Source of the DNA: a virus
DNA: 64,000 nt
Virus record (IMG/VR): IMGVR_UViG_3300030329_003387
Strand: one strand, 5' to 3'
In this document: piece after piece, positions 1 through 64,000 of the stretch
How positions within the stretch are numbered: the stretch's first letter is position 1
Layout of the letters: every line of letters begins with the position of its first letter
The notes under the pieces: generated by a model
Database searches by the model: none
What the model saw: the letters and a program-made list of their open reading frames with translations, nothing else
Told to the model about the DNA's origin: nothing
Translations under genes and position numbers: made by a program

Positions 1-513
1 GTATCGCTTTACGGGGTAAATAAGAAGGTTGCAGAAGAGATGGTGGGAACACAAGAAAACACTGTTTCTTTTAGGTTCGCTACTGGGTTTGGTGTCAGCC
101 CATGTATGCGGGTGAATTTGCTCGTAAACGATTTTGTGTATCAGGCTATGACGAATAAGATACTGACTATTTTTCAAGCAGATTTTCGCAGAACTTTTAT
201 TCATGTAAGAGACATGGCAAAAGCTTTCACTATGGGTGTGGAAAACATGGGTAACTGGAAACACAAAGTTTACAACTGCGGAGCTAACCATTTGAATTGG
301 ACAAAAAGGGAACTCGCAGAATATGTAAAAGAACAGACAGGATGTTTTGTTCATTATGAAGAAATTGGCAAAGATGCTGACCAAAGAGACTACGAAGTGA
401 GTTATGATAAACTAGAAGCCGAAGGGTTTAAGTGCGACGTAGACATGAAGACTGGCATCAATGAATTAATTAAAGTAGCACCTATTTTACAAATTAGGCA
501 TCAATACTCATGA
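1..513 (+). CDS. NAD-dependent epimerase/dehydratase (extended SDR), 5'-truncated by window edge
   Basis: Frame is open from base 1 (VSLYGVNKKVAEEM), giving the catalytic YxxxK. Also RFATGFG, RTFIHVRDMA and DQRDYEVS motifs. Confidence 0.85.
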   Translation, partial: VSLYGVNKKVAEEMVGTQENTVSFRFATGFGVSPCMRVNLLVNDFVYQAMTNKILTIFQADFRRTFIHVRDMAKAFTMGVENMGNWKHKVYNCGANHLNWTKRELAEYVKEQTGCFVHYEEIGKDADQRDYEVSYDKLEAEGFKCDVDMKTGINELIKVAPILQIRHQYS

Positions 514-1466
514 TAGATTTAAAAGATTCAAAAGTATTAGTAACTGGTGGCACTGGTTTTTTTGGAAGGGGTATATGCAAAGCCTTAGAGACTAGAGGTG
601 TAGAAGAAATTATAGAGGTCAATTCTGACGTTGTAAATCTAATGGACATTGAAGCTACCATAATGTTTTTGGATTCAACCAGACCAGACTATTGCATACA
701 CGCAGCTGGATATAACGGCGGGATTGAATTCAACAGAATGTATCCTGCTGACATTCTTTACGCAAATACAGTCATGGGATTAAATTTACATCATGCGTGC
801 GAATATATGAAAGTTAAAAAGGTTCTCTCTATTATGACTTCTTGCGCCTACCCAGACACAGGCATGGAGTTGTTAAAAGAAGAAACTTTTTGGAATGGAC
901 TTCCTAACAAAACAATCAGAGCGCATGGTATTGCAAAGAGAACACTACAAGCAGCAGCCGAAGCGTATGAAGATCAATACGATTTAAAATCAGTGACAGC
1001 TTGTGTAACAAATTTATACGGCCCGCACGACACATTTAACTTAGTTAGGACTAAGGTGGTTGGTGCTTTGATAAGAAAATTTGTTGAAGCCGTAATAGAG
1101 GAGGAAGATGAGGTTGAATGTTGGGGTACTGGCGCTCCTATGAGAGAGTTTATGTATGTAGACGACGCCGGTGAAGCAGTTGTGCAAGCTTTAGAAAAGT
1201 ACGACGACAGCTCAACACCTCTCAATATTGGAACAGGAAATGACATCAGCATAAAAGAACTTGTTGACTATATAGTGTCTGCCGTGGAGTATGAGGGCGA
1301 TGTTTTTTGGAATACAGAAAAGCCTGACGGACAAATGAAAAAGCTATTAGATACTTCAAGAATGAAAGAAATAATCAACTTGGAACCAATATCCGTTAAA
1401 GACGGTATAGAAAAAACCATAGAGTGGTATATATCAAACAAAGAAAAAGCAGATGCAAAAAATTAA
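510..1466 (+). CDS. fcl: GDP-L-fucose synthase-like epimerase/reductase
   Basis: VLVTGGTGFFG Rossmann motif; HAAGYNGGI, SCAYP, NLYGPHD, WGTGAPMREFMYVDD, KPDGQMKK. The YxxxK position reads HGIAK. Confidence 0.8.
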   Translation: MIDLKDSKVLVTGGTGFFGRGICKALETRGVEEIIEVNSDVVNLMDIEATIMFLDSTRPDYCIHAAGYNGGIEFNRMYPADILYANTVMGLNLHHACEYMKVKKVLSIMTSCAYPDTGMELLKEETFWNGLPNKTIRAHGIAKRTLQAAAEAYEDQYDLKSVTACVTNLYGPHDTFNLVRTKVVGALIRKFVEAVIEEEDEVECWGTGAPMREFMYVDDAGEAVVQALEKYDDSSTPLNIGTGNDISIKELVDYIVSAVEYEGDVFWNTEKPDGQMKKLLDTSRMKEIINLEPISVKDGIEKTIEWYISNKEKADAKN

Positions 1467-1929
1467 TAAAGTTGGTGTAGTTATAGATGACTTAAGCGCC
1501 GGTCAACTATCATACCACATCATAAAAAATATAAATAACTATGTAGAAGAAAGCTCTACAGACTTTGTTGCGTTCTTTCAAAACTCAACCTCAAACATGA
1601 TGCCAATGACTTTTTCGTCTATGTGCATAAATGAGATTTGGAATTTTGACGGAGCGGCAATAGCGACCTCAGTTTCAACAGCTCTCGCAATATCAAAAAC
1701 GTTTTCTCCTAGAAGAAAGTATTTTTACGTTTGGGATCTAGAGTGGTGCAGAAGAAACGGTAGGGAGTTTGAATACAACGTCCAAGCTTTTAACAAACAA
1801 GATATAAATCTAATAGCAAGAAGCGAAGATCATGCTAAAGCTATTAAAAACTATTGCAATAGAGACGTTGTCGGCGTTGTAGAAAATTTTAACATCAACA
1901 AACTAATGGAAATAATTAATCATGAGTAA
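1453..1929 (+). CDS. Hypothetical protein, possibly glycosyltransferase N-terminal-like
   Basis: Overlapping-gene arrangement; KYFYVWDLEW and IARS motifs loosely resemble a GT-B N-domain; follows sugar enzymes. Confidence 0.4.
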   Translation: MQKINKVGVVIDDLSAGQLSYHIIKNINNYVEESSTDFVAFFQNSTSNMMPMTFSSMCINEIWNFDGAAIATSVSTALAISKTFSPRRKYFYVWDLEWCRRNGREFEYNVQAFNKQDINLIARSEDHAKAIKNYCNRDVVGVVENFNINKLMEIINHE

Positions 1930-2710
1930 TCAATTTTTAGAGAAGTACAAAGAGTACATCATAGATCAGTATGTAAATCAAAAAAAGAGTACATACGAAA
2001 TAGCTCAGGACATTGGTACTTATCCAAATAAGATCAGAAGAACGCTAAACACTTTGGGTGTTGATCTTAGGGATAGGAGTTCTGCGCAAACAGTGGCTAT
2101 TGAGACCGGAAGACACGAACATCCCACCAGAGGTAAAAAACGAACTGAAGCTGAAAAGATAGCCATCAGTAATGGCATGTCTAACTTTTGGGACAACATG
2201 GAAGAGACCGAAAGAGAGCGTCGATCAAAGATTTCTAAGGAGCAATGGGCTTCAATGTCTGAAGAAGACAAAGCAAATCTCAGAAGGCTTGCCGCTGAAG
2301 CTGTACGCAAGGCCAGTAAAGAGGGATCAAAAATAGAAAAATTTATCTGTGAAGGCTTGACGGGTGCTGGTTATGATGTTATATTTCACAAAAAGGGACT
2401 AATTCCTAACGAAAATATGGAAGTTGACTTATTTGTGCCGGGGATTAAAACCGCTATAGAAATAGACGGCCCTGCTCACTTTCTTCCCATTTGGGGAGAA
2501 GAAAGCCTACAGAAGCATATACGTGCAGACGCTCAAAAGGCCGGTATGCTTATTAATAGGGGTTACGTTGTTCTCCGTGTCAAAAACTTGATTAAAAACA
2601 TCTCCCAGAAGCGAATGAGAGATATTCTCAATCAAGTTATTGGGGAGCTTTCAAAAATTGAAAACAAATTTCCCCCTCAGTCGAAAAGACTCATTGAAAT
2701 AGAAACATGA
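1922..2710 (+). CDS. HTH + NUMOD-like repeats + Vsr/DUF559 (EDxHD-type) endonuclease
   Basis: N-terminal STYEIAQDIGTYPNKIRRTL HTH; C-terminal SKIE...EVDLFVP...AIEIDGPAHF...D..K...GYVVLRV. Confidence 0.7.
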   Translation: MSNQFLEKYKEYIIDQYVNQKKSTYEIAQDIGTYPNKIRRTLNTLGVDLRDRSSAQTVAIETGRHEHPTRGKKRTEAEKIAISNGMSNFWDNMEETERERRSKISKEQWASMSEEDKANLRRLAAEAVRKASKEGSKIEKFICEGLTGAGYDVIFHKKGLIPNENMEVDLFVPGIKTAIEIDGPAHFLPIWGEESLQKHIRADAQKAGMLINRGYVVLRVKNLIKNISQKRMRDILNQVIGELSKIENKFPPQSKRLIEIET

Positions 2711-3561
2711 TAGATTATAATAAAAAAAACATTGCAGAACTAAAGCAGATACTGGAAGATCACAACTGTGCGATTCCCAGCGGTGCAAAAAAAGCCGATT
2801 TAGTAAAATTAATTGAGGAAATCATGTCAGAGAATACATTGTTCGACGAAGTCTTTGAAGAGGAATCTTCAGAGCAAGAAGTTCAGGAGCAAAATCTAGC
2901 TCCGGTAATCGGGTCTCCAGAGTGGAACGATTACGTCATGAGTCACTTTCAGTCTAACGAGCTTATAGATGGAAATCCTATTTGCGCTGGTCTTAGACGT
3001 GTTGCTGAGGATTTGTTAGGTGACATTGTAGAGTCTGGGCCGGTTGAGGTTTTTCCTGCTACAGATAGCAATGGGCCGGGAAGAGCTACTGTTGTTTATC
3101 AAGTTATATTCAACTGGGGAAATGCGGGTGTATACAAGACCTTTAAGGAGGTCGCTGATGTATGGCATGGAAATACAGACGACCTGTTCTGTGCGCATCC
3201 TGTAGCTACTGCAAGCACAAGAGCTGAAGGTAGAGCCTTGAGAAAGGCGTTGAAGCTTAGATGCCTAGCGGCAGAAGAGCTTGCTAAAAAAGATATTGTG
3301 GAGATAGTTCAACAGGCTGTTTCCACTCCAGATCAAGATGGTAGAGTTAGTCAACAACAAATTCAATTTATAGACACTAAGTGTAGCCAGCTTGATATAA
3401 ATATGTTAGAATTTATAAACATCGGAGAGAACAAATATAGAAGTATCAATGATGTTGATAAAGATTGTGCTAAGTTGATGATTAAACATCTGAACAATTA
3501 TCAAAACGGCAATACGGAAATTCCAGAATCCATTAAAGGCTATAAGAATTGGAGAAGCTAA
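2707..3561 (+). CDS. Putative single-strand annealing protein (Rad52/Sak/RecT-superfamily-like) with N-terminal HeH/SAP-like module
   Basis: ATASTRAEGRALRKAL helix motif; C-terminal SQQQIQFI helical bundle; N-terminal NIAELKQIL...GAKKADLVKLI. Confidence 0.55.
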   Translation: MIDYNKKNIAELKQILEDHNCAIPSGAKKADLVKLIEEIMSENTLFDEVFEEESSEQEVQEQNLAPVIGSPEWNDYVMSHFQSNELIDGNPICAGLRRVAEDLLGDIVESGPVEVFPATDSNGPGRATVVYQVIFNWGNAGVYKTFKEVADVWHGNTDDLFCAHPVATASTRAEGRALRKALKLRCLAAEELAKKDIVEIVQQAVSTPDQDGRVSQQQIQFIDTKCSQLDINMLEFINIGENKYRSINDVDKDCAKLMIKHLNNYQNGNTEIPESIKGYKNWRS

Positions 3562-3897
3562 ATGAAAGTTAATTACACAAACAGCACCGGAAGAATCAGT
3601 GCAGAAATTATTGCAGATACTCAAGTTGAAGTTTTTGAGCAACTAGCTCATTTTCAAGAAATCTTTGATGAATCTGCCTGTGGCAAATGTGGAAGTGAGA
3701 ATATTCGTTTTCAAGTTCGCACAGTAGAAGATAATCTTTACTACGAACTTCGTTGTATGGATTGCGGCGCAAAGCTAGCATTTGGAACAATGAAGAAGGG
3801 TGGAAGACTGTTTCCACGACGTAAAGATAAGGAAGGAAACTGGCTAAACGACCGTGGATGGGTTAAATGGAACCCTGATACACAACAGGAAGAATAG
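3562..3897 (+). CDS. Small zinc-ribbon protein
   Basis: CGKC...CMDC pairs; starts immediately after the preceding stop codon. Confidence 0.6.
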   Translation: MKVNYTNSTGRISAEIIADTQVEVFEQLAHFQEIFDESACGKCGSENIRFQVRTVEDNLYYELRCMDCGAKLAFGTMKKGGRLFPRRKDKEGNWLNDRGWVKWNPDTQQEE

Positions 3898-3911
3898 TCG
3901 GTGGACAAAAG

Positions 3912-3944
3912 AAAAGCCCGTCTCTTATGAGTCGGGCTTTTTTT
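3912..3944. terminator. Bidirectional intrinsic terminator between convergent operons
   Basis: AAAAGCCCG-tctcttatgagt-CGGGCTTTTTTT stem with A- and T-tracts on both sides. Confidence 0.85.
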
Positions 3945-3970
3945 GTGAAGTTAGCGGGTGCAATATGGGT

Positions 3971-4681
3971 TTATAGATATTCTAACTCCACGTATAGTCC
4001 ATATAGGGTTTTACTTCCAACGCTGTCTGGAGATGCGGAAATTCCAACATACCAGTCATGTTGTGTGTATTGCCCTGTGTTAGATGAACCATCTCCAGCA
4101 AAAATACCACTAGGGCCGGGAGATTGTGCTAATGGGACGAAAATGCCACTACCACCTACGGTATTAGTACCAGCAGGAAGTCTGCTGCTTGGATTGGGAG
4201 AACCCTGAAACGAGCCTTGAGCATCTGTTCCAGTATGGGTTGAGCCTCCCCACCAAAGTGCATCTCCAGAACCTTCTATACTATAGGAAGAAGATGGATG
4301 TAGAAGTTCGCACGCCCTAGTAATTACACCACTAGCTGGGTGATCTTTATTTGTTCTATCGAATATTCTTAATTTACAGTTTTGCGTTCTAACAGCCGTG
4401 CTATTTGTAAATCTAATATTAGCTGTTGCTTTTTCATTTGGTATGTATCTTAAACCTGTGGCTGGAACTATGCCAGCAGCAAAACCTAGACTGTCTGTTG
4501 AGTATTTTACATTGTTTGCAGCACCACCCTGTACAGTACCATTTCCGTCTGTAATAAAGGTTGTGTCTTGAAATTTGTTGATTTCTACCGATGCACCAAA
4601 AGAACCACCAAAAAACCCTAACCCAGATCCTGACAGGTGATTTACAACTGTGTTACCAGCATAAAAACTTATTGAAGCCAT
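3971..4681 (-). CDS. Putative virion structural protein (G/S/T-rich) with its own late promoter
   Basis: Strong RBS (AGGAGAGAG); TGGTGTATAATA motif upstream; beta-rich composition. Confidence 0.55.
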   Translation of the reverse strand: MASISFYAGNTVVNHLSGSGLGFFGGSFGASVEINKFQDTTFITDGNGTVQGGAANNVKYSTDSLGFAAGIVPATGLRYIPNEKATANIRFTNSTAVRTQNCKLRIFDRTNKDHPASGVITRACELLHPSSSYSIEGSGDALWWGGSTHTGTDAQGSFQGSPNPSSRLPAGTNTVGGSGIFVPLAQSPGPSGIFAGDGSSNTGQYTQHDWYVGISASPDSVGSKTLYGLYVELEYL

Positions 4682-4714
4682 ATTTCTCTCTCCTATGGAG
4701 GTTATCTACTATAA

Positions 4715-4726
4715 TATTATACACCA
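4715..4726 (-). promoter_or_regulatory. Putative late promoter TGGTGTATAATA
   Basis: Identical 12-mer also at 42101 and 58930, always intergenic and upstream of minus-strand structural genes. Confidence 0.75.
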
Positions 4727-5302
4727 TTATTCAAAAAAGCCTTTTGTTTTCTTTTTCTTCCCATATGGGAACAATTTGTTTAATTTACTTTGCCTTTCCT
4801 TGCATCCACAGTCTTTATCCATAGCGTTAAATACTGTATCTACTGCGGCTTTTATTCCAGTAGCTTTAGTTATTTTCGCAACCGTGTCACCCAAACCTCT
4901 AGATTTTTTAGGTATATTGGGGTCTGACATAAAATAGTCTCTTTCGAGTATTTCTTTATCTTTTTCCTCTTTCTCTTTTTCTATTTTTGTGCCTTCCTTC
5001 ATGACATTTTCATACATGCTTTGCATTGGGCCTCTACCCTGCTCCCAAAGATCAAAATAATCTTTTCTCTTCTTGCATAGCTGTACAAGGTCTGGAGTTT
5101 TCCAGCACTTATGCCTATCACAAAATACGCCACTAGAATCTTCTTCTGAACTGCACGCACATGGAGTTAGGCCACCATTTATAACAACTTCTTCTACATG
5201 TGGCAGTTCTCCGTCGTCTCCAAAGAAACCTTTACTCCTGTGAGTAGGAGGTTTACTTCCATGAGAATTTAACCATTTTTTATTACATCCATTACAAGCC
5301 AT
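4727..5302 (-). CDS. Cys-rich small protein with GLGD...DCGC..R..KLN.LFPY motif
   Basis: MACNGC N-terminus; central CxC...C..H.C...C domain; C-terminal SRGLGDTVAKITKATGIK...DCGCKERQSKLNKLFPY. Confidence 0.7.
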   Translation of the reverse strand: MACNGCNKKWLNSHGSKPPTHRSKGFFGDDGELPHVEEVVINGGLTPCACSSEEDSSGVFCDRHKCWKTPDLVQLCKKRKDYFDLWEQGRGPMQSMYENVMKEGTKIEKEKEEKDKEILERDYFMSDPNIPKKSRGLGDTVAKITKATGIKAAVDTVFNAMDKDCGCKERQSKLNKLFPYGKKKKTKGFFE

Positions 5303-5326
5303 TTTATATTTCCTTAATTACCAGTA

Positions 5327-8300
5327 TCATTCTGGGTATTTTGTTCCAAGTTTAGGATCTGCCGCATTACTAGCACTACCTTCATGCACGTCTACCCTTA
5401 ACAAAGCTTGTGCTGGGAAACCGAACGGTCTATTAACATCCATTATGGCCTCTGTGTAAGGTCCATAACCCCTGTTACACGTTTCTTGATTTATATTTCC
5501 ACAGTCTTCGTCAATAATAGGTAAGTAATGATTACAAACCTCATCATTAAAAGTAAATAACCAATGAAGCATTGTAGGCGTGCTAGATTCACCCTGTTTG
5601 CAATCGTCAAGCGGAACTTCTTGTCCTACCTTTATTCTAAACGAACCACCACTTCTACTCCACTGACATCCAAAATATGGGCCAAAGTTACCATCAGAGT
5701 CTGGCGTTGGAGCTATGTATTGCATTCCTCTGTATAAGTCTTTTGGCGACCCTAAAGTGACGTGATGTCCAAGATATGTTAGTGGAACAGGTTCGTTGGT
5801 TGCAACTAATGATTGATTAACTAAATCTTCTGTTGTTAATATTTCATCTGGCATCACAACCACAAGATCTCTATCAAAATCTTTATCTGATGAACATGTT
5901 GTTACCGCATTACCGTTAGCACCAAAAATTCTTATTTGCTCTTCGCGCACTGACGTTGGTATAGGTCTCCAAGGATTATTTGGGTAGTCAGGATGGCTCT
6001 TACTTTTCTCATTACAAACTTGATATTTTAATGTTTCGTCCCATTCTCTTTCATTGACAGCTGGAGACTTGTGTATTGGAGTTGCTTCGTAATGAATCTT
6101 AATCTCTGTTGGGCTAATAACGCTCACTACATGACCACCCTCGTAAGATGCTTGTGGGCATACACATTGTTCCTCTACAAACTTTCTTTCTTTGGGTGAA
6201 CGGCCGAACGGTGAACTCCCAGCCTTATCACTAACACATAAGTCCTTTCCAAGATTCACTCTAACCCAATCATTTTTTGGATAATCAGCATGGCCTTTGT
6301 CTTTCTCGTAACATGTTTCTGGCTCATCAATACAGTGTACGCAATTTTGACAATCGCAAGTTTCCATAGTGCTTATGAGTTCATCTAACTTACACAAAGG
6401 AGGACAACCCATTTTTAGTCTTTCTGGATCTACAGCGTCAAAGTACCATTCACCACCAAGAACGTCCTCACACATAACTTGATCAACCATTTCCATATCC
6501 ATTCCAGTAGGAAGTGGAGATTCAAACATGCCCAGAGTTGAAGATCCCGGCATTCCTGACGAAGGGTGAAGATAAGGAACGTTTAAACAAGTAGCCTCTG
6601 TATTTTTACCGCCGCTTATTATTATTCTTTCTCCGTCTCGTAAATCATGCTCGGAGTATGTAGTCAGCTTAGTATATAAAAACTTAGGATACCACCAAGC
6701 AGTTTTAACCCAATAATGATCTTTGTCTCCTTCGCAACTGCTAAGGTCGTTGAGAGGACTAGATGCGTCTACTTTTACGTCTGGATCGGTTGGATCTTTC
6801 TTGTTCTTATAACACTGCCCTTGCTCTTCGCAATCTGCTTTATTGTTAAATTCTGGATTAGTGCAAAAAGACTTATTGTAGTCATATACGTTTTCTACAC
6901 TTTTAAAGCTAAGCGACAAGTTCAAGTCATTATGATATATAGGCTTAGGCTTAGTTGTGTCGGGATTACCATCGGCATCTAGTTCGTAATTTGTTTCTAT
7001 CAACGGAATGTCACTAAGGAATACGGCCCTTTTAGGATCTAGTATGTTAGAAAGGGTTGGTGTAAAACCTCTTCGACTTTCCCTAACAAAATTCGGTCCA
7101 AGATGCTCTAAGTGAAGATCGTTAGCTGGACCTCCTTTAGGAATTCTTTGATCGCTTTGTACTCCGACCGGCCACAGTTTATCGCCATAAGGCCACGGAT
7201 CGCTATTTGCAGTGCCATCTGAGTTTATTGGTTGTTCATAACCACCTGCCATTCTGTACAAGTGATCGTTAAGTACATGCGCTCTGCTTTTTAGAACATG
7301 AGGATCTCTGACAAATATTTCCATATAATCTGATTGATCTTCAGGAGATGTTCCATTTTGTAGGTATGTATCACTAAACTTATCTGTATCAACGCCCCAT
7401 CTACCAAAACCATTCGGGATTGATTTTGCTAATTTTGAACTACCCCTTCTAAACATTTGGTAGTCCATTGCAGGATTTTTACTAAGCTTGTCTCTAGTAG
7501 ATCCACCGTAAGTTCCTGTTTCTGCTTCATTTCTATCAGCCATTCCTGTATTTACTACAGTACCTTCTGTCCATCCACAATTATATCTGCTATTTTTTCT
7601 AACTACTAATCTTGCTATATTTCCTTTACCAGTACCTATAGTATTATAGGAATCCACCCAATCCATATGGAAAACTTCAAAGTTTTCAGGCTGTTTTCCT
7701 CCATGATAATTTATCCACTTTCCTTCTGGTATTTGAGAGCCTTGAATTCCATAAGGTCCTCCATGAAGAGTTGAAATATCACTAGCTGTAGCGCATGTTA
7801 CATAGTTGGCTGGATCTTCATAGTGAGACGCGTCAGCAATATTTTTATTAAACTCACAACATTCTGTACATGGTAGTTGTGCATCACAATGCATTGGAGA
7901 ACCAACAACAAAAGGAGTACTCATACAGTCATGAAAATAAGGCACAGGATTCACAGGTTCGTACCAAGTCCTACCTGTTGGCCCTTTAAAGAATGTACCT
8001 AGATTACCCGTTTCACCCTTGAAACTACTTCCAACCCACTCTTGATTGTTTATGTCTGCCTTCTCCGGATTAACACCCGCAGATCCACGTCCACTAAACA
8101 CACCACATTCACTCGCCTCATCAGCTACGACCCATAGGCCAGTACAATCAGGCGTTGCTCCTCCAACAGATGGTTCAGCACACAGCGGATCTAAAATTGC
8201 TGCCTGACATGAATCGAAGGTGTGACCCAACTCGTAACAATATTCAACATGTGTTGACTGAGGATGTTCTATTAAGGTCGGAACTTCTTCACATACGCCA

Positions 8301-11300
8301 TTAGCCTTGTGAGTTTTCGCGTTTGCTCGTTCTCCAGAATGGCACACTTCGCCGCATGGAAAGCTCGCAATGTTTCCGGGATCATTTTCAGGGTCTACCT
8401 CTGCGGGAGGACGAACTGGAAGTTTACAGTAACCATTTACTATCTCTTTACTTCCTTTGTTTGCAGGACCACCCGGCATCCATTCAATATCACATCTTCC
8501 TTTCCAGAAAAATGGATCATACCCATTGACTCCAAGTTTGAATCCTCCTTGACCCCCTTCAGATATTACCCCAGCTCTATCAACTTCCAGAATGCCATCT
8601 CCAATTATAAAACTGTTTGGGCATGGAGGGTTAAAGCTATCCATTGCACTTAATTTATTGCAATCTGGATAATGACAATGAGTGACTTCTAAAAACATTG
8701 CGAGCTGATTGTTTCTATAATTGTCTCCGCCTTTTAGGGTGTCTCTACCAGTGTATTGTTGGAATGCTCCTCCACAACCCATTCTAAGTCTCATTAAATG
8801 AGCGTCTTTAACAGGTGTTGGCACTGGAGGCTCTTTGTATTGTGTCCAACCAAGAGTAGCGCAACCTCCACAATTCATATCCATCGTAAAGCCAGTGCTT
8901 GCCCATCCGGGTTTGTAATTTTTGGCTTTAACCCAAGTTCCTCCGCACTGTTGACAAGATCCGGCATCACCTGACTCACAACCCCATCTCGCATCAGCAC
9001 AATGATGAGTTAAGCATTTGTCTGGTTGAAAATAATGCTCGCACGACATACCACCAACAAAATGATTATAAGAAGGGCCTGAGTTTAACGTCTTTGTTTT
9101 TGGACTATCCCCCATCATGACTTCCCAGTCAGAAATCCAATGAGATCCATTGTATTCCATTTTTACTGTTTTTGTCCCCATTCCATGACAGCCATCTTTG
9201 TAGTCTTTTTTACCACCAACGTTTTTTGGGCCATCTAGAGGAACAAAATCATAACAGTGACTTGTTGGCATAGCATAAGTGTTTCTTTCTCCACAACCTT
9301 TATTGCCAGTTCTTGGGTTTACTACTGCTGCATTATTAGTCCATGTTTCGTTTTGTGCATCCCAGTTTCCTTTAGACTCTATCGGGCATCCTACTGGAAT
9401 CGAGGGCTTTATAGTTTCGCTTTCGCATTTCATCGGTCTTCCGTTTGGAAAACCAAAGCAAGGAATGTCTCCGTTTACATCTCCACATTCACAGCTAGCA
9501 AGGTCTAAATTAAACTGACAAGGAGAAAGATCGCCGGATATACAGTCTTGCTCATCTTTTGATCCACCATTTCCATTGGCGTCTTTTGACGCTTCAAAGC
9601 AGTACTTACCGGAATTATTAAAAGTACCTGTACAAGTTCCGGGAATGGTTGTGTCCGGTATTGGGTCTGTCCAAGTGCAACCAGTCGCAATATTAGTACC
9701 CGTAGCACCACCCTCACACAGAACTTTCATTTGCGCGTCAGTAAGCGCTCTTGATGAACCAAGAGAATTTAACCCTTCACAAGTACTCGCTCCGGGAACT
9801 AATTCACATTTACCAGAAGTGACAGTCTTGCAACTTAAATTACCTATAGTGTTATCACAGCCATTTGGAGCATTGTCCATAACTTGTTTAGATGTGGGAT
9901 ACTGCAAAGCGTTCACATCTTGAACACCGGAGTCAGGTCCCGGATCACAATCACAATCACAGCAAAAATCACCACTTTTATCTGCGTGTTTATATACTTG
10001 GTCTGGCCATCTAGGGTCATCAAACCTAATAGCATTTCCACAATCAAAACATTTCTGATGCCAAGAACCATGACCGCCTAACGGTGCTATATAAGTACCA
10101 CAGTCACAACAATACCTACCGCCTACAGGCAATCCCCAATAGTTTAGAACCGAGTCGTGCATCTTACCCGTACACTTATTTATGCCGCAAGGTACTGTAG
10201 TTTCTAATTTTCCCTTTTGAAGCTCTCTTTCTAATAGGCCATCATCTACACATCTATCTCTCCAGTCCTCACCCGGTTCTAAACCTTGCATACCTTCTTT
10301 TACAGTGGTGCTATCTTTCCAATCACCCACCGTAGTGCCTCCAGCAGATCTTTCCTTGCAAACATCTTTAGCGGGGTTGTGTAGAGTGGTAGCTATTTCT
10401 CCACTAAGCATGTAATCTTCAATTTCTGTACTTCCACCAGCGTCTCTATCTCCAGTGATGGTAGCGAAAAGTGTGTTAGGTAGAAAATGGTCGCAGCAAA
10501 CAGGGCATGTTTCCTCTTGATCTAACCAAACATAGAAGTTTTCAGCTTTGCTTGAATCTTTCGGGAATATATCTGTCCAGCCAGTTCTATATTTTGGAGC
10601 GTTGGGATCTCCTTCAAATGTATAGGGAGTAGCTGCGGTGGCTAATCTCCACGAACCAGTAAACGGACAGGCTGTGTAAACGCTAACTCCGTCGCCAGCG
10701 CCACTTGCTCCTTGATAAGACTTGAATGACTTTACAGTTATCCACTCCAATGGTCTCCAGCAATCATCACCGCAAGGATGATTATCATTAGAGTTTTGTT
10801 TAGGTACATATACTGGATCTTTGCCTTTATCAGTAGGAGCTTCAACTCTTTTGTAATTATTCTTTAAACTATTACATTCATGCTTTGTCATGACAGACCA
10901 TACAGGATCGTATGGAGGATCTACTATTTCACAATTACCATATTCTATGCAATCGGTTTCGCCTGCTTTTTCTCTTAAAATACTGTCCGTGGTATGTAAG
11001 TCTACTGGTGGGTCTAATTTCACTAACTTTGGATTGACAAGATCCTCAGTTACTGTGACTTGCGCCGTGGGAACCTCTACAGGAGAAGCAAATACAGAAG
11101 CACACATTCTTATGCCTTCTTCCTCGCATTGCGGTTCATGCAAGTTTTCTTCTACCTGTCCATCTAATGGTTCTCCGTCACATGTATACAAAGCAAAGTT
11201 ATGTTCATCTACCTTCTTAACAACAAAGAAGTCAGCAGGAGGAGGGTCTTCACCTTTGACTATAACGCCAGAGCAGTACTCATTATTTGGTCCGTATAAA

Positions 11301-14300
11301 AAAGGTCCGTTACAAGGACAAACCACGTCTGGCCAATACGGATCTTGACAATTATCTCCCTTGCATTGTTTCGATGCTTTTTCTTCCCATTGAACCGCTT
11401 GCCATTCTTCGACAGTGAAAACATTTGCTGCAAAATTTCCTTTCACATCAAACGATTGAATCATATCGCCGTCTTCTAAACCATGACGCTTGCTCGTAAC
11501 AATCACAGGTCTAGTATTGCTAGCCATTTCAATGTCTTTAGTTCCGCCTTGACCTTTACAAGCGTCAACTACATAGCTTGACCTAGCCGCATCTGGATAT
11601 AGACCAGTTCTTCCCCAATAATCTAAATTTTCGCCAACACCCTTTTTGCTTGGCTGTACTATTCTAGGGTCAAGGATAATATCCTTAACCTCTTGTTTCA
11701 TAGGGAATACATCACCTACAGCAAAAGCCTCCGGAGTGTCCCATTTTGGACTAAAGTAGTCTCCATTTTCGTCCCATCCGTCAGTTCTCTTATTCCAATC
11801 ATCATATATGTTCCAAGTGGCAATGCCGGGAATTCCACCCATAGCACCGCAGTCAATCCTACCTAAAACATTATTTCCATGCCTTGTTCTTATTACTCCA
11901 CCACCAGTTCCTCCACCACCCCAGCTTCCACCAACTTCCATACACCATTCAAAAGAAACAACTCTGGTGTCGCTACATCCGTCAAATTGTAAAGCTGAGC
12001 ATTCTGTGTAGCACTGTTCTAGCTTAGAATCAGACTGACCCATTAAGCCTTTACAATTGCCATTATTATCTCTTTCGCAATCACAAGTTGGGCCTGAGAC
12101 CATCTCGCATTCATACTCGATAAACCTCGTGCCTGTTGTGCCGTCAGCTTTTGTAAACTGTTCTTTTGCCACTCGGTCTGTGATAGTAGATGGACAAGAT
12201 CCGGGATTGTCTGGGTCGCTATAATAAACCTGACCGTCACAGACACAGACCTCCTCTTCAAAGTCATAATGACCATAGCCTTGTGAGGCATTAGCAGAGT
12301 GCATTTGATTAAATACACATTTTCCGGGATCTTTTTTATTCTCTAGCCCTCTTGTGTACGCCTGAAGTTTTTCTCCAATTTCAGAACAAACTTTATTCTT
12401 GTCTTGAGGACCGTTAGCAAAACCAACAAAGTCATGTTCAAACCAATAAGCTAAACCAGTCCATGCACAATGACTTCCGAAGTTTTGATTTATACATCCG
12501 TTAAATAAATTACGATCAGATTTTGCTTGCGCTAAGCTCTTATAAAAGTTTTGCTTTCTTTCGGTAGCTTTAAATGGTTGGTATTGAAGATTTAACTTTC
12601 TTAGAGCAAAGTCTCCGGGAGGATGATAAGACCTTGCGTTGTGAGGTTCCATGCCTATTTGATTTTCCCAGTACAAAGCTTGTGCGCATGGACCATGATC
12701 ATAGTCTGCCCCTTTACCAGCCCAGTGTATACCCGGATTTGTATGCTTTACACTTAACTCATAAGCATCTCTTCCTCCCGTGGCCCAATCCGCTTGACCG
12801 TCATCATTAAAATCCCAACGGTAACACCAATCAAGATGTTTTCCACCAATGGAATAAGAACCATCTTCATTTTCAGTTTGAGAAGAGCCTTCTTGTGGAT
12901 CTCCGGGATAAAATCCAGCAGGATTTCCCCACCAGCCATACTGTTCTCTCCAGCCGCCACGCTGGTCATTACTACCCGGAAATGGAGATAGCTGTGTTAG
13001 CCTAAGATTGGAGCAGTTCATTATCTGATCCATCGGTATATAGAGTACCGTGACTTCTCCAGTTCCAGTTCCGGGATTTATTGTATTTCCATAAGCATCT
13101 GTTTCGGGGTCAAAACAGTTTCCATAATAGCCACATTCTTTAATAACAAGAGTAAAACCACTATTAGCTATGTCTGCATACGCAGCTTCGTCACCTCTCT
13201 GAAATGAACTGAATGATGGTCCGGCTCCCATTGTGTCACCCATATTAACAATACTACCGCTTTCTATTCCCGGTATTAGAGTGACTGTCTTTTCGCCATC
13301 TACGCATGTGTTTTGTCTAGAGCCTTTTATATCGTCGAAACCCTTAGCCATTTCTGGAATCCACGCAGGACTAGTATCACTAATACCTTCACCTGCACAT
13401 AAATGTCTTCCTTCAACTGGATGCATCAGTTGTGCATACCCATCTGTGCTTGATAGAAAAGTAAGAGCATCATATTCAGAAGTGCTTAACTCTCTCCATT
13501 CCTGACTCCAGTAATTTCTAGCTAGCTTATCTCCTCCATACTTATACTTGACATCTTTAAATGGATCAGTATCATCAGGTTCAGGCAATAGGCCAAGTTT
13601 TATGCACTCCCATTTATTTTCTACTAAATCATGCTCTCCCGGATCTTCTCCTTCACCAAGCGGAGTACCGTCCGCTTTGACAAGTAGTATAGTTCCGTCT
13701 TCAAGCTTAGTTCTACAGGTAGCTCTTTCAAAACATTCCTCCTGATCTAGAAATCTTTCAGCTCTATATAAAAGTCTTCCTGCCTGTTGACAATTGTGAG
13801 CGTGCTGCTGATCGCCTCCATAAGATTCATTATGTATTGTTATGAACTTTCTTCCTTCTCCGCCGCTCGCAGGAACATCCTGACCTTCCGAATAGCAAAC
13901 TTGCCAATCTGTTGTTGCAAACTCAATCTTAGTTTCTTCCCCAATACCAACATCCTTCACACACATTGAGGGTACAGGAAATCTCTCTCCATTCGGCAAA
14001 GGAGCTACCTCTTCATTTTTTTTCGAGAGGTCGTAAATGTAGTCTTTATAGTGTTTTATAAATGGGTTTGGCTTGTTCGTCGTGAGACCTAAATAATCTG
14101 GAAACTCACTAAAAGGATTTCTATCTGAGGACCAATTATGATCTTCTAGATTAATTATTTCTCCCATTAAGAAAATATTTTCAAGATGCTGCCTTTCTAT
14201 CGGTAGCTGTCCTTGATACGGATTGTCATTGTAGTACCAATCAACTAAGTTAGGACGAAAGGATCTCTCTCTGTCGAAGTTTGAAATTGAGCTTGTGGGC

Positions 14301-14929
14301 GGAAAGGGAACGCCGTGCTGATCGTAGAATGGTCTGCCGGTTTCGCCTACAGGACTTCGATCATGCGTAGTAAATGTATCTAAACCGATATTGCCCTCTT
14401 TACCAAAATATCTACCGGCGATTCTGTTCTGGGTTTCTAAAAAAGGATCTGGCGTACTACGGTGAGGTGGTTTTGAGCAATGAGAACGACCGCGCCAAGC
14501 ACCTTTATGATATCTAAGAACAAACTCTTCGGTTGCACCTCCAGCTCTAGCCAGTTCTCTGCTAGTTTTATTCCAAGTCGCACTAGTTTCCCATTCGCCC
14601 TCTAATGTTTCACAATCACTTTTGTTATTTGCTTCTTTACCTAAACATGTTCCATTGTTAGCTTCACAGTCTTCAGGAGTTTTGTCATTAGTTTTTCCGT
14701 TTGATGCGTCTACACAAAATGGATCTACTTTTGCAATGCCAATTTTGATTTCGTTTGGCAGCATACAGTTTCCTTCAGCGCCGTAAAAGACAGACTTACA
14801 GCCACATCCAATATTGCATGGATGTCCACCGTTATTGTCTTGTCCCGGACGGGTATGGCCGGATTTTCTACCAGTTCGGTAGTTTGTCAGCCCTTCAGCT
14901 GATGTATCAAAATTGTCCCCTAGTCCCAT
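5327..14929 (-). CDS. Giant (3200 aa) Cys-rich putative tail-tip/adhesin protein with two FCCH-like beta-barrel domains
   Basis: About 140 Cys by hand count; ASNTRPVIVTSKRHGLEDGD and TTYSEHDLRDGERIIISG motifs; last large gene of the tail module. Confidence 0.7.
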   Translation of the reverse strand: MGLGDNFDTSAEGLTNYRTGRKSGHTRPGQDNNGGHPCNIGCGCKSVFYGAEGNCMLPNEIKIGIAKVDPFCVDASNGKTNDKTPEDCEANNGTCLGKEANNKSDCETLEGEWETSATWNKTSRELARAGGATEEFVLRYHKGAWRGRSHCSKPPHRSTPDPFLETQNRIAGRYFGKEGNIGLDTFTTHDRSPVGETGRPFYDQHGVPFPPTSSISNFDRERSFRPNLVDWYYNDNPYQGQLPIERQHLENIFLMGEIINLEDHNWSSDRNPFSEFPDYLGLTTNKPNPFIKHYKDYIYDLSKKNEEVAPLPNGERFPVPSMCVKDVGIGEETKIEFATTDWQVCYSEGQDVPASGGEGRKFITIHNESYGGDQQHAHNCQQAGRLLYRAERFLDQEECFERATCRTKLEDGTILLVKADGTPLGEGEDPGEHDLVENKWECIKLGLLPEPDDTDPFKDVKYKYGGDKLARNYWSQEWRELSTSEYDALTFLSSTDGYAQLMHPVEGRHLCAGEGISDTSPAWIPEMAKGFDDIKGSRQNTCVDGEKTVTLIPGIESGSIVNMGDTMGAGPSFSSFQRGDEAAYADIANSGFTLVIKECGYYGNCFDPETDAYGNTINPGTGTGEVTVLYIPMDQIMNCSNLRLTQLSPFPGSNDQRGGWREQYGWWGNPAGFYPGDPQEGSSQTENEDGSYSIGGKHLDWCYRWDFNDDGQADWATGGRDAYELSVKHTNPGIHWAGKGADYDHGPCAQALYWENQIGMEPHNARSYHPPGDFALRKLNLQYQPFKATERKQNFYKSLAQAKSDRNLFNGCINQNFGSHCAWTGLAYWFEHDFVGFANGPQDKNKVCSEIGEKLQAYTRGLENKKDPGKCVFNQMHSANASQGYGHYDFEEEVCVCDGQVYYSDPDNPGSCPSTITDRVAKEQFTKADGTTGTRFIEYECEMVSGPTCDCERDNNGNCKGLMGQSDSKLEQCYTECSALQFDGCSDTRVVSFEWCMEVGGSWGGGGTGGGVIRTRHGNNVLGRIDCGAMGGIPGIATWNIYDDWNKRTDGWDENGDYFSPKWDTPEAFAVGDVFPMKQEVKDIILDPRIVQPSKKGVGENLDYWGRTGLYPDAARSSYVVDACKGQGGTKDIEMASNTRPVIVTSKRHGLEDGDMIQSFDVKGNFAANVFTVEEWQAVQWEEKASKQCKGDNCQDPYWPDVVCPCNGPFLYGPNNEYCSGVIVKGEDPPPADFFVVKKVDEHNFALYTCDGEPLDGQVEENLHEPQCEEEGIRMCASVFASPVEVPTAQVTVTEDLVNPKLVKLDPPVDLHTTDSILREKAGETDCIEYGNCEIVDPPYDPVWSVMTKHECNSLKNNYKRVEAPTDKGKDPVYVPKQNSNDNHPCGDDCWRPLEWITVKSFKSYQGASGAGDGVSVYTACPFTGSWRLATAATPYTFEGDPNAPKYRTGWTDIFPKDSSKAENFYVWLDQEETCPVCCDHFLPNTLFATITGDRDAGGSTEIEDYMLSGEIATTLHNPAKDVCKERSAGGTTVGDWKDSTTVKEGMQGLEPGEDWRDRCVDDGLLERELQKGKLETTVPCGINKCTGKMHDSVLNYWGLPVGGRYCCDCGTYIAPLGGHGSWHQKCFDCGNAIRFDDPRWPDQVYKHADKSGDFCCDCDCDPGPDSGVQDVNALQYPTSKQVMDNAPNGCDNTIGNLSCKTVTSGKCELVPGASTCEGLNSLGSSRALTDAQMKVLCEGGATGTNIATGCTWTDPIPDTTIPGTCTGTFNNSGKYCFEASKDANGNGGSKDEQDCISGDLSPCQFNLDLASCECGDVNGDIPCFGFPNGRPMKCESETIKPSIPVGCPIESKGNWDAQNETWTNNAAVVNPRTGNKGCGERNTYAMPTSHCYDFVPLDGPKNVGGKKDYKDGCHGMGTKTVKMEYNGSHWISDWEVMMGDSPKTKTLNSGPSYNHFVGGMSCEHYFQPDKCLTHHCADARWGCESGDAGSCQQCGGTWVKAKNYKPGWASTGFTMDMNCGGCATLGWTQYKEPPVPTPVKDAHLMRLRMGCGGAFQQYTGRDTLKGGDNYRNNQLAMFLEVTHCHYPDCNKLSAMDSFNPPCPNSFIIGDGILEVDRAGVISEGGQGGFKLGVNGYDPFFWKGRCDIEWMPGGPANKGSKEIVNGYCKLPVRPPAEVDPENDPGNIASFPCGEVCHSGERANAKTHKANGVCEEVPTLIEHPQSTHVEYCYELGHTFDSCQAAILDPLCAEPSVGGATPDCTGLWVVADEASECGVFSGRGSAGVNPEKADINNQEWVGSSFKGETGNLGTFFKGPTGRTWYEPVNPVPYFHDCMSTPFVVGSPMHCDAQLPCTECCEFNKNIADASHYEDPANYVTCATASDISTLHGGPYGIQGSQIPEGKWINYHGGKQPENFEVFHMDWVDSYNTIGTGKGNIARLVVRKNSRYNCGWTEGTVVNTGMADRNEAETGTYGGSTRDKLSKNPAMDYQMFRRGSSKLAKSIPNGFGRWGVDTDKFSDTYLQNGTSPEDQSDYMEIFVRDPHVLKSRAHVLNDHLYRMAGGYEQPINSDGTANSDPWPYGDKLWPVGVQSDQRIPKGGPANDLHLEHLGPNFVRESRRGFTPTLSNILDPKRAVFLSDIPLIETNYELDADGNPDTTKPKPIYHNDLNLSLSFKSVENVYDYNKSFCTNPEFNNKADCEEQGQCYKNKKDPTDPDVKVDASSPLNDLSSCEGDKDHYWVKTAWWYPKFLYTKLTTYSEHDLRDGERIIISGGKNTEATCLNVPYLHPSSGMPGSSTLGMFESPLPTGMDMEMVDQVMCEDVLGGEWYFDAVDPERLKMGCPPLCKLDELISTMETCDCQNCVHCIDEPETCYEKDKGHADYPKNDWVRVNLGKDLCVSDKAGSSPFGRSPKERKFVEEQCVCPQASYEGGHVVSVISPTEIKIHYEATPIHKSPAVNEREWDETLKYQVCNEKSKSHPDYPNNPWRPIPTSVREEQIRIFGANGNAVTTCSSDKDFDRDLVVVMPDEILTTEDLVNQSLVATNEPVPLTYLGHHVTLGSPKDLYRGMQYIAPTPDSDGNFGPYFGCQWSRSGGSFRIKVGQEVPLDDCKQGESSTPTMLHWLFTFNDEVCNHYLPIIDEDCGNINQETCNRGYGPYTEAIMDVNRPFGFPAQALLRVDVHEGSASNAADPKLGTKYPE

Positions 14930-14937
14930 CTTTTATC

Positions 14938-16803
14938 TTACCCCAATGAGGATGCTGGATAGTTATCATCCGGCCCACAATCTTTAGTAGTTGTCATTCC
15001 CTGCACCATAACTTTTCTAGTACAAGCACCGTACTCGCCAGCTTCACAATGGGCGTTAGTTACCATTTCTACACCCATAAACTCACCCTGTAAGATAACA
15101 TGAACAGGAATGCTTTCACTAACTCGTATAGCTTGCCCTCCAGCCCCGCATCCAGCACCATCTTTTGATCTCATATATGACACGGTGACTCTTCTACCAG
15201 TATCATAACTAAGAAACGAGTCTCCTAGCATAAGACCTTGGTTTAATGGGTTTTCAATTATAATTCTTTGATATAACACCGACAAAGCTCTGTGACTGTA
15301 TTCCTCATCAGCTTCATTTACACCTTCAAGCTTGTCTTGTAAATATTCAAATTTGCCATCATAGCTAGAACCCCACCCATGACAAGGAGTACCAATTCTT
15401 CTAGAAAATGGATCTGAAGCCATAGTTTTACTAAACTTATCACCACAATCAGACCTAACATTTCTACCAGAAACAACATGACCCATAGATCTTAGTATAA
15501 TTGCATCATAAAATGGAACACAAGCTGTAGTAGGATCTTCACAAGATACATATGGTCCGGCTGGCCCCTTTTTTACTTGGCACTTACCGCACCACTGAGA
15601 GTCTTCAGGGTCGTATATTTCTATGTCTGGGTAATATTTACTTTTTGGAAAATAAGTATCATACTTACATTGTTTAGAAGGGCATGGGTTTCTATACACT
15701 CTACCTCCACCAGTAGTATTTCCTACACCAAAGTTCCAACTATTTCTTCCGTCTTCACCAGCTGTTGGTAATATACATCTAGCAGCTTTAGATAGATAAA
15801 CTTTATTTTCTCCCGGAGCAGTCCAGACTTTTCTGTCGGTATCCCACCTTAAATCCACAGGACCAGTCTTCCATTTGTCTATCCTTGATAAGTGACCTGA
15901 AAGAAAGTGCTTCTGAGGTTTGTCTTCTTCAAGATAGTCTGGAAGCCCCGTTGGTTTTCCATAGTCTTTTGATTTTGCTGAGGTATTTTTAAATTCCGCG
16001 TCAAATTTTTTGTTAGGGACAGGGTTTGATTCTAGGTCATACCCCCAACCAGTTATGACAAGAGGTCCTCTTAAAGACATAGGTCTCGCTGCACCTTGTG
16101 GTCGTGTATTTATTTTACCGAGTGCAGGCTCATCTTCTCCATGACCACCTTCATCAGCCCTAACATCTACATTTCCGGGCTGAGAACCTCTATTGACTAC
16201 TGCTATATGATGACCTTTAGCAAAAGGATTCAAGGTAGCTGAAGTAACAACACCAGAGCCGACATGCCACCATTCTATTAATCTTGAGGGCTTTTCGTAG
16301 GGAGGCAGTCTGTTTTGATTAATACCCGGCCTTCCCGTTCCTCCTTGTGGATCTGCATACTCAGCCCCTTGACCTTCAGGTTTTCTTTCAACAAAAGTTG
16401 TAGACATTGGAAGTAATAAACCATCACTACTCATGGCAGATGTAGATTGATGCTTTAGTTTATCTACAGTCCCTCCACCTCTTGGATCATCTAACCCTTG
16501 AGCTTGGTTAGTTGTGTACTGAGATTTGTCAACCATTGCAACACTAGGAGCTGACGTGTCTTCTGTATAACCGTCTGGGTTGTTTGCGTCAGTAGGAATA
16601 ACTTCTATTCCATCTTCATTTTTTTGAGTTATCGGTTCTCTATTGGGTTCTCCAAGAGAACCTTTAAATATGCCAGCACCATAACGAGGCTGTCTTGGTT
16701 GATTTGAACCAGCCCTTTGTTCACGTCTAGTAGACTTAGACTGCTCTCTAGTCTGCTTACGCTCTTCTCTTCTTTGTCTTAATTTATCTCCGAAATTTCC
16801 CAT
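14938..16803 (-). CDS. Putative tail-tip protein, low-complexity N-terminus and Cys-rich C-terminal half
   Basis: Tail module position; RBS AGGAGAG; LRGPLVITGWGYD and WKTGPVDLRWD conserved-looking segments. Confidence 0.5.
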   Translation of the reverse strand: MGNFGDKLRQRREERKQTREQSKSTRREQRAGSNQPRQPRYGAGIFKGSLGEPNREPITQKNEDGIEVIPTDANNPDGYTEDTSAPSVAMVDKSQYTTNQAQGLDDPRGGGTVDKLKHQSTSAMSSDGLLLPMSTTFVERKPEGQGAEYADPQGGTGRPGINQNRLPPYEKPSRLIEWWHVGSGVVTSATLNPFAKGHHIAVVNRGSQPGNVDVRADEGGHGEDEPALGKINTRPQGAARPMSLRGPLVITGWGYDLESNPVPNKKFDAEFKNTSAKSKDYGKPTGLPDYLEEDKPQKHFLSGHLSRIDKWKTGPVDLRWDTDRKVWTAPGENKVYLSKAARCILPTAGEDGRNSWNFGVGNTTGGGRVYRNPCPSKQCKYDTYFPKSKYYPDIEIYDPEDSQWCGKCQVKKGPAGPYVSCEDPTTACVPFYDAIILRSMGHVVSGRNVRSDCGDKFSKTMASDPFSRRIGTPCHGWGSSYDGKFEYLQDKLEGVNEADEEYSHRALSVLYQRIIIENPLNQGLMLGDSFLSYDTGRRVTVSYMRSKDGAGCGAGGQAIRVSESIPVHVILQGEFMGVEMVTNAHCEAGEYGACTRKVMVQGMTTTKDCGPDDNYPASSLG

Positions 16804-16816
16804 TTTTCTCTCCTAA

Positions 16817-19800
16817 CTATATAGGCTGAAACCCGTTAGCGAGATCGTGAGCTAGTTGAATGAAGTCTTCAGCGCCTTGACGCATTCTATTCTCATATAT
16901 CTCGTTAAGTTTATGGGCTTTTCTTTGTGTTTTCATTGTGTAGGTTGTAGTAACGCCATTATCACCAATATTTATACTAACATCTGTTACATATGGACCT
17001 GTGTCTAATAGTTGAAGACCCATGATTGTAGGTTTATTTGTGTCTAAAGTGCTTGGAAGTCCAGCTAAAGTAACAGTACCACTTTCATTTGCTACACCAT
17101 TAGTAGCGCCAGCAGGCTCTACAGCCGCTTGAAGTTTAGCAGTTGCCGCTAACTCCATATTATCAAATCCTCCAAAATTTTCTGGAGCAAAAGTATTATC
17201 AATTTCTAACCTTGCTTTACCAAAACCTCTACCTTCTGCCCAAGGACCCCATCTATACCTATTGCTTTTCATAGGAACTCCAACAGTCCAAGGCTTAAAC
17301 ATAGCTGCGGCTAAACTAAATCTTCCACTACCCTCTTTATCATTGTCACCAATATAGTTGAATGTGTTGAATGCGGCTCTAGGATGGTTAGCATCTCCGT
17401 GGAACAAAGTCCTCCCGTCATCAACGCGCCAAAGAGGAATAGCTGCCAATGTTGCATATCTGTTTATTTGACCGTCAGCACTAATAAAGCTATTCAACGC
17501 ACCTACGTTTCTTCTCCAGAATGAATTAGCAGGAACCCCATTTAATCCACCGCCATAAGTGGGAACCATAGCTTGAACCATATCGGTATCGTTATAAACA
17601 GCGGGACTTGCTATCTCTATCATAGCATATGGCTTCACAGTTCCACTCGTCGCTCTTCCTGTTTGTATTGCGTATGTTGTAGGATTCCACAACCAATATA
17701 CCTGTTCGTCTACCATAGCTTTTGAATAAACTTTGCCAATACTGTCGCCGCCCATAGAATTTGCAGGCATCAAATTGGTAACGTGATACTGAGTAGGATC
17801 TAACTCTATAGGAAATCCACCATTAGGAAAGTAGATACTTGACATATTTTTACTTATGACTTGTTTGTGCATGTTAGGATAAACAGCAAAAGGCATAAGC
17901 TTTCCAGACTGATCAAAGAAGCTTATATTTTGTGGGTATCTTTTTGCAAGCTCTGGAGTTGTTATATCAATATCAACCCAGCCAGACTGAGATGGCTCCC
18001 AAGAAGATTCAAATTGATAAACTTCATCGCTTATTTGTCTTAGATGTTGGCCTACTTCGTTAGGGGTAAATGGAAGAGGGACTAAATATTTTCTGCCGTA
18101 AAATTCATTAGCTACTTTAGCTACTCTTTGGTAAACTTCAGAAAGCGTCGATTCTACGGTCGCTCCTTGAACTTTTGTTCCAGCCCCAGTTCCTGTGTCT
18201 ATTTCCACCTCCTGCATTCTTCCGTCACCACCAGCGTTTGCATCCGTAGCAACGCCTGTGTGCTGAACCCCTAGCCATCTATTAAAGCTATGTACACTAG
18301 AACCTCCCATAACAGTTATTGGTTTTGTGTATTTGATATCGCCGTTTTCATCTTTTTTGCAAGAACCAACCCCTTCTCCAGCTGGTATCGTGCCAGCTTG
18401 AGAATCTTCTATTGTATAAGTTTCACAAGTAATAGAGCTATGTACACTCCCACTTAAATCAAAAGCATTAGCAGCAGCTGTTGTTGTCCCCATTTGCATA
18501 GGACATGTAGATGCTCCCATATTACAGTGCAGCCAAGGTTCAAATATTATAGTATACTCCCTCCAAGACTCCTCCCCTTCAATAGCAGCTCTTAGTGCGG
18601 TAACCGTTGTATAATAAAAATGACTATAATCTCCATTATTAGTTACCGGACCACCTCTCCATCCAGTACCAGCTAGGTTAATTGGTATTACATTTACTGG
18701 AGGTATATGCCAGTCCCAACTAACAAGCCTCCCCTTATTGCCGTCTGGGTTTTTACAGTAAGTACCAATTAAATTGCCGCCCTTCATTTGGGGTCTTAGC
18801 ATATAAGGATTTTCTAGACAGTGATTACTAATTTCATTGTTAAAACAACAGTCTTCATTGATAAAAACACTAGATCTATTGTCAAACTTTTGATTTAGTA
18901 ATTTATATCTATATGTCGGACCTGCCTGTCCGTGAGAGTAACACCAGCTATGATATGGATTTTTACAAACAGGAAGTTTTGCTTCATATCCAGTTGGATT
19001 TTTTACAACCATTGAAGTACTGCTTCCAATGACAGGCATAGTTCTTCCTGATACAGGAAGGTTCACTGTACTGTAAGGATTATAATATTCAAATATTGTG
19101 AATATACCCTCATTAGTATCGAAGTCATTGTATGGGTTGTCATCAGCAAAACCGCCCATAATAGGAATACCTTCAGCTCTTTGCTGCAATAAAGCAATAG
19201 AGGCAAACGGTCCTTTTAGTTTATCAACACCCTTTAAGAAGCCCCAACAAGGGAAAATGTCTAATAAGCCGTCACCCCAAGTTCCTGTAGGCATAAATGG
19301 AGCTTTAGTTCCTGCTGGAAGAGGGCCAGCTAAGTTAGCTAATCCAGCAGCAGTATTCATGTTAGGAACTAAGGATTTTCCATAAGCGATATAATCGTCA
19401 TTAGATGCTGGAGAAGGACTTGCGGGTACATTACTTATAGCACCAAGAACGCCACCAGAAGCTTGATCATAGCTATGACCTCTTACGTATGGAAAATTAT
19501 GAGGGTTATACCATCCGGGATTGCCATAAGTTACTCCGTCATGCTCCATACTTGGGAGAAATTCCTGAAGTTTCTCAGAACCAGCAGTAAATCTTTCACG
19601 TATCATGCCCGCATTTATGCGCGTAAACCAGCCAATATCACTGACACCCACAACTCTAGTTCTCTCAGCGCCTAACATCATTATTCCGGAAAGAGGGTCC
19701 TTGTATTCATAACCCATACTTTCAGACACAATTCTGTTAGTCCAAGGATGACTTGTTCCTGTTGCTCCACAAACTTCGTCATCATGAGCTGTGTCTATAG

Positions 19801-21016
19801 CTTTTCTTATTTTTCCATATTCTATAGGTGCGTTTCTGGGTATAGGTATAATTTTTATTACACCTGAATATTCTCTATCCGGGTCTGTTTTTTTTAACAC
19901 GCCTGTTTGTTCGAGCTGGACAAAGAAATCCGCACCTGCCATTTCACATATATTTTGAATTAAGGCCAAGAGAGACATTTTCTCGCCCTTAATTCTATAT
20001 TCATCAGGTATGAGACCTCCGTTGTCGATACTAAGATTGTCTAACTCTGTTAAATCAACTTTATAGCGATGAACATTAATTGGCTCTGTAGCTTTTATTA
20101 CTTGATCGACTCTACTGTCCCGAACGTAATAAAGCGGACCCCCTAACCTTTCTAAATCACTCCCAGCAGCTATATCGTATTTACCTTGAAGTATAGCCTG
20201 ACAAGCTGTTAAAACTTTTCTCCACAAAAACCCATTTCTATTTGTTAAGGCTGCTCCAAAATCATAATATTCATAATAACCATAAGCATTGAGTATATTG
20301 TAGTAACCCATATAACCATTTGTTAGGGTTCTAGCATTTGTTTGCTTGCCGTCATCAAACTTATCTATCATGCCAAAAGACTTATCTGGAGGAGCAGTAG
20401 TTCCAGCATAACCGTTTAGTATTACTTGAGTTCCTTCAAGAAGCTGTCTTGGGTCTACAAGATTAACTTCATAAACTGTTCCACTAGTTCCTTTAGTTCT
20501 TTTATATGAGTTTACTATTCCATTAAACTCAAAAACCTTTTCTAACCTTTCCTGATTAAACTGCTTTTGTTTGTTTTCACCTGAAGGTTTAAGCCAGCTA
20601 AAACCGGCTGTAACACAAGTGTCCTCAGTTTCATACTGAGGTTTTTCTGTATAATTACCTAAAACATCATCTCCTGTACCTACATTTGTATCGTAACATT
20701 TTCCACAATTTGGAATTAACGATTTATAATAAACAAAATAAGCCGGTTCTCCAGTTATAGGAGCATAAAATTTATCACCAGTAGATGTATAATTTTTAGT
20801 AGCGCCTTCAGGAAATCCAGTGTCTTTTTCCCATATATGATAACCCTCATCAACTGCGTTTGGTTTTCTTGTATTAGCCTCGTCTTCAACTAAAGTTACA
20901 TTCACAGTAGTGCTATTACTGTTGAAACCCATACTGGTATTCCAATTTTTAACAGAAGCCCCAAGAAAAGTCTGTTGAAACAGATATTCTTTATCATATG
21001 ATGTGTTTATAGTCAT
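16817..21016 (-). CDS. Putative baseplate hub / tail-tip protein (1399 aa)
   Basis: Position after Dit-like gene; hub-like beta motifs (FNGIVNSY...YEVNLVDPR; LLALIQNICEMAG; C-terminal ESGTVTLAG...YVTDVSINIGDNGVTTTY). Confidence 0.5.
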   Translation of the reverse strand: MTINTSYDKEYLFQQTFLGASVKNWNTSMGFNSNSTTVNVTLVEDEANTRKPNAVDEGYHIWEKDTGFPEGATKNYTSTGDKFYAPITGEPAYFVYYKSLIPNCGKCYDTNVGTGDDVLGNYTEKPQYETEDTCVTAGFSWLKPSGENKQKQFNQERLEKVFEFNGIVNSYKRTKGTSGTVYEVNLVDPRQLLEGTQVILNGYAGTTAPPDKSFGMIDKFDDGKQTNARTLTNGYMGYYNILNAYGYYEYYDFGAALTNRNGFLWRKVLTACQAILQGKYDIAAGSDLERLGGPLYYVRDSRVDQVIKATEPINVHRYKVDLTELDNLSIDNGGLIPDEYRIKGEKMSLLALIQNICEMAGADFFVQLEQTGVLKKTDPDREYSGVIKIIPIPRNAPIEYGKIRKAIDTAHDDEVCGATGTSHPWTNRIVSESMGYEYKDPLSGIMMLGAERTRVVGVSDIGWFTRINAGMIRERFTAGSEKLQEFLPSMEHDGVTYGNPGWYNPHNFPYVRGHSYDQASGGVLGAISNVPASPSPASNDDYIAYGKSLVPNMNTAAGLANLAGPLPAGTKAPFMPTGTWGDGLLDIFPCWGFLKGVDKLKGPFASIALLQQRAEGIPIMGGFADDNPYNDFDTNEGIFTIFEYYNPYSTVNLPVSGRTMPVIGSSTSMVVKNPTGYEAKLPVCKNPYHSWCYSHGQAGPTYRYKLLNQKFDNRSSVFINEDCCFNNEISNHCLENPYMLRPQMKGGNLIGTYCKNPDGNKGRLVSWDWHIPPVNVIPINLAGTGWRGGPVTNNGDYSHFYYTTVTALRAAIEGEESWREYTIIFEPWLHCNMGASTCPMQMGTTTAAANAFDLSGSVHSSITCETYTIEDSQAGTIPAGEGVGSCKKDENGDIKYTKPITVMGGSSVHSFNRWLGVQHTGVATDANAGGDGRMQEVEIDTGTGAGTKVQGATVESTLSEVYQRVAKVANEFYGRKYLVPLPFTPNEVGQHLRQISDEVYQFESSWEPSQSGWVDIDITTPELAKRYPQNISFFDQSGKLMPFAVYPNMHKQVISKNMSSIYFPNGGFPIELDPTQYHVTNLMPANSMGGDSIGKVYSKAMVDEQVYWLWNPTTYAIQTGRATSGTVKPYAMIEIASPAVYNDTDMVQAMVPTYGGGLNGVPANSFWRRNVGALNSFISADGQINRYATLAAIPLWRVDDGRTLFHGDANHPRAAFNTFNYIGDNDKEGSGRFSLAAAMFKPWTVGVPMKSNRYRWGPWAEGRGFGKARLEIDNTFAPENFGGFDNMELAATAKLQAAVEPAGATNGVANESGTVTLAGLPSTLDTNKPTIMGLQLLDTGPYVTDVSINIGDNGVTTTYTMKTQRKAHKLNEIYENRMRQGAEDFIQLAHDLANGFQPI

Positions 21017-21019
21017 ATT

Positions 21020-23035
21020 TTATCTCTTAGTTCCCGGATAGGTATTATCTGCGCCAGTAACTCCGTCTACATCATCTCCACAAATATAACTTTCACTTAG
21101 CTCATAAGTCCAACCCATAGTCCAGCTCCAAGATCCACTTTGAGGATCCCAGTTTTCTTGAGGGGCGGTGTCTGCATAGTATACACGAGCATGTGTAGGA
21201 GTAAATTTATCTACAATTTGTCTTATAGCATCTCTTTGACTAAGTGACCCAACGCCACCCGGTATTGTTGAAACCATGCTAGGTTTTTTTGCATTAGCAT
21301 CGCTATAATCTGAAGCCAAATAATTTGGGTTATCAACCCACTTTCTGTCTGAAGTTGTTCCGTCTGGATTTTTTGTACAGCTATCTTCATCTTCATGTAA
21401 GGTCTTATATGAATTAGGATCTATACAAAATTTTGTACTATCAACATCTACAACACAGTTCATTGACATTGTTCTTTTCCAAGGGCCTTGAGTTCCTATG
21501 TTTTGAAGTATAGGGCCAACTTTTCTTCCTATAACCTGCTGCTGCGCTATTATGTTACCGGGATACGTGTCATTAATTGAAACTGCTTCTGTTTTACAAA
21601 ATGGTATGTGATATTTTCTATTCTCAAACGTATAGCTGTAAGTTATATTTCCGGTTTGTGGATTTCTTGTTATATTGCTATTTGTTGGTGTGGGTATTAT
21701 AGTACTGTCTTCGGACCATTTTTGCGCAGATTTATATAGCATTGGTTTTAACAACGCAAACTGCGCTTGTGCGTTTATATACTTTTCATAACCATTGACT
21801 TCTGTTCTTGCCAACTCAAAATTGTTCTTGTTACCATCATTAGCGCCAGATGATTTCGTCTGCCCGTTTCCGTCAATCTTAGCCGTTGTATCATATTCTG
21901 AGTCTCCAGCTAGCCTAACACCCTGTATCGTTCCGTTAATTGTTATGGCGGTCTTACCATGCCCAGAATCTCCACCTCTTGTAAACTGCATAGTTTCAAC
22001 AGCTAAAGTATGCTCTGGTAATAAATCAAAAGTTTCTGTCACACTAAAAGTGCCGTCCATCTCCCCTATACTTTGTGTCTTCTCGTAATTATATACGGTA
22101 TATTTTGTTATGGTTTTTCCTCTAAGCTTGTTATCACCTGTTATGTCGTAAGGAATATTAGAGCCATATAAAGAAAGGTCTACTTCTCTATCACCTTCCA
22201 TGACGTGCGACCCAAACATTAATTTTTTTCTACAAAAATCTCTAGCCTGCGACCAAGCTTCTCCATTAAGCTTATTAAAAAACCCATCTTTAGAATCTTC
22301 CGCCAAGCCATCCCTACCAAATCTTTCGGTAGCATACCCTTGCGCTCCGCCACCTTCAAATCTTCGTTTTCCGGTCGCGTTAACCGTATGACTAACTTTG
22401 TAAGTAGGAAAAGTACCTAATGAAAATTTTCCGAGTTGGAGAAAGCCGCCAGTGTCAGGGTCGTGATTAAGAAAAACCTGTTCGTTATCTTCGCTGATTT
22501 CCCAACTCTCACCAGCCGCACTAACAAGTTCATGCCCCTGAAGAGTCATGTCATCTGGGTCATTGACTCCAGCACCCTGCAAAGAATAAGACTCAAGAAC
22601 AACAGTGTAAGGTTGAACGTATATATTTCCCGGAGCTTGTTCAGGAAATGTAACGGAAACAATAGTTGGATTACATTTGATAGTAGCCGCTCCAGTAAAA
22701 GGAGCGGTTATAGCCAGTTCACCACCCTCATTAACTTTAGAAAATAGCTTTCTTAAAAGTTGCTGCTTCTTTAATATGTCTGTATATGCATGAGCGTGAA
22801 CGTGATCGTCAATAATTTTGTCAGCGCTGTCTGTCAGAAAACCGTTGGTTGCGTCTGCATGAGTAGACGGAGACCCTCTGTCAGGAACTAAAGTCCCATT
22901 TAAAGTAATCGTATAAGTAACACCTAATATCTGACCATCTCCAGACCTGTCGTAGTTTTTATCTATCGACACAAAAGGAGCTGGCGTCAAATAACAAATT
23001 TGATTTGGTTCATGTGCATGATATGAAACTGGCAT
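21020..23035 (-). CDS. Putative distal tail (Dit-like) / tail-tip protein
   Basis: Position near TMP; repeated beta-strand motifs (YTITLNGT, YKVSHTVNATG, ITINGTIQG, GNITYSYTF). Confidence 0.45.
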   Translation of the reverse strand: MPVSYHAHEPNQICYLTPAPFVSIDKNYDRSGDGQILGVTYTITLNGTLVPDRGSPSTHADATNGFLTDSADKIIDDHVHAHAYTDILKKQQLLRKLFSKVNEGGELAITAPFTGAATIKCNPTIVSVTFPEQAPGNIYVQPYTVVLESYSLQGAGVNDPDDMTLQGHELVSAAGESWEISEDNEQVFLNHDPDTGGFLQLGKFSLGTFPTYKVSHTVNATGKRRFEGGGAQGYATERFGRDGLAEDSKDGFFNKLNGEAWSQARDFCRKKLMFGSHVMEGDREVDLSLYGSNIPYDITGDNKLRGKTITKYTVYNYEKTQSIGEMDGTFSVTETFDLLPEHTLAVETMQFTRGGDSGHGKTAITINGTIQGVRLAGDSEYDTTAKIDGNGQTKSSGANDGNKNNFELARTEVNGYEKYINAQAQFALLKPMLYKSAQKWSEDSTIIPTPTNSNITRNPQTGNITYSYTFENRKYHIPFCKTEAVSINDTYPGNIIAQQQVIGRKVGPILQNIGTQGPWKRTMSMNCVVDVDSTKFCIDPNSYKTLHEDEDSCTKNPDGTTSDRKWVDNPNYLASDYSDANAKKPSMVSTIPGGVGSLSQRDAIRQIVDKFTPTHARVYYADTAPQENWDPQSGSWSWTMGWTYELSESYICGDDVDGVTGADNTYPGTKR

Positions 23036-23043
23036 TTTTTCAC

Positions 23044-25521
23044 CTAATCTGTAGTTCTATAACCTTGAGTATATAAAGTTGCATCCCAATTACCGCTGGA
23101 TTTTATGGAAGGAATAACTAGATCCATTGTTCCGCTAGATATGGTTCTCCCAACAGTTACCATGTCCGCACTATTATTAGTATTTACAATAGGCTTTCCA
23201 CTAAACCTTTTACCCTTAACCAAAAATTGTGGATCATCCGGCTGCATATATAGATTCATTGAATCATTATGTTTATACTCCGAAGGACCAAGTAAATATA
23301 GCTTTGTAGTATTGACCCCACTTTCCGTTGTCTTTACTGATAACGGCATAGTAGCTATAGGCTTCTTACCTTGAATAAACTGTGGAAAATTGATATTGAA
23401 TTTTGCAGGATCAATTTTAGGGAATGCTAGGTTCATTCCTACTTCTGCAACACCAGTAGGAGCTTCTGGTATTATCAAAAGGGGCATAGTTTTTTGTATG
23501 TATGGGTAAATATTTACGCCACCCTTAGTTTCTAAGTTCAAGTTATTATTTGCATAATAAACCTTACCGCCGATAAACAGCGTTTTTGTCATTTTTTCAA
23601 TAGCGCCGAGAAGACTTAAGTTCATGCTGTCATTAATTGTTACGCCAGCATTAGCACTAAGATAGCCATGACCTGTATCACCCATACTGGTTTTGGCATC
23701 TTGATTTATGACTAGCGGCATACTCTGTGTAGCTTTGTCAGTAAATACCGTTAATCTAAGATCGCCTGAAGCTTTCGCTTTCAAGCCGCCATCGACAAAC
23801 AATGGAAGGTCAACGCCATTTCCGGGAGATAAGGGATTTCCGGCAACGGTTAGTTGTCCATCAATATTGTTGTACTTGTTATATCTGTCAAACCCTGTGT
23901 ATCTTATCTTTGTTGAGTAAACTTTAAATTCAGCATCATATGGATGGTCGTACTCTGGGTAGAATACTGTAAGGTTAAGTTTATGTTCTCTAAAGTCTTC
24001 TCTAAAAGAATTTCCATTTTGATAGAAGTTGCTGACCCCATCTAATGGAGCTTCAAAGGTAATCTTTTGCTTTTCCCCAGAAGGAACCATAATCCCACTA
24101 GGAAACCAATTCAAACTTTTATATTTATTTATTAAAAGTTCATGTTCTTTATGCAATAACGCGGCTGAAAACTTAGCTCCACTTGGGTGATTTGTACTGT
24201 TCTCTACCCATACATCTACAGCAACGGTATCAAGTTGGTGGAAGGTAGGAGGTGTTTCTTCTATCCTAACACTTAGAACAGATGACACAGCGTAGTTTGA
24301 ATTGCCCCAAAGATTTGTGTCATAAGCTCCACCTAAAGCTTTTTCGCTATTACCTGAAGCTACAGTAAATTCAATATAGTCTTTGTCTTGAGCGTCAAAA
24401 GCCCCACTAAATAAACCAGCCTTAAAAGCAGCTCCGGTTGGCGCAGAATAACTTTTTATAATATCTGTAACGCCAAACGTATGATTATAAAACTTACTAA
24501 CCTCTTCGTCGCTAAAAGTCTTGTTACTAATACCTACTTCGTCTACCCATCCGGTATAACCACGTTCAGATATGGCAAACCCTCGTTTACCTAAAATTAT
24601 GTCAGTATTATCAGCTCCAGTTACGTCCCTGCTAAAAGTATTGGACTCACCTTCAATTTTACCGTTTACATAAATCTTTAATCTTGACTCGCCAGAAGCA
24701 AAAACTCCAACAACATGTGCTGGATATTTGTATTCTTGATAGTTCTTTGCTGACTTTGCTACAAAAGCTGTGTTAAGACCAGAAACGTTTCCATCAGAAC
24801 GTATGTAGAACTTGCCGTCAAAGTCACAGCCTAGAACAAATTTAGCTGGATTTTCTTTGTGCTGAGCGAGAATAACGGTATCACTTATATCGCCACTGGG
24901 TAATATTTTAGAGTAAACCGTAAAGCCCTTTGCGTCACTTAGACTGACGCCGCTACCTAAATTAACATTGGCTCTTTCAGAAAGGAATAGACATCTTTCT
25001 TGTATAGCTTCTCGACCTACTATACCTACGAGATCTCCGGCCTTTTGCCATACAGCAAAACCGTCTCCAGCAGAGTCTCCATCGGCAGTACCGGAAGAAC
25101 CACCACCAACACCTGCGGTACATGGGCCGGAAACAACACCACCCATATAACCAGCTCCGTCAGGTGGATCTGTACATCCACAAGTAGCGTCGTATGAATC
25201 AGGTTGATCTCCACATAGGTTTGAATATAAAAACCATTCAGCCCCATCCCACATCCAAGCGCAACCCTCTGGGTCACAACCCAGTCCACTGGCATTAGTG
25301 GATGTGCCTTTTTTAGACTTTACAACAGGAGAGCCAGAATACAGACCGCTACCCTCAAGAGGCATGTAAAGTTTATTAAACTTCCTTACAATCTCTTTAT
25401 TGTAACTCCCTCGCCAGTATCCGAATTCTCTGTTTACACCACTAGGAAATATTTCTCTTTCCTCTACGTGGGCAACACTTCCGAATATGACTAGGCCCAT
25501 ATTTCCTGAAGAAGCGGTCAT
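23044..25521 (-). CDS. Tail protein with LamG/concanavalin A-like lectin domain
   Basis: HVVGVF...LKIYVNG...IILGKR...YTGWVDEVGISNKTFSDEEVSKFYN; C-terminal MxL repeats. Confidence 0.7.
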   Translation of the reverse strand: MTASSGNMGLVIFGSVAHVEEREIFPSGVNREFGYWRGSYNKEIVRKFNKLYMPLEGSGLYSGSPVVKSKKGTSTNASGLGCDPEGCAWMWDGAEWFLYSNLCGDQPDSYDATCGCTDPPDGAGYMGGVVSGPCTAGVGGGSSGTADGDSAGDGFAVWQKAGDLVGIVGREAIQERCLFLSERANVNLGSGVSLSDAKGFTVYSKILPSGDISDTVILAQHKENPAKFVLGCDFDGKFYIRSDGNVSGLNTAFVAKSAKNYQEYKYPAHVVGVFASGESRLKIYVNGKIEGESNTFSRDVTGADNTDIILGKRGFAISERGYTGWVDEVGISNKTFSDEEVSKFYNHTFGVTDIIKSYSAPTGAAFKAGLFSGAFDAQDKDYIEFTVASGNSEKALGGAYDTNLWGNSNYAVSSVLSVRIEETPPTFHQLDTVAVDVWVENSTNHPSGAKFSAALLHKEHELLINKYKSLNWFPSGIMVPSGEKQKITFEAPLDGVSNFYQNGNSFREDFREHKLNLTVFYPEYDHPYDAEFKVYSTKIRYTGFDRYNKYNNIDGQLTVAGNPLSPGNGVDLPLFVDGGLKAKASGDLRLTVFTDKATQSMPLVINQDAKTSMGDTGHGYLSANAGVTINDSMNLSLLGAIEKMTKTLFIGGKVYYANNNLNLETKGGVNIYPYIQKTMPLLIIPEAPTGVAEVGMNLAFPKIDPAKFNINFPQFIQGKKPIATMPLSVKTTESGVNTTKLYLLGPSEYKHNDSMNLYMQPDDPQFLVKGKRFSGKPIVNTNNSADMVTVGRTISSGTMDLVIPSIKSSGNWDATLYTQGYRTTD

Positions 25522-25532
25522 TAATTATTCCT

Positions 25533-28500
25533 TTAGGCAGTCCCTTCTATATCCATTCTTGGCATATCTGGGAACTGTCTTTCTATGAAGCTATTAATTC
25601 CCCTACTAACTTCTCGTCTAATTTTTCTTTGCATTCCTCTGCTCATTTCTCCGTCATCAGTAGGCTCACCATTATGGTTCACACTTACTATAACGTTCAT
25701 GTCTTCAATTTTGTGCGACATTTGTATTCCGCCCTTGAATAATTCTTCAAGTCTCTTGACAGAGCTGTCAAATGAACCTACAGCGTCAGTAAAGGCGGAC
25801 GAATCTAATCTGTACATATTAGTTCCGCCTGTAACTTCACCCTCACCGCCACCAGCCAAGTAGTTGGTTCCTCTAGATTTTTTACTTCTATTGTTAGTAT
25901 GTCCAGCGCCCATGCTATTAATAGACTTGAGAGTTTCTATACCTACAGCATCTACAGCAGCTTTTCTTACAACAAACTCTCCCGGTGTTAACATTGCAGG
26001 AACTGTGTCTGTTCCCATAGCTGGACCACCAGTATTAAACAACGAAACAAAACCGCCTTTAGCATATCCTCTATTTTTAGCTTCTTTTTTGTAAAATTCA
26101 GCAAGTTCATCCTTTAGTTGGTTTCTAGATTTTCCACTTGGATTTTTACTGGCGGTGCGACTCTGACTCATTAAATGGTCGTAATGTCTAGTCAGAACTT
26201 CATTACCTTCTAAAACCTCATCAAGAAATTTTTGAGGTACACCTCTGTTTGAGAGGGTCTTTTTCACTCTCGATTGTTTCATAGCTATTTCTTTTTTAGC
26301 AGCTTCAAGAGCTTCTCGGCTACCATACACGTTATCCCAATCATGTATTGCTTTCGGTCCTGAGTCAGGTATCGCGTCTTGTTTCTTTAATTCATCTAGA
26401 GCTGCTCCTCCGCGAAGTTGCTCACCTTCCATTGCTAGCCTTTTGTTCATCGCTGCCTGTCTTCCGGGAGAGATAGGACGACCTGCATACTGTTCTTGTA
26501 CCTGTTTAAGTGTAGGTCTTGGTTCTTTCGGTCCTCTTGTCAGTTTCTGGGTTTTTCCAACAACAGCATTTGCCGGAGTGTAAGGTTTTTTACCCGGCTG
26601 CATAACAGCGTCTTTTGCTTCTACTCCTGTATCCATTCTTTCCATAGTTTGAGCAACTTTGATGTCTTCCAGCATTTTATTTGGAAGAACTTCTTTTCCT
26701 ACGGGAGAGACTTTCTCTTGCGTCTTACCTCGCGGACGATTCAACATATCTTGCTTTGTTACTGTCGGATTGAGATCTTCCATTGCTTGAGCTTCATTTC
26801 TTCTTCTTGCAAGGGCGCCTTCAGGATTTTCAGCTCCTCTTGTTTGAATTTGATCTCTAAAGTCTTTCTGGCCAGCTTTAAATTTGTTTAGATAATCTTC
26901 AGCTATAGCATTTTCTTCTGCTGCGTTCTTTGCAGCTGCTTCTGCTGCTTCTTCTGCTGCTTCTTTAGCTTCTTTTTGGTCCTTGTCAAAGTCTTTCCTC
27001 TTTTGCTCTAACTCCTTTGTCTTATCGCTTTTGCGCAAGAATTTATCTTGCGTTTTGCTTAATGCAATTTCTGCATCAAGTTTAGCTCGCTGTTCTGCTG
27101 GAGTCAGTTCACCTACTGATTGCTTTGCAGCATCATCTGCCTGTTTTGTAACTTGTGCCTGTCTTCTAGTTACAACCTGTATCGTGTCGTCTACTTGGTC
27201 AATTGCGGCAAGACTAAAAGTCTCTCCAGCTCCATATTTTCCAGCGGCTGCGGCTGCTGGTTTTGGAGTGGTTGCGGCTGCTGGTTTTGGAGTGGTTGCG
27301 GCTGCTGGTTTTGGCTTAACAGCTGTAACGGGTTTTTTAGGGACGGTATCGGCAGGAACTTTCCAGCGACCAACGGTGACAGCTTCTTTGGCCTGATTCA
27401 TTATATCGTCCGCTATTCCAAGCGCTTTTTGAGCAACTTCCTCAACTGTGTCCATTAAACTACCAACATTAAGAGAGCCGGGATGATTGAACATCTCTTC
27501 TTTTGCTTTTTGTAGCCAATCAATAGTGACTTCAGGATCACCTCCCGGTCTTTTTACCTTCTTAGCTTCAAGTTCTGCTAGTTTATTTTTACCTTGCTGT
27601 ATTCGCACTTCGTCTGCGGCACTAAACGCATTAGGCTTTGCTCCCTTCGGTACTTGACCCGGAGGAAGATTCTTTATCATCGCTTGTTTTTGTGCGGTGG
27701 TAAGAGTCGCGTCATTTATAATATCATCATAAGTTCTTGCAGCAAAACCTAGACCCGGCTTAGTTTCAAATGTTGTTTTTCCTTTACCGGGGATTATATC
27801 TGTATAGAAACTCGATTGTGGATCAAACGCGCCGAAATCACTTTTGTATGTTTTACCAGTTTCTGGATCGATGTATGTCTTTCTTGCTGGCCCTTGCCCA
27901 CGAGCTTCAACATAATTTCGCATGTCGGCAGTAATTGCCTCTGGCCTCTTCGGTATTTCAGGCGCGTCGGGTGTAAATTTACCACGATTGAGAGGATCAA
28001 ACGTTCCGGGTTCCATACCTTGAAGTAGATCATCAACTGCTGCGTCTGGTTTTACAGGACCTTTAGGTGCAGGTTTTGGTTTAGTCAATTCTCCTAAACC
28101 CGGCTTTTTACCAGTCAATATGTCCATCGAAGATTGACCTAGAAGTTTATTTACTTCTGCGCTGTGCCTAGCTTGCGTTGCTCTTTTCTGAGCCTGTTCT
28201 GCAATATCATTCGCAAACGACTTAGCTTTTTTAACAGTAGTACTGACGACATTTTTTGTTACTTTTGCGCCGACTTTACCTACTTTGCTTCCTGCCATTC
28301 CCGGAACAGCAACTTCGGCAAGGTCCAATATTCCCTGTCTGTCTTTGGCTTGTTGCTCAGTTAAACCGCCCTGCATAGCGCGTTCGACAAACTTATCTTC
28401 ATACTCTTCACCCGTAAATGTAGAGGTAAGAGCATCACCAAACCCCTGCAAACTAGCCATGAAGCCAGCTCTGTCATCCTCGCTAACAATAGCGGGTATC

Positions 28501-31500
28501 GCCTGCATTCCAGTTTGGATTAGGTTGGGGACGGCCATCATAGCGCCCTCTACAACATTAACACTCTTGCTTTGCTCAATACCTTCTCGTGTTATGTCTT
28601 TGACGCTGGCGCCTTCCTTAGCAAGATGTGTTGACCGAGCAACGAACGCATTGATAGAGTCTTCTGAATGACCAGCCTTACGCATTCTTTCAGCTTCATC
28701 AAGAACGGCATTTAATGCATGAGCTTCAATTTTTTCATCAATGAATTCTCCCATCATTCCCATGCCGCTCTTAAGAGCATCGCCAGTAAGGTCCCACGCC
28801 CCTAAAAGTATGTTGCCACCGATGTTGCCAGTTCTGTCAATATTTTCCTTCATATAGTCGCGTTTTTGAGTCTCGGTATCTACCTTACCCCTTGCGGCCA
28901 CGGCTGTACCCATCGTTCCCATCTGAGGATTAACTTTTACAACTTTTTCAAAATATTCTCTCCAAGGCTTTGCTGCTTGTAATATTTTTCTTTGACGATC
29001 AAACTCTGCTTTGTCATTACCCATTCCTGTTGGTAAATTCATAAGATTTGAATCTATTTCAGATGATTTCATCTGTCTCCACCAACTACCAGCTTGCGTT
29101 TCTATAATGTCAAGAACGCTCTTGTCTTGTAAGTTTACCGGCGGGGATTCATATGGGCTAATTATCCCATCTTTATCTATATCGCGAGGATCAAATGTAC
29201 CCCCAAAATGCTCATTAAGGGTTGCATAAGTAACAGGCTTTTCTGGAATTTCATAGGCTTTTGCTGCCGCAAGAAGTTTTTCATAGCTTGCATTAATAGC
29301 CTCTGCAAACTTTTGATCTTCTGTGCTAGAAGGGAACATTCCCATTTTTCCAAAATCTTCAACCTGCTTGCGTACTAAAGGATTATCAGGATCTACTGCG
29401 ATACCTTCAGTGGTTGCACTTTTTCCAACTTGACTTTCTTTATAACTTGTTCGTAACTTATAGTAAGCTTTACCTAATTTTTGTTGTTCAATAGCTGTGT
29501 ATTTTGCGTTTTCTTTGTCTACTCTAGCTCTTTCTTTTACATCTAAAGCATAAAGATCTTCCATAACATCCGTAGGAAGGACTGGGAAGGTTTCAATTTG
29601 TGTATTTCCCGGACCTTCTTTAGTAGATCTAAAGGTAAATGCATTTTCTATTTTTGAAGCTTTGCCGCGATAAACACCTTGGTTATAAGATTCTCTATGA
29701 GCAATAAAACTATCAAGAAGAATGTTCAAATCCTCTTCATTTTTTTCTGCTATATTTTTTTCTAGATCTGCTATTCTCTGACCAAAACTTCCTCTCAATC
29801 TGCTTTTAAATGGCGCTTTGTCTTGTATCATTTGATACCCAGCAGGACTTCTTTTAAATCCTTGTCCGGGTTGATAACTTGCGTATTGAGTAGCTAAAGC
29901 TCCGTCATCTCTTGCCGCTTGTAAAAATGCTCCATGATTAAATTGTGCTAAATAAGGTATGGCGTTGAGATTCGCAAAAACTTGCTTTTGATCTTTTTCT
30001 GATAATTGATGACTTACGTTACCTTGACTATCTACAAGAGGTGCGTCTTTGAACCTATCTTTATCCTTTCCAATCTCAAGATCGCCACTAGCTTCTAGAC
30101 TATCTAAAAGCTTATAGAGTGATCCGGCTTCTGTCATTGGTTGTATAAATCTAGCAGCCTTTTTTAAATCTTGTTCTGCAAAAAACTCAAGCATCCTTTT
30201 GTCTCTTGCGTAAGATTTTAGGTCGCCGGGAGCTTCACCTCTACCGTAAGTTTGTATCCATTGTTTAGAATGGTCTTTATCAGGAGGATTAAGTCTAGAC
30301 GGAGGCCAGTTTTTAATTGTTCGGTTATTTTCGTCTGGGTGACTTTCAGCATGTTCTTCAGCTTCAGCTAAGTATGCGCCAACAAGCCTCTTTGGATCTA
30401 CTAAACCACCTTCAGCTAAGTATTGAGTCTTGCCGCTATTGAGAGCTTGTAATGCTCCCATGTTTTTCTGAGCAGCTTTTCTATTAACAACAAACTCGCC
30501 GGGTGTTAGCATGGCCGGTACTGTATCTGTACCCTTTGGAGCAAATATAGTTCCACCATCAGCTTTAGTTACTGGCTTTACTTGGAACGGACGAGCGTTT
30601 TCTTTAAACTCTGCACTCCAACCTTTCCAAGCCATTGAGAAGCTCTCTTTTACTTGCTTCTGCATAAGACCTAAATGTCTTGCCACTGTTCCACCACCAA
30701 AGAACAGATCCATCATTTTTCGTTGACCTTCTTCAACTTTTCCATAACCCCATTCGTTAGCCGGTAAATTCGCCCAACCGTTAAGTCTGCCTATCAAACC
30801 ACGCTGGCCGATGAAAGTCATAGCTTTTTTAGGGTCTCCGGTGGTGTTACCGCCACCTAACAAACCTTGCATTGCGGCTATGCCTTGGTTTTTAGGGTTA
30901 GCTCCGGGTCCAACGGCTCCAGTTACGCCTTTTACACTAACGTCTCGTATTTTGCCTTTGGATTGGTGTACTGCATCCCAACCTAGACCTAACTGCTCAG
31001 AGATTCTCTCTTGATTAATTTTAAGACCACTAGCGTCCATTCCGTTAAGAAATCCGCCTCTAATCATGACTTGTAAATCATGACCAAGACCTTTAAAGAA
31101 TGGAAATACCATATGTGCGGTATTTTCATCAAATTCATAATTTTGCAGCCATCGTCTGTTAATACCTGCATATTTAGGCATTGCTGACTTAATTCTATTC
31201 TTCATCATAAAGTTGGTAACTTTATTCATATGGGAAGCAAGCCTGCTTCCGGTAAGAATAGGACTTTTCATAAACTTAAAGTTTTCATTTACGTCGTCTT
31301 TAAGTTCTTTGTTTGCTAGCGCGTCTTTTTCTTGCTGATCTTTTACAGCCTCCTGAGCATCTTCAACGTCTCCTGCGCCCATGCCCTGTATAGCTACCCC
31401 ACCAAAAAGTGCGGTTTGAAGTGCGTCAAGAGCTGTACCATATCCTGCGGAAGTATTGTTTGCCTTTATAAATTTATGGTAATTGACAAAAATTTCACGC

Positions 31501-34500
31501 ACGCGATCAATTTGTTTACTTCTTTCAGTTGCACCCGCTTGAATAGCCGCAACATCAGGGATTGACCCCCAACTGCTTGGGTTTGCCGGATTAAACTCAA
31601 AGCCCCTAAAAGAATTCGCTCCGAAACCTGTATCTATCAAATGTTTTTTAACACCACCTGCTATTTGTTTTAATCTACTTGTATATCCAGTTCCTGTGGT
31701 TTGTTCCCATATGTTTGTTCCTCCGCTCACAAAACCCCTGTACCAAGAATCTGGATGCATTTCTTTAACAACGTCGTCTATGACGTTTAAATTATTCCCA
31801 GACTTTAATGCTTCTTGAATTGCACCGACTTTTTTAGAAAGGTATGATCTAGCGGAAGTACCATAAAGTTCTGCAACGGCTTCTTGTTGGAGTTTATGGG
31901 CATCTTTAAAAGCTTGTAAGGGGCCTTTAACTTTTTCGCTGAAGGCAAGAGCTGTGTTAAGACTTCCAGCTACATCAAGATTTTTCCATGTACCAGAGGG
32001 GTAAGCAGCACTTAATAGAGTGCTTTTGTTCTTTTCGCTACTAAACCAGTCCTGTATTCGACTACGACTATAAACTTGACCAGTGTACGCAGGGAACAGC
32101 TCTATATATTGACCGCCTTGACCTCTAACGCCGGAGTTTTGCCCCACAAAACGTTCATGTTTAACAGCCTGCATCCATGCAGGACGAATCTCATAAGTAT
32201 TGTCTACGTTTTTTATAAACCTCCTCATTCGGTCAACTTTTACGTGTTCAGGACCGAAGTATTTTTCGTCTATCTCCTGCTTAAGTCTTACATAATCCCC
32301 ACCTGCGGAATTTAGTCTACCGCGATCACTAAAATCGACTTCACTACCTTCTGCTAAGAAATTTTGAGGGGTTGCAACTCCCATACCGTTAGCTTGTATT
32401 ATCTTTCTGTATGTTTCTCCATATTTTCTTGCATCAAAACCAGCAATTTGCTTGGTAAATGCATTCGCAGTTGGTCTCTGGAGATTTTGAGCCAAGTCAG
32501 GGATTGCTCGAAGGAATATAGGATTAGGCGCCCATCTTTCCAATCCAGCGCCAGTTAATCTGTAAGCCTGTTTGCCTATCTGATAAGAAGTGCCGCTATT
32601 CCAAGCGGAATTAAAACCCGGAGGAAAAGCAGTAAAATCTACGTCTTCTGAAAGGTACGAACCTTCGTATGATTTTTTGTCTTGGATGCCTGTGGTTATT
32701 TGGTTTCCGAGCTGATCTTTAGTACCCATAATAGCATTCCGAACAGACTCCTTTAACGCTCCAAAAGCGCCTTGCATAAATGGAGTATGATACTTGAGTA
32801 ACTGATCTTGTTTAATTGCAGCGGCAGGACCAACCCCATTAAACATTACGACTCCACCACCAGCCAAGTAGTTAGTTTTACCACTATTAATAGATTGGAG
32901 TGCGGCCATGTTTCTTTTTGCAGCTTTTTTATTAACTACAAATTCGCCGGGAGTTAACATGGCTGGAACAGTGTCTGTTCCTTTAGGCGCAAATACACTA
33001 CCACCAGTAGCAAATACAGGTACGTTGCCACCTGCGCCTCCAGCAGGTCCAGCGCCTCCAGCAGCAGCAGCACCAATTGCCGCCATATTAGCTGCTATAG
33101 AATTATTGGTCTTATTTATCGTTACTCCTAATCTAACTATATCGTCGCTTAGACTTTGCCAAGTTTCACCTTGAGGTATGTTAGCTAGTGACTGACTAAG
33201 AGCATCAAAGTTATTTACTAGCGTATCTGCAAATTGACCTATACCAGCAGAGTTAAGAGTACTCATGGCTTGATTAATAACGTCACCCTGAATATTCATC
33301 TGTTCCTGAGCAAACTGCGTGAGGGTTCTTTGTAAGAATGCTTGTACCTCACTAGCTGTCATAGGAGCTTGACCTTGTCCCTGACGACTCGCTATCTCAC
33401 CCGACAAAGCACTACGAAGTGAAGCGGCAATCTTATTTCCAACATCTACTCCAAAATTTCGTCTGAGATCTTTAGCTATATTGTTTATAGCGTTCTGATT
33501 TGCCGCTCCAGCTCCTCTACCCTCTACTGTGTCTGCGAACTGGTTGGGAGCAATTTGGTATTGTGCAGCCGCTGCAAATCTTTGACGAGTCTGTCTCGCT
33601 TCCCTTAACCCTCTAATGCTTTCTATATTGACTCTAATCGCATTAAGAACTCTAGGATCTTCTACAGGAAGTCCCATGCTTCTAATTTTTTGCAGCTCTT
33701 TAAATCCATTTTCAGCTGCTACTCTATTACCTTTAGCTTCAGACAGTTCTCTTTCTAAAGTTCTCTGTTCTTGTCTTAAAAAGATATTCTTTAGTTCGGT
33801 TGTGAGTTGCTTATGCAAACCAGCTATTGTTTTAGCAAGATCTTTTCTATCTTCTTTCATACCGACAAGTAAAGCCATCTGAGCTTGTTCAGCTTGCTTT
33901 TGTATCTTTATCTGCTCTTGAATTAAACGCTCTTGTTCTGAAGTAGCCCCCCTAATTGCCTTTTTCATTTCGTCGGGAAGAGGGCCAAACACACGTTCCA
34001 ATTCAGCAATGGTAAGTTCTGCCTTAGCTTGCTTTCCGGTCATTCCATTGAACATGGCAATTTCAGAGAACTGATCGAGAATGCTAAGAACTTGTGGTCG
34101 CATTTGATCCGGTATACGACCTAAACCGCCCTGCATAGCCATAGCGGTTGCTCGCATGGCTTTCATTATATCTACACGAGCTTCATTAGTGGCAAAAGCA
34201 AATTTTTCACCGGCACTAACTAATTGAGATCTTTTTAATTCTTCTTCGGCCAATCTCTCTGAGATAACAGCTAGTCTTTGTTGAACATTTGAATAGTTCT
34301 CAAGAACCATTTTTGTTTTTGCAAACTGTTCTTTTAATCTAGCATTTTCATCTAATAGCTTTTTCTGACTCTCAGTTAGCTGACCAGTAACTGCTGCTGG
34401 ATCAAGACCAAAACTTTCTAACTCAGCATTGCTCTTTCTAATTTTTTCTTTTAGTCTTATAAACTCTGTACTGACAACACCAATATTAGTACCAAATCCG

Positions 34501-37500
34501 GCAACAGCAGTTCCCGCTAACAAGAAGTTTTGTTGGGTAGCAAATGACTGTCCAGCAGCCTGTTCGTTAGCAGGTTGTTTTCTTAGTTTTCTAATTCTTT
34601 CAGCATTTTCATACTGTAGCTGAAGTATGTTTTGTTGTTGTTGAACAATCTTTAATTCAAGCTTTGTCCTAAGATCATAAGCTTTTGCAAGTCTAGCATT
34701 AGCTTTGTCAATAAACTCAGCAGCCCTTTGGAATGCTTGTTGAGTTTCAGACATACCTTTTGTAAGGTCTCTTACTACACCCTGTATGTCTTCTCTAATT
34801 CTACCGGCAAACTTACCTTCTCCGCCCTCTCCCATTTCAGCAGCTGCCTGAACGCGACGAACAATCATCTTTCTAAACTCATCGCCTATAATCCCTCCGG
34901 GATCAGCAGCCATCAATTTTGCTTCTATAATTTCAGAAGCTCTTGCTCCACCAATACCTATTTCACCGGCAGCTTCTGTTAGTATGTTAGGAAGAAGGGA
35001 ATTAAGGGCGGCAAACTGCTTTAAGTCCTTACCGAGCGCCACGCCTGAACTTCCTAAAGTAGCGGATATGTTATCTACATGTCGGTTAAAGGCGGAAAAA
35101 TCAAGTATGTTTGATATGTCATCAAAGTTTGGAGCTATTTTGCCTAGTGCGGCTTGGCCAAATGTGTTATTTATAGATTGTTCGGCATTTGTTAGGGCGT
35201 TATCAAAAGCAGTCAATCTATGTTCTATCGCAGCAAAAGCACTAACTGCATCTCTGGCTCCGTACAGAACTTTATTTAATTGTCTTATTGATTTTATTTG
35301 AGCTTCTTGAGCGGCTTTTGATCTTTTTCTTACTTCAACCCCATCTTGTATTTCTTTTTTCATCCTCTCTAAGCTAACGCCACTTAGTTCAGAGAAACTG
35401 TTTAACGTATCAGTTCCAACAATTTGTTCTAGTTCTGCAAAGCTATCTACGTTAGCTGCCATTCTATTTATAAAATCGGCAAATCCCGGAATTGATTTTT
35501 GAACCAGTCCATTAAACGATTCAAGTTCTTCAACTGTAGTAATTTCAGCAAACGATCTGTCAAGACGATCTATTCCGTCAGACACACTAGCAGCAATCGC
35601 TCGACCACTAGCTTTACCTTCAGTAAATAACTTTAACTTTCTTTCTACATCAGATAAAGCGTCTCCAAGCCGTAACGATCTTACTTTTGCATTAAAATTT
35701 ATCAAAGCTTCAGAAGCCGCACCCTCAGCATCTGCAAGCGCTCCTCCACTTACGCCACCTACTACGCCACCGATTATTCCCCCCGCTATAAGACCCGGAA
35801 TTCCGAAAACCTTTGCGCCTATAGCGCCGCCAGTAGCTGCGCCGCTCAATGCTCCCCATCCCGCACCTGTAGATTCAGCTTCTTGTGCTGCACCCTGCGT
35901 AACTCTAGCTCTAGCTTCTTCTGTAGCCGATTGTGTTTTATAACCTCCTGCCTCAACACTTTTCATGGCAAAATCCTGCATTTTTTTAGCAGCATTTTCC
36001 ATAGCTTTATGATACGCGAAGAAAGTTCCAGCAATAGCAGTAATACCAAGTACCTGACCGCCGCTTATTCCAATCTTACCGGCCATCTCTGTAAGTTTTT
36101 CACCAAACAACATGTGTGCGGCTGTAGCCATCATTAGAGTTTGGGTGAGGGCGTTCAGTCCCTCTTTCATCATATTGATTTCGCCATCAACTTCCTCGAT
36201 GTTTGCAGCAAACATTGGAAGTAGCATTTCTAAACCAAACATTAGACCTAAAGCTCTAGCAGAAGGGTCGGCTTTTCCACCTTCATTGAATTTTTGTACG
36301 CGAACTCCGCCTACAGCACCACCTTTAGCAAAGCCTCTAGGAGTTTCCCCAAATCTGTTAGCGCGATTTAGATTTCCGTAACCAATTCTTTGAGCGGACT
36401 TTCTGTTGATTACAAATTCGCCGGGAGTCAAGAGGGCAGGAACGGTATCACTACTTCTAGGCAATCCCCCTCCAGCATTTCGTCTTTTGCGAGGACGAGA
36501 AAAAATTGAAGCTTTGCCTATTTGTCTTTGTTGTTTTTTGTCAGCAGTTCCCGTGGGGTCATATTTTGCAGTTGTAAATTCTTTTTTGGATTTAGCTTCC
36601 CAAATATCTACTGAACCTAAATCTATAGTATCTCTTTTGCTAGTAAGCGCACCCTCTGGACCTACATCTTTAAGCTTTTTGGTTTTATCAGTGAGGTGTT
36701 GTCTAAGAGCTTTGTTTAGTATAGATTTAGTTCTTTCTCTTCCCCCTTTAAACTTAACTTCTCCATATTTTAAACCCTTTCCCTTGAGGTCCATAGGAGC
36801 ATTTCCGGGAATTAACTTCATTCTAGATTTTTTAGCTGCGACTGCTTCAAACATATCAGCAGAAGCTTTATTGTTTAAGGCTAGAGTTCCAAGAACTTGT
36901 TCTCGTTGAGCGCCTTTATACATCTTCTCAACATCAGCTCTAGAAATCTTATTCCTATTTACGATTCCTTTGACTTTATCACCGCCCTGTAATCCATCAA
37001 ATACACTCTTAGCGCGCTTAAACGGTTCATCAAAGCCCAATGTTTTAATTGAAGGCTTCTTCCTAGCCATTTGTTCGACAGTTCCGCCTGACGCGTACCT
37101 GTTCATCTTTCGTAATCTATCAGTTCCAATAGCTTTAACAGAACTTTTTCTTATTACAAATTCTCCGGGCGTTAGCATTGCCGGAACAGTATCTCTATTA
37201 CCCCTTCCGGGAACCATACCACCACTAGCAAATCTGTTAATTCTACCGCCCTGATTTCTACCTCTACCCATACCTCCAGCGAGGAAAGCAACACCTTTAG
37301 CAGCGGATAGAGCTGTCAACATAGGAATCATAGGGCCAAGAGTTTCTGCAACGGTAGCAAGAGCTTTAGCTAATTCCAAAGCCATCTTAACCATAGCTTG
37401 CATACCGCTAGAACCCATAAAGGTACGGAACAGAGCTTGGAACTCTTCTTTGACCTTAACAACCTGAACCGCAACAGATTGTTGTGCTTTGGCGGCATCT

Positions 37501-38597
37501 CTAGCTAAACTAGTACCGCCAGACTGCGCAACATTGAGAGCTTTTTGCGCAACGCCAAATTGTTGGATAAGAGGTATAACTTTAGAGACTTGCCTAAAAC
37601 CACCAAGCTGCTCAACTATTTGAGAATATCTAACATCTCTTGGGTCGAGATCTTTTAGGGCGATGTTTAATCTACGTACAGCTTCGTAAGGGCCTACAAA
37701 ATTTCCAGCAAGGTCTTGAAGTTCTACACCGACCTGTCTTAGAAATTGTATAGTTTTTGGACGTTGGATTCTGGTAAAGATAGTTCTAAAGCCGGTAGCA
37801 ATCGTTTCTGCCGTTTCACGAGTCGTAGAACGTACAGCAGTAAACATGGCCTCCAGTTCCATCAGTTGTCCACCCGCAGCCTTAAACGCGCCACCAGCAC
37901 GCCTAATAGCTACACCAATGTCTCCAGCCTCAACAGCGAAGTTTGCGGCTAAAGCATTAATTCTTCCAAGCTCACGTTCTAAGTTTGATGCTTCTATATT
38001 AAACTGTCGCATTGCAGCGATAGCAGTTTCTGTAGTAGAAGTAATATCATCAAAAGTAGCAGCGAGTGTGGTTTTAGCAAGTGCATCTAAAGATATTCTA
38101 ACTTCCCTTGCTGTCATACCAGTTTGGGCTAACACCCTACTAGTCTTCACAAGAGAACTAGAAGATACACCTAAAGAAGTAGATAGTGATGTTATTTCAC
38201 GCTCTAACCCCTTTAGTGAGTTCATGGTTTTGCCAGTAACTTGACTGACTTTTACCATTTCTCTTTCAAAAGCAATGGCAGAAGTTACACCATCACGAAT
38301 AGTATTTACAAAGGCATTAATGATCGAACGAGCTAAGTCATACTTCATTAAGTACGATAAAGCTCCTCTAAAGCTAGAACCCATTCTCTGGGCGCTTCTT
38401 CCAGCTGCTTTAGCATTGTTGCTAACGTTTTGTAAATTTTGACTAACTGTTTGAAGTTGGCTAGCCGTGCCTTTGGGCAAATTTACATTTACATTAGCGT
38501 TTACGCCTTTAAGCTGGTTGTTTATATTTCTAACTACATTTCTCATGTTTGGCGCTTGAATCGCCAGAGTTGAAGTTAGTACAAAACCTTTTGCCAT
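25533..38597 (-). CDS. Tape measure protein, 4354 aa, with five DTVPAMLTPGEF cassettes and cargo domains
   Basis: N-terminal TP901-type TMP core (AFEREMVKVSQVTG...LAQTG...ETIATGFRTIFTRI); TM/glycine-zipper segments; long coiled coil; lies after tube and chaperone genes. Confidence 0.9.
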   Translation of the reverse strand: MAKGFVLTSTLAIQAPNMRNVVRNINNQLKGVNANVNVNLPKGTASQLQTVSQNLQNVSNNAKAAGRSAQRMGSSFRGALSYLMKYDLARSIINAFVNTIRDGVTSAIAFEREMVKVSQVTGKTMNSLKGLEREITSLSTSLGVSSSSLVKTSRVLAQTGMTAREVRISLDALAKTTLAATFDDITSTTETAIAAMRQFNIEASNLERELGRINALAANFAVEAGDIGVAIRRAGGAFKAAGGQLMELEAMFTAVRSTTRETAETIATGFRTIFTRIQRPKTIQFLRQVGVELQDLAGNFVGPYEAVRRLNIALKDLDPRDVRYSQIVEQLGGFRQVSKVIPLIQQFGVAQKALNVAQSGGTSLARDAAKAQQSVAVQVVKVKEEFQALFRTFMGSSGMQAMVKMALELAKALATVAETLGPMIPMLTALSAAKGVAFLAGGMGRGRNQGGRINRFASGGMVPGRGNRDTVPAMLTPGEFVIRKSSVKAIGTDRLRKMNRYASGGTVEQMARKKPSIKTLGFDEPFKRAKSVFDGLQGGDKVKGIVNRNKISRADVEKMYKGAQREQVLGTLALNNKASADMFEAVAAKKSRMKLIPGNAPMDLKGKGLKYGEVKFKGGRERTKSILNKALRQHLTDKTKKLKDVGPEGALTSKRDTIDLGSVDIWEAKSKKEFTTAKYDPTGTADKKQQRQIGKASIFSRPRKRRNAGGGLPRSSDTVPALLTPGEFVINRKSAQRIGYGNLNRANRFGETPRGFAKGGAVGGVRVQKFNEGGKADPSARALGLMFGLEMLLPMFAANIEEVDGEINMMKEGLNALTQTLMMATAAHMLFGEKLTEMAGKIGISGGQVLGITAIAGTFFAYHKAMENAAKKMQDFAMKSVEAGGYKTQSATEEARARVTQGAAQEAESTGAGWGALSGAATGGAIGAKVFGIPGLIAGGIIGGVVGGVSGGALADAEGAASEALINFNAKVRSLRLGDALSDVERKLKLFTEGKASGRAIAASVSDGIDRLDRSFAEITTVEELESFNGLVQKSIPGFADFINRMAANVDSFAELEQIVGTDTLNSFSELSGVSLERMKKEIQDGVEVRKRSKAAQEAQIKSIRQLNKVLYGARDAVSAFAAIEHRLTAFDNALTNAEQSINNTFGQAALGKIAPNFDDISNILDFSAFNRHVDNISATLGSSGVALGKDLKQFAALNSLLPNILTEAAGEIGIGGARASEIIEAKLMAADPGGIIGDEFRKMIVRRVQAAAEMGEGGEGKFAGRIREDIQGVVRDLTKGMSETQQAFQRAAEFIDKANARLAKAYDLRTKLELKIVQQQQNILQLQYENAERIRKLRKQPANEQAAGQSFATQQNFLLAGTAVAGFGTNIGVVSTEFIRLKEKIRKSNAELESFGLDPAAVTGQLTESQKKLLDENARLKEQFAKTKMVLENYSNVQQRLAVISERLAEEELKRSQLVSAGEKFAFATNEARVDIMKAMRATAMAMQGGLGRIPDQMRPQVLSILDQFSEIAMFNGMTGKQAKAELTIAELERVFGPLPDEMKKAIRGATSEQERLIQEQIKIQKQAEQAQMALLVGMKEDRKDLAKTIAGLHKQLTTELKNIFLRQEQRTLERELSEAKGNRVAAENGFKELQKIRSMGLPVEDPRVLNAIRVNIESIRGLREARQTRQRFAAAAQYQIAPNQFADTVEGRGAGAANQNAINNIAKDLRRNFGVDVGNKIAASLRSALSGEIASRQGQGQAPMTASEVQAFLQRTLTQFAQEQMNIQGDVINQAMSTLNSAGIGQFADTLVNNFDALSQSLANIPQGETWQSLSDDIVRLGVTINKTNNSIAANMAAIGAAAAGGAGPAGGAGGNVPVFATGGSVFAPKGTDTVPAMLTPGEFVVNKKAAKRNMAALQSINSGKTNYLAGGGVVMFNGVGPAAAIKQDQLLKYHTPFMQGAFGALKESVRNAIMGTKDQLGNQITTGIQDKKSYEGSYLSEDVDFTAFPPGFNSAWNSGTSYQIGKQAYRLTGAGLERWAPNPIFLRAIPDLAQNLQRPTANAFTKQIAGFDARKYGETYRKIIQANGMGVATPQNFLAEGSEVDFSDRGRLNSAGGDYVRLKQEIDEKYFGPEHVKVDRMRRFIKNVDNTYEIRPAWMQAVKHERFVGQNSGVRGQGGQYIELFPAYTGQVYSRSRIQDWFSSEKNKSTLLSAAYPSGTWKNLDVAGSLNTALAFSEKVKGPLQAFKDAHKLQQEAVAELYGTSARSYLSKKVGAIQEALKSGNNLNVIDDVVKEMHPDSWYRGFVSGGTNIWEQTTGTGYTSRLKQIAGGVKKHLIDTGFGANSFRGFEFNPANPSSWGSIPDVAAIQAGATERSKQIDRVREIFVNYHKFIKANNTSAGYGTALDALQTALFGGVAIQGMGAGDVEDAQEAVKDQQEKDALANKELKDDVNENFKFMKSPILTGSRLASHMNKVTNFMMKNRIKSAMPKYAGINRRWLQNYEFDENTAHMVFPFFKGLGHDLQVMIRGGFLNGMDASGLKINQERISEQLGLGWDAVHQSKGKIRDVSVKGVTGAVGPGANPKNQGIAAMQGLLGGGNTTGDPKKAMTFIGQRGLIGRLNGWANLPANEWGYGKVEEGQRKMMDLFFGGGTVARHLGLMQKQVKESFSMAWKGWSAEFKENARPFQVKPVTKADGGTIFAPKGTDTVPAMLTPGEFVVNRKAAQKNMGALQALNSGKTQYLAEGGLVDPKRLVGAYLAEAEEHAESHPDENNRTIKNWPPSRLNPPDKDHSKQWIQTYGRGEAPGDLKSYARDKRMLEFFAEQDLKKAARFIQPMTEAGSLYKLLDSLEASGDLEIGKDKDRFKDAPLVDSQGNVSHQLSEKDQKQVFANLNAIPYLAQFNHGAFLQAARDDGALATQYASYQPGQGFKRSPAGYQMIQDKAPFKSRLRGSFGQRIADLEKNIAEKNEEDLNILLDSFIAHRESYNQGVYRGKASKIENAFTFRSTKEGPGNTQIETFPVLPTDVMEDLYALDVKERARVDKENAKYTAIEQQKLGKAYYKLRTSYKESQVGKSATTEGIAVDPDNPLVRKQVEDFGKMGMFPSSTEDQKFAEAINASYEKLLAAAKAYEIPEKPVTYATLNEHFGGTFDPRDIDKDGIISPYESPPVNLQDKSVLDIIETQAGSWWRQMKSSEIDSNLMNLPTGMGNDKAEFDRQRKILQAAKPWREYFEKVVKVNPQMGTMGTAVAARGKVDTETQKRDYMKENIDRTGNIGGNILLGAWDLTGDALKSGMGMMGEFIDEKIEAHALNAVLDEAERMRKAGHSEDSINAFVARSTHLAKEGASVKDITREGIEQSKSVNVVEGAMMAVPNLIQTGMQAIPAIVSEDDRAGFMASLQGFGDALTSTFTGEEYEDKFVERAMQGGLTEQQAKDRQGILDLAEVAVPGMAGSKVGKVGAKVTKNVVSTTVKKAKSFANDIAEQAQKRATQARHSAEVNKLLGQSSMDILTGKKPGLGELTKPKPAPKGPVKPDAAVDDLLQGMEPGTFDPLNRGKFTPDAPEIPKRPEAITADMRNYVEARGQGPARKTYIDPETGKTYKSDFGAFDPQSSFYTDIIPGKGKTTFETKPGLGFAARTYDDIINDATLTTAQKQAMIKNLPPGQVPKGAKPNAFSAADEVRIQQGKNKLAELEAKKVKRPGGDPEVTIDWLQKAKEEMFNHPGSLNVGSLMDTVEEVAQKALGIADDIMNQAKEAVTVGRWKVPADTVPKKPVTAVKPKPAAATTPKPAAATTPKPAAAAAGKYGAGETFSLAAIDQVDDTIQVVTRRQAQVTKQADDAAKQSVGELTPAEQRAKLDAEIALSKTQDKFLRKSDKTKELEQKRKDFDKDQKEAKEAAEEAAEAAAKNAAEENAIAEDYLNKFKAGQKDFRDQIQTRGAENPEGALARRRNEAQAMEDLNPTVTKQDMLNRPRGKTQEKVSPVGKEVLPNKMLEDIKVAQTMERMDTGVEAKDAVMQPGKKPYTPANAVVGKTQKLTRGPKEPRPTLKQVQEQYAGRPISPGRQAAMNKRLAMEGEQLRGGAALDELKKQDAIPDSGPKAIHDWDNVYGSREALEAAKKEIAMKQSRVKKTLSNRGVPQKFLDEVLEGNEVLTRHYDHLMSQSRTASKNPSGKSRNQLKDELAEFYKKEAKNRGYAKGGFVSLFNTGGPAMGTDTVPAMLTPGEFVVRKAAVDAVGIETLKSINSMGAGHTNNRSKKSRGTNYLAGGGEGEVTGGTNMYRLDSSAFTDAVGSFDSSVKRLEELFKGGIQMSHKIEDMNVIVSVNHNGEPTDDGEMSRGMQRKIRREVSRGINSFIERQFPDMPRMDIEGTA
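25845..26066 (-). repeat. TMP cassette 5 (YAKGG/FNTGG...DTVPAMLTPGEF...YLAGG)
   Basis: Read from the translation; lies about 100 aa from the C-terminus. Confidence 0.9.
27249..27314 (+). repeat. 24-bp tandem repeat, 2.75 copies (encodes PKPAAATT linker in TMP)
   Basis: tgcggctgctggttttggagtggt repeated exactly. Confidence 0.9.
30405..30566 (-). repeat. TMP cassette 4 (KADGG...DTVPAMLTPGEF...YLAEGG)
   Basis: Read from the translation; nearly identical to cassette 3. Confidence 0.9.
32853..33014 (-). repeat. TMP cassette 3 (FATGG...DTVPAMLTPGEF...YLAGG)
   Basis: Read from the translation. Confidence 0.9.
36318..36480 (-). repeat. TMP cassette 2 (NAGGG...DTVPALLTPGEF...FAKGG)
   Basis: Read from the translation. 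Confidence 0.9.
37083..37232 (-). repeat. TMP cassette 1 (FASGG...DTVPAMLTPGEF...YASGG)
   Basis: Read from the translation. Confidence 0.9.
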
Positions 38598-38608
38598 TAT
38601 TACCTCTC

Positions 38609-38656
38609 AAAAAAAATAGACGTACCGATACACAGTTTTAGTGATCGACACGTCTA
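38609..38656 (-). terminator. Long hairpin + U8 directly upstream of the TMP RBS
   Basis: TAGACGTGTCGATCAC-loop-GTGTATCGGTACGTCTA, then T8, then GAGAGGT RBS and ATG. Confidence 0.7.
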
Positions 38657-38667
38657 CTTTCCATATA

Positions 38668-39582
38668 CTATTCGGTACTGTCTTCTACTGTTTCTTTTTT
38701 AGGTCTTCCTCTCTTTTTGGGAGCGGTTTCCTTTTCGGCCACTTCTTCGGCCTCTTCTTCTTCTTCTTCTGGAACTGGTACTGGATCTCCAGAATCGTCT
38801 AAGAATGGAGAAAACTCAACGTCATACTCACCATCTTCAGTAAGCTTTGTTCCGTCGCCATCAACGTAGATAAATTCTCCGTCTTCTTGCCATTCAATAA
38901 GTCTTCCGGTTTCGTCAACATAGTCACCGTTAGCATTGATCAGTTTTCCATCTGAATCAATCCTTCTCAACTCATCGTCAACAAAACCATAATTTTTCAA
39001 AAACTTGTTTTCGGGTAATGTAGTTTCATAGTTAGAATCCAACCCATATAACTTTTCGGCCAGCTGTTTAGCGGCTTCCAGAGCAAAAGGCTCTATTGCG
39101 TTGTCTTCGTAATCTTCAACACTCTTAAAAACAGTTTCATTTTTTGTATTTACTGTGCAAGCATAAACAAGGTAATTAAATCTTGCATTATCAGCTTGAC
39201 CTTCTGCTGTGTTACCATCCATAGCAGTTCTTTCTGCTATCAACGATCTAAACTCAGCCCTAACAACGGCCATTTCTTCAGCAAGTTCCTTAGCTTCCGA
39301 AAGTTTAATACCGCCTTGTTTTAGATTTTTTTCATTATCATTGAGGGTTCTTAAAATTTCGTTGTAACGCGCTTCTTTTTTATCATCCCAAATTTCTTGG
39401 TCTCTAAGTACGTCATCAAGTTTTTGTCTAAGAATAGCTCCTGACTGAAGAGCATCTCTAAAAGCTCTATTGTAAGCCAGTTGTGCTTGCTTGTTAATTT
39501 TTGCATCTGGATCTATAAGGTATAAAACTTTTGGGTCACCATTACGATCTTCAGATTCAATTTTCTTCCTGTTTTTGGCCAT
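38668..39582 (-). CDS. Putative tail assembly chaperone (paralog B) with DxxG repeats, acidic tail and KRGRPKK AT-hook-like end
   Basis: Lies between tube and TMP; N-terminal similarity to 39970..40998. Confidence 0.55.
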   Translation of the reverse strand: MAKNRKKIESEDRNGDPKVLYLIDPDAKINKQAQLAYNRAFRDALQSGAILRQKLDDVLRDQEIWDDKKEARYNEILRTLNDNEKNLKQGGIKLSEAKELAEEMAVVRAEFRSLIAERTAMDGNTAEGQADNARFNYLVYACTVNTKNETVFKSVEDYEDNAIEPFALEAAKQLAEKLYGLDSNYETTLPENKFLKNYGFVDDELRRIDSDGKLINANGDYVDETGRLIEWQEDGEFIYVDGDGTKLTEDGEYDVEFSPFLDDSGDPVPVPEEEEEEAEEVAEKETAPKKRGRPKKETVEDSTE

Positions 39583-39970
39583 CTTCTTCTCCTTGGTTAA
39601 TTTCAGGTTCCGTCGTGACTGGCTTTACAGGTAATGTCATCCTGTATCTAAGCCAGCTTATGTCATAGTTTGTAAATTCAGCTTCCAAATTTCTTATCTG
39701 ATTATTGCCTCGATCTAATATCTCAGCTCTAACCTCGTCAAATTGCTCTTTCATGTGAGTCTGCTCAGGAGTTAATTCTCCATTGCCTTCATGACCCCAC
39801 AAAAAGCCAAAATACTTTTCAATAGTGCTTAAAGCACCAATCATAGTAGTTTGTATTTTCTTTTGAGAAATTTTTAAGAGTCTATCTTTTGATACCTCTT
39901 TATACTTCTCGTCTCTTGTTGATTTGAATTTTTCTGATTTTCTAACCAGTTCATTATAATTTTCATCCAT
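39557..39970 (-). CDS. Hypothetical helical protein in tail-chaperone cluster
   Basis: Overlaps both neighbours; plausible protein composition. Confidence 0.55.
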   Translation of the reverse strand: MDENYNELVRKSEKFKSTRDEKYKEVSKDRLLKISQKKIQTTMIGALSTIEKYFGFLWGHEGNGELTPEQTHMKEQFDEVRAEILDRGNNQIRNLEAEFTNYDISWLRYRMTLPVKPVTTEPEINQGEEDGQKQEEN

Positions 39971-40998
39971 TACATCATCCCTGCTTCCATGATTTCGTCT
40001 TTCAAGTCTTTTTGTATATCATTAAATTTATAATGATGTAGCTCGCCGCCTTCTGCTTCGCTTAGTTGTTTTACTCTACTCTTTTTAATATGTTGAGAGT
40101 AATCACTATTCAAATTATTTATTCTCTTTGCGTCGTCATAATCTTTTGCGGCAACAAATATGTCTTTTGCGCTTTTGTGTTTGGAGTGTAGTTTTTCTAA
40201 TAACTTTTCTTTTTGTGACTTAGATTGTTTTTCTCTCTGTAATAACAACCAGCCATCAATAGCATCGTCGTCTTCTACAATTTCATCTGGAGGGCATTCT
40301 GTAGACTGATATATGTTGTCGTACATCAAAGAGAAGCTCATTAAAGAAACTTGCTCTGTAGTCAAATCTGATGCCGCTCCTTCAAAAACTCCTGAACAAC
40401 TTTTATTGCAATTCCAGAATGATCTCCAAGGAGTAGTTCTAGCTAGCTCTCTGTACTGAGTTTCTGGTATTACTGCTTTTTTATATTGTGTTAGTAAACT
40501 TGTTGGGCTAATTTCTTCCCAATCGTAATCGCTTCCGTCTGGAAGCTTTGTTGTATTTTCTATTAGCCATATTGATTTGGCAAAAGTCGCTATACCCTCA
40601 CAAGTCAAAAAATCATACGAATGTTTGTTTGAGAGTATTTGTGCAGACTCTTCTCTGAGTTCATTTAGTTCAAGCCTTTTTAATTCTCTTTCTCTAGGTT
40701 CAAAAAATAACTCAAATATTTGTTTTTTTAATATGTCTTGCTGTTTGTCTATTTCTTCAAGTCTTTCTTTTATTGTTTCATTCCAAAAGCCTTGATCTTC
40801 CAGCATTTCCAGAAGCTCTTCCTCAACCATGTTTTCTTCGGCATAAGCTTCTTCATAGGCTTCAGCAAAAACAAGCTGCGCCTCATAGTTTTGTTCTTTT
40901 GTTGGATGGTGAATATATAAGGTAATATCCTTACCTTTGTATATGTGATACCCACACCTTATCCTAGCGAGCAAAAGCTCTTTTTGGTATGATTGCAT
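39970..40998 (-). CDS. Putative tail assembly chaperone (paralog A) with extra C-terminal domain
   Basis: Immediately after the tail tube gene; helical; similar to 38668..39582. Confidence 0.55.
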   Translation of the reverse strand: MQSYQKELLLARIRCGYHIYKGKDITLYIHHPTKEQNYEAQLVFAEAYEEAYAEENMVEEELLEMLEDQGFWNETIKERLEEIDKQQDILKKQIFELFFEPRERELKRLELNELREESAQILSNKHSYDFLTCEGIATFAKSIWLIENTTKLPDGSDYDWEEISPTSLLTQYKKAVIPETQYRELARTTPWRSFWNCNKSCSGVFEGAASDLTTEQVSLMSFSLMYDNIYQSTECPPDEIVEDDDAIDGWLLLQREKQSKSQKEKLLEKLHSKHKSAKDIFVAAKDYDDAKRINNLNSDYSQHIKKSRVKQLSEAEGGELHHYKFNDIQKDLKDEIMEAGMM

Positions 40999-41007
40999 AC
41001 TAATCCT

Positions 41008-41088
41008 AAAAAAGTCAGTACGTCTACTTGCCAGTCTACTATCCTACTATACGTAATATTGATGGCTATCGCAGCAATTCGTACTGAC
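41008..41088 (-). promoter_or_regulatory. Structured RNA element closed by a 9-bp stem, followed by U6 and RBS
   Basis: GTCAGTACG (41014-41022) and CGTACTGAC (41080-41088) are a perfect inverted repeat enclosing 57 nt. Confidence 0.55.
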
Positions 41089-41119
41089 AAAAAGGGTTGG
41101 GGACTTTCGTCCCCTTCCC
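41089..41119 (-). terminator. Intrinsic terminator after the tail tube gene
   Basis: GGG-AA-GGGGAC-GAAA-GTCCCC-AA-CCC-TTTTT (GNRA loop). Confidence 0.8.
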
Positions 41120-41142
41120 CAAATTGTCTTATTCAACTAAGA

Positions 41143-42060
41143 TTAGCTGGTTACCGTCAAGTCGTTAAAGTTACGATATGAGTAGGTAATTGTGGCATTT
41201 TCACCACCCGTCGAACCACCACCCCAAGTCCAAGTAGTAAGCTTGTTCTTAGTTCCGAGGTTAAACGTGTGTCCACCAGCTGCAATGCTAATAGTTCTCT
41301 CTGCAACGTTATCCTGTTCTGGATAAGCATTAACATTAGCACTACCTGTTGCAAGAACTTCAACTTCGCAAGAAACTTCGACAGGATACGTAACGTATCT
41401 TGTATAAGGAAGTTTCTGACCAAGAATATTGATCTGTTCACGACCAAAGTCAACACTAACGGTAAGGTTAGTAATTTTAGCGGAAGCACCAATGTCATTA
41501 GCCAAGTTACTTTGAATAGTCGAGATGTTTGTAACATCCTGTCTACGTTTAACTGAGCCGGACTGTGGACTACTAGGTGCGCCATTAAGCTGACCGGAAG
41601 AACTCCAAGCAGCGTGATTTCCAACAAAGGTAATTGACTCTGTCAAGTTACCGTCAGTTGGGAACGAGAACGAAGCTGAAGAAACATACATACCAGAACA
41701 GTAAACACCAGCGTCTGGATTGCCGTCACCGACTTCGTCGTTAGTATCAGCGTAAACATTAAAGTAAACGCCACATCTGTTATTTTGGTTTGCAGAAATG
41801 GTTCCTTCACCGAACGAAGAGGTATACAGAAGGTCTTGACCGTCCATAACTCGTTCTACAGTAACCTCAACATCAGGCACTTCTTCAACGTCCTGATACA
41901 GAGACAACTGACCCAGCTGGAACACTTGTTCTAAGTTAAATGTCGTTGTAATTCCAACGCTCTGTACGCCGGATACAAAATCAGCAGCGCCAACGGAATC
42001 CGCACCGCCGTCACTATTGATTCCAAGGGCTTGAATTGCCCAATAGACTCTTGTTGCCAT
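41143..42060 (-). CDS. Major tail tube protein
   Basis: GVQSVGITTTFNLEQVFQLGQL...PDVEVTVER; beta-sandwich pattern; own promoter, RBS and terminator. Confidence 0.75.
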   Translation of the reverse strand: MATRVYWAIQALGINSDGGADSVGAADFVSGVQSVGITTTFNLEQVFQLGQLSLYQDVEEVPDVEVTVERVMDGQDLLYTSSFGEGTISANQNNRCGVYFNVYADTNDEVGDGNPDAGVYCSGMYVSSASFSFPTDGNLTESITFVGNHAAWSSSGQLNGAPSSPQSGSVKRRQDVTNISTIQSNLANDIGASAKITNLTVSVDFGREQINILGQKLPYTRYVTYPVEVSCEVEVLATGSANVNAYPEQDNVAERTISIAAGGHTFNLGTKNKLTTWTWGGGSTGGENATITYSYRNFNDLTVTS

Positions 42061-42100
42061 GATTATGCTCTCCTAATTATAGGTTTATTTGCTACCAATG

Positions 42101-42112
42101 TATTATACACCA
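42101..42112 (-). promoter_or_regulatory. Putative late promoter TGGTGTATAATA (tail tube)
   Basis: Exact copy of the motif, about 40 nt upstream of the ATG. Confidence 0.75.
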
Positions 42113-42127
42113 AATAAGGTGGTTTTC

Positions 42128-43141
42128 TTACTTAATTATCTCCGCAGTAAGCCTTACTACACCGTGGTATAAATTAGGACTTATCTCGCTACCATCTTGA
42201 ATTCTAGCGTTTTTGAAACGCATTTTTCCATCTGAATGTTCCCACCTGTAACCTTTTTTCTCTATAGAATCTCCAGTATGTCCAGTTGGTTTTATCATAT
42301 CTTGATATGACATTCCACTCGGTCTTACTTGACCTCTATGATCTAAAGGAAACGCATCTTTTCTTCCTATTCTATCACTATCAAACATAAATATGGTTTT
42401 CTCCTCTTGTAGAGAAACCATGTCAACAAGCTTATCTCTTGTATAAGAATCTTCAGCTAGTACATGAAACACAACATCTGTATCAATGTAATGCGTCAGT
42501 CCGCCTAAAGCATATGGTTCTAAGCTTCTTCTTGTAGTAGTATCCACAGCTATTGCTGGTAACTGGAGTCTATTATCCGCAAGTTGAGAATAGTCTCCAG
42601 ATCCTGTGTGAGTAAAATCGCCGTCTGCTCTTTGCGATCTATACTGCACCTCCCTAAAAAACTCGCTATCAGCAGGTACAACTTTGACCCACTTATAACT
42701 AAACTCTGCTGTTACAGTAGAGCCAGTGCTTATTGCACTATCAAAAACAACACGCCCTCTAGGATAATCTATATGATGACCATATGTAGAATCACCAGAG
42801 GTATAAAAACTGCCATTAACAAACACTCCGGATATTCCCGGATTATGCCATTTGTTTGTAACTAGCGGTTGTGTTTCGCATTCAAGTCCACTTTGCCAGA
42901 CCCAATTGGATCTAAAACCTTCCCATACTTGTCCTGATGTATATCTAGGGTCATCAACAAGGCGAAGTTTATGTTTGTCTCCGCCGTAGTGTCCCGATGT
43001 AGGGATATCAATATTAAAAAATCCACCATTGTTTAAAATGGCAAAATCAAAATATTCTATGACATTATCTTTTAGTAGGGAAGTTACTGTACTATCACCT
43101 ACGTTTGATACCTTATTTAAATTTAAATAATCTTTAGCCAT
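42128..43141 (-). CDS. Putative tail terminator / neck protein
   Basis: Directly upstream of the tube gene; LQLPAIAVD...VVFHVLAEDSYTRDKLVD pattern. Confidence 0.5.
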   Translation of the reverse strand: MAKDYLNLNKVSNVGDSTVTSLLKDNVIEYFDFAILNNGGFFNIDIPTSGHYGGDKHKLRLVDDPRYTSGQVWEGFRSNWVWQSGLECETQPLVTNKWHNPGISGVFVNGSFYTSGDSTYGHHIDYPRGRVVFDSAISTGSTVTAEFSYKWVKVVPADSEFFREVQYRSQRADGDFTHTGSGDYSQLADNRLQLPAIAVDTTTRRSLEPYALGGLTHYIDTDVVFHVLAEDSYTRDKLVDMVSLQEEKTIFMFDSDRIGRKDAFPLDHRGQVRPSGMSYQDMIKPTGHTGDSIEKKGYRWEHSDGKMRFKNARIQDGSEISPNLYHGVVRLTAEIIK

Positions 43142-43142
43142 A

Positions 43143-43805
43143 TTATCCCCAGTGTTTTTTGGTTTGCACTTCTAAAACTTTAGCTATTGCATTCTCTGTA
43201 ATTTTGTCTTCTAAAGCTCTAGTAATAAAGTTGTCTTCTGTAGTTCCGGAATACTTACTTGGAACACTCCATGTGGCACTTTGGTTTTTGACCATCTTGC
43301 CTTTTCCTGACCTACCCATAGGACCCTGCACAAAATCAAAACCTTTTACAATCATCGAATCGCCCATGTTAAGCAACCAGTGCAGCCAATTAAGTTCTAC
43401 AACTTTTTTATATCTTTGAGAGTAATACTTAAACTTACTACCAGACATCCCCCATATCTCAGGCCAGCTTGAAGAAGGCATTACACCAAGTTCTAAACCA
43501 CCTCTAAGAGTTGAACCGACAACTTTTACTGTTTTAGGTGTAATAAATATATTTTCGGAAACTTCTTGAGCTATTCTTAGGGATATCGTGGAGGCTAGTG
43601 ATGGTCTTAGCCCCAGCTCTCCTCTCAAGTCTCCGCTAGACAAGCTTCTTACTTCGTGCGAGTTTAGTATCGAAGACTCTACAGATCTTTTTATTGGGTT
43701 AAGTGCAGATCTAGAAACAGCAGTAAAAACCGAAGTTGCGTGTTTTGCGAGCGCATTTAATATTTGTTTTTCTAACAGTCTTTCAGACTTTAGCTGTACC
43801 GACAT
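43143..43805 (-). CDS. Putative tail completion / neck protein
   Basis: Neck position; C-terminal GTTEDNFITRAL; start taken at the TAATG overlap. Confidence 0.45.
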   Translation of the reverse strand: MSVQLKSERLLEKQILNALAKHATSVFTAVSRSALNPIKRSVESSILNSHEVRSLSSGDLRGELGLRPSLASTISLRIAQEVSENIFITPKTVKVVGSTLRGGLELGVMPSSSWPEIWGMSGSKFKYYSQRYKKVVELNWLHWLLNMGDSMIVKGFDFVQGPMGRSGKGKMVKNQSATWSVPSKYSGTTEDNFITRALEDKITENAIAKVLEVQTKKHWG

Positions 43806-44296
43806 TAAACTCTTTCCCAATAAAGAACAATATACTGCGTTGGATTTTGTTTAAACCCCTGAACAAACGGTTCTGATATTCTTTTGTATCTACCTTGATT
43901 GTATGCCCCGACATCAATCAGTAGCTCTTTAGCTTTTGTAAGGTCGTCATAATCAGACATTAGACCCACCGTTTGTATAACGTTGTTCGGGATATCTACA
44001 TTAAATCCAACGTTAATAAAATCTCTTCTATTGTGATAAACTCTTAGTTCTACGTTTTTTGTTTCCTCTACAGCTTTGTAGCCTTTACCGCCACACAAAG
44101 GGCATAGACTTCCTCTATTAAAAGAAACAGGACCTCCAGTTCTATAGGTATTTACAGACCTTCCTCCAATGGTATTCGTAATACAGTTTCCGCATCTATC
44201 TTTTTTTTCTGGATATACCAAAGTACAAGTTCTATTAAACAGAAGTATAGCTTCGTTTAGTTTTTCAAATACACTAGCAGGAATATTAAGAGCCAT
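43805..44296 (-). CDS. Putative head-closure protein with Zn-finger insertion
   Basis: CGNC...CPLCGGKGY; neck position. Confidence 0.5.
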   Translation of the reverse strand: MALNIPASVFEKLNEAILLFNRTCTLVYPEKKDRCGNCITNTIGGRSVNTYRTGGPVSFNRGSLCPLCGGKGYKAVEETKNVELRVYHNRRDFINVGFNVDIPNNVIQTVGLMSDYDDLTKAKELLIDVGAYNQGRYKRISEPFVQGFKQNPTQYIVLYWERV

Positions 44297-44303
44297 TATT
44301 CAC

Positions 44304-45413
44304 CTATATAATTTCGGACGAAGGATCTACTAATATAAAACCAATCCTAGACGAATAATTTGGTTTTAAGAAACCGTCTCGCTTACCAGTTATTGAAGCT
44401 GGCGCATATTCATCTGCTCCTAAATCCCAAGTATCTCCTTTGTCATCTCTATCTCTTCCGTCTATGTCTATTTCTACGTTTGTAGGAGTTGTTCCCAAAT
44501 CAACACCTTCATCTATACACGTACTTATTGATTTTAGATGGAGGTTGGGATCGCTCTTTACGCTACTAGAAAAAGCATTCGTGTGTGTTTCTTCTACAAT
44601 ATTAGTGAAGTCTGTCACGCTTGCTGCGTCATAGCAGAGATGACTATTTACAGCAGATGAATCTTTGGTTCCAGCTCCTGCAATCTTGCCGAGATTGTCA
44701 TCTAATATAATATTGTTTCTTATTCTTGAGTTTGCATGAGTGTCCATATATGCAAACATTTCTTGGTTTGTAGAAACGCTTTGCTTGTCTATATCATAAA
44801 AGGTATTGTTATAAATTAATTGTTCTCTAGCCGTGCTTGAGTTTCCATGAAAAACATACCAAGAGTGACCTTCGCCACCATGTATATTGAATACAAAGTT
44901 ATTCGTAAAAACGTTTTTATTCCCCTCTAACAAAAACGTATAGTTGTTAGAAGAGTCTTGCCCAGCGCCAAAACTGTGTATCAAATTGTTTTGTATGTAA
45001 AGCTCTGTAGCGCCAGTACACTTAAACATTTGCTTATCGTTACCATTACTAATGGTGTCGTCATCTCCGTCAAACTCTATCCATGAAAAAGTCATGGTGT
45101 CAACGGTTGCGTTTCCATCAAACTGTACAAGATGTCTACTTGCTGAATTTCTTCTTACCGTAGCTCCAGTGCCTTTATTGCCATTGTGTCTATTACCTTC
45201 TGCACTTGAAGATGTTAGCGTAATACTGTCCAAACCAATACTTCCACCACCGTCTACGTCTATGTCCTCAACAAAAACACTATCATTATAAAGCTCGCCA
45301 ACAGCGTCATCTCCACTGCTATATATTGAAGAGCTATCTAAATCTGCTTCCCATGCAGCTATCGTACTGTAATCACGGGAAGAAGTACCTATACTTTTTG
45401 TAACAGTTGCCAT
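44304..45413 (-). CDS. Right-handed beta-helix (pectin-lyase-like) virion protein
   Basis: IQNNLIH, FTNNFVF, IYNNTFY and IRNNII repeats; C-terminal DIDGRDR...WDLGADEY. Confidence 0.65.
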   Translation of the reverse strand: MATVTKSIGTSSRDYSTIAAWEADLDSSSIYSSGDDAVGELYNDSVFVEDIDVDGGGSIGLDSITLTSSSAEGNRHNGNKGTGATVRRNSASRHLVQFDGNATVDTMTFSWIEFDGDDDTISNGNDKQMFKCTGATELYIQNNLIHSFGAGQDSSNNYTFLLEGNKNVFTNNFVFNIHGGEGHSWYVFHGNSSTAREQLIYNNTFYDIDKQSVSTNQEMFAYMDTHANSRIRNNIILDDNLGKIAGAGTKDSSAVNSHLCYDAASVTDFTNIVEETHTNAFSSSVKSDPNLHLKSISTCIDEGVDLGTTPTNVEIDIDGRDRDDKGDTWDLGADEYAPASITGKRDGFLKPNYSSRIGFILVDPSSEII

Positions 45414-46192
45414 TATACTACTATTATCCCCGCTTCAACTTTGTCTACATTGATATCATCTATGAATGGTCTTTCGTTAAGATCTACCCTTCCGTCAACT
45501 TCTTTGTCTTTGTTTCTAACATCATCTACGTTTACGCCACTAATATCCCAGTAAGGAACTTGCCATCTTCTTTTAGCTATCAAGATGTCATCTCCAGTAA
45601 TAACTCTATCGTGACGTTGATGTACAGTGTCTCCGGAAAGCTCTTGAATGATACCTCCGGCGTTGCCTCTACAATTCATGGCATAAAAATGCCTTTTTTC
45701 CAATTCAGTTAAAGGCCAAGACATGTGTTCATTTTTTAGGTTGTCAGTGTGAGTTTCTATGTCGTTCCACACACTATCTATGTCTACCTGCCTGTTACCT
45801 GCGTACCATACCTCTGCATCGCTTTCGCCAAAAATTAAATGGTTGCGATTCTTAAACCTTCTTTTCAATAGATCATGTACGTCTATAGATTCCCCGTTGT
45901 CATTGGCTGTCAAACCAATAATCTCTTCTTCCAGAGTGATTAAGTTTATTTTCTTAACCTCTGTCTGGTTTACCCTAACAAACTTATATTTGTTAGTCTT
46001 TTCCATGAACTTCATAAGAAGTCCATCATTAGGACGAAGGCCAGTAACCGTATCAAGAGGGAAATTATTAACGTGGCATTTCATCTCGGCATGACACATG
46101 AGTATCTTGTCGTTAGAGAATGCTTGAACTATGTCTCCATCTTTATAGGATTTATCACCAGCTACATCATCTATTTTTAAGATGAGTTCCAT
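45413..46192 (-). CDS. Hypothetical protein
   Basis: ATG at 46192 with GGGAG RBS; coupled to the downstream gene. Confidence 0.6.
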   Translation of the reverse strand: MELILKIDDVAGDKSYKDGDIVQAFSNDKILMCHAEMKCHVNNFPLDTVTGLRPNDGLLMKFMEKTNKYKFVRVNQTEVKKINLITLEEEIIGLTANDNGESIDVHDLLKRRFKNRNHLIFGESDAEVWYAGNRQVDIDSVWNDIETHTDNLKNEHMSWPLTELEKRHFYAMNCRGNAGGIIQELSGDTVHQRHDRVITGDDILIAKRRWQVPYWDISGVNVDDVRNKDKEVDGRVDLNERPFIDDINVDKVEAGIIVV

Positions 46193-46202
46193 TGCTGACT
46201 CC

Positions 46203-46499
46203 CTATACGAGCATGAAAAATACTTTGCTATTAGTTCCTGTAGATGCAACTACATATACTTTTGTTGCGTCTCTTACCGGAACTAATATAGACTCACCAG
46301 CCGCCAACGGAAATCCATCAGTATCGTCTGCTGAATCTGCTGTTACATTATGTAACCCGACATATATAGTAGCAGAATTACCAGCGCTAGCTGTGATCTG
46401 CACACCCCTGTCGGCCTTGGTAGTATTGGTAGTCAATTGGAGCGCTGTGGTTCCAATGCTACTCTTTCTACCTGTTAGAAAATTAGGAACAGCTGTCAT
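46203..46499 (-). CDS. Small beta-sandwich putative virion protein
   Basis: GVQITASAGNSATIYVG...GFPLAAGES...VYVVA; AGGA RBS. Confidence 0.6.
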   Translation of the reverse strand: MTAVPNFLTGRKSSIGTTALQLTTNTTKADRGVQITASAGNSATIYVGLHNVTADSADDTDGFPLAAGESILVPVRDATKVYVVASTGTNSKVFFMLV

Positions 46500-46509
46500 T
46501 GTTTATTCC

Positions 46510-46716
46510 TTATGATGTGTAATAAGTTACTTCGTCAAATCTATCTGTAAGCTTGCCTTCAAGACCGCCAGTTGTACCAGCGTCATTTTGTGTGGCATCA
46601 ATAGTAAAATTGCTACCAATAGCATCAGTACCAGCGGCTTTTGGAGAACCAACTACAATAGCCCCGTTATTGATTGCGCTTACGTTTTTTTGTGCATGGT
46701 CAGCTACGTCAGCCAT
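46510..46716 (-). CDS. Small hypothetical protein
   Basis: AAGGAG RBS; fills the gap in the operon. Confidence 0.6.
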   Translation of the reverse strand: MADVADHAQKNVSAINNGAIVVGSPKAAGTDAIGSNFTIDATQNDAGTTGGLEGKLTDRFDEVTYYTS

Positions 46717-46729
46717 ATCTATCTCCTTG

Positions 46730-49003
46730 TTAGGATTCTAATTCTGAAATTCTTTGTTTAGCTGCATCAAGCTCAGCTTTAAGCTCTTTGACGGCAGCGA
46801 CTAAGTAAACATTGATTATATGGTTATCAAGGGATTTTACATCCTCCACAATCACTTCATGTGTATCATGATCTTTTAGGTCATGTCCGCTATTAATAAC
46901 AGCTTCTGGAAAATGTTCTTCAACTTCTTGTGCTATAAAGTTGTAGTAGTTAGTATCAGATGTAACTCCAGCTGTACAATCACAATAGCTTTCTGTATAT
47001 TTAAATTTGACTGGTCTCAATGAGTCTATTTTATCCAAAGCATTTTCTATAGTGCTTACGTCTGTTTTAACTCTTTGGTCTGATACTACAGTCCATACAG
47101 AACTTATTGGTTTTGCAGCAGAATTACTACTTAACTGTAATTCATATGAAGGGGTGGTATTCAATCCGACTTTTCCGTCGTCTGTTATTTTTATACCTTC
47201 ATTTCCTCCGTCATTACTTATCCAGTTATTGTTTAGCAATATGTTGCCTTGTACACTAACCTCATTAAACACGCCAGATCCACGGAATTTAGTAGAGTCT
47301 GCATAAACCTCCATTTTGTGAAGGTTACTTCCTTCCGTATCAAATCTAGTTATGTTTAATTTGGCATTTGTGTCTGCGGCGCTAGTACCCGCCTGTATGT
47401 AAGCAGTATTATTTGTTGATCTTGAACCAACAAACCTTAGAGCTGAATTACTTCCACCAAATGGGTCTCCAATAATCATCGAGGTATTTTCACCATAAAC
47501 ATGCAACTTGTCCTTGCCTAGAACAGTAGAATGATATGGAGAGTCGGTATTAATACCAACGTTTCCTCTTCTATCAATAGTTAAATGAGAAGGAACAAAA
47601 GAACCTGAGTTATTAATCTTCAAAGAGGAGTTAGAAGACTTATAGCCTATAGTGGCCCAATGTCCCTTTTCATTGTCGGTAGAGGCATAACTTAATATTC
47701 CACTACCATCTGTATTTTTACCTATGTGTATCGCTGTGTTGGTATTTAGAGCATTTTCCAAAGCAAAGGTTGTAGGAGTGCCGCTTCCAGAAACATGCAG
47801 ATTGTGATTAGGTCTCCAAGTATGCTGAACACTAATTCCTGAGTTACCTATACCAACATTACCGTTGGTGGAATCAATAACAAGCGCTTGCGCTCTGGGT
47901 ACTTGAGCGCTTTTTGTGTCTATAACCAGCCTGTGTTTGTCGCCTTCCCATCGTATGTCAGCATAATTCGATAAGTATGACCTACCATCTCCAGAGCCTA
48001 TATACAAATGAGAATCGCCAGTTTTTGATCCTATAGATACAGCATGACCATCTCCACTAGCTGTTATTCTTCCAAGGCTATCTCCAACCTCAAAACGCTC
48101 TTTAGGATATCTATTACCAACGGATGCATACCCACCACTATCTATAACAAAAAGAGCTTCGCTAGATCTAACAGATCCGCTTCTGTCGGTGTCAGAGCCT
48201 ATAAAGAAGTAACCGACACCACTACCTGCGCTGCTCACGCCGATACCATAACCTAAAGTTATGTCATTTTCGCTATAATCTGTAGTCCCTGTTTTGTACT
48301 TGTATATTAAAGTGTTGGCTAAATCGTTTGAGGCTATTTTAGAATCAAACCTCAAAGCAGCCCCAGACGAACGAACATGAAGTGAGTTGAGAGCATTTGT
48401 AGTACCAACGCCAACTTTACCAGTGCTGCCTAAAGACATTCTTGGTGTAAAGATTGAAGTGCCGCTTGCCCAGTGACCAAAGTACATAGACTTATTGTCA
48501 GGAACGGCTATATTTCCAACAGCGTGGTCTAAAACCAAATTAACACCTGAGCCGTGTATAGACTTCAGGTGCATTGCTGGGTACTTGGTTCCACTGCCAT
48601 AGACAAGGACTTGGCCCTTTTCGTCTATGGCCATTCTCTTAACTGGACCTCTACCTCCAGTTGAAGAAACAACTCCAGAACTAGCAGTCTTGAAAACTAT
48701 AATACCATTATCTCTATTAGTGGTATCATCTCCACTGATAAAATTTATAGTGGCAACGTCTTTGCCAGACCACTGACCTTTTATTGTTGAAATATTGCCG
48801 TTAGCAGTTACTATACTGCTGTCTCTTAGGTCTAAATCATTCCTAAAATATACGTCAGTACCGCTAGCTGTAATTGGTATGACGGAGTCAACCATATTTT
48901 TTAGGGTAGTTCTAAGCGTTTCCGCTGTGATACCGCCAGCTTGATTATCTGCTAAGTCTGCATCTATTTTAGTCTTTAGACTATTTTGCGTATATTCTGC
49001 CAT
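46730..49003 (-). CDS. Fibre/spike protein with C-terminal intramolecular chaperone (peptidase S74)
   Basis: GNVGIG/GKVGVG fibre repeats; SDQRVKTDV...FIAQEVEEHFPEAV...LVAAVKEL coiled-coil end. Confidence 0.85.
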   Translation of the reverse strand: MAEYTQNSLKTKIDADLADNQAGGITAETLRTTLKNMVDSVIPITASGTDVYFRNDLDLRDSSIVTANGNISTIKGQWSGKDVATINFISGDDTTNRDNGIIVFKTASSGVVSSTGGRGPVKRMAIDEKGQVLVYGSGTKYPAMHLKSIHGSGVNLVLDHAVGNIAVPDNKSMYFGHWASGTSIFTPRMSLGSTGKVGVGTTNALNSLHVRSSGAALRFDSKIASNDLANTLIYKYKTGTTDYSENDITLGYGIGVSSAGSGVGYFFIGSDTDRSGSVRSSEALFVIDSGGYASVGNRYPKERFEVGDSLGRITASGDGHAVSIGSKTGDSHLYIGSGDGRSYLSNYADIRWEGDKHRLVIDTKSAQVPRAQALVIDSTNGNVGIGNSGISVQHTWRPNHNLHVSGSGTPTTFALENALNTNTAIHIGKNTDGSGILSYASTDNEKGHWATIGYKSSNSSLKINNSGSFVPSHLTIDRRGNVGINTDSPYHSTVLGKDKLHVYGENTSMIIGDPFGGSNSALRFVGSRSTNNTAYIQAGTSAADTNAKLNITRFDTEGSNLHKMEVYADSTKFRGSGVFNEVSVQGNILLNNNWISNDGGNEGIKITDDGKVGLNTTPSYELQLSSNSAAKPISSVWTVVSDQRVKTDVSTIENALDKIDSLRPVKFKYTESYCDCTAGVTSDTNYYNFIAQEVEEHFPEAVINSGHDLKDHDTHEVIVEDVKSLDNHIINVYLVAAVKELKAELDAAKQRISELES

Positions 49004-49512
49004 TATTCAAAGTATCCTGATCTTTGACCTAAGTGTGTTCTTGCAACAGCATCGCTTCCCGGAGAATAAGGACCAAGTATAGCTTGTCCAACAATGCCGT
49101 TCATCTTGTATTCCAGTTTGGCGTCGTCGTATTTTTTGTTTATGTCGTCGAATAATATTTTTAAACTACTAACTATACCCCTAAGATCTAAAGAGGATGG
49201 TCCGTCTTTTAAAGCGATAGCATTTAAAGAGTGTGTTTTTAGTTCGCTACCTAAAAGAACTGTGGCGGATTTTAGGGAAACCAAATTTATAAACGAATTA
49301 TCTTTACTTCCAGACGTAGTGGGGTCTGGAGACAAAGACGATCCGTCTACATCTATTGTGTATGTTTTATCAAAATTGATTTCATGCAAAACTAATTGTG
49401 CTGAAACTAGTATGCTTTCTTCAATTCTGCTGTCTGTGAAAGTATAGTTGCTAGAGTCTAAATCATTGATCAGGTGGCGAACAATTATACTCATTTCATT
49501 TTGCCAAGCCAT
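49003..49512 (-). CDS. Putative head-tail adaptor
   Basis: IVRHLINDLD...FTDSRIEE motif; helical; neck region. Confidence 0.55.
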   Translation of the reverse strand: MAWQNEMSIIVRHLINDLDSSNYTFTDSRIEESILVSAQLVLHEINFDKTYTIDVDGSSLSPDPTTSGSKDNSFINLVSLKSATVLLGSELKTHSLNAIALKDGPSSLDLRGIVSSLKILFDDINKKYDDAKLEYKMNGIVGQAILGPYSPGSDAVARTHLGQRSGYFE

Positions 49513-49522
49513 ATTACGCCCC

Positions 49523-49834
49523 TTATAGATTTCTGTGAACTTTAAACGTCTGTATATCTGTATAAAAAGTCCCGTCTGTAATAACTACCTTTCCCTGTAT
49601 TTCGTATGTTCCAACTTCATCCAAATCATCTGCGACAACTGTGTAATATATTTTTCCGTCTGTTCCATCGCTATTAAATGAAGCGGCTTTTGTCATACTT
49701 GTGCCTGATGGCTTTTTAAAAATAATTTGTTTTGTACTTGTAGCACTAGAGACGTTTACAGCGTCACTGCCATCTTTTATTGTTACAAGGAACTTAGTTC
49801 CTATATCGTTTTGGTGTACTTCGTTTGCTGCCAT
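49523..49834 (-). CDS. BppU-N-like Ig/beta-sandwich virion protein
   Basis: QNDIGTKFLVTI...KKPSG...DGTDGKIYY...DLDEVGTYEIQG...FKVHRNL. Confidence 0.6.
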   Translation of the reverse strand: MAANEVHQNDIGTKFLVTIKDGSDAVNVSSATSTKQIIFKKPSGTSMTKAASFNSDGTDGKIYYTVVADDLDEVGTYEIQGKVVITDGTFYTDIQTFKVHRNL

Positions 49835-49835
49835 A

Positions 49836-50414
49836 TTATCTCTCTCTAAATAAATCAAAGCTTTTTTGCTTATCTATGTATTGAGATTTGTTAATAATCT
49901 TATCTATATACAAATCAACAGGCTTTTGTTTGTCTAAATACAAAGCCAATTCCGGCATTTTTTCTATATAAGCAGATAAATCAAGCTGCTTATCTAAATA
50001 CAGTGTTAAATCAACAGTATCCGCATTATCAAAGGCGTTTGTAAGTTTACCCGCTAATGTGGAAGGGAAAGTTAAATCAGCAGTCCCTCCTAATAATAAT
50101 ACACTTTTTGACGTTAAACTTCCCTGACTTTCTAAAGAAGCAGTGTCTGCCCAATTAAAAGAGGCGCTTACAACCACTGGTATGTTTGTTGTGCCAATTT
50201 TTTCTACAATCCCATTAGCTGCAAAATGCACGCTTGAATACATAACTTCTTGGGTTATGGTTGCTGTACCAACAAGCGTAGGTCCTTTTTCAAAACCAAT
50301 GTCGAAACCTCTACTAAAAGCAGGTCCAACAGCTATTCTGGCTACAGCGTTCCTAGACGCTAAAGCACTAATAGACGAAAGTGCATTGGAGCTTATAGGG
50401 CTAAAACCTAGCAT
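49836..50414 (-). CDS. Putative virion protein (MLGFSP N-terminus, LYxDK repeats)
   Basis: Five to six [LQ]Y[LI][DE]K repeats at the C-terminus; AFSRGFDIGF motif. Confidence 0.5.
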   Translation of the reverse strand: MLGFSPISSNALSSISALASRNAVARIAVGPAFSRGFDIGFEKGPTLVGTATITQEVMYSSVHFAANGIVEKIGTTNIPVVVSASFNWADTASLESQGSLTSKSVLLLGGTADLTFPSTLAGKLTNAFDNADTVDLTLYLDKQLDLSAYIEKMPELALYLDKQKPVDLYIDKIINKSQYIDKQKSFDLFRER

Positions 50415-51206
50415 TTAAAGTTCTTTCAATGATTTTATTGATTTAAGATTGTAATTCAAAAATTGTTCTTCGCTAGTAAAGGCTGTTGGTCCTGTTATGT
50501 CAGGGTTTCCCTTGAACCTAAACAAAAAATTTCCCATATCCGAAGCTCTAACTAAAGCGTAGTGATCGTTCATTATCTTTTTGTGGTATTTTTTAAGTTC
50601 CTTATCATCCATACCTTTAATGTCTTCTACAACATTAATACCTTTACTTTTTAAGTAGGATATGCAAAATGTAAGTTCTGCCGTTATGTCCTTATAAAAA
50701 AGTTCGCTTTTTAAACCCACCCTCTTTGCACTTACGGGTTTGTCTTCTTTAAAGTTTTTTATAAACTCCATGCTCCATATGAGCATTGAAAACAAGCTTT
50801 TCTTCTTTCCGCCAATAATATGATCTGAAGGGTGAAACAATACATCCGGCCTAAACAAAAAATTACAAGTAGTGATTTTGTTAGGGTTTTTTCTAGCAGT
50901 GTCTACAAGGTTAGATATGTCAGTAAAATACTCATCAGATCTCAATTTTATTACATAGTCTGTTTTAGCTGCTCTTACGCCTTCAAAAAATGTTTTTATG
51001 TGATATTGTATATTTTGAAAGTTATACCCTTTAGGTTTAAAAAATTTGTTCTTTATTATTTTTGCATGTCTACCGAGGTTTTTGATTAGGTTTGGACAAT
51101 CGTTATCCCAGCAAGAAACTATAACTTCTCCATATTTTTTACATATCTTTGCTGTTTTTATTGTTTCGCAAGTAAGTGGTCCTTGTATTACAAACGTTAT
51201 TTTCAT
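50415..51206 (-). CDS. WavE-like lipopolysaccharide synthesis protein (glycosyltransferase-like)
   Basis: ITFVIQGP, IVSCW, NIQYHIKT..G, YVIKLRSD, FHPSDH motifs. Confidence 0.7.
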   Translation of the reverse strand: MKITFVIQGPLTCETIKTAKICKKYGEVIVSCWDNDCPNLIKNLGRHAKIIKNKFFKPKGYNFQNIQYHIKTFFEGVRAAKTDYVIKLRSDEYFTDISNLVDTARKNPNKITTCNFLFRPDVLFHPSDHIIGGKKKSLFSMLIWSMEFIKNFKEDKPVSAKRVGLKSELFYKDITAELTFCISYLKSKGINVVEDIKGMDDKELKKYHKKIMNDHYALVRASDMGNFLFRFKGNPDITGPTAFTSEEQFLNYNLKSIKSLKEL

Positions 51207-51779
51207 TTATAAAACTTTGCATAAATAAGAAGGCCATCTGTCTTCGCTTATAGCTTCCATTGTTATATCGCCGTTTTGAATTCTTTCATTTACAGCTCTT
51301 ACAACAGAAGTTCCCCAAGTATTCTCCATAAAGTTACAATAGTCATGGCCCATGATATACCCTCCTTTTTTTACCTTAAGCAATGAAATTTCTATCTCCG
51401 CAGATACAACTTCATAGTCATGGTTTGAGTCTAAATAAACCCAGTCCAAAGAATTATCCTGTAGCTCACACAAAAACTCAGTACTATAATCTTTTATAAG
51501 TTCAGCTCTTCCTGAACTAATTTCTTCTGAAAAAATGTCCGCAACCATTTCATAATGGTTCCCGTAGCTCGGTATAAGCTGTGGATGCCATTCCTGACCA
51601 TCGGGACATAACTCAGTCCATATATCAACCAAGTACATCTTCTTAGGCTTCGTGTACTGGAACAGTATCGCGGCATTTGAACCTTTGCAAACACCAAGCT
51701 CTGCTCCTACGCCACCTTTAGGTATTGATAAGTACAGCTCTTCCCTTGTCTGCGTTATTTTAATCTTGTCCATGCCCAC
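51207..51779 (-). CDS. Class I SAM-dependent methyltransferase (Methyltransf_24-like)
   Basis: GAELGVCKG, YLVDIW, LDWVYLDSNHDYE, VKKGGYIMGHDY. Confidence 0.85.
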   Translation of the reverse strand: MGMDKIKITQTREELYLSIPKGGVGAELGVCKGSNAAILFQYTKPKKMYLVDIWTELCPDGQEWHPQLIPSYGNHYEMVADIFSEEISSGRAELIKDYSTEFLCELQDNSLDWVYLDSNHDYEVVSAEIEISLLKVKKGGYIMGHDYCNFMENTWGTSVVRAVNERIQNGDITMEAISEDRWPSYLCKVL

Positions 51780-52833
51780 GTTTTACCCATATCCTTTCAT
51801 CATCAGGACATATTACAACTTTGCCCGACTTCTCGTGTATCTTCTTTGCTTCTAATTTGTGACTCTCAACAAATATAAAAGCTTGGCTTTTTAAATATAT
51901 ATCAGCCTTAAAACTGGAAGACTCTTCTATATGATTTTTGTTTCTCTCTTCTTCTCTCTCTGTTGGAAACATGTGTAATTCTTCATAATCTACTCCATGT
52001 TTTTTAAGCCATCTCTCCGTGACCTCTCTGTATTTTTCAAGTCTTGCTGTTACTATACCTTGAACTTTATAAAGACTTGGAAGTCTGTGTTGTATTGGTT
52101 CTACATTTTCAATGTATTCAATGTACTTCTGTTCGTCGTTTGCTATATGTGAAGGAACGTCTGGTGAAAGTATTCCATCAAAATCTAAATAACTTCTTTC
52201 CATGTATGAAGTATTAAAAAAGCACCAATCCAGTATGTATGGATGATGCAAATCAAGACCGTAAATATCCACTTTGTCAAGTTTTTTAGGGTTAGCATAA
52301 ACAGCGCATGTGACTATATCCTCGTCTGTCTCAATACGACCTACAGCTTTTTCCATAGATCCTCCGCTTGATAAAGTGTCATCTATCAAGACGATGGAGC
52401 CACTTTTTTCCTTAAACTGTGACATCCTCAACCCTCCAAAGTCTGAAGAGTTTGACATTACATATAAGCTTCCATCTTCCGCTATGCCGTACAAAGGTAT
52501 GTTTAACCAAAGTGCGCATAGACTAGCTGGCAATATTCCAGATCTTGGGACTCCAATTACTCCCTTTAAATTCATCCTTGCCAATTTTGGTAGAAGATGT
52601 TTTTTTATGTCGTCAACTAAAGAAGACACCGTAGAAAATCTAATACTTAGGTTGTCTGGATAACACCAAGGCCCAGTGGCTTTTCTCTTATGTTTCTTCT
52701 CAACTGCTATCTTGTATTTTTTTCTTTCCTCTGGTGTGGCGTTTTGACACCACTGCCAGTTAGGAGGTTCGTAGGTCATCTCTTGCTGGAAAAACGAGCA
52801 AAATCCCCACGACTCGCACTGACACCTGTCCAT
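51760..52833 (-). CDS. Phosphoribosyltransferase + HAD phosphatase fusion with N-terminal Cys motif
   Basis: VIGVPRSG and IVLIDDTLSSGGS (PRPP-binding loop); YLDFDGIL (DxD), IVTAR, T..WL..HG, FVES (HAD). Confidence 0.8.
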   Translation of the reverse strand: MDRCQCESWGFCSFFQQEMTYEPPNWQWCQNATPEERKKYKIAVEKKHKRKATGPWCYPDNLSIRFSTVSSLVDDIKKHLLPKLARMNLKGVIGVPRSGILPASLCALWLNIPLYGIAEDGSLYVMSNSSDFGGLRMSQFKEKSGSIVLIDDTLSSGGSMEKAVGRIETDEDIVTCAVYANPKKLDKVDIYGLDLHHPYILDWCFFNTSYMERSYLDFDGILSPDVPSHIANDEQKYIEYIENVEPIQHRLPSLYKVQGIVTARLEKYREVTERWLKKHGVDYEELHMFPTEREEERNKNHIEESSSFKADIYLKSQAFIFVESHKLEAKKIHEKSGKVVICPDDERIWVKRGHGQD

Positions 52834-52842
52834 AATTCTCTC

Positions 52843-53250
52843 TTATAAAAACAAATTAAAAGCTGGTCCTAAATCTCTTGTGAAGTCATGTGGAGCTTTA
52901 TTAGGAGATGCTGAACTTCCTGTTCCAGAAGGTAGGTCACAAGGAGAGTCATCTCCATCCCCATTACTATCAGTAATGTATTTAAGTGTTAATGTATCTC
53001 CGTCTGTTATTCCTGTGACAAGATATGTGTAAGTAGAGACATCAATTCCTCCATCTCCATGCGCTCCATTTCCAGCATCCATTTTATAAACAGTCACATT
53101 GTCTCCAACCTGCACGGGTATGGAGGGAGGACCGGCATCGCCGGGATCCCAAGTAATTTTTGCTGAATAATTGACGGTGTAGCTAGGTCCAGACCCCGAA
53201 CAACTACTTACTGCTTTATCGCTTACTACATCTACTGTATTTCTAGCCAT
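52843..53250 (-). CDS. Hypothetical putative virion protein
   Basis: In-operon ORF with G/D/S/T-rich beta composition. Confidence 0.5.
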   Translation of the reverse strand: MARNTVDVVSDKAVSSCSGSGPSYTVNYSAKITWDPGDAGPPSIPVQVGDNVTVYKMDAGNGAHGDGGIDVSTYTYLVTGITDGDTLTLKYITDSNGDGDDSPCDLPSGTGSSASPNKAPHDFTRDLGPAFNLFL

Positions 53251-53258
53251 CTATATGT

Positions 53259-53543
53259 TTATGGGTTAGGATCAAAGATATCAACCGAAGTATCAAGGCC
53301 CGAAACAGAAGCTTCTCTAGCTTGTTTTACTTCCCAAGCGTCTACATGACTGCTTAAAAACTCACGAACTTTTCTATGAACAAAACTGCCTTGAGTTTCA
53401 GGGTTTGGTATTGTTTCAGGCTCTTCTCCACCTTCTACGAAATCTGGGTTTGGAATATTCTCTAGCCAGCCATACGCACCGCATACAGCATCAAAAACTT
53501 TTTGGATATCCCCATCAGCTATTCCTAATTCAAAAATTGCCAT
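53259..53543 (-). CDS. Small fibre-associated protein
   Basis: IPNP...IPNPET motif; follows a fibre gene; AGGAG RBS. Confidence 0.55.
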   Translation of the reverse strand: MAIFELGIADGDIQKVFDAVCGAYGWLENIPNPDFVEGGEEPETIPNPETQGSFVHRKVREFLSSHVDAWEVKQAREASVSGLDTSVDIFDPNP

Positions 53544-53553
53544 TATAAACTCC

Positions 53554-55623
53554 TTATATATTTTGACCTATAATAAAACCATCAAATGCATTCTCATCAT
53601 TAATAATAAATCCTACAGTATCAGCCTTTGCATTTGTTCTAGTCATAGTGTGTGCTATTCCTCCAGCCCATTTAATTGTAACGCTAGCAGGACTTCCACC
53701 ACCATCTTGGTCATGAGTGACAGCATTATAGGCGATACTATAGTTATTACCTGCTGGCTGAGTAAATCTAATTAAAAATCTTTGACCATCTGTTCCATTA
53801 GTAAAATCTATGTCTGTTACATTTGCGCCTAAAGTTATATTAAAGTAGTTACCAGAACTTAGGTCTATAACGACTGTAGCATCTTCGGTAGCGCTTGTAA
53901 TACCTTGGTTTATTGACTTAGCAAATAGTACAGACCCTCCGTCATTAATAGTAATCGCATCGTCACCGTCTGTGTATGCAATTTTGGGTGTTTGTACTTC
54001 TCCAGCAGAGTCTACTTTGAATAACGTGGCATCGCTATTGTTAACAATATGTATTAAGTCGCCGGAGTGAGATCCGGGCATTTTAGCATAAATGGCTTCA
54101 TCAGCAGCTTCGTATGGATAAACTTGCAAGGCCGAATCGCCAGCAGAATTTGTGAGCAAATCAGCCTGACCGATAGCCAAATGTTTATTTTCCATATCAG
54201 CCTTGATGATAGTACCACCTGCTCCGCTAGTTGAAGGTTCATCGTTTGCAATGTAAAGCATATTGCTTGCGTGGTCGAAGTCACCATAGCCAGCTTCAAA
54301 GCCTAGATATAAACAATAATTGGCGGCTGTCCCACGCCCTTTATTTTTACCCGCTCTATACCCTACTCCAACAGAACCATAGTTTTCTGCAACGTCACTA
54401 GAACTACCAGACATTGCCGACGAGCCAATTGCAACTACATTTACTTCTGTGTTTGATGCGTCTCCAATATACTGACCAGCTTCTGAACCAATAATAACAG
54501 AATTTTGAACGTGAGAAAGTTTACCCGCTCGGTTTCCAATTAGTACACTACTTGACCTATTAGTAAACGAAGAGCTTGATTCGCCAGCTTGATAACCAAT
54601 AACAACCATTTTGCTCTGATAGGTTGTTGCCCCTTCATTTGGTTCATATCCAATAGCAACCGTGTAAGTTCCTGTAGTTAAGTCCTTCGAGGCGTTATAA
54701 CCAATAGCTACATTCCCATCGCCTGTTGTGATATCCTCTAAGGCGGTAGTTCCGAGTGCAATATTATAATTAGCTCCAAGGGTTGTGCTACTTGGGTCAT
54801 TGCCAAGAAATATAGAGTTATTCTCTACTAAACAATCTGAAAGGTCATTTATAGATGATGCTCCTCCTCCAGAGGCGTTTTCCCAGCCCGGAGCATTTGC
54901 TGCGTCATTTACTGTTAAGACCTGTCCGTCAGATCCTATACCAAGCCTAACATAGTTAGTGCCATTATGATAAAGAATATCTCCAGCCGCATCTGAACCA
55001 ACATCAAACCCTGCGGCAAATGTAACTTTACCACCATCAGCGATAGTCATTGCATTGTCGCCATCAGTATAGTCGATGGTTGCAGTTTCAATGCTACCAC
55101 TGTTAACGGTTAATCCTGTCGAATCAATCGTTACGCGTTTAGTATTGTCTGCATAAAAATTAATTTGATTAGCGGTCTCAAAGTCTATCTTGGTTTGATC
55201 GTCCTCACCAATTTTAATATCAGTAGCAAGGAGAGAGGTTATCCCAGTGACCGCACCAGCTAAAATAACCTCTGTTCCCTCTACTGTTATTACTCCAGCA
55301 CTACTTCTTGCTATCGTGGTATCACTCGCATGTCCGAGTTCTAGATTACCAGCTAAAGTAAGATTTCCACCAGAGCTTAAGCTCATATCATAATTAGTCG
55401 CTCCGGGAGCGGCAGATTCACTAGCAGCAGTTACAAAAACCAATTCAGTAGCATTGTTATCAGCAGCAAAAGTGCCTTCTGACCTAGCGAACATGGAGGC
55501 CGCTATTAATATTGAGTCGGTTCCTCCAGCTTCGTTAGGTGCAGCAAAACAAACTTGACCTAATATATCGTTATCAACGATAGCAGTATCTGCTACGTTT
55601 TGTAACGTGATTGAATGTGCCAT
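53554..55623 (-). CDS. Fibre protein with YadA/hemagglutinin-like beta-roll repeats
   Basis: NIALG/NVAIG/VAIG/VVIG repeats; RLGIGSDGQVLTV; start placed at ATG 55623 behind AGGAG. Confidence 0.75.
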   Translation of the reverse strand: MAHSITLQNVADTAIVDNDILGQVCFAAPNEAGGTDSILIAASMFARSEGTFAADNNATELVFVTAASESAAPGATNYDMSLSSGGNLTLAGNLELGHASDTTIARSSAGVITVEGTEVILAGAVTGITSLLATDIKIGEDDQTKIDFETANQINFYADNTKRVTIDSTGLTVNSGSIETATIDYTDGDNAMTIADGGKVTFAAGFDVGSDAAGDILYHNGTNYVRLGIGSDGQVLTVNDAANAPGWENASGGGASSINDLSDCLVENNSIFLGNDPSSTTLGANYNIALGTTALEDITTGDGNVAIGYNASKDLTTGTYTVAIGYEPNEGATTYQSKMVVIGYQAGESSSSFTNRSSSVLIGNRAGKLSHVQNSVIIGSEAGQYIGDASNTEVNVVAIGSSAMSGSSSDVAENYGSVGVGYRAGKNKGRGTAANYCLYLGFEAGYGDFDHASNMLYIANDEPSTSGAGGTIIKADMENKHLAIGQADLLTNSAGDSALQVYPYEAADEAIYAKMPGSHSGDLIHIVNNSDATLFKVDSAGEVQTPKIAYTDGDDAITINDGGSVLFAKSINQGITSATEDATVVIDLSSGNYFNITLGANVTDIDFTNGTDGQRFLIRFTQPAGNNYSIAYNAVTHDQDGGGSPASVTIKWAGGIAHTMTRTNAKADTVGFIINDENAFDGFIIGQNI

Positions 55624-55642
55624 TCCACAAAAGCTCCTAAAA

Positions 55643-57487
55643 TTACATGATGTACCAAGTATCAGCGGCTCCAACAATGACAGTTACACTTTCGTGCTGA
55701 TGGTAAAGAACAACACTAGTTCCTCCATCAATTGTGTCATCACCGGCTCTAGAAACACTTACATTACCAGATCCGCTGTCTAGCTTTTTAATGGTGTACA
55801 TTGCACCAACATTGCCTGCGGCAGCTTCTGGTAAAGTAGCAGTTCTATTGGATCCACCAGTAGTAACGCCAGTAAAACCTTTACTCACAGTGACATTGTC
55901 ATTAGTGACAACCTCTACAGAATCTATAAATACACTACCCTTTACAGTACTGTTGAATGTAGCAGCTCCAGCCTCGCTACCATCAAGTGTTAAGAACGTT
56001 GTGTCACTACTTCCATCAGTACCTTTGAAGATAATATCTGAATCGCCATCTTGAGCGTCTATAGTGATATTTCCACTGGTTGTAGTAAGATTTATAGCGG
56101 CGTCACCAGCACTAATATCATCAGCAGCAAGACCACTAACAGTAGCGGCGGCTGCAACCCACTTACTACCGTCGTATTTCAAGAATTCGCCACTAGATGG
56201 ACTATCTTGGCCGATCTTAGTAACGTTACCACTTCCATCAAAGGTAAAGGCAGCAGTACCACCACCCTCTTTAAGAGATCCACCATCATCAAGTATAATG
56301 TCACTGCCAGAAACAGTAATATCACCAGCGACTGTAAGATTACCACCACTAGATAGAGACATCTTTTCAGAAGCAGCTTCACTTGCGGCAGTTCTAAAGC
56401 TAAGTTTTGTAGCGTTATTATCAGCTGCGAAATCGCCCTCTGAAACAGCAGCAATTCCAGCAGCTACTAAGATGGCGTCTGTTCCAGTGCCTTCGTCTGG
56501 AGCTTGGAAGTTAATAACACCAATGACATCGTCAGCAGCTATGTCGGTTTCGCCAGTAGCAAGAGTAAGCGTAACTGGTTTATCGTCTGCCGTAGCTGTA
56601 TGCTTCAGGGTAAGACCCGTGTCTGCTACATGACTAAGCGTAATTTCTTTATCACCACCAAAGTGAATAACAGAAGAATCCGACAATAAGATAAGATCGT
56701 TACCGATAACAGCATCTTTTGCAACACTAAGACCGCCATCAGTCTGTAGAGAGCCGTCTGTGGTGCTTGTAGCGTCTGTAGTGTCATCAGTCTTCAAAAC
56801 GCCTGAGAACGTACCTGTGGTCGCTGTAAGGGCTGCTGTAGCTAATGTTCCACCGGCTACAGTAATGGTGTTTGAAGAGTGTGTTAGAGTTACGTCGCCA
56901 TTAGCGAAATTAATAACGCCGCCAGAACCCATATGAAGGTCGTTCCAGCCAAGACTTGTGCTACCTAAGTCGTAGGTGGAGTCTGCATTTGGAAGTAATT
57001 TACCGGCAAACTCTACGTTTTTATTGAACTCCCACTGAGTTCCGGTGTGGTCATAGATTAATGAAGCGCTAGCCCCATCAATTGTAATACCAGCGCCATC
57101 AGCAGCAGCTGAATCAGCTGCGCCAGATGCAAGAACTATATTTAAATCATCAACAGTCAATGTTGTTGAGTTAATAGTAGTTGTAGTACCGTTTACTGTA
57201 AGGTCACCTGTGACAGTCAAGTTATCATTAACAGTGACTTCAGATGTGGTGTGACCAATTGATATTGCTATGCCACTTGTTTCTGTTGCTAGTTTTAAAG
57301 TACCAGTAGCGTTTGTGAGATAACCATGAGAGCCATCGTGATATACTTGCATATCACTACCAGTACCAAACTTAAATTTGTCACTATCTGGTATGATGAG
57401 ATCGCCATTGCTATCAACACTTACAAACTTTGAAGCTTGGGATGTACCTAACGTAGTAATACCAAGCCCGAAGGGTGAATACGTCAT
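55643..57487 (-). CDS. Fibre protein
   Basis: NLTVTGDLTVNGTTTTINSTTL...GAGITIDG; FLKYDGSKW; C-terminal KK.D...DTIDG module. Confidence 0.75.
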   Translation of the reverse strand: MTYSPFGLGITTLGTSQASKFVSVDSNGDLIIPDSDKFKFGTGSDMQVYHDGSHGYLTNATGTLKLATETSGIAISIGHTTSEVTVNDNLTVTGDLTVNGTTTTINSTTLTVDDLNIVLASGAADSAAADGAGITIDGASASLIYDHTGTQWEFNKNVEFAGKLLPNADSTYDLGSTSLGWNDLHMGSGGVINFANGDVTLTHSSNTITVAGGTLATAALTATTGTFSGVLKTDDTTDATSTTDGSLQTDGGLSVAKDAVIGNDLILLSDSSVIHFGGDKEITLSHVADTGLTLKHTATADDKPVTLTLATGETDIAADDVIGVINFQAPDEGTGTDAILVAAGIAAVSEGDFAADNNATKLSFRTAASEAASEKMSLSSGGNLTVAGDITVSGSDIILDDGGSLKEGGGTAAFTFDGSGNVTKIGQDSPSSGEFLKYDGSKWVAAAATVSGLAADDISAGDAAINLTTTSGNITIDAQDGDSDIIFKGTDGSSDTTFLTLDGSEAGAATFNSTVKGSVFIDSVEVVTNDNVTVSKGFTGVTTGGSNRTATLPEAAAGNVGAMYTIKKLDSGSGNVSVSRAGDDTIDGGTSVVLYHQHESVTVIVGAADTWYIM

Positions 57488-57522
57488 ATTATTTCTCCGC
57501 TAGGAAGTTGATGTTTCTATAG

Positions 57523-57533
57523 TAATATACACT
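57523..57533 (-). promoter_or_regulatory. Possible variant late promoter (AGTGTATATTA)
   Basis: Degenerate match to GTGTATAAT in the intergenic gap before 55643..57487. Confidence 0.35.
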
Positions 57534-58157
57534 TTATACTATAAACCAATTGCTGTTATCCGATACCAATGTAACAGATTCATTCTGATGCAAAAGCGCA
57601 ACAGAAGTTGCTCCGTCTATGGTGTCACTTCCAGCCCTTAAAATATTTACAGCATTACTGCTGCTGTCCGTTTTTTTAACTATTACCTGCATACCACCGT
57701 TTGAATCTGCGGTATACAAAGTAACGTCAACTTCCCCACTGCTAGCATTTACAAAGACTACACCATTGGCAGTGGTCAAGGTTGTGTCTCCAGTTATTGT
57801 GGTATAGGGAATTGCGGTGTTTGATTTTCCATCCGCATCAAGAAAAACAGCCTTATCAGCAGGATAAGTACCAAAAACGGTATGCGTACCAACTGTTAAG
57901 TCGATAGCATTATTGCTGTTTGTGCTAGCTAAAACAGTAGTTCTAGCTAACGTGTCTGGAGATCCATCGGTAATAGTCCCGATGCCGACTTCCCATGAAG
58001 TGCCATTTGCATCTTCTATGGCATAGTAAGTTGTATTACTATTACCAACAGCAGATACAAAAGTTTGAAAGCCATCAACAGCACCGGCCAAGCTTAATGT
58101 ACCTGAACCGTCTGTTGTTGTGGTTTCTTTTACTCTGTCTTTTATTACTAGAGCCAT
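57534..58157 (-). CDS. Fibre-base protein (DRVKETTTT N-terminal domain)
   Basis: MALVIKDRVKETTTT.G.GT...WEVGIGT...VFGTYPA; C-terminal module shared with 55643..57487. Confidence 0.7.
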   Translation of the reverse strand: MALVIKDRVKETTTTDGSGTLSLAGAVDGFQTFVSAVGNSNTTYYAIEDANGTSWEVGIGTITDGSPDTLARTTVLASTNSNNAIDLTVGTHTVFGTYPADKAVFLDADGKSNTAIPYTTITGDTTLTTANGVVFVNASSGEVDVTLYTADSNGGMQVIVKKTDSSSNAVNILRAGSDTIDGATSVALLHQNESVTLVSDNSNWFIV

Positions 58158-58189
58158 AGCAACTCCCTAACAAGAGGTTTTAGAGTTTA

Positions 58190-58594
58190 CTAGGCAAATG
58201 TAATGTCTAAATCGCCAGCGTTAAATTTAAATACATCGCCATTTTTAACATCTCTTGACGATGTGAGAGAGCCGTGAAGCAGAACATTTCCTCCGCTTGA
58301 CGCATCTGCAATAAACACGCCAGAAACCATTCCCCAGTCCGCTGAGGATGTCGGAAACGTTACGTCACTAGTATTTTGAGTTGCTCCGTTAGAAGGAGAG
58401 TCCCAAGAGGTGACTTGAACTCTAGCATAAGAACCACCACTAATTTCCTGTGTAACAGTTCCAGCTTCTAGCTTGTCTGTTTCATAAAACTTAATAAGAC
58501 CAACATAAACACTTGTTCCGGGAGTTGTGTATGCGGTATTTCTTAATACGTGGTTTACTAATGCGTTTTCTAGATAATTTGAAAGTGCTGACAT
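58190..58594 (-). CDS. Conserved phage virion protein (SNYLE...GGSYAR...FP....WG)
   Basis: Characteristic motif set seen in phage structural modules; GGAG RBS. Confidence 0.7.
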   Translation of the reverse strand: MSALSNYLENALVNHVLRNTAYTTPGTSVYVGLIKFYETDKLEAGTVTQEISGGSYARVQVTSWDSPSNGATQNTSDVTFPTSSADWGMVSGVFIADASSGGNVLLHGSLTSSRDVKNGDVFKFNAGDLDITFA

Positions 58595-58608
58595 TATTTA
58601 TCTCCGAT

Positions 58609-58890
58609 TTAAAAGGAGGTTAACTCCATTCTTCTCCATGTGTCGGTAGCCACGCATACATAGAGGTGATATATTGTTGTGCCATTTGTAGTAGTCCCAC
58701 CAAATTGCATTTCTCCGGGACTACAAGTTTCTGTCGCACTGGATGGTACTGAATTATCCCAAAAAACAACAGAATCTGCGGTATCTGTAAATGAATCTCT
58801 TACATCTGCGGGACTTATTAAACCACTAGAATTATTAGGCAAAATAGTTGCTATTTGACTAGATAATTCAGTCTTTGTTCTTTTGGTCAC
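58609..58890 (-). CDS. Small fibre-anchor-like protein
   Basis: N-terminus resembles that of 46730..49003; C-terminal LYVCVATDTWRR. Confidence 0.6.
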   Translation of the reverse strand: MTKRTKTELSSQIATILPNNSSGLISPADVRDSFTDTADSVVFWDNSVPSSATETCSPGEMQFGGTTTNGTTIYHLYVCVATDTWRRMELTSF

Positions 58891-58929
58891 TTTAATCCCC
58901 TTATATATTTATCTATACAAAATACATAT

Positions 58930-58941
58930 TATTATACACCA
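58930..58941 (-). promoter_or_regulatory. Putative late promoter TGGTGTATAATA restarting transcription after the MCP terminator
   Basis: Exact motif a few bases downstream of the terminator U-tract. Confidence 0.75.
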
Positions 58942-58946
58942 TATAC

Positions 58947-58982
58947 AAAAAAACCGCCCCTAAAAAAACTCTAGGGGCGGTT
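58947..58982 (-). terminator. Intrinsic terminator after the major capsid gene
   Basis: AACCGCCCCTA-loop-TAGGGGCGGTT followed by a T-tract. Confidence 0.85.
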
Positions 58983-59007
58983 CGTGATGACAGAAAGCCG
59001 TTATTGA

Positions 59008-60015
59008 TTAGAAGGAGCCGAGAAGGATTCTTCGGTTATCAAGTACAGCAAACCCTACTTCAGCCCAGCCGTAGAATCCGGCTCTCTGATGGCGATGAAG
59101 AGCGTCGTCCTCGAAAATCTGAACATCTTGCTTAATAGGCATGATGAAACTGTCATTTGCAGTTCTATCAATACCGACTACAAGTTCAGGATCGCTACCG
59201 TTCAACGAAGCAGCCAATTGGTTGCTGTAGAACTTCTGGTATTCTTGACCTTCGCCAAGTTCGTCCATGTCGTGCAGATTTACACCAAAGATACGGGTGA
59301 TAGCAGCGGCATCGTCGCCAGCTTGATAGATCTCACGTCGTGTGATTTCATCAACTTGGTCTACACCCCAGTTACGGATGTCTTCCAGAGCTTCTGGAGA
59401 CAGGTAGATGTCAGTCAATTTTCCACGATTCAAAGATCCAGAGTTACCACCAGCATTACGACGCATAACAGTCTTCATCAAAGAAATAAGTCTCTTTGTG
59501 AATTGTCCATCAGCAGCGTCACCATCGTAAACCAAGATGTTTCTATCAACGCCAGCGGCCAACAATGTGTGCCATCCGTCGTCGTTCATCTTCTTTACGA
59601 AACCAGCTTCGAGAACCTGCATTGCGCGGCCTACAACATCCCAACGGGCTTCGCGAGCGTATCGAAGAAGGTAATCAATCGAGGAGCCAACTGTGTAAGT
59701 TGGAACCATGACGTAATCGCCTTCGACAGCACGTTCAGGAATTCTTCCGTGGCCGGGATTGGTGTAAGCAACATGCTCGTTCTCAGTTCCGGGAGCCAAG
59801 AGGTCAAGTGGGAATTCCACTGACGTTCCGGGTTCCATTGGGAGTCTTTCAAAGATCCCATCAAGAACATCGCCCACTAAAACACCCTTACGAAGAGGCT
59901 GTTCCAGCGCTGTTGCTAGTTCGTGTTGAGCTTCAAGGGCAACGACCTTGTCAGCACTACCGGAGCGCTTGATAAGCTCAATAAAATGATCATCAGGTCG
60001 ATTCATTCTATTCAT
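59008..60015 (-). CDS. Major capsid protein (HK97-fold predicted)
   Basis: Follows scaffold and decoration genes; strong terminator; C-terminal GFYGWAEVGFAVLDNRR; start placed behind GGAGA RBS. Confidence 0.8.
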   Translation of the reverse strand: MNRMNRPDDHFIELIKRSGSADKVVALEAQHELATALEQPLRKGVLVGDVLDGIFERLPMEPGTSVEFPLDLLAPGTENEHVAYTNPGHGRIPERAVEGDYVMVPTYTVGSSIDYLLRYAREARWDVVGRAMQVLEAGFVKKMNDDGWHTLLAAGVDRNILVYDGDAADGQFTKRLISLMKTVMRRNAGGNSGSLNRGKLTDIYLSPEALEDIRNWGVDQVDEITRREIYQAGDDAAAITRIFGVNLHDMDELGEGQEYQKFYSNQLAASLNGSDPELVVGIDRTANDSFIMPIKQDVQIFEDDALHRHQRAGFYGWAEVGFAVLDNRRILLGSF

Positions 60016-60045
60016 TATTCTATTCTCCATTTAAGGGTTAAATTA

Positions 60046-60558
60046 TTACTCAAGACCGACAGTATCGTCGTCAGTATTCTGGAATGGCATTGGCAAGTTG
60101 ACTTCAACTTTGGCATAACCATCTTCGTCCTTAGTGGACATGAAACGACCAATGATAATCTTCTTACCATCAGTAACTTCAGCATCGGTAGCAATGTTAC
60201 CAGCGGTATCATCACACACAAATGCAGCTACACCAGCCGTTGGTGTACCAGAAATTTTGTTGGTCACAACATAACCCTTTTTAAGGATAGAAACTTTTCC
60301 ACCTTTTTGGACTTCGTCTTGATGCCAGTTGATGTGTTGGCGAGTGAGGTCAAGATTGACAACATCGTTCAACAGAATACCAACGGGAATCAAAGCGTTA
60401 GTTGCAGCGGCATACTTTACTTTTGCGCCAGCTTGGTCCATTGCTGCACCAGAGCCAACCGTGTCGAGAACTACAACTCCACCGCGTTCAGCAGTACCTT
60501 CGTTGTAGAAAAAAGAAATATCGACATCGAGTTCGTGTCTATCAGCTTTTAAAGCCAT
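60046..60558 (-). CDS. Capsid decoration/cement protein
   Basis: Between scaffold and MCP; PVGILLNDV...GGKVSILKKGYVVTN...IGRFMSTKDEDGYAKVEVNLP beta-tulip-like pattern. Confidence 0.65.
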   Translation of the reverse strand: MALKADRHELDVDISFFYNEGTAERGGVVVLDTVGSGAAMDQAGAKVKYAAATNALIPVGILLNDVVNLDLTRQHINWHQDEVQKGGKVSILKKGYVVTNKISGTPTAGVAAFVCDDTAGNIATDAEVTDGKKIIIGRFMSTKDEDGYAKVEVNLPMPFQNTDDDTVGLE

Positions 60559-60586
60559 GATATATACTCCTAATTATAAAACTAAA

Positions 60587-62170
60587 TTACTCTTGAACGC
60601 TAGCGGTAGAACGAAGAACATTACTTTCAAGCCATTCGCTAGCAGCAGTTCTGGCTTCTAAGGCAGAATCTTCACCAGCATCAGTTAATGCTGCTTCAGC
60701 TTCTTCTTCGACGTTTTCAAGAACTTCTTCGGATGCTTCTGCTTCAGCTTCATCAATTTCTTCAGCTTCAGCTTCTGCGTCTTCAGATGCTCCCTTCTTC
60801 ATTGGGTCTTCGCCCTTCTTTTTCATGAAAGGTGGAAGATCTTTTTCGTCTTTTTCTTCGTCGTCCTTTTTGGGTTTATCTTCAGCCATTTTCTTCTTAG
60901 GTGGTGCAGAAGGTAATCCCGCAGCCATGATCTGAACAATTTCCCCAAACATTTCGTCACTTGCTTCAGCAAACTTCTCAAGAGCAGCTTCAGCTTCCTC
61001 ACCCTCTACACCAGCTTCAAGAAGCATAGACTTGCGAGCAAGTACCTTCTTTTCGGCTTCATGGGCTTCAATCTTTTCATTGGCAGAAGCCAATTCTTCG
61101 TCTTTGCTTGCAATCGCTTCTTCGAGTTCAGCGACTTTAGCTTGAGCAGCTTCAAGAGCTTCTTTAGCTTGAGCAACAGCTTCGTCTTTTTCAGCAACAG
61201 TAGCTTCAAAAGCTTCAATCTTAGCCTGAAATTCCTCATCTTTCTGATTAGCAACTTCAGCCTTCAGAGCTTCAGCAGCTGATTTAGCATCTGCTAGTTC
61301 TGCTTTCAACTCTGCAACTTGATTTTCTAATACATTATCGGACATATCAGATATCTCCTTAATATTTGATTCTGAAATTAATTGTGGTTCACTATTTCCA
61401 GCAAAGGAAAATGATTTTGAAGAATCGTCATCAAGAATAACGCTTCTAGGGTTAGCAGGGTTACTAACCAAACCTTTGCCAGAAAAATTGATATTCCGTA
61501 GTAATCTACCTACCCTGTATCCTTCATACTTTCCATCTCCTCCATATGCTCTAAGATGCTTAGTTAAAAACGCAGACTCGTCGTTTCTTGCTATTGTCTT
61601 ATGCGCGCCTTCCGGGGTAACTACGGCATAATCAAAGTTACTAAAAAGAGCTTCCATGCTAACAAACCATTTGCCATCTTCTATTTCAGCAATGATTTTA
61701 GACATCCGCTCTTTTAGCTCTGGTTTCATCCAGCTATTGTATAAAACGGCACTAGTTATAATATCGAATTCAGAATCTGGCATAGTATTCTGATCTTCAA
61801 ACTCTTTACCATTTTGGTCAACAACCACACTACCAGTTATATGCCCTATAATGTCACTTTCGTCGTGCATAAAGTTGAACTGCTTGTCCTCTGGTGAGTT
61901 CCTAGCAGCCCAAGTTTCTTTCCAGTCAAAAACATCATCATTTTTATTCCAACCAGTAGAAACTAAAACAGATTGTAAGTAATAGAGATCAAACTGATCT
62001 TTATTTTCTGCAACAGTTTCGTGGTTAGCCATCAATTTCTCAATGTCACTCTGTTGTTTTTGATCTGGAATATAGGTATCAACGACAGAAGAATAAGCAA
62101 CACTAGCTGTTGACTTAATTAGTTCTTCTAACCCGTTGTTATATTCATCTTTATAGATTGGTATATTCAT
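60587..62170 (-). CDS. Prohead protease-scaffold fusion
   Basis: N-terminal NKNDD...NFMHD...IIGHI...VSME...FSGKGLVSNPANP protease-like domain; C-terminal A/E/K coiled coil. Confidence 0.75.
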   Translation of the reverse strand: MNIPIYKDEYNNGLEELIKSTASVAYSSVVDTYIPDQKQQSDIEKLMANHETVAENKDQFDLYYLQSVLVSTGWNKNDDVFDWKETWAARNSPEDKQFNFMHDESDIIGHITGSVVVDQNGKEFEDQNTMPDSEFDIITSAVLYNSWMKPELKERMSKIIAEIEDGKWFVSMEALFSNFDYAVVTPEGAHKTIARNDESAFLTKHLRAYGGDGKYEGYRVGRLLRNINFSGKGLVSNPANPRSVILDDDSSKSFSFAGNSEPQLISESNIKEISDMSDNVLENQVAELKAELADAKSAAEALKAEVANQKDEEFQAKIEAFEATVAEKDEAVAQAKEALEAAQAKVAELEEAIASKDEELASANEKIEAHEAEKKVLARKSMLLEAGVEGEEAEAALEKFAEASDEMFGEIVQIMAAGLPSAPPKKKMAEDKPKKDDEEKDEKDLPPFMKKKGEDPMKKGASEDAEAEAEEIDEAEAEASEEVLENVEEEAEAALTDAGEDSALEARTAASEWLESNVLRSTASVQE

Positions 62171-62187
62171 ATATATTACCTCATAAA

Positions 62188-62198
62188 ATTATACACCA
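62188..62198 (-). promoter_or_regulatory. Putative late promoter TGGTGTATAAT (head genes)
   Basis: 11/12 match, just upstream of the GAGGT RBS of the protease gene. Confidence 0.7.
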
Positions 62199-62223
62199 TA
62201 AATCAAAATAAATCTTAAAAACA

Positions 62224-64000
62224 TTAGGTAGTATGGAAAGACGCATAAGCCGTAACACACATTTGGCGCCTTTCTTCTATGTTAGGTTGTCGTTGGTTTT
62301 CTTCAACGAACCCAAACTTTAGAGACTCGATAGTGTTAGCAATTGACTTGTTAACACCAGCGCCACTCTTTAAGATTTCATTTATCATTTCGGCATCAAT
62401 TTCTTTACAAGGTCTTAAGTTACATAGAATACAAAGTTTAATGTATTCTAATTCATCTGCCTGCTGTTTAGTCAGGCTTCTCAAATTCTTCTTATCATAA
62501 TGATTTAGTAAAGCGGGTTGCACAGTATTTGCAACAATCTTTTGAGCTTCAGATGCCCAAAGCATTATGTTCATGAAGTTAGACTTAACAGTTTCTCTAG
62601 GTTTAACTTCCTTTTGTTTTCTCTTTACTTGATCCTTAGCGTTTTTGGGCCTGCCGTCTTCCGGTCGGCCTTGTGGAGCAAATTCTTCTTGCTTTTCAGC
62701 CCTCTTATCAAATTTGTTCTGTTCTCTCTCGTCTTGCTTATCTTGCATTTCTTCCTTCTTGTCTTGGATGGTTTGATCACTTCTCCTATCTTCAGGTCTA
62801 GTAAGAGGATGATCACCAGTTTCTTCGGAAGGTATAAGACCTAAGTCTTCAGGAGAAATAGCATCTTTTGTAAGAGCAATTTTTTCGAGATCGTTTCTGT
62901 GTTGAGCGTTGTGATAAGGGCCAGCTTTTTGAGGCATAGATTCGCCCTTTCTTTCTCGCTCTTCTCTTTTAATTCTAATTTTTTCAATTTCTGGAATTTC
63001 TCCAAATCGCTCAACTACAGTTTCGGCGCTAACTATATTTCTATCTGCTAGCTGAATAAGCAAGTTCTTCTCAGACGCTTCGTCAGAAAGAATCATCTGA
63101 TCAAAATGAACAGTTGCTGGAAGTCTAAAACCCATAGCCTTGCGAACAATCTCTAGCTCTTGATTTAACCAAGAGACCAAAACGTCGCGCCCGTACTCTA
63201 ATCTTTCTACAAGAGTTTTAAGGCTAATAAAGTTGTTAGTAAAGCTGCCTCCGCCGCCAGCTGCCATTCCGGTAAGTGTAGGTGGAATACCAAGACCTGC
63301 GTATATATTCGTGAGAACTGGTTCATATTTTTCCTTACCTAAAAATCTGTATACTTGAGTGCTAGATTCAGTAAACTTAAGTTCGGGACCCCATACCAAA
63401 TCCATTGTTCCGCCACCAACATTACTTGCTAAAATATTCCTAAGCTTATTGATAGCATTTTTTGTTGGTAGTATTTTGTTATCTAAATCACCAAGACTCC
63501 AAAGTCTTATATTAGAGATTGCACCATCAAGAGCAGATATGTCTGCTAGTTTCATTTTTTCTAGCATAATAATGTCATCTAAAATTGCATAGATCATAGG
63601 GTTAGCCCAAACCAACCAATCGTCTTTCTTATAGAAATATGCTGACACTTTATTTTCATCTAGCGGAATAAGCTCTTGTCCGCTCTTGATAGCCTCTACA
63701 ATGTCTGGTGGTAACATTGCAGACAATCTCGCGTTATAAGGAACAGAACCAGACAGTCCTCTTTTTGTTTGTTGTCTAACTATTTTGGAAACCCTTATCG
63801 CATATTTGGGTTGACCAACAAACGTAGCTAATTCGTTACCAATAACTTCAACCGAAAGGGGGTTGAGAAAATCAAATTTCCAAGGTATCTCTCTTTTGTT
63901 GAACAACAACTCTTGAATGTCCATGTCCGGAGTTGCAGAAGATCTTAGTTCTCTTTCAGCTTTTTTGCTTATTTTAGCGGTTCTTCTTTTAACTATTACG
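62224..64000 (-). CDS. Portal protein, 5'-truncated by window edge
   Basis: Frame stays open to the window end; IYAGLGIPPTLTG...LVERLEYGR...ETVVERFG; precedes protease and MCP. Confidence 0.75.
   Translation of the reverse strand, partial: VIVKRRTAKISKKAERELRSSATPDMDIQELLFNKREIPWKFDFLNPLSVEVIGNELATFVGQPKYAIRVSKIVRQQTKRGLSGSVPYNARLSAMLPPDIVEAIKSGQELIPLDENKVSAYFYKKDDWLVWANPMIYAILDDIIMLEKMKLADISALDGAISNIRLWSLGDLDNKILPTKNAINKLRNILASNVGGGTMDLVWGPELKFTESSTQVYRFLGKEKYEPVLTNIYAGLGIPPTLTGMAAGGGGSFTNNFISLKTLVERLEYGRDVLVSWLNQELEIVRKAMGFRLPATVHFDQMILSDEASEKNLLIQLADRNIVSAETVVERFGEIPEIEKIRIKREERERKGESMPQKAGPYHNAQHRNDLEKIALTKDAISPEDLGLIPSEETGDHPLTRPEDRRSDQTIQDKKEEMQDKQDEREQNKFDKRAEKQEEFAPQGRPEDGRPKNAKDQVKRKQKEVKPRETVKSNFMNIMLWASEAQKIVANTVQPALLNHYDKKNLRSLTKQQADELEYIKLCILCNLRPCKEIDAEMINEILKSGAGVNKSIANTIESLKFGFVEENQRQPNIEERRQMCVTAYASFHTT

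What the first reader, a model, noticed from the sequence alone, without database searches (positions are those of the whole stretch)
5327..14929. 3200-aa tail protein with about 140 cysteines and no signal peptide
Seen: ~4% Cys, including CC, CxC, CCDCDC and CxxC clusters. A recurring C-xn-[DE/S]C-x3-6-[G]xW module appears (NKSDCETLEGEW, WCMEVGGSW, SCQQCGGTW, MCEDVLGGEW, SSCEGDKDHYW). Established: tailed phages assemble in a reducing cytoplasm and their fibres are generally Cys-poor. Inference: a disulfide-stapled, eukaryote-extracellular-like adhesin or a poly-metal-binding fibre, needing either a dedicated oxidation route or oxidation after lysis.
Basis: partly seen in the sequence, partly recalled or inferred. 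Interest (0 to 1): 0.75.

Follow-up and report, generated by a model that had tools for sequence, protein, structure and literature searches.

The report
Giant cysteine-rich phage tail-tip protein
A 3200-residue protein at the tail-tip end of an uncultured marine phage has 139 cysteines that are by far its best-conserved residues and are gained and lost in pairs, so it is most likely a disulfide-stapled host-contact structure, which is unusual for a phage and has no annotated relative.

Summary
ORF 5327-14929(-) encodes 3200 aa with 139 Cys (4.34%, against 0.80% in the window's other ORFs; P~1e-55) and has no signal peptide or membrane segment.

It is a real, conserved gene. It has full-length orthologues (24-94% identity) in ocean-metagenome phage contigs of about 136-162 kb, always five genes downstream of the tape measure gene. 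It is the most diverged gene of the virion module: 40-47% identity where the capsid protein is 98%.

Cys is the best-kept residue, 98% against 47.5% overall at ~43% identity and 85% against 29% at ~26%. Variable Cys change in neighbouring pairs (9 observed, 2.1 expected, p=0.002). CxxC is not enriched and His is poorly conserved. This favours structural disulfides over many zinc sites, apart from a few knuckle-like clusters.

No Erv/Alr or DsbA gene was found in a 90%-complete relative. Its one thioredoxin-fold gene (WCPHC) lies near a ribonucleotide reductase gene.

Two AlphaFold runs failed (pLDDT ~40), so pairing is not shown structurally. Two orthologues carry a Peptidase_M23 insertion.

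Two other first-reader notes of this scan cover the same stretch.

Verdict: new, unannotated family; disulfide reading partly supported; oxidation route unresolved.

The parts
5327..14929 (-). Giant Cys-rich ORF (3200 aa, 139 Cys), protein P0001
   Evidence: Orthologues. The start is confirmed by the conserved N-terminus MG[LI]GDNFDTS in the orthologues.
14750..14929 (-). Residues 1-60: family-wide conserved N-terminal head with the GHPCNxGCGC four-Cys cluster (C38, C42, C44, C55)
   Evidence: C38, C42 and C44 are kept in 100% of 8 distant giants, C55 in 75%. The N-termini are listed.
12425..13162 (-). Residues 590-835: the most conserved block, Cys-poor (up to 78% identity per 40-residue bin), containing IPMDQIMNCSNL and NLQxQPFKATExKQN
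11144..11551 (-). Residues 1127-1262: small beta-barrel (HGLEDGD motif) interrupted by a Cys-rich insertion (C1189-C1219). Orthologues P0016 and P0021 carry a Peptidase_M23 insertion just after it.
   Evidence: VIA-align Z 10.2 to E1 FCCH 4p22_B over 75 aa, Z 8.4 to phage FCWL1 9jlf_E (low-confidence model). M23. Motif.
7790..10252 (-). Residues 1560-2380: the Cys-densest core (5-11 Cys per 100 aa)
10040..10111 (-). Residues 1607-1630: CCDC-x16-CFDC, the best candidate for a zinc-ribbon-like site
   Evidence: Read from the sequence. C1610, C1627 and C1630 are kept in 88-100% of distant giants. Metal binding is not tested.
6866..7576 (-). Residues 2452-2688: conserved Cys-free block
6560..6712 (-). 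Residues 2740-2790: a second site with the barrel-like motif (HDLRDGERIIISG)
   Evidence: Weak barrel matches (Z at most 5.5).
5810..6289 (-). Residues 2881-3040: hypervariable, indel-rich region (5-29% identity per bin); candidate specificity determinant
5330..5809 (-). Residues 3041-3200: C-terminal domain conserved across the family (WSRxGGxF..VG...CN)
4727..5302 (-). Syntenic 191-aa partner gene (9 Cys, 4.7%) with a conserved C-terminus: GLGD...TGIK...DCGC.ERQ..LN...KKTKGFFE
   Evidence: PHROG 32048, unknown function.
3971..4681 (-). Syntenic 236-aa Gly/Ser-rich protein, last gene of the module (90% identical in relatives)
14938..25521 (-). Four upstream distal-tail genes: 621 aa, 1399 aa, 671 aa and 825 aa (the last with Laminin_G_3)
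   Evidence: The 671-aa and 1399-aa genes appear to be replaced by one ~2000-aa gene in L017 and L019.
25533..38597 (-). Tape measure protein, 4354 aa, zero Cys
   Evidence: PHROG tape-measure families, E values down to 3.7e-27. 0 Cys, P = 6e-16.

Best explanation
The ORF encodes the giant distal-tail (tail-tip or central-fibre) protein of an uncultured marine tailed phage with a genome of about 150 kb. It is the founding example here of an unannotated family of 2500-3800-residue proteins. The protein appears to be built from small beta-barrels and other domains into which many short Cys-containing modules are inserted; the commonest module is C-x11-12-C-E-x2-GG-x-W. Most of its 139 Cys are structural and form mainly local disulfide pairs that staple an exposed extracellular structure. 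A few knuckle-like clusters may bind zinc instead. The protein is the phage's fastest-evolving virion component, which suggests that it contacts the host surface. In some relatives the same scaffold carries a peptidoglycan-cutting M23 domain. Because no sulfhydryl oxidase or Dsb-type gene is present in a near-complete relative, the disulfides most likely form without a dedicated enzyme, either late in infection or after lysis in oxic seawater, guided by a fold that already brings the partner Cys close together. What is shown: the gene, the family, Cys conservation, pairwise Cys turnover, gene order and rapid divergence. What is inferred: presence in the virion, disulfide chemistry, and the timing and route of oxidation.
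For: Gene and family:
- Six close orthologues and nine more distant giants of 2256-3827 aa found with an exhaustive profile search.
- All family members have 3.9-6.6% Cys.
- All source names are 'hypothetical protein'.

Position:
- The tape measure gene is confirmed by PHROGs.
- The giant lies five genes downstream on the same strand, in the same order on contigs L001, L005, L006, L008, L017, L018 and L019.

Host-contact role:
- Against relative G001, the capsid protein is 98% identical and most virion genes 72-95%, but the giant is 40-47%.
- It is also the most diverged gene against L005. Against L019 it is among the three most diverged, together with the two tail genes upstream of it.
- P0016 has a Peptidase_M23 insertion (38.9 bits, above the cut-off); P0021 has a weaker one (25.9 bits).

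Structural Cys:
- 131 of 134 aligned Cys are kept at ~43% identity, against 47.5% of residues overall.
- 85% are kept at ~26% identity, against 29% overall; 73 Cys are kept in at least 75% of the distant giants.

Pairs rather than fours:
- In ungapped columns, 9 of 22 variable Cys columns share their lineage pattern with the adjacent Cys column, against 2.1 expected (p=0.002). Most other residue types show no excess (p >= 0.08); Tyr (p=0.02) and Ser (p=0.026) show a small one.
- Examples of co-varying pairs: 812/821, 895/897, 2842/2858, 2860/2922, 1804/1813, 2196/2213.

Against metal sites:
- CxxC occurs 9 times against 6.1 expected.
- His conservation is 0.19-0.40, below average.

Oxidising context:
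- Virion proteins are bimodal. The tape measure protein has 0 Cys in 4354 aa (P=6e-16), and the capsid protein and ten other virion ORFs in the window also have 0.

Oxidation genes:
- G001 has no Erv/Alr and no DsbA.

Precedent:
- Disulfides hold the tail fibres on the baseplate of cyanophage Pam3, and DTT releases them (PMC9942802).
Against: - There is no structural evidence. AlphaFold2 on residues 521-1720 and 2321-3200 gave mean pLDDT 41.6 and 39.8, and no coordinates were returned, so Cys-Cys distances could not be measured.
- The Cys count is odd in the window protein (139) and in about half of the complete family members. Not every Cys can therefore be in an intramolecular disulfide.
- Many variable Cys columns have no adjacent co-varying partner.
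- There is no homology to any known tail-tip protein (Dit, Tal, gpJ); Pfam, PHROGs and PDB sequence searches were all empty.
- There is no proteomic evidence that the protein is in virions.
- The oxidation-gene search was run on a relative that is 90% complete, not on the window's own genome.
- Some relatives come from Tara mesopelagic samples whose oxygen level I could not check.
Confidence: 0.5

Rival explanations
1. The Cys mostly bind metal. On this reading the protein is a chain of zinc (or iron) knuckles that fold in the reducing cytoplasm and need no oxidation.
For: A few clusters look like knuckles or ribbons: CCDC-x16-CFDC at 1607-1630, CCDCDC at 1656, CPVCC at 1475, CTECC at 2354, and HPCNxGCGC at 38-44. 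Metal sites would solve the problem of folding in a reducing cytoplasm. The odd Cys totals are not expected for a protein in which every Cys is in a disulfide.
Against: CxxC, CxC and CC are not enriched over shuffles. His is among the least conserved residues. Cys are gained and lost in twos, not fours. Cys-Cys spacings are broad, from 1 to more than 60 residues. The commonest module has only two Cys.
Confidence: 0.12
2. The disulfides are made inside the infected cell by phage-encoded factors. The candidates are the conserved cytoplasmic WCPHC thioredoxin-fold protein and the 191-aa CxxC/CGC protein encoded directly after the giant gene. This would be a phage counterpart of the cytoplasmic disulfide pathway of poxviruses and giant viruses.
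For: G001 encodes a 99-aa thioredoxin-fold protein with no signal peptide and a DsbA-type WCPHC motif. The motif is kept in 27 of 31 complete family clusters. A word match places a likely homologue in the window's own genome. The 191-aa gene is always adjacent to the giant, has 4.7% Cys and has an invariant DCGC.
Against: There is no Erv/Alr flavin oxidase to pass electrons to oxygen, and no DsbA or DsbB-type partner was found. Four family members have CPFC or CPYC, which are glutaredoxin-type motifs. The gene lies about 5 kb from a ribonucleotide reductase large-subunit gene, which is the usual client of phage thioredoxins and glutaredoxins. The N-terminal Cys of the 191-aa protein are missing in L019, and the protein has no oxidoreductase family match.
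Confidence: 0.2
3. The protein is not an external tail component. It could be an internal or ejected virion protein, or a non-structural protein that merely sits at the end of the tail operon.
For: There is no homology to any tail protein family and no virion proteomics. Giant ejected proteins exist in other phages (my own knowledge, e.g. the N4 virion RNA polymerase).
Against: The gene has a conserved position between distal-tail genes and the end of the module. It is the fastest-diverging gene, as is typical of receptor-binding parts. Two orthologues have an M23 insertion. Proteins that must pass through the tail tube, such as the tape measure protein here, have no Cys at all, and a protein locked by disulfides could hardly be threaded through.
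Confidence: 0.08

Closest known systems
Central tail fibre or tail-tip proteins of siphophages (lambda gpJ, T5 pb3/pb4)
   Same: A large protein encoded downstream of the tape measure gene, rapidly diverging, presumed to decide host contact. A small barrel in the model aligns weakly with lambda gpJ (8iyk_J, Z 4.9).
   Different: No sequence or family match. It is about three times longer. It has 4.3% Cys, whereas those proteins are Cys-poor (my own knowledge).
Disulfide-linked baseplate and tail fibres of cyanophage Pam3 (PMC9942802)
   Same: An aquatic phage whose tail carries real disulfides, shown by cryo-EM and mass spectrometry, which are needed for integrity; DTT releases the fibres.
   Different: Pam3 has about a dozen bonds, mostly between subunits, in small proteins of a myophage. 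Here there are 139 Cys in one chain, mostly with local intrachain partners, and no homology.
Tail-associated lysins with a Peptidase_M23 domain (e.g. Tal of lactococcal phages; my own knowledge)
   Same: Orthologue P0016 carries an M23 match above the Pfam cut-off inside the same scaffold; P0021 has a weaker one, below the cut-off.
   Different: The window's protein and G001 have no M23 domain.
Cytoplasmic disulfide pathway of poxviruses, giant viruses and baculoviruses (Erv-family sulfhydryl oxidases; e.g. PMC3509050)
   Same: The same problem: a virus that assembles in a reducing cytoplasm yet has disulfide-rich virion proteins.
   Different: No Erv/Alr gene in the 90%-complete relative.
E1 ubiquitin-activating enzyme FCCH beta-barrel (PF16190)
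   Same: Best fold match of the one confidently modelled domain: 4p22_B, Z 10.2, rmsd 2.7 Å over 75 aa, 19% identity. The Atlas lists a cluster of phage proteins in which 11% of members carry E1_FCCH as a look-alike of the neighbouring 1399-aa protein.
   Different: It is only a small generic barrel. There is no Pfam hit even at E <= 1, the model's overall pLDDT is 41.6, and no functional link is implied.

Membership tests
Distal tail / tail-tip protein of tailed phages | Encoded in the tail operon downstream of the tape measure gene, on the same strand | tested here: met
   The tape measure gene is confirmed. The order is conserved on eight contigs.
Distal tail / tail-tip protein of tailed phages | Homology to a known tail-tip family (Dit, Tal, gpJ, baseplate hub) | tested here: inconclusive
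   No hit in Pfam, PHROGs, PDB sequences or GenBank phages. The fold search was run on poor models only.
Distal tail / tail-tip protein of tailed phages | Physically present at the tail tip of virions | not testable with these tools
   Uncultured phage; no proteomics or imaging.
Disulfide-rich extracellular protein | Cys are the most conserved residues | tested here: met
   98% against 47.5%; 85% against 29%.
Disulfide-rich extracellular protein | Cys are gained and lost in pairs | tested here: met
   9 observed against 2.1 expected adjacent same-pattern columns, p=0.002. Most other residue types show no excess (p >= 0.08); Tyr (p=0.02) and Ser (p=0.026) show a small one.
Disulfide-rich extracellular protein | Even number of Cys | tested here: not met
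   139 in the window protein; about half of the complete family members have odd totals.
Disulfide-rich extracellular protein | Secretion signal, or another route to an oxidising compartment | tested here: not met
   No signal peptide or membrane segment. Release by lysis is the presumed route.
Disulfide-rich extracellular protein | Cys sulfurs within bonding distance in a structure | tested here: inconclusive
   pLDDT 41.6 and 39.8, and no coordinates returned.
Zinc-finger / zinc-ribbon arrays | Excess of CxxC (or CxxH) knuckle pairs | tested here: not met
   9 CxxC against 6.1 expected; 80 of 500 shuffles reach this count.
Zinc-finger / zinc-ribbon arrays | Conserved His or Cys ligands in groups of four | tested here: inconclusive
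   His conservation is 0.19-0.40. Three to five local clusters could still be sites.
Peptidase_M23 tail lysin | Match to PF01551 above the cut-off | tested here: not met
   None in P0001 or G001. Present in orthologue P0016 (38.9 bits); below the cut-off in P0021 (25.9 bits).
Virus-encoded cytoplasmic disulfide pathway | Erv/Alr sulfhydryl oxidase or DsbA encoded by the phage | tested here: not met
   No match in G001, which is 90% complete. The window's own genome outside the window could not be searched.

The most novel reading that the evidence does not exclude
The tail tip of a whole clade of ocean phages is a megadalton-scale extracellular structure held together by some 60 disulfides per chain, formed without any oxidoreductase. 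These bonds would act as a redox trigger: the structure is stable in oxic seawater, and reduction on contact with the host envelope or periplasm unlocks it to start penetration and DNA ejection. The adjacent 27-kb glycosylation island may decorate the same structure.
Probability: 0.12. Interest if true: 0.85.

Novelty: new variant of a known kind. Interest (0 to 1): 0.6.

Why it matters
Phage receptor-binding structures are normally thought of as Cys-poor proteins that fold in a reducing cytoplasm. This family has 116-187 Cys per chain (3.9-6.6% of residues), and more than 70 Cys positions are held fixed across ~26% sequence identity. If these are disulfides, they raise two questions that can be tested directly: how dozens of correct pairs form without an oxidase, and whether redox state controls infectivity, as the DTT experiments on cyanophage Pam3 suggest. 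The family also marks a clade of 136-162-kb ocean phages with no cultured relative; the capsid protein is only 24.5% identical to that of Bacillus phage G. Its hypervariable segments are natural candidates for host-range determinants. Neither AlphaFold2 nor family libraries recognise more than one small barrel, so most of the 3200 residues have no recognised fold.

Tried and rejected
- Family and database searches on the giant found nothing: Pfam at E<=1, PHROGs, a PDB sequence profile (only a chance 0.074 hit), tblastn against 50,697 GenBank phages, megablast of 24 kb of the window, and GTDB genome contigs.
- IMG/VR gave one relative.
- AlphaFold2 with family alignments failed. Residues 521-1720 gave pLDDT 41.6 and residues 2321-3200 gave 39.8.
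- The fold search of the second model gave nothing above background (best Z 5.5).
- The ESM Atlas gave no usable hit for residues 2380-2700 and only weak leads for the 1399-aa neighbour.
- PDB sequence searches of the 1399-aa and 671-aa neighbours found nothing.
- A whole-chain Cys parity rule was considered and rejected, because totals are odd in about half of the members.
- A 4Fe-4S reading of CQNCVHC (2860-2866) was rejected, because C2860 is not conserved.
- The WCPHC thioredoxin as a dedicated oxidase was downgraded after a ribonucleotide reductase gene was found nearby and CPYC/CPFC variants turned up.
- The window's own whole genome is not held.
- One related-loci run failed because the alignment was too diverse.
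Full report
**1. The observation**

The minus-strand ORF 5327-14929 is open for 3200 codons. It contains 139 Cys, or 4.34%. The other 39 main ORFs of the window hold 141 Cys in 17,579 residues (0.80%), so the enrichment has a binomial P of about 1e-55.

The quoted strings are all present, at residues 102, 995, 1991, 2819, 2730 and 1656. There is no signal peptide or membrane segment: the highest 19-residue hydropathy mean is 1.07.

Two refinements are needed.
- CC, CxC and CxxC counts (4, 10, 9) are no higher than in shuffles of the same composition (6.2, 5.9, 6.1).
- The recurring module is real. A generalised C-[E/Q..]-x2-6-G-x-[C/W] occurs 10 times against 1.0 expected. A broader C..G..W pattern matches 88 times in eleven family members; aligned on the Trp, these give the consensus C-x11-12-C-E-x2-G-G-x-W, with two Cys per module.

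**2. It is a real, conserved gene family**

A word-indexed search found six full-length relatives at 94, 81, 43, 43, 40 and 30% identity.

An exhaustive profile search with residues 1161-2360 (alignment A2) found 28 proteins. Nine are more distant giants of 2256-3827 aa. The complete ones share the N-terminus (MxxGDxxDTS ... GHPCNxGCGC) and the C-terminal domain (WSRHGGxF..VG...CCN).

Every member has 3.9-6.6% Cys. All source names are 'hypothetical protein'. The window's own protein lies on a JGI contig of 151,421 bp, and identical or near-identical copies lie on ENA contigs of 136-138 kb.

Relatives come from Tara Oceans and other metagenomes and from one IMG/VR contig of 136,411 bp (G001, 90% complete). 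No GenBank phage, and no bacterial or archaeal genome in the GTDB set, carries a relative of the giant. The capsid protein's nearest cultured relative is Bacillus phage G, at 24.5% identity.

**3. Genomic setting**

On the minus strand the order is:
- a tail-tube-like gene (41143-42060; weak Phage_tube_2 and minor-tail hits)
- a 4354-aa tape measure protein (several PHROG tape-measure families, E down to 3.7e-27)
- an 825-aa Laminin_G_3 protein
- proteins of 671, 1399 and 621 aa
- the giant
- a 191-aa Cys-rich protein and a 236-aa protein
- then the divergently transcribed sugar-gene island.

This order is kept in close and distant relatives alike. In L017 and L019 the places of the 671-aa and 1399-aa genes are taken by a single gene of about 2000 aa.

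Against G001 the capsid protein is 98% identical and most virion genes 72-95%. The giant is only 40% by BLAST and 47% over the alignment. Against L005 it is again the most diverged gene: 42.7%, with neighbours at 53-90%. Against L019 it is among the three most diverged, together with the 671-aa and 1399-aa genes upstream.

Divergence is patchy. There are hypervariable islands at residues 161-520, 1721-1800, 2121-2320 and 2881-3040, between well-kept blocks at 590-835, 1441-1500, 1601-1680, 1921-1960, 2041-2080, 2441-2480 and 3081-3160.

Orthologue P0016 has a Peptidase_M23 match above the Pfam cut-off (38.9 bits), inserted just after the first barrel. P0021 has a weaker match (25.9 bits). Neither the window protein nor G001 has one.

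Position, rate of change and the lysin insertion together make a distal-tail, host-contacting role the best reading. No known tail-tip family matches, and presence in virions is untested.

**4. What the cysteines are**

*(a) Conservation.*
- Against the two ~43% relatives, 131 of 134 aligned Cys are kept, where 47.5% of all residues are. The next best residue is Trp, at 76%.
- Against eight giants at 24-29% identity, 85% of aligned Cys are kept, where 29% of all residues are. 73 of the 139 positions are Cys in at least 75% of them.

*(b) Pairwise turnover.* I used only ungapped columns of residues 560-3200 in seven sequences. That gives 99 Cys columns, of which 77 are invariant and 22 variable.
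- Nine of the variable columns have the same lineage pattern as the adjacent Cys column, where 2.1 are expected (p=0.002).
- Trp, Gly, Pro, Phe, His, Asp, Asn and Thr show no such excess. Tyr and Ser show a small one.
- Examples by substitution: 812/821 (W and L in one lineage), 895/897, 2842/2858 (T and P), and the non-adjacent 2860/2922 (present only in the window's lineage).
- Examples by indel: 1804/1813, 2196/2213, 1708/1717, 1766/1777.
- There are also paired gains in other lineages.

*(c) Metal-site signatures are weak.* CxxC is not enriched. His conservation is below average, 0.40 and 0.19.

*(d) Context.* Virion proteins here are either Cys-free or Cys-rich.
- The tape measure protein has 0 Cys in 4354 aa (P=6e-16), and the capsid protein and ten other virion ORFs in the window also have none.
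- In G001, 12 of the 19 Cys-free ORFs of at least 90 aa lie in the virion module. The giant and its small downstream partner are the most Cys-rich sizeable proteins.
- This all-or-none pattern is what proteins exposed to oxidising conditions show (my own knowledge).

*Against a pure disulfide picture.*
- The total is odd (139), as it is in about half of the complete family members.
- Many variable Cys have no adjacent partner.
- A few clusters look like zinc knuckles: CCDC-x16-CFDC at 1607-1630, CCDCDC at 1656, and the N-terminal HPCNxGCGC.

I conclude that the Cys are mostly disulfides, possibly with a handful of metal sites.

**5. Structure**

AlphaFold2 with family alignments A3 and A4 gave mean pLDDT 41.6 for residues 521-1720 and 39.8 for residues 2321-3200. 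No coordinates were delivered, so the Cys geometry test could not be done.

The only part matched above background is a small beta-barrel in residues ~1127-1430:
- E1 FCCH domain 4p22_B, Z 10.2, rmsd 2.7 Å, 75 aa
- phage FCWL1 head-to-tail protein 9jlf_E, Z 8.4
- phi92 endosialidase, Z 7.3
- lambda tail tip gpJ, Z 4.9.

The barrel is interrupted by a Cys-rich insertion (C1189-C1219), which is greatly expanded in distant giants. A second HxLxDGE motif lies at residue 2761. The matches of the second model are at background level. This agrees with another first-reader note on the same stretch ('FCCH-like barrels split by Cys-rich insertions'), but it rests on a poor model.

**6. The oxidation route**

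The window's own genome is not held, so I searched G001.
- No Erv/Alr and no DsbA.
- The glutaredoxin model only touches the thioredoxin-like gene.
- There is one 99-aa thioredoxin-fold ORF with WCPHC and no signal peptide.
- Its family of 33 clusters keeps WCPHC in 27 of 31 complete members. Three have WCPFC and one WCPYC, which are glutaredoxin-type motifs.
- A word match places a likely homologue about 44 kb upstream of this window in the same genome.
- The gene lies about 5 kb from a ribonucleotide reductase large-subunit ORF. The simplest role is therefore as that enzyme's reductant.

The 191-aa gene after the giant is always present. Its invariant part is the C-terminal GLGD...TGIK...DCGC.ERQ..LN...KKTKGFFE. 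The N-terminal Cys are missing in L019, and no oxidoreductase family matches it.

So no dedicated pathway is evident. Oxidation late in infection or after lysis is the default, with precedent in the disulfide-bonded tail of cyanophage Pam3 (PMC9942802). Erv-based cytoplasmic pathways are known only from eukaryotic large DNA viruses in the literature I searched.

**7. Verdict**

The protein defines an unannotated family of giant, Cys-rich distal-tail proteins in a clade of uncultured ocean phages. I class it as a new variant of a known kind (a phage tail-tip or fibre protein with structural disulfides). It is notable for the scale and conservation of its Cys framework and for having no recognisable fold. 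Interest: 0.6.

Noticed in passing
window 25533-38597 (-): The 4354-aa tape measure protein has no cysteine at all (P=6e-16 at the window's background rate). The capsid protein and ten other virion ORFs in the window are also Cys-free, so virion proteins are sharply bimodal in Cys content.
   Followed up: partly
window 4727-5302 (-): The 191-aa protein that always follows the giant has an invariant C-terminus (KSRGLGDTVAK.TKATGIK...DCGC.ERQ..LN...KKTKGFFE). It shares the GLGD and CGC elements with the giant's own N-terminus (MGLGD...GCGC). 'KGFF[EG]' recurs at its C-terminus, near its N-terminus, and in the N-termini or linkers of relatives. It may be a docking or processing motif.
   Followed up: partly
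L007:5663-7322 (relative of the giant, contig ctg338990): In the most distant close relative, the first ~560 residues of the giant are encoded by two separate, overlapping ORFs (346 and 214 aa) ahead of a 2547-aa ORF. This is either a real split or frameshift errors in that assembly.
   Followed up: partly
P0016 residues 1619-1664; P0021 residues 1423-1468: Two distant orthologues carry a Peptidase_M23 (peptidoglycan endopeptidase) insertion just after the first barrel. The window's protein has only a short variable stretch there (about residues 1262-1320).
   Followed up: yes
L004:1492-1791 (-) = G001:119910-120191: A 99-aa cytoplasmic thioredoxin-fold protein with a DsbA-type WCPHC motif, conserved in 27 of 31 related clusters. 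It lies about 5 kb from a ribonucleotide reductase large-subunit ORF. Word matches suggest a homologue about 44 kb upstream of this window in the same genome.
   Followed up: partly
L017:1526-7429 and L019:1826-8164: In distant relatives a single gene of 1967-2112 aa takes the place of the window's 671-aa and 1399-aa distal-tail genes (21020-23035 and 16817-21016).
   Followed up: no
window 59008-60030 (-): The major capsid protein is 98% identical to that of IMG/VR contig G001. Its nearest cultured relative is Bacillus phage G at only 24.5% identity, so the clade has no cultured representative.
   Followed up: yes
window 46730-49003 (-) and 53554-55677 (-): A 757-aa protein with strong tail-fibre PHROG hits and a 707-aa tailspike-like protein lie between the head genes and the tail tube gene, far from the distal-tail module. 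The phage may therefore carry a second, conventional, Cys-poor set of fibres.
   Followed up: no
window 14938-16803 (-): The 621-aa protein just upstream of the giant has all 13 of its Cys in the C-terminal half (residues 343-609). Cys enrichment therefore extends to neighbouring distal-tail proteins.
   Followed up: no

Follow-up and report, generated by a model that had tools for sequence, protein, structure and literature searches.

The gene at positions 25533..38597 (minus strand) of the 64,000-nucleotide stretch analysed here (the window) encodes a protein of 4,354 aa (472 kDa) that is an intact tape measure protein (TMP) of the TP901 type. The phage it comes from is marine, long-tailed and uncultured, and the protein itself belongs to a family of giant modular TMPs that is very large and known mostly from uncultured phages. 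The protein contains five copies of a ~55-aa module, [FY]AxGG...DTVPA[ML]LTPGEFV...helix...GG, which by its sequence is the element found beside the maturation cut of the lambda TMP, gpH, and for which Pfam and NCBIfam have no model. Two conserved ruler units, three fast-evolving inserts and a conserved C-terminal end are arranged around these modules, and the first insert carries a catalytic-type signature.

The tape measure gene and its conserved parts

The preliminary description of this DNA had given one reading frame of 4354 aa, and the gene is indeed a single open frame from end to end. PF10145 (PhageMin_Tail) matched the N-terminus, spanning aa 134-333, with 90 bits against a cutoff of 33 (E 2.4e-25, Pfam), and TIGR01760 (tape_meas_TP901) scored 100 bits against a cutoff of 29 (E 1.4e-28); TMP PHROGs also matched, at aa 1550-1934. 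Tape_meas_lam_C (PF09718) and the Pfam peptidase families gave no match in the protein at E<=1, and the T5 TMP_C family (Pfam) was not detected in it. No near-identical phage was found in GenBank; the identical protein was recorded on 24 contigs, which come from several sources and reach 151 kb, a finding that rules out an assembly chimera.

The TMP gene lies between a weak tube match and two positional chaperones upstream and a LamG-like tail protein downstream, in an order common to relatives. The two overlapping ORFs located just upstream (137 and 304 aa; 38668..39970, minus strand) are assigned to the tail assembly chaperone place by position only; family searches gave no match for either, and the same pair is found beside the TMP in relatives. 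The 305-aa product of 41143..42060 (minus strand) is a probable tail tube protein, with a weak match to phrog_290 (5e-6) and one to Pfam Phage_tube_2 (0.0055) that is below the cutoff. Directly downstream, 23044..25521 (minus strand) codes for an 825-aa protein with a LamG-like lectin domain (Pfam Laminin_G_3, 2.6e-11); this probable distal tail or tip protein is kept as a TMP neighbour in relatives.

Three parts of the chain are well conserved. The N-terminal ruler unit (aa 1-448; 37254..38597, minus strand), which has a hydrophobic and then Gly-rich stretch at its end (aa 420-454), shows 60-73% identity in close relatives and was matched in 231 of 246 giant TMPs. The second ruler unit (aa 771-1860; 33018..36287, minus strand) is collinear in close relatives, with 37-50% identity, and was matched in 77 proteins; helix-forming residues make up 52% of it, hydropathy indicates two membrane-like hydrophobic stretches (aa 782-800 and 924-942), and its end is Ala/Gly-rich. 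The C-terminal 104 aa (25536..25847, minus strand) are 40-61% identical in five close relatives and 33% in a sixth; their similarity to the end of lambda gpH is not significant. The tail tip is the probable docking site of this end, by analogy with the structures of lambda, T5, JBD30 and Douge. The segments bracketed by modules diverge much faster among relatives than these three parts, while keeping their lengths; the earlier view that they are unlike the N-terminus and the interval between the second and third modules is thus supported by their rate of evolution.

The repeated module and its distribution

The five cassettes reported in the preliminary description were confirmed, and our own limits agree with the earlier ones within a few codons; the lengths given earlier for the enclosed segments also hold (194, 762 and 1,446 aa). 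A profile built from the five copies scores each of them at 86-93 bits: module 1 at 37065..37235 (aa 455-511; 88 bits), module 2 at 36288..36482 (aa 706-770; 86 bits), module 3 at 32856..33017 (aa 1861-1914; 93 bits), module 4 at 30408..30569 (aa 2677-2730; 91 bits) and module 5 at 25848..26069 (aa 4177-4250; 86 bits), all on the minus strand. There are exactly five instances of the core, DTVPA[ML]LTPGEFV (aa 469, 717, 1875, 2691 and 4197). The full set of gpH-type features (aromatic-A-x-GG, 6-12 residues, a GEFV strand, an amphipathic helix ending in N, and a second GG) was likewise found five times, and [FYW]xxGG occurs 12 times in the TMP, 10 of them at module edges, against 2.5 +/- 1.6 in shuffled sequences. 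Module 1 represents a “first-slot” subtype, conserved throughout the family, module 2 has an extra FAKGG / FNEGG tail, and module 5, a “last-slot” subtype, ends 104 aa before the C-terminus; a hydrophobic/Gly-rich stretch precedes modules 1 and 3.

Conservation of the module is stronger than that of the ruler itself: in a close variant with 93% identity, only one of the 54 residues of module 3 is changed. Modules 3 and 4 are 76% identical at the protein level and differ at silent sites; more generally, the differences among the five DNA copies are mostly at silent third positions, with no long identical run. The silent-site differences, together with the preserved peptide, indicate that the module is conserved by selection and was not recently copied. 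Across proteins the modules cluster by slot, first modules grouping with first modules in 109 of 115 cases; this clustering marks the copies as orthologues specific to each slot, and not as recent duplicates. A recent duplication giving modules 3 and 4 was considered and rejected on the same grounds.

A survey of phage TMPs with a cassette profile, as suggested in the preliminary description, revealed that giant TMPs with several copies of the module form a very large family: 18,586 protein clusters contain the module, multi-copy clusters among them number at least 1,100, the highest copy count is 11, and 1,100 module-bearing clusters have E<=1e-30. The long relatives scored were 521; among 257 giant TMPs copy number follows protein length (r = 0.81), with the start of the first module near residue 511 and the end of the last one a median of 133 aa before the C-terminus. 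Ordinary TMPs can also carry the module: lambda gpH has one at 733-784 (profile 733-781, E 7e-9), a separate element from Tape_meas_lam_C, which covers gpH 627-701, upstream of it; gp46 of Pseudomonas phage JBD30 has one at 1017-1068 and gp16 of mycobacteriophage Douge has two, at 964-1010 and 1412-1457; two hits were also obtained in Gordonia phages. For JBD30, its authors predicted that the region 1022-1066 forms a small hook, in which two helices are combined with a beta-hairpin and which would anchor the TMP in the baseplate (PMC11445458; PDB 8RK3); the module is unseen in both the JBD30 and the Douge (PDB 8ZDO; PMC13033339) maps. The Nodularia phage vB_NpeS-2AV2 (NC_048637), a ~139-kb aquatic siphovirus, has a giant TMP with two clear modules; differently from the present protein, they are in tandem (985-1117), there is no PhageMin_Tail match, and the two TMPs are not close relatives.

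The variable inserts

Insert 1-2 (aa 512-705; 36483..37064, minus strand) is a basic segment of 194 aa with a PD-(D/E)xK-like domain. Its putative active-site stretch (36702..36848, minus strand) comprises E584, P601-x-D603, E613-x-K615, K629 and R632. In an alignment of 37 sequences with no more than 17-24% overall identity, every sequence has E584 and D603, 97% have E613, 89% P601 and 81% K615, and K629 and R632 fall within a range of 81-100%; the signature was also recovered in the A5 and A6 alignments. A further alignment (A4), made with whole giant proteins, misplaced the insert and was discarded, and loci cut out of the proteins were used instead. Since E...PD...ExK is the active-site pattern of PD-(D/E)xK nucleases, this motif suggests that insert 1-2 is a nuclease-like domain. 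Iterative searches recovered its family in about 35 of the 257 giant TMPs, and each time it immediately follows module 1; a search for stand-alone relatives found none, and the family is seen, so far, only inside TMPs. Eight members gave no Pfam match at E<=10, and comparison with the sequences of solved structures returned nothing relevant. An aromatic-x-x-GG motif also closes this domain in relatives that have no full second module.

Insert 3-4 (aa 1915-2676; 30570..32855, minus strand) has 762 aa and is Gly-rich and aromatic-rich, with 10% aromatic residues. It is collinear with its relatives at only ~22% identity, and in a close variant 10.6% of its residues are changed, versus 4.7% in the ruler part; scattered Trp, Tyr, Pro and Gly residues are invariant, as is typical of a fold. 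Its profile returned nothing relevant from the sequences of solved structures, and ESM Atlas scores were 0.79 or less, hence uninformative. Insert 4-5 (aa 2731-4176; 26070..30407, minus strand), of 1,446 aa, is charged and partly of low complexity, and only its first ~800 aa are collinear with relatives, at 22-25% identity. An EF-hand-like loop and a Pro/Thr/Ala linker are present in this insert, and the linker shows length polymorphism.

Among relatives the lengths of the two long inserts are maintained (764-857 aa for 3-4 and 1,379-1,584 aa for 4-5), while their sequences have diverged almost beyond detection. Iterative searches among the 257 giant TMPs retrieved the closest clade only, or nothing, and when aa 1913-4176 were used to look for relatives that are shorter or stand alone, a fragment from a near-identical phage was all that was retrieved; the whole 4,354-aa protein also gave nothing relevant against the sequences of solved structures. 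No known domain was found in these other 2,200 aa of insert, so that insert 1-2 is the only enzyme-like segment; from their pattern of divergence, inserts 3-4 and 4-5 may not be functional domains but spacer under low constraint. The “cargo domains” of the preliminary description are therefore retained at best for insert 1-2, with its PD-(D/E)xK signature, whereas 3-4 and 4-5 lack a domain, a stand-alone relative and a confident fold.

Modelling of each segment by AlphaFold2, also suggested earlier, was performed for the first two inserts with their flanking modules, and both models were unusable: module 1 + insert 1-2 + module 2 (8 sequences) had a mean pLDDT of 43 and module 3 + insert 3-4 + module 4 (5 sequences) one of 36. 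In the former, low-confidence model the order helix, strand, strand, helix around the motif would fit the alpha-beta-beta-beta-alpha-beta core of PD-(D/E)xK nucleases, and Foldseek with the same unreliable model returned nothing below E = 1.

Tail length, and possible cutting and delivery

TMPs are textbook rulers which also open the path for DNA. To our knowledge, only those of lambda and T5 are known to be cut, and delivery of a cut-off enzyme by a TMP is proven for T5 pb2 only. Lambda gpH resembles the present TMP in its module (FATGG...GEFV...YATGG), in the hydrophobic/Gly-rich stretch before it and in the short tip-docking end after it, but it has one module in 853 aa, no inserts and an N-terminus of the TMP_2 family. 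It is ejected to form a channel and is cut near the module after tail assembly, losing a ~14-kDa C-terminal piece and giving matured gpH* and gpHC (PMC12617516; PDB 8IYK); the single module and the C-terminal loss given in the preliminary description are thus correct. Judged by the mass of the products, the cut falls at roughly residues 710-737, on the N-terminal side of the module and close to it. In T5, pb2 likewise has a hydrophobic stretch and an anchor, then a mapped cut after R1127 yielding pb2* and pb2C (PMC10038345), and finally a small enzyme piece that is kept in the tail, its presumed destination on expulsion being the periplasm (PMC10038345). T5 differs in having a single cut and an enzyme with a cell-wall hydrolase motif; the AEGG...GEHGTEVV sequence after its cut only loosely resembles the module, and its match to the module profile is not significant.

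On these bases, we propose that the whole TMP chain would thread the tail tube and set a very long tail, and that the domains embedded in it, including the PD-(D/E)xK-like one after module 1, would travel with the chain. The two conserved ruler units (aa 1-448 and 771-1860) each end, as in lambda gpH, with a hydrophobic/Gly-rich stretch followed by a module; each of the three fast-evolving inserts is closed by another module, and the conserved C-terminal end would dock in the tail tip. By analogy with lambda, a cut beside the last module is likely, and cuts at the internal modules are possible. The earlier idea that the cassettes bracket the released fragments is not supported; the positions of the lambda and T5 cuts imply fragments that would begin with a module and not be flanked by two. 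Gene fission at module borders was considered as a sign of cutting and set aside; a single broken relative, in three frames, was found, which looks like damage or a sequencing error.

An extension of this proposal is the full polyprotein model of the preliminary description, in which every module would be a processing site, placed as in lambda and T5: having first measured a tail of more than 600 nm, the ruler would be divided into five or six fragments, inside the tube after assembly or else on ejection, and its three variable fragments would be effectors released into the host at infection; we hold this as a tentative and rather unlikely reading. In its favour, the only two TMPs proven to be cut are cut beside the module or a look-alike, the T5 cut frees an enzyme piece, and the JBD30 authors speculate on a cut at the module end; furthermore, the variable inserts sit exactly between modules, one of them has the catalytic-type signature, and aromatic-x-x-GG still closes that domain where the second module is incomplete. 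Against it, Pfam searches for protease, JAB, NlpC/P60, metallopeptidase and prohead protease domains found none in the TMP or in the ~45 window ORFs scanned, where the only hit was to an S74 chaperone, itself self-cleaving, in a fibre gene; a protease may lie elsewhere in the ~151-kb genome. The T5 look-alike, in addition, falls short of significance. Moreover, two of the three supposed cargo segments have no domain, fold or stand-alone relative, and the Douge TMP, with two internal modules, is described in the paper on its structure as a single trimeric chain running through the tail tube, and its length fits the tail.

Should the internal modules be cut, the tail lumen would hold a swappable payload: at infection the pieces would enter the host before the DNA, and the fast-evolving ones, the nuclease-like included, would serve as effectors that can be exchanged. 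More than a thousand lineages of uncultured phages would then have, in the tail lumen, an equivalent of the head-packaged polyvalent proteins. These are giant polypeptides of phages and conjugative elements that are delivered with the DNA, have several activities and are processed into units (Iyer et al. 2017, PMC5512222). Polyvalent proteins, typically packaged in the head, have many known effector domains and their own metallopeptidase, and tape measures are absent from that study; the present TMP has one enzyme-like domain only and no detected peptidase domain. The small and extremely conserved module also raises the questions of what cuts gpH, and of what besides DNA enters the host first.

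That the modules are instead purely structural joints of an uncut ruler, contacting for instance the tube lumen, chaperones or the tip at intervals, with the inserts as spacers selected for length alone and the nuclease-like motif as a relic, appears quite improbable. The conserved lengths and diverged sequences of the inserts, and the charged, partly low-complexity insert 4-5 with its polymorphic linker, agree with spacers, and the tails of Douge, JBD30 and 2AV2 scale with the whole TMP length. A relic, however, would not keep E584 and D603 at 100%, and the other residues at 81-100%, across 37 sequences; insert 3-4 keeps its invariant Trp, Tyr, Pro and Gly, and the module is stricter than the ruler, beyond the need of a spacer joint. 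If the modules do remain uncut, the family would show how repeated-unit rulers with embedded enzymes serve tails of 600 nm and more.

In cultured module-bearing phages tail length fits or exceeds the whole TMP: Douge has a TMP of 1,699 aa and a tail of 270 nm (269.6 nm), 2AV2 one of 3,404 aa and a tail of 795 nm, and the ratio in JBD30 and Douge is ~0.155-0.16 nm per residue. For the present protein, the estimates of ~650 nm from the full length and ~230 nm from the tape-like parts, given in the preliminary description, are arithmetically right (653 nm and 230 nm). Their proposed use, by which a tail matching all the residues would speak against processing, discriminates poorly; lambda cuts gpH after the tail is built, hence a ruler that measures at full length can still be processed afterwards.

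It is highly improbable that the repeats are DNA recombination anchors for swapping inserts, with no role at the protein level: inserts do differ among relatives with similar flanks, and in the relatives P0003 and P0005 the 1,500-aa inserts are unrelated apart from a 162-aa island with 75% identity, but the five copies keep the peptide while differing silently and have no long identical DNA run, they are slot-specific and not homogenised, and lambda, JBD30 and other ordinary TMPs have a single copy and thus no recombination partner.

For the giant modular tape measure proposed here, with domains that would travel along with the chain, similar cases are the TMPs of mycobacteriophage TM4, SPbeta (YomI) and the Brevundimonas phage Kikimora, which have an enzyme domain built into the ruler and delivered together with it. 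The Kikimora TMP (2,340 aa) combines a lysozyme domain at 1206-1295 with a module at 2005-2059. The domains in these three proteins are known lysins aimed at the cell wall, whereas the recognisable insert of the present TMP is nuclease-like.

The giant tape measure gene and its surroundings

On the minus strand of the window, a single unbroken frame (25533-38597; 4,354 codons, 472 kDa) codes for the tape measure protein (TMP), whose residues 134-333 match the Pfam family PhageMin_Tail (E 2.4e-25) and residues 95-429 the NCBI TP901-type tape measure model (E 1.4e-28); several tape-measure PHROGs match the protein too. Upstream of the gene there are an ORF with a weak match to a tail tube protein and, where tail chaperones would be expected, a pair of overlapping ORFs; downstream a LamG-domain protein is followed by more large tail proteins; this tail gene order is common to the closest relatives on other contigs. 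An identical TMP is recorded on 24 contigs from several collections, including Tara, the longest contig being 151 kb, and no GenBank phage is close to this one. At the sequence level, the frame, the family matches, the gene order and the 24-contig record indicate a real gene of an uncultured marine phage.

The tail module also comprises a second giant ORF (5327-14929; 3,200 aa), which, like its neighbours of 1,399, 671 and 621 aa, has no Pfam match. Elsewhere in the window, the ORF at 58190-58594 has a strong hit (2.9e-40) to PF23140, a family of podophage GP4 fibre proteins, the one at 60046-60558 has a hit (5e-9) to PF22758, a capsid cement protein, and a methyltransferase and a WavE-like glycosyltransferase (50415-51779) are contained within the structural module.

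The repeated module

A 13-residue core, DTVPA[ML]LTPGEFV, is present in exactly five copies, at residues 469, 717, 1875, 2691 and 4197. Each belongs to a module of about 55-75 residues (modules 1-5: aa 455-511, 706-770, 1861-1914, 2677-2730 and 4177-4250), formed by an aromatic-A-x-GG, a short loop, the GEFV strand, an amphipathic helix with a final N and a second GG; the profile built from the five scores 86-93 bits with each copy. Aromatic-x-x-GG occurs 12 times in the TMP, with 2.5 expected, and ten of these occurrences are at module edges. Module coordinates, segment sizes and arithmetic in the preliminary description were all correct on recheck. The five copies differ as DNA mainly at silent third positions; hence the repeat is maintained by selection on the peptide and did not arise by recent duplication. 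Pfam and NCBIfam report nothing on any of the copies, and the module is uncatalogued in both. Two extra aromatic-x-x-GG "mini-joints" devoid of the GEFV core, GFVSGG (31719-31736; aa 2288-2293) and LFFGGG (30690-30707; aa 2631-2636), are found between modules 3 and 4.

A word-based search returned 521 long relatives (2,394-7,620 aa); nearly all of the 120 among the matches listed have the same N-terminal domain. The module profile, searched against 1.84 billion cluster representatives, reached E<=1e-3 with 18,586 clusters and E<=1e-30 with 1,100, the latter value being attainable only with more than one copy; in a 7,794-aa protein up to 11 stretches match. The survey of copy number bore out the multiplication of the module: the 257 giant TMPs compared carry 2 to 10 each, or roughly one for every 790 aa, with more in longer TMPs (r = 0.81); the first begins near residue 511 and the last ends a median of 133 aa before the C-terminus. 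In 120 sampled TMPs, the nearest relative of a module in other TMPs occupied the same kind of slot, that is, ordinal place, for 109 of 115 first-slot, 260 of 315 internal-slot and 86 of 121 last-slot modules. It follows that the array is old and that every slot is under its own constraint, without homogenisation by within-gene recombination. In the literature searched, no paper describes an iterated module in TMPs.

Conserved ruler units and divergent inserts

The N-terminal unit (aa 1-448) shares 60-73% identity with the closest relatives, the second ruler unit (aa 771-1860) 37-50%, and the C-terminal end (aa 4251-4354) 40-61%, with 33% in one of them. As for the inserts, named after the modules enclosing them, insert 1-2 (aa 512-705) has no match in the closest relatives, insert 3-4 (aa 1915-2676) is collinear at about 22% identity, and insert 4-5 (aa 2731-4176) shows 22-25% over its first ~800 residues and none beyond. 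Despite this divergence, insert lengths are kept among relatives (764-857 and 1,379-1,584 aa). The gradient recurs at short range in a variant fragment of 93% identity, where 4.7% of the ruler-part residues, 1.9% of those of module 3 and 10.6% of those of insert 3-4 are changed. The sole common part of the ~1,500-aa inserts of two relatives is a 162-aa island at 75% identity, which points to mosaic exchange. Both conserved units consist of helix-rich tape and a hydrophobic or Ala/Gly-rich stretch, followed by a module, and look like a lambda-type ruler as far as its module. Two membrane-like stretches are located at aa 782-800 and 924-942, in the second unit.

The preliminary description regarded the three inserts as cargo; an enzyme-like motif was found in insert 1-2, and nothing domain-like in the other two. 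By iterative search, the insert 1-2 family was detected in some 35 of the 257 giant TMPs; it invariably comes right behind the first module, and it is absent from the closest relatives. In a 37-sequence alignment, with only 17-24% identity overall, E584 and D603 are invariant, and P601, E613, K615, K629 and R632 are each kept in 81-100%. The E...PD...ExK pattern is that of the PD-(D/E)xK nuclease fold, from which we infer a nuclease-like domain. No match was obtained in Pfam models, solved structures or stand-alone proteins; AlphaFold2 gave a low-confidence model (pLDDT 43), whose helix and strand order around the motif fits the nuclease fold. In relatives, the domain has an aromatic-x-x-GG end even in the absence of a complete second module behind it. 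In the close relative P0008 (L006:1-1100; JGI 3300056735) the TMP gene is broken within this slot: the N-terminal part ends 8 residues past module 1, the insert goes on in another frame, where it is 42% identical to the insert of a further relative, and the last 3,722 aa, read in a third frame, begin about 70 aa ahead of module 2. Possible explanations are decay of the insert, a sequencing error or a genuine split gene.

Insert 3-4 is high in aromatic residues and glycine, with scattered invariant Trp, Tyr, Pro and Gly; it contains no recognisable domain, and its structure model is unusable (pLDDT 36). Insert 4-5 is charged, in part of low complexity, and has no relatives beyond its own clade. 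It includes a Pro/Thr/Ala-rich linker, KPKPAAATTPKPAAATTPKPAAAAAG (27240-27317; aa 3761-3786), with an 8-residue indel, which looks like repeat slippage, between two records of this TMP (P0001 and P0002) that are otherwise 100% identical, and an EF-hand-like calcium loop, DIDKDGIISPYE (29148-29183; aa 3139-3150). Several distant giant TMPs have Pfam EF-hand matches, with none above threshold in this TMP.

Known tails, processing and delivery

In lambda gpH the single module mentioned in the preliminary description was confirmed by a profile match at 733-784, with a hydrophobic, Gly-rich stretch before it. The Pfam model Tape_meas_lam_C covers gpH (locus L001) 627-701, upstream of this GG...GEFV...GG module; therefore, Pfam has no model for what is most conserved in the C-terminal region of gpH. 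A ~14-kDa C-terminal piece, gpHC, is removed from gpH after tail assembly, and residues 818-849, the last resolved, are bound to gpI in the tail tip (PMC12617516); published masses place the cut roughly at residues 710-737, just before or at the module start. Among proteins of solved structure, the profile also matches JBD30 gp46 (1017-1068) and Douge gp16 (964-1010 and 1412-1457); the module is invisible in the maps of lambda, JBD30 and Douge. The JBD30 authors predicted that residues 1022-1066 fold into two helices and a beta-hairpin, making a hook, and speculated that, once the chain is cut at 1066, this hook serves as the TMP's anchor in the baseplate (PMC11445458). The T5 cut, mapped by mass spectrometry after R1127, separates a hydrophobic stretch from a small enzyme piece, which is kept in the tail and presumably released into the periplasm (PMC10038345). 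The T5 sequence past the cut, AEGG...GEHGTEVV, resembles by eye the module start; its match to the module profile is not significant, and it is therefore counted as a lead only.

Tail length, proposed earlier as a means to tell an intact TMP from a processed one, does not discriminate, the tails of module-bearing cultured phages fitting or exceeding the whole TMP: the tail or tube measures 180 nm for the 1,158 aa of JBD30 (0.155 nm per residue) and 269.6 nm for the 1,699 aa of Douge, with its two internal modules (0.159). The Nodularia phage vB_NpeS-2AV2 (TMP gene at L015:6046-16260; two tandem modules at 985-1117) reaches a reported 795 nm with 3,404 aa; its 0.234 nm per residue far exceeds the customary 0.15, which implies a chain stretched beyond the length of a helix or a further protein that adds to the length. 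In lambda, gpH is cut only once the tube is complete (PMC12617516); therefore, full-length measuring and later processing are compatible. A tail of at least 650 nm, compatible with TMP processing, is plausible for this phage; tails as long as 875 nm have been recorded.

The TMP is probably a modular giant ruler, in which iterated hook-type modules would connect conserved ruler and membrane units with fast-evolving inserts. By analogy with lambda, T5 and other phages, the chain would occupy the tube and leave it ahead of the DNA, so that the embedded domains would reach the envelope or the cytoplasm; cleavage at the last module, as in lambda, is likely. TMPs with embedded lysins, maturation by a single cut and giant "polyvalent" proteins that are injected are already known; what appears new, relative to the papers searched, is an uncatalogued gpH-type module that is iterated and partitions giant TMPs, together with a nuclease-like family in the first slot that was found in TMPs only.

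A cut at each module with release of effectors, as first proposed, would agree with the only proven TMP cuts, which adjoin this module or its look-alike, and with the liberation of an enzyme in T5; however, it seems rather unlikely, as no protease was found in the TMP or in about 45 ORFs scanned in the window, two of the three "cargo" segments lack anything domain-like, and the two-module TMP of Douge is treated in its structure paper as a single chain along the tail tube. That modules and inserts are purely joints and spacers is still less probable and fits poorly with the invariant catalytic-type residues of insert 1-2. A role of the repeats solely as DNA recombination anchors conflicts with both the silent-site differences and the slot specificity, and is very improbable.

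The sole peptidase-type domain found in the window is a C-terminal Peptidase_S74 intramolecular chaperone (E 4e-14), carried by a 757-aa self-cleaving fibre protein (46730-49003).

Follow-up and report, generated by a model that had tools for sequence, protein, structure and literature searches.

Phages of a large uncultured group probably put a nuclease into the cell together with their DNA, judging from comparisons of their tape measure proteins (TMPs) and from structure models of a domain that these proteins share. TMPs are known to act as rulers and to form channels, and a few carry cell-wall hydrolases; we found no published description of a nuclease-fold domain in one. What is new here is a conserved nuclease-fold module with an intact predicted active site inside a TMP. 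It is not a one-off: cassette-bearing giant TMPs occur in their thousands in metagenomes, and most have the same domain family (family A) or a sister family (family B) in the same slot. The protein analysed here is encoded in a 64,000-nucleotide stretch from IMG/VR record IMGVR_UViG_3300030329_003387, below called the window, for which a preceding sequence-only reading had proposed a PD-(D/E)xK nuclease-like cargo within the TMP.

The tape measure gene and its surroundings

The TMP gene (P0001) is one uninterrupted open reading frame on the minus strand (25533..38597), encoding 4,354 aa. Its N-terminal part matched Pfam PF10145 (PhageMin_Tail) at aa 134-333 with an E value of 2.4e-25 and 90.1 bits against a cut-off of 33.2, and the protein matched several PHROG tape-measure families. 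The neighbouring genes fit a structural module of a long-tailed phage, with a weak tail-tube match on the upstream side and, downstream, genes for a LamG protein and for very large tail-tip proteins. By its PF10145 domain, its position in the tail block and its great length, the 4,354-aa protein is a TP901-type tail tape measure protein. Almost all remaining structural genes in the window were without a Pfam or PHROG match. Directly downstream of the TMP, an 825-aa protein (23044-25521, minus strand) carries a Laminin_G_3/ConA-like lectin domain (E = 2.6e-11), and a 757-aa fibre-like protein (46730-49003, minus strand) ends in a Peptidase_S74 intramolecular chaperone domain (E = 4e-14). The features discussed below are as follows, in the order in which the minus strand is read.

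37599..38198, minus strand: PhageMin_Tail (TP901-type TMP) core, aa 134-333, from Pfam
37074..37235, minus strand: cassette 1 (FAxGG..DTVPAMLTPGEFVIRK..YASGG), aa 455-508, from the cassette HMM
36549..37001, minus strand: PD-(D/E)xK-like domain (family A), aa 533-683
36846..36848, minus strand: E584 codon, the helix alpha-1 glutamate of 'FE' (conserved in 38/38; helix 45-59 of the model)
36789..36791, minus strand: D603 codon, 'PMD', start of beta-2 (conserved in 38/38)
36753..36761, minus strand: E613-V-K615 codons, ExK on beta-3 (E in 37/38; K in 33 and R in 5; strand 78-83 of the model)
36711..36713, minus strand: K629 codon, a lysine kept on the helix that follows beta-3 (37/38)
36333..36485, minus strand: cassette 2, aa 705-755, from the cassette HMM and alignment
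35727..36260, minus strand: hydrophobic and glycine-zipper region, aa 780-957, from a Kyte-Doolittle scan
32868..33017, minus strand: cassette 3, aa 1861-1910, from the cassette HMM
30420..30566, minus strand: cassette 4, aa 2678-2726, from the cassette HMM
25887..26039, minus strand: cassette 5, aa 4187 to ~4237, from the cassette HMM

When 50,697 cultured or deposited phage genomes were searched by tblastn, only the N-terminal PhageMin_Tail part found matches, at 22-27% identity, in the SPbeta group and others; no cultured relative with the cassettes or the nuclease-like domain was found in this set. Among proteins of 299-2000 aa, a size range outside which the giant TMPs fall, there was one 661-aa fragment, 84% identical.

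A basic segment whose motif gains meaning from its homologues

The sequence-only reading had pointed to a highly basic segment of about 200 aa between cassettes 1 and 2, containing the pieces of an E/D/ExK motif. All of this was borne out on the minus strand: ADMFEAV, PMDLK and GEVKFK begin at aa 580, 601 and 612, respectively, the segment lies between the two cassettes, and with a pI of 10.3 and 24% K+R it has about twice the share of basic residues of the other inter-cassette segments. The plus-strand translation of 36481-37082 is meaningless; the reverse complement encodes TMP residues 506-706. A motif of the form E-x(10-30)-D-x(6-20)-[DE]-x-K appeared in 77% of shuffles of the segment, and in 5% if PxD was required. 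The motif alone is thus no better than chance, and its significance comes only through conservation in homologues.

Direct sequence searches returned none. Pfam at E <= 10 gave no family for the domain of the window and no nuclease family for the ten members of alignment A1 (see below), PDB sequences searched with phmmer and hmmsearch gave no match to the domain, and phmmer with the 200-aa segment against 1.84 billion representative proteins yielded 0 matches at E <= 0.001. The family is too divergent for a search that starts from one sequence, and it was reached only by iterating over giant TMPs fetched via their cassettes. With TMP aa 440-800 as the query, 2,871 giant proteins of 2,394-7,620 aa were found to share the cassettes, almost all of them with PF10145, and an IMG/VR scan with the cassette profile hit more than 596 stretches. 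In the best 120 of the 2,871 giant relatives, an iterative search brought out a family of domains in the corresponding position. Ten domain copies made up alignment A1, and the genes of eight relatives were taken as loci.

Although the other copies in A1 are just 14-24% identical to the domain of the window, E584, D603, E613 and G661 are invariant in it, and F583, K615 and K629 nearly so. Across 38 distinct family A domains from the loci and the 120 proteins, E584 and D603 were kept in 38/38 and E613 and K629 in 37/38, while position 615 was K in 33 and R in 5; these counts have to be read with the caveat that family members were gathered with a profile rewarding these very columns. No further column came near the conservation of these five. 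Conservation of the E/D/ExK residues, on which the sequence-only reading had made its nuclease proposal depend, therefore extends to distant family A homologues. In a few relatives ExK is replaced by ExR or D-A-A.

Family B (seed P0068; its profile holds 131 sequences) has the consensus G..FE, FDFp.G, DAKrt and a later K, and shows the E/D/ExK pattern of family A in the form FE / FD / DAK. Profile-profile comparison related it to family A with 90.4% probability (E = 1.4e-6), and the FE, D, (E/D)xK and K positions of the two families aligned with each other. The first slot of the TMP in the window holds family A alone. Relatives often have two nuclease-like domains there, as do many among loci L009-L088: family A followed by family B (FE / FDF / DAKR) occurs in P0071, P0084, P0024 and L028, and L007 (= P0074) has two family A copies (L007:2148-2645 and L007:2829-3287).

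Structure prediction points to a PD-(D/E)xK fold

The canonical order of the restriction-endonuclease-like fold is alpha-beta-beta-beta-alpha-beta, around a mixed sheet. AlphaFold2 run on A1 gave a model with a pLDDT of 79.7 (core ~90) and a pTM of 0.73. In this model, one strand and two helices precede a helix at 45-59, which carries E52 (= E584). Short strands at 62-63 and 72-73 follow, with D71 (= D603) just ahead of the latter; next come a strand at 78-83 with E81-x-K83 (= E613 and K615), a helix at 91-110 with K97 (= K629) and a strand at 125-136. The alpha-beta-beta-beta core that the sequence-only reading had called for is hence present in the predicted structure, where a further alpha-beta follows it, with the catalytic residues at their canonical places. 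A second AlphaFold model, which covered aa 455-755 and drew on another alignment of eight rows, showed the same order of elements at low confidence (pLDDT 61, pTM 0.42). With this uncertainty, the model of the cassette-domain-cassette unit speaks neither for nor against a pairing of cassettes 1 and 2.

Foldseek, proposed at the outset as a check, gave a divided answer: its weak matches were nearly all of PD-(D/E)xK fold, but none in PDB or BFVD reached E <= 0.001, and the best PDB match, an arenavirus cap-snatching endonuclease, had an E value of 0.23. The closest compact look-alikes were Hjc (PDB 1ob8, 1gef) and VRR-NUC (FAN1, PDB 8s5a; 4qbn). A protein-language-model look-up returned clusters of DpnI, PDDEXK_16, ThaI, SmaI, HinP1I, PvuII and PDDEXK_14, which we take to be restriction-type or PDDEXK-named nuclease families, with scores of 0.83-0.86, under the 0.9 reliability line. 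For one family B member, ESM Atlas showed no nuclease signal; recognition was low and the matches were unreliable. Taking the model, the look-alikes and the residue conservation together, we assign the domain a PD-(D/E)xK (restriction-endonuclease-like) fold with considerable, though not full, confidence.

Hjc and VRR-NUC, both minimal PD-(D/E)xK nucleases, are its closest counterparts at the level of the fold, without a sequence or profile match. Compared with them, the TMP domain has an extra N-terminal strand, two extra helices and a near-invariant Lys on the helix after beta-3, and whereas they are free repair enzymes, it is embedded in a 4,354-aa virion protein. Neither Pfam VRR_NUC (PF08774) and Hjc (PF01870) nor other curated PD-(D/E)xK families gave a family-HMM match above threshold. 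As none of the curated families compared fits, the domain is filed at the superfamily (fold) level as an undescribed family, and it merits a profile of its own in domain databases.

Cassettes and hydrophobic segments around the domain

The five cassettes of the TMP, each of about 50 aa, are bounded by conserved GG, starting with FAxGG and ending with YAxGG. Cassette 1 has a mean identity of 77% among its copies, as against 14-24% for the nuclease-like domains of these very proteins, which marks the cassette as a strongly constrained element. Its predicted structure is a beta-hairpin (VPAML / EFVI) with two short helices after it, and the linkers between cassette and domain are predicted to be disordered. 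Giant relatives have 4-8 cassettes each, separated by highly variable spacers.

Compared with PDB chain sequences, the cassette 1 profile matched two copies in the mycobacteriophage Douge TMP (gp16; E = 1.1e-9), residues 733-784 of lambda gpH (E = 0.0014) and one copy in the TMP of Pseudomonas phage JBD30 (E = 0.014). The gpH-type motif FAxGG...GEFV...IG..L...YAxGG is present in the TMP cassettes. As judged from these sequence matches, the cassette is a widespread TMP element that in lambda adjoins the estimated gpH processing site. Lambda gpH is cut to gpH* and gpHC within a glycine-rich region, and its residues ~690-817 are absent from resolved structures (PMC12617516); of the Douge TMP, only residues 1,658-1,699 are resolved (PMC13033339). 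The homology of the cassette to gpH 733-784, in the cleaved region, is the sole hint by analogy at the excision at GG sites that the sequence-only reading had envisaged. Through the same link, the long-standing question of how lambda gpH is cleaved becomes accessible to experiment.

Hydrophobic stretches bracket the cassette-domain-cassette unit. By the Kyte-Doolittle scale, the strongest ones of the whole TMP lie at aa 422-442, 780-800, 842-860 and 924-957, the sole other one being a single weak window at aa 1358-1376. The hydrophobic cluster lying directly behind cassette 2 closes with a glycine zipper, in which aa 911-952 hold 11 GxxxG motifs.

The first slot is conserved

The domain had been regarded as cargo, an effector that relatives might exchange for others. 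We took the first inter-cassette segment from 178 giant TMPs and detected family A in 49, family B in 130 and at least one of the two in 156; single-linkage clustering of these segments merged nearly everything and was set aside. Proteins of 83-298 aa, when searched with the profile, included no stand-alone homologue, only two fragments on contigs of 0.5-0.9 kb. Because the first slot is kept in 156/178 relatives rather than swapped, and no stand-alone copy was found, the domain seems to be built into TMPs of this type rather than to be an exchangeable effector.

Slots other than the first hold varied enzyme-like domains, as seen from precomputed SHD1 or EF-hand matches in further giant TMP relatives and from PF03496 ADP-ribosyltransferase domains of the exoenzyme/toxin type. 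The latter occur in P0119 (aa 923-1135) between cassettes 2 and 3, and also in P0121 (aa 1303-1513), there between cassettes 1 and 2. A match to DNA_ligase_A_M, the adenylation domain of ATP-dependent DNA ligases, in the last inter-cassette segment of the TMP of the window (aa 3799-3873; 26979-27203, minus strand) is probably due to chance (E = 0.022; 14.9 bits, with the cut-off at 26.2).

Proposed role and alternative explanations

Our preferred reading, which we hold by a modest preference, is that aa 533-683 constitute a small, basic PD-(D/E)xK-fold module with a full catalytic set, fixed in position between two gpH-like cassettes and beside nearly all membrane-active (hydrophobic and glycine-zipper) segments of the TMP, that reaches the cell at genome entry as a nuclease. 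The TMP would leave the tail ahead of the DNA and build a trans-envelope conduit, so that the domain would reach the infected cell as the genome enters. In the narrow (~4-nm) tail lumen it is probably unfolded or staggered on the disordered linkers and would thus be inactive until ejection. Once delivered, it would work as a metal-dependent phosphodiesterase whose substrate, as a nuclease fold implies, is nucleic acid: most likely host or other resident DNA, though RNA or the leading end of the phage genome may be attacked instead. From this we would infer, at most, the role in host attack or anti-defence that the sequence-only reading had put forward. If the domain is active, an enzyme acting on nucleic acid is delivered at the first instant of infection, and this would matter for host takeover, for superinfection exclusion and for counter-defence.

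The module could instead serve the phage's own DNA: placed near the head-proximal end of the TMP, it would bind or trim the leading genome end, coupling the DNA to the departing TMP or processing the end on entry. We consider this unlikely, yet it has several points in its favour. The domain lies within the N-terminal 15% of the TMP, it is very basic, it is a fixed core feature rather than variable cargo, and its look-alikes Hjc and VRR-NUC are structure-specific DNA enzymes; contact between TMP and DNA in the tail or connector has, moreover, been reported for lambda and DT57C, as quoted in PMC13033339 and PMC12617516. A pure end-binder, however, needs no invariance of all four catalytic residues, well-studied siphophages do without such a module, and at ~530 aa from the N-terminus the domain is not necessarily at the DNA end. 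Invariance also bears on the suggestion that the module is dead or not a nuclease at all. It might then serve structurally, as a spacer or plug, or bind nucleic acid or metal and do no more than resemble the fold, with the motif a by-product of a charged conserved surface. That every similarity score to real nucleases is under the usual significance, that a segment of this composition often contains the motif by chance, that a few relatives have ExR or D-A-A in place of ExK and that ESM showed no nuclease signal for a family B member would all fit. But invariance is confined almost entirely to the four canonical positions, and this holds among highly divergent copies and in both families; the topology was obtained twice, and nearly all structure matches share a single fold; we regard this possibility as very improbable.

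The remaining explanation takes the TMP as a polyprotein cut at its GG-bounded cassettes, which would free a soluble nuclease and other cargo for attack or anti-defence. Several observations are consistent with it: cassettes far better conserved than the parts they flank (77% versus 14-24% identity), 4-8 of them in every relative with very variable spacers between, an ADP-ribosyltransferase domain between cassettes in some relatives, long disordered linkers on either side of the domain, and the match of the cassette to gpH 733-784, which belongs to the glycine-rich region in which cleavage yields gpH* and gpHC (PMC12617516). Against it, no candidate protease was identified in the window, the lambda cut, estimated at ~aa 710, falls upstream of the cassette instead of at its GG, the first slot is unswapped, with family A or B in 156/178, and stand-alone copies were not found; release of an excised effector therefore seems to us quite unlikely. 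The broader version, in which the giant TMPs of this phage clade would be injected polyproteins whose gpH-like GG-bounded cassettes act as processing or docking signals, with cutting or unfolding there setting free a nuclease and, in relatives, an ADP-ribosyltransferase and other enzymes in the host, strikes us as doubtful. If it were true, the siphophage tail would at the same time deliver several effectors, much as a type VI secretion system (T6SS) or a contractile injection system (CIS) does.

Relation to known systems

The preferred reading, a nuclease that enters with the genome as part of the TMP, has partial parallels in other tail-like systems. With lambda gpH the TMP shares the flanking cassette; gpH, however, has a single one near its C-terminus and no enzymatic domain, whereas the TMP described here has five, and its relatives 4-8, with folded domains between them. 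TMPs of mycobacteriophages carry Rpf/M23 motifs. Peptidoglycan hydrolase domains are also known in the T5 pb2 C-terminal fragment and in TMPs of several phages, according to work cited in PMC12617516, and gpH itself is ejected and forms a periplasmic conduit, with no activity known for it (PMC12617516). Hydrolase-bearing TMPs thus set a precedent for an enzyme within the tape measure polypeptide that is delivered on ejection, but their enzymes act on peptidoglycan in the periplasm, while the domain described here is predicted to be of nuclease fold.

Among bacterial weapons, the T6SS DNase Tde1 has an N-terminal glycine zipper, shared with TMPs, that is required to cross the inner membrane of the target cell (PMC10240207), and the CIS effector Sle1 is TMP-related with exchangeable functional domains (PMC13277306). 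In both, as here, the nuclease or other functional part is joined to a membrane-active segment of TMP type and leaves through a tube that resembles a phage tail. They differ in having variable toxin domains, with immunity partners where these are toxic, whereas the present module is conserved and sits in a true phage TMP.

Assigning a host from the titles of the metagenome-assembled genomes (MAGs) of relatives gave many inconsistent phyla and proved unusable. Two separate cassette-bearing loci (L107 and L109) lie on one complete Balneolaceae MAG chromosome (OZ245822.1, 3.85 Mb); these may represent integrated prophages of such phages and point to a host.
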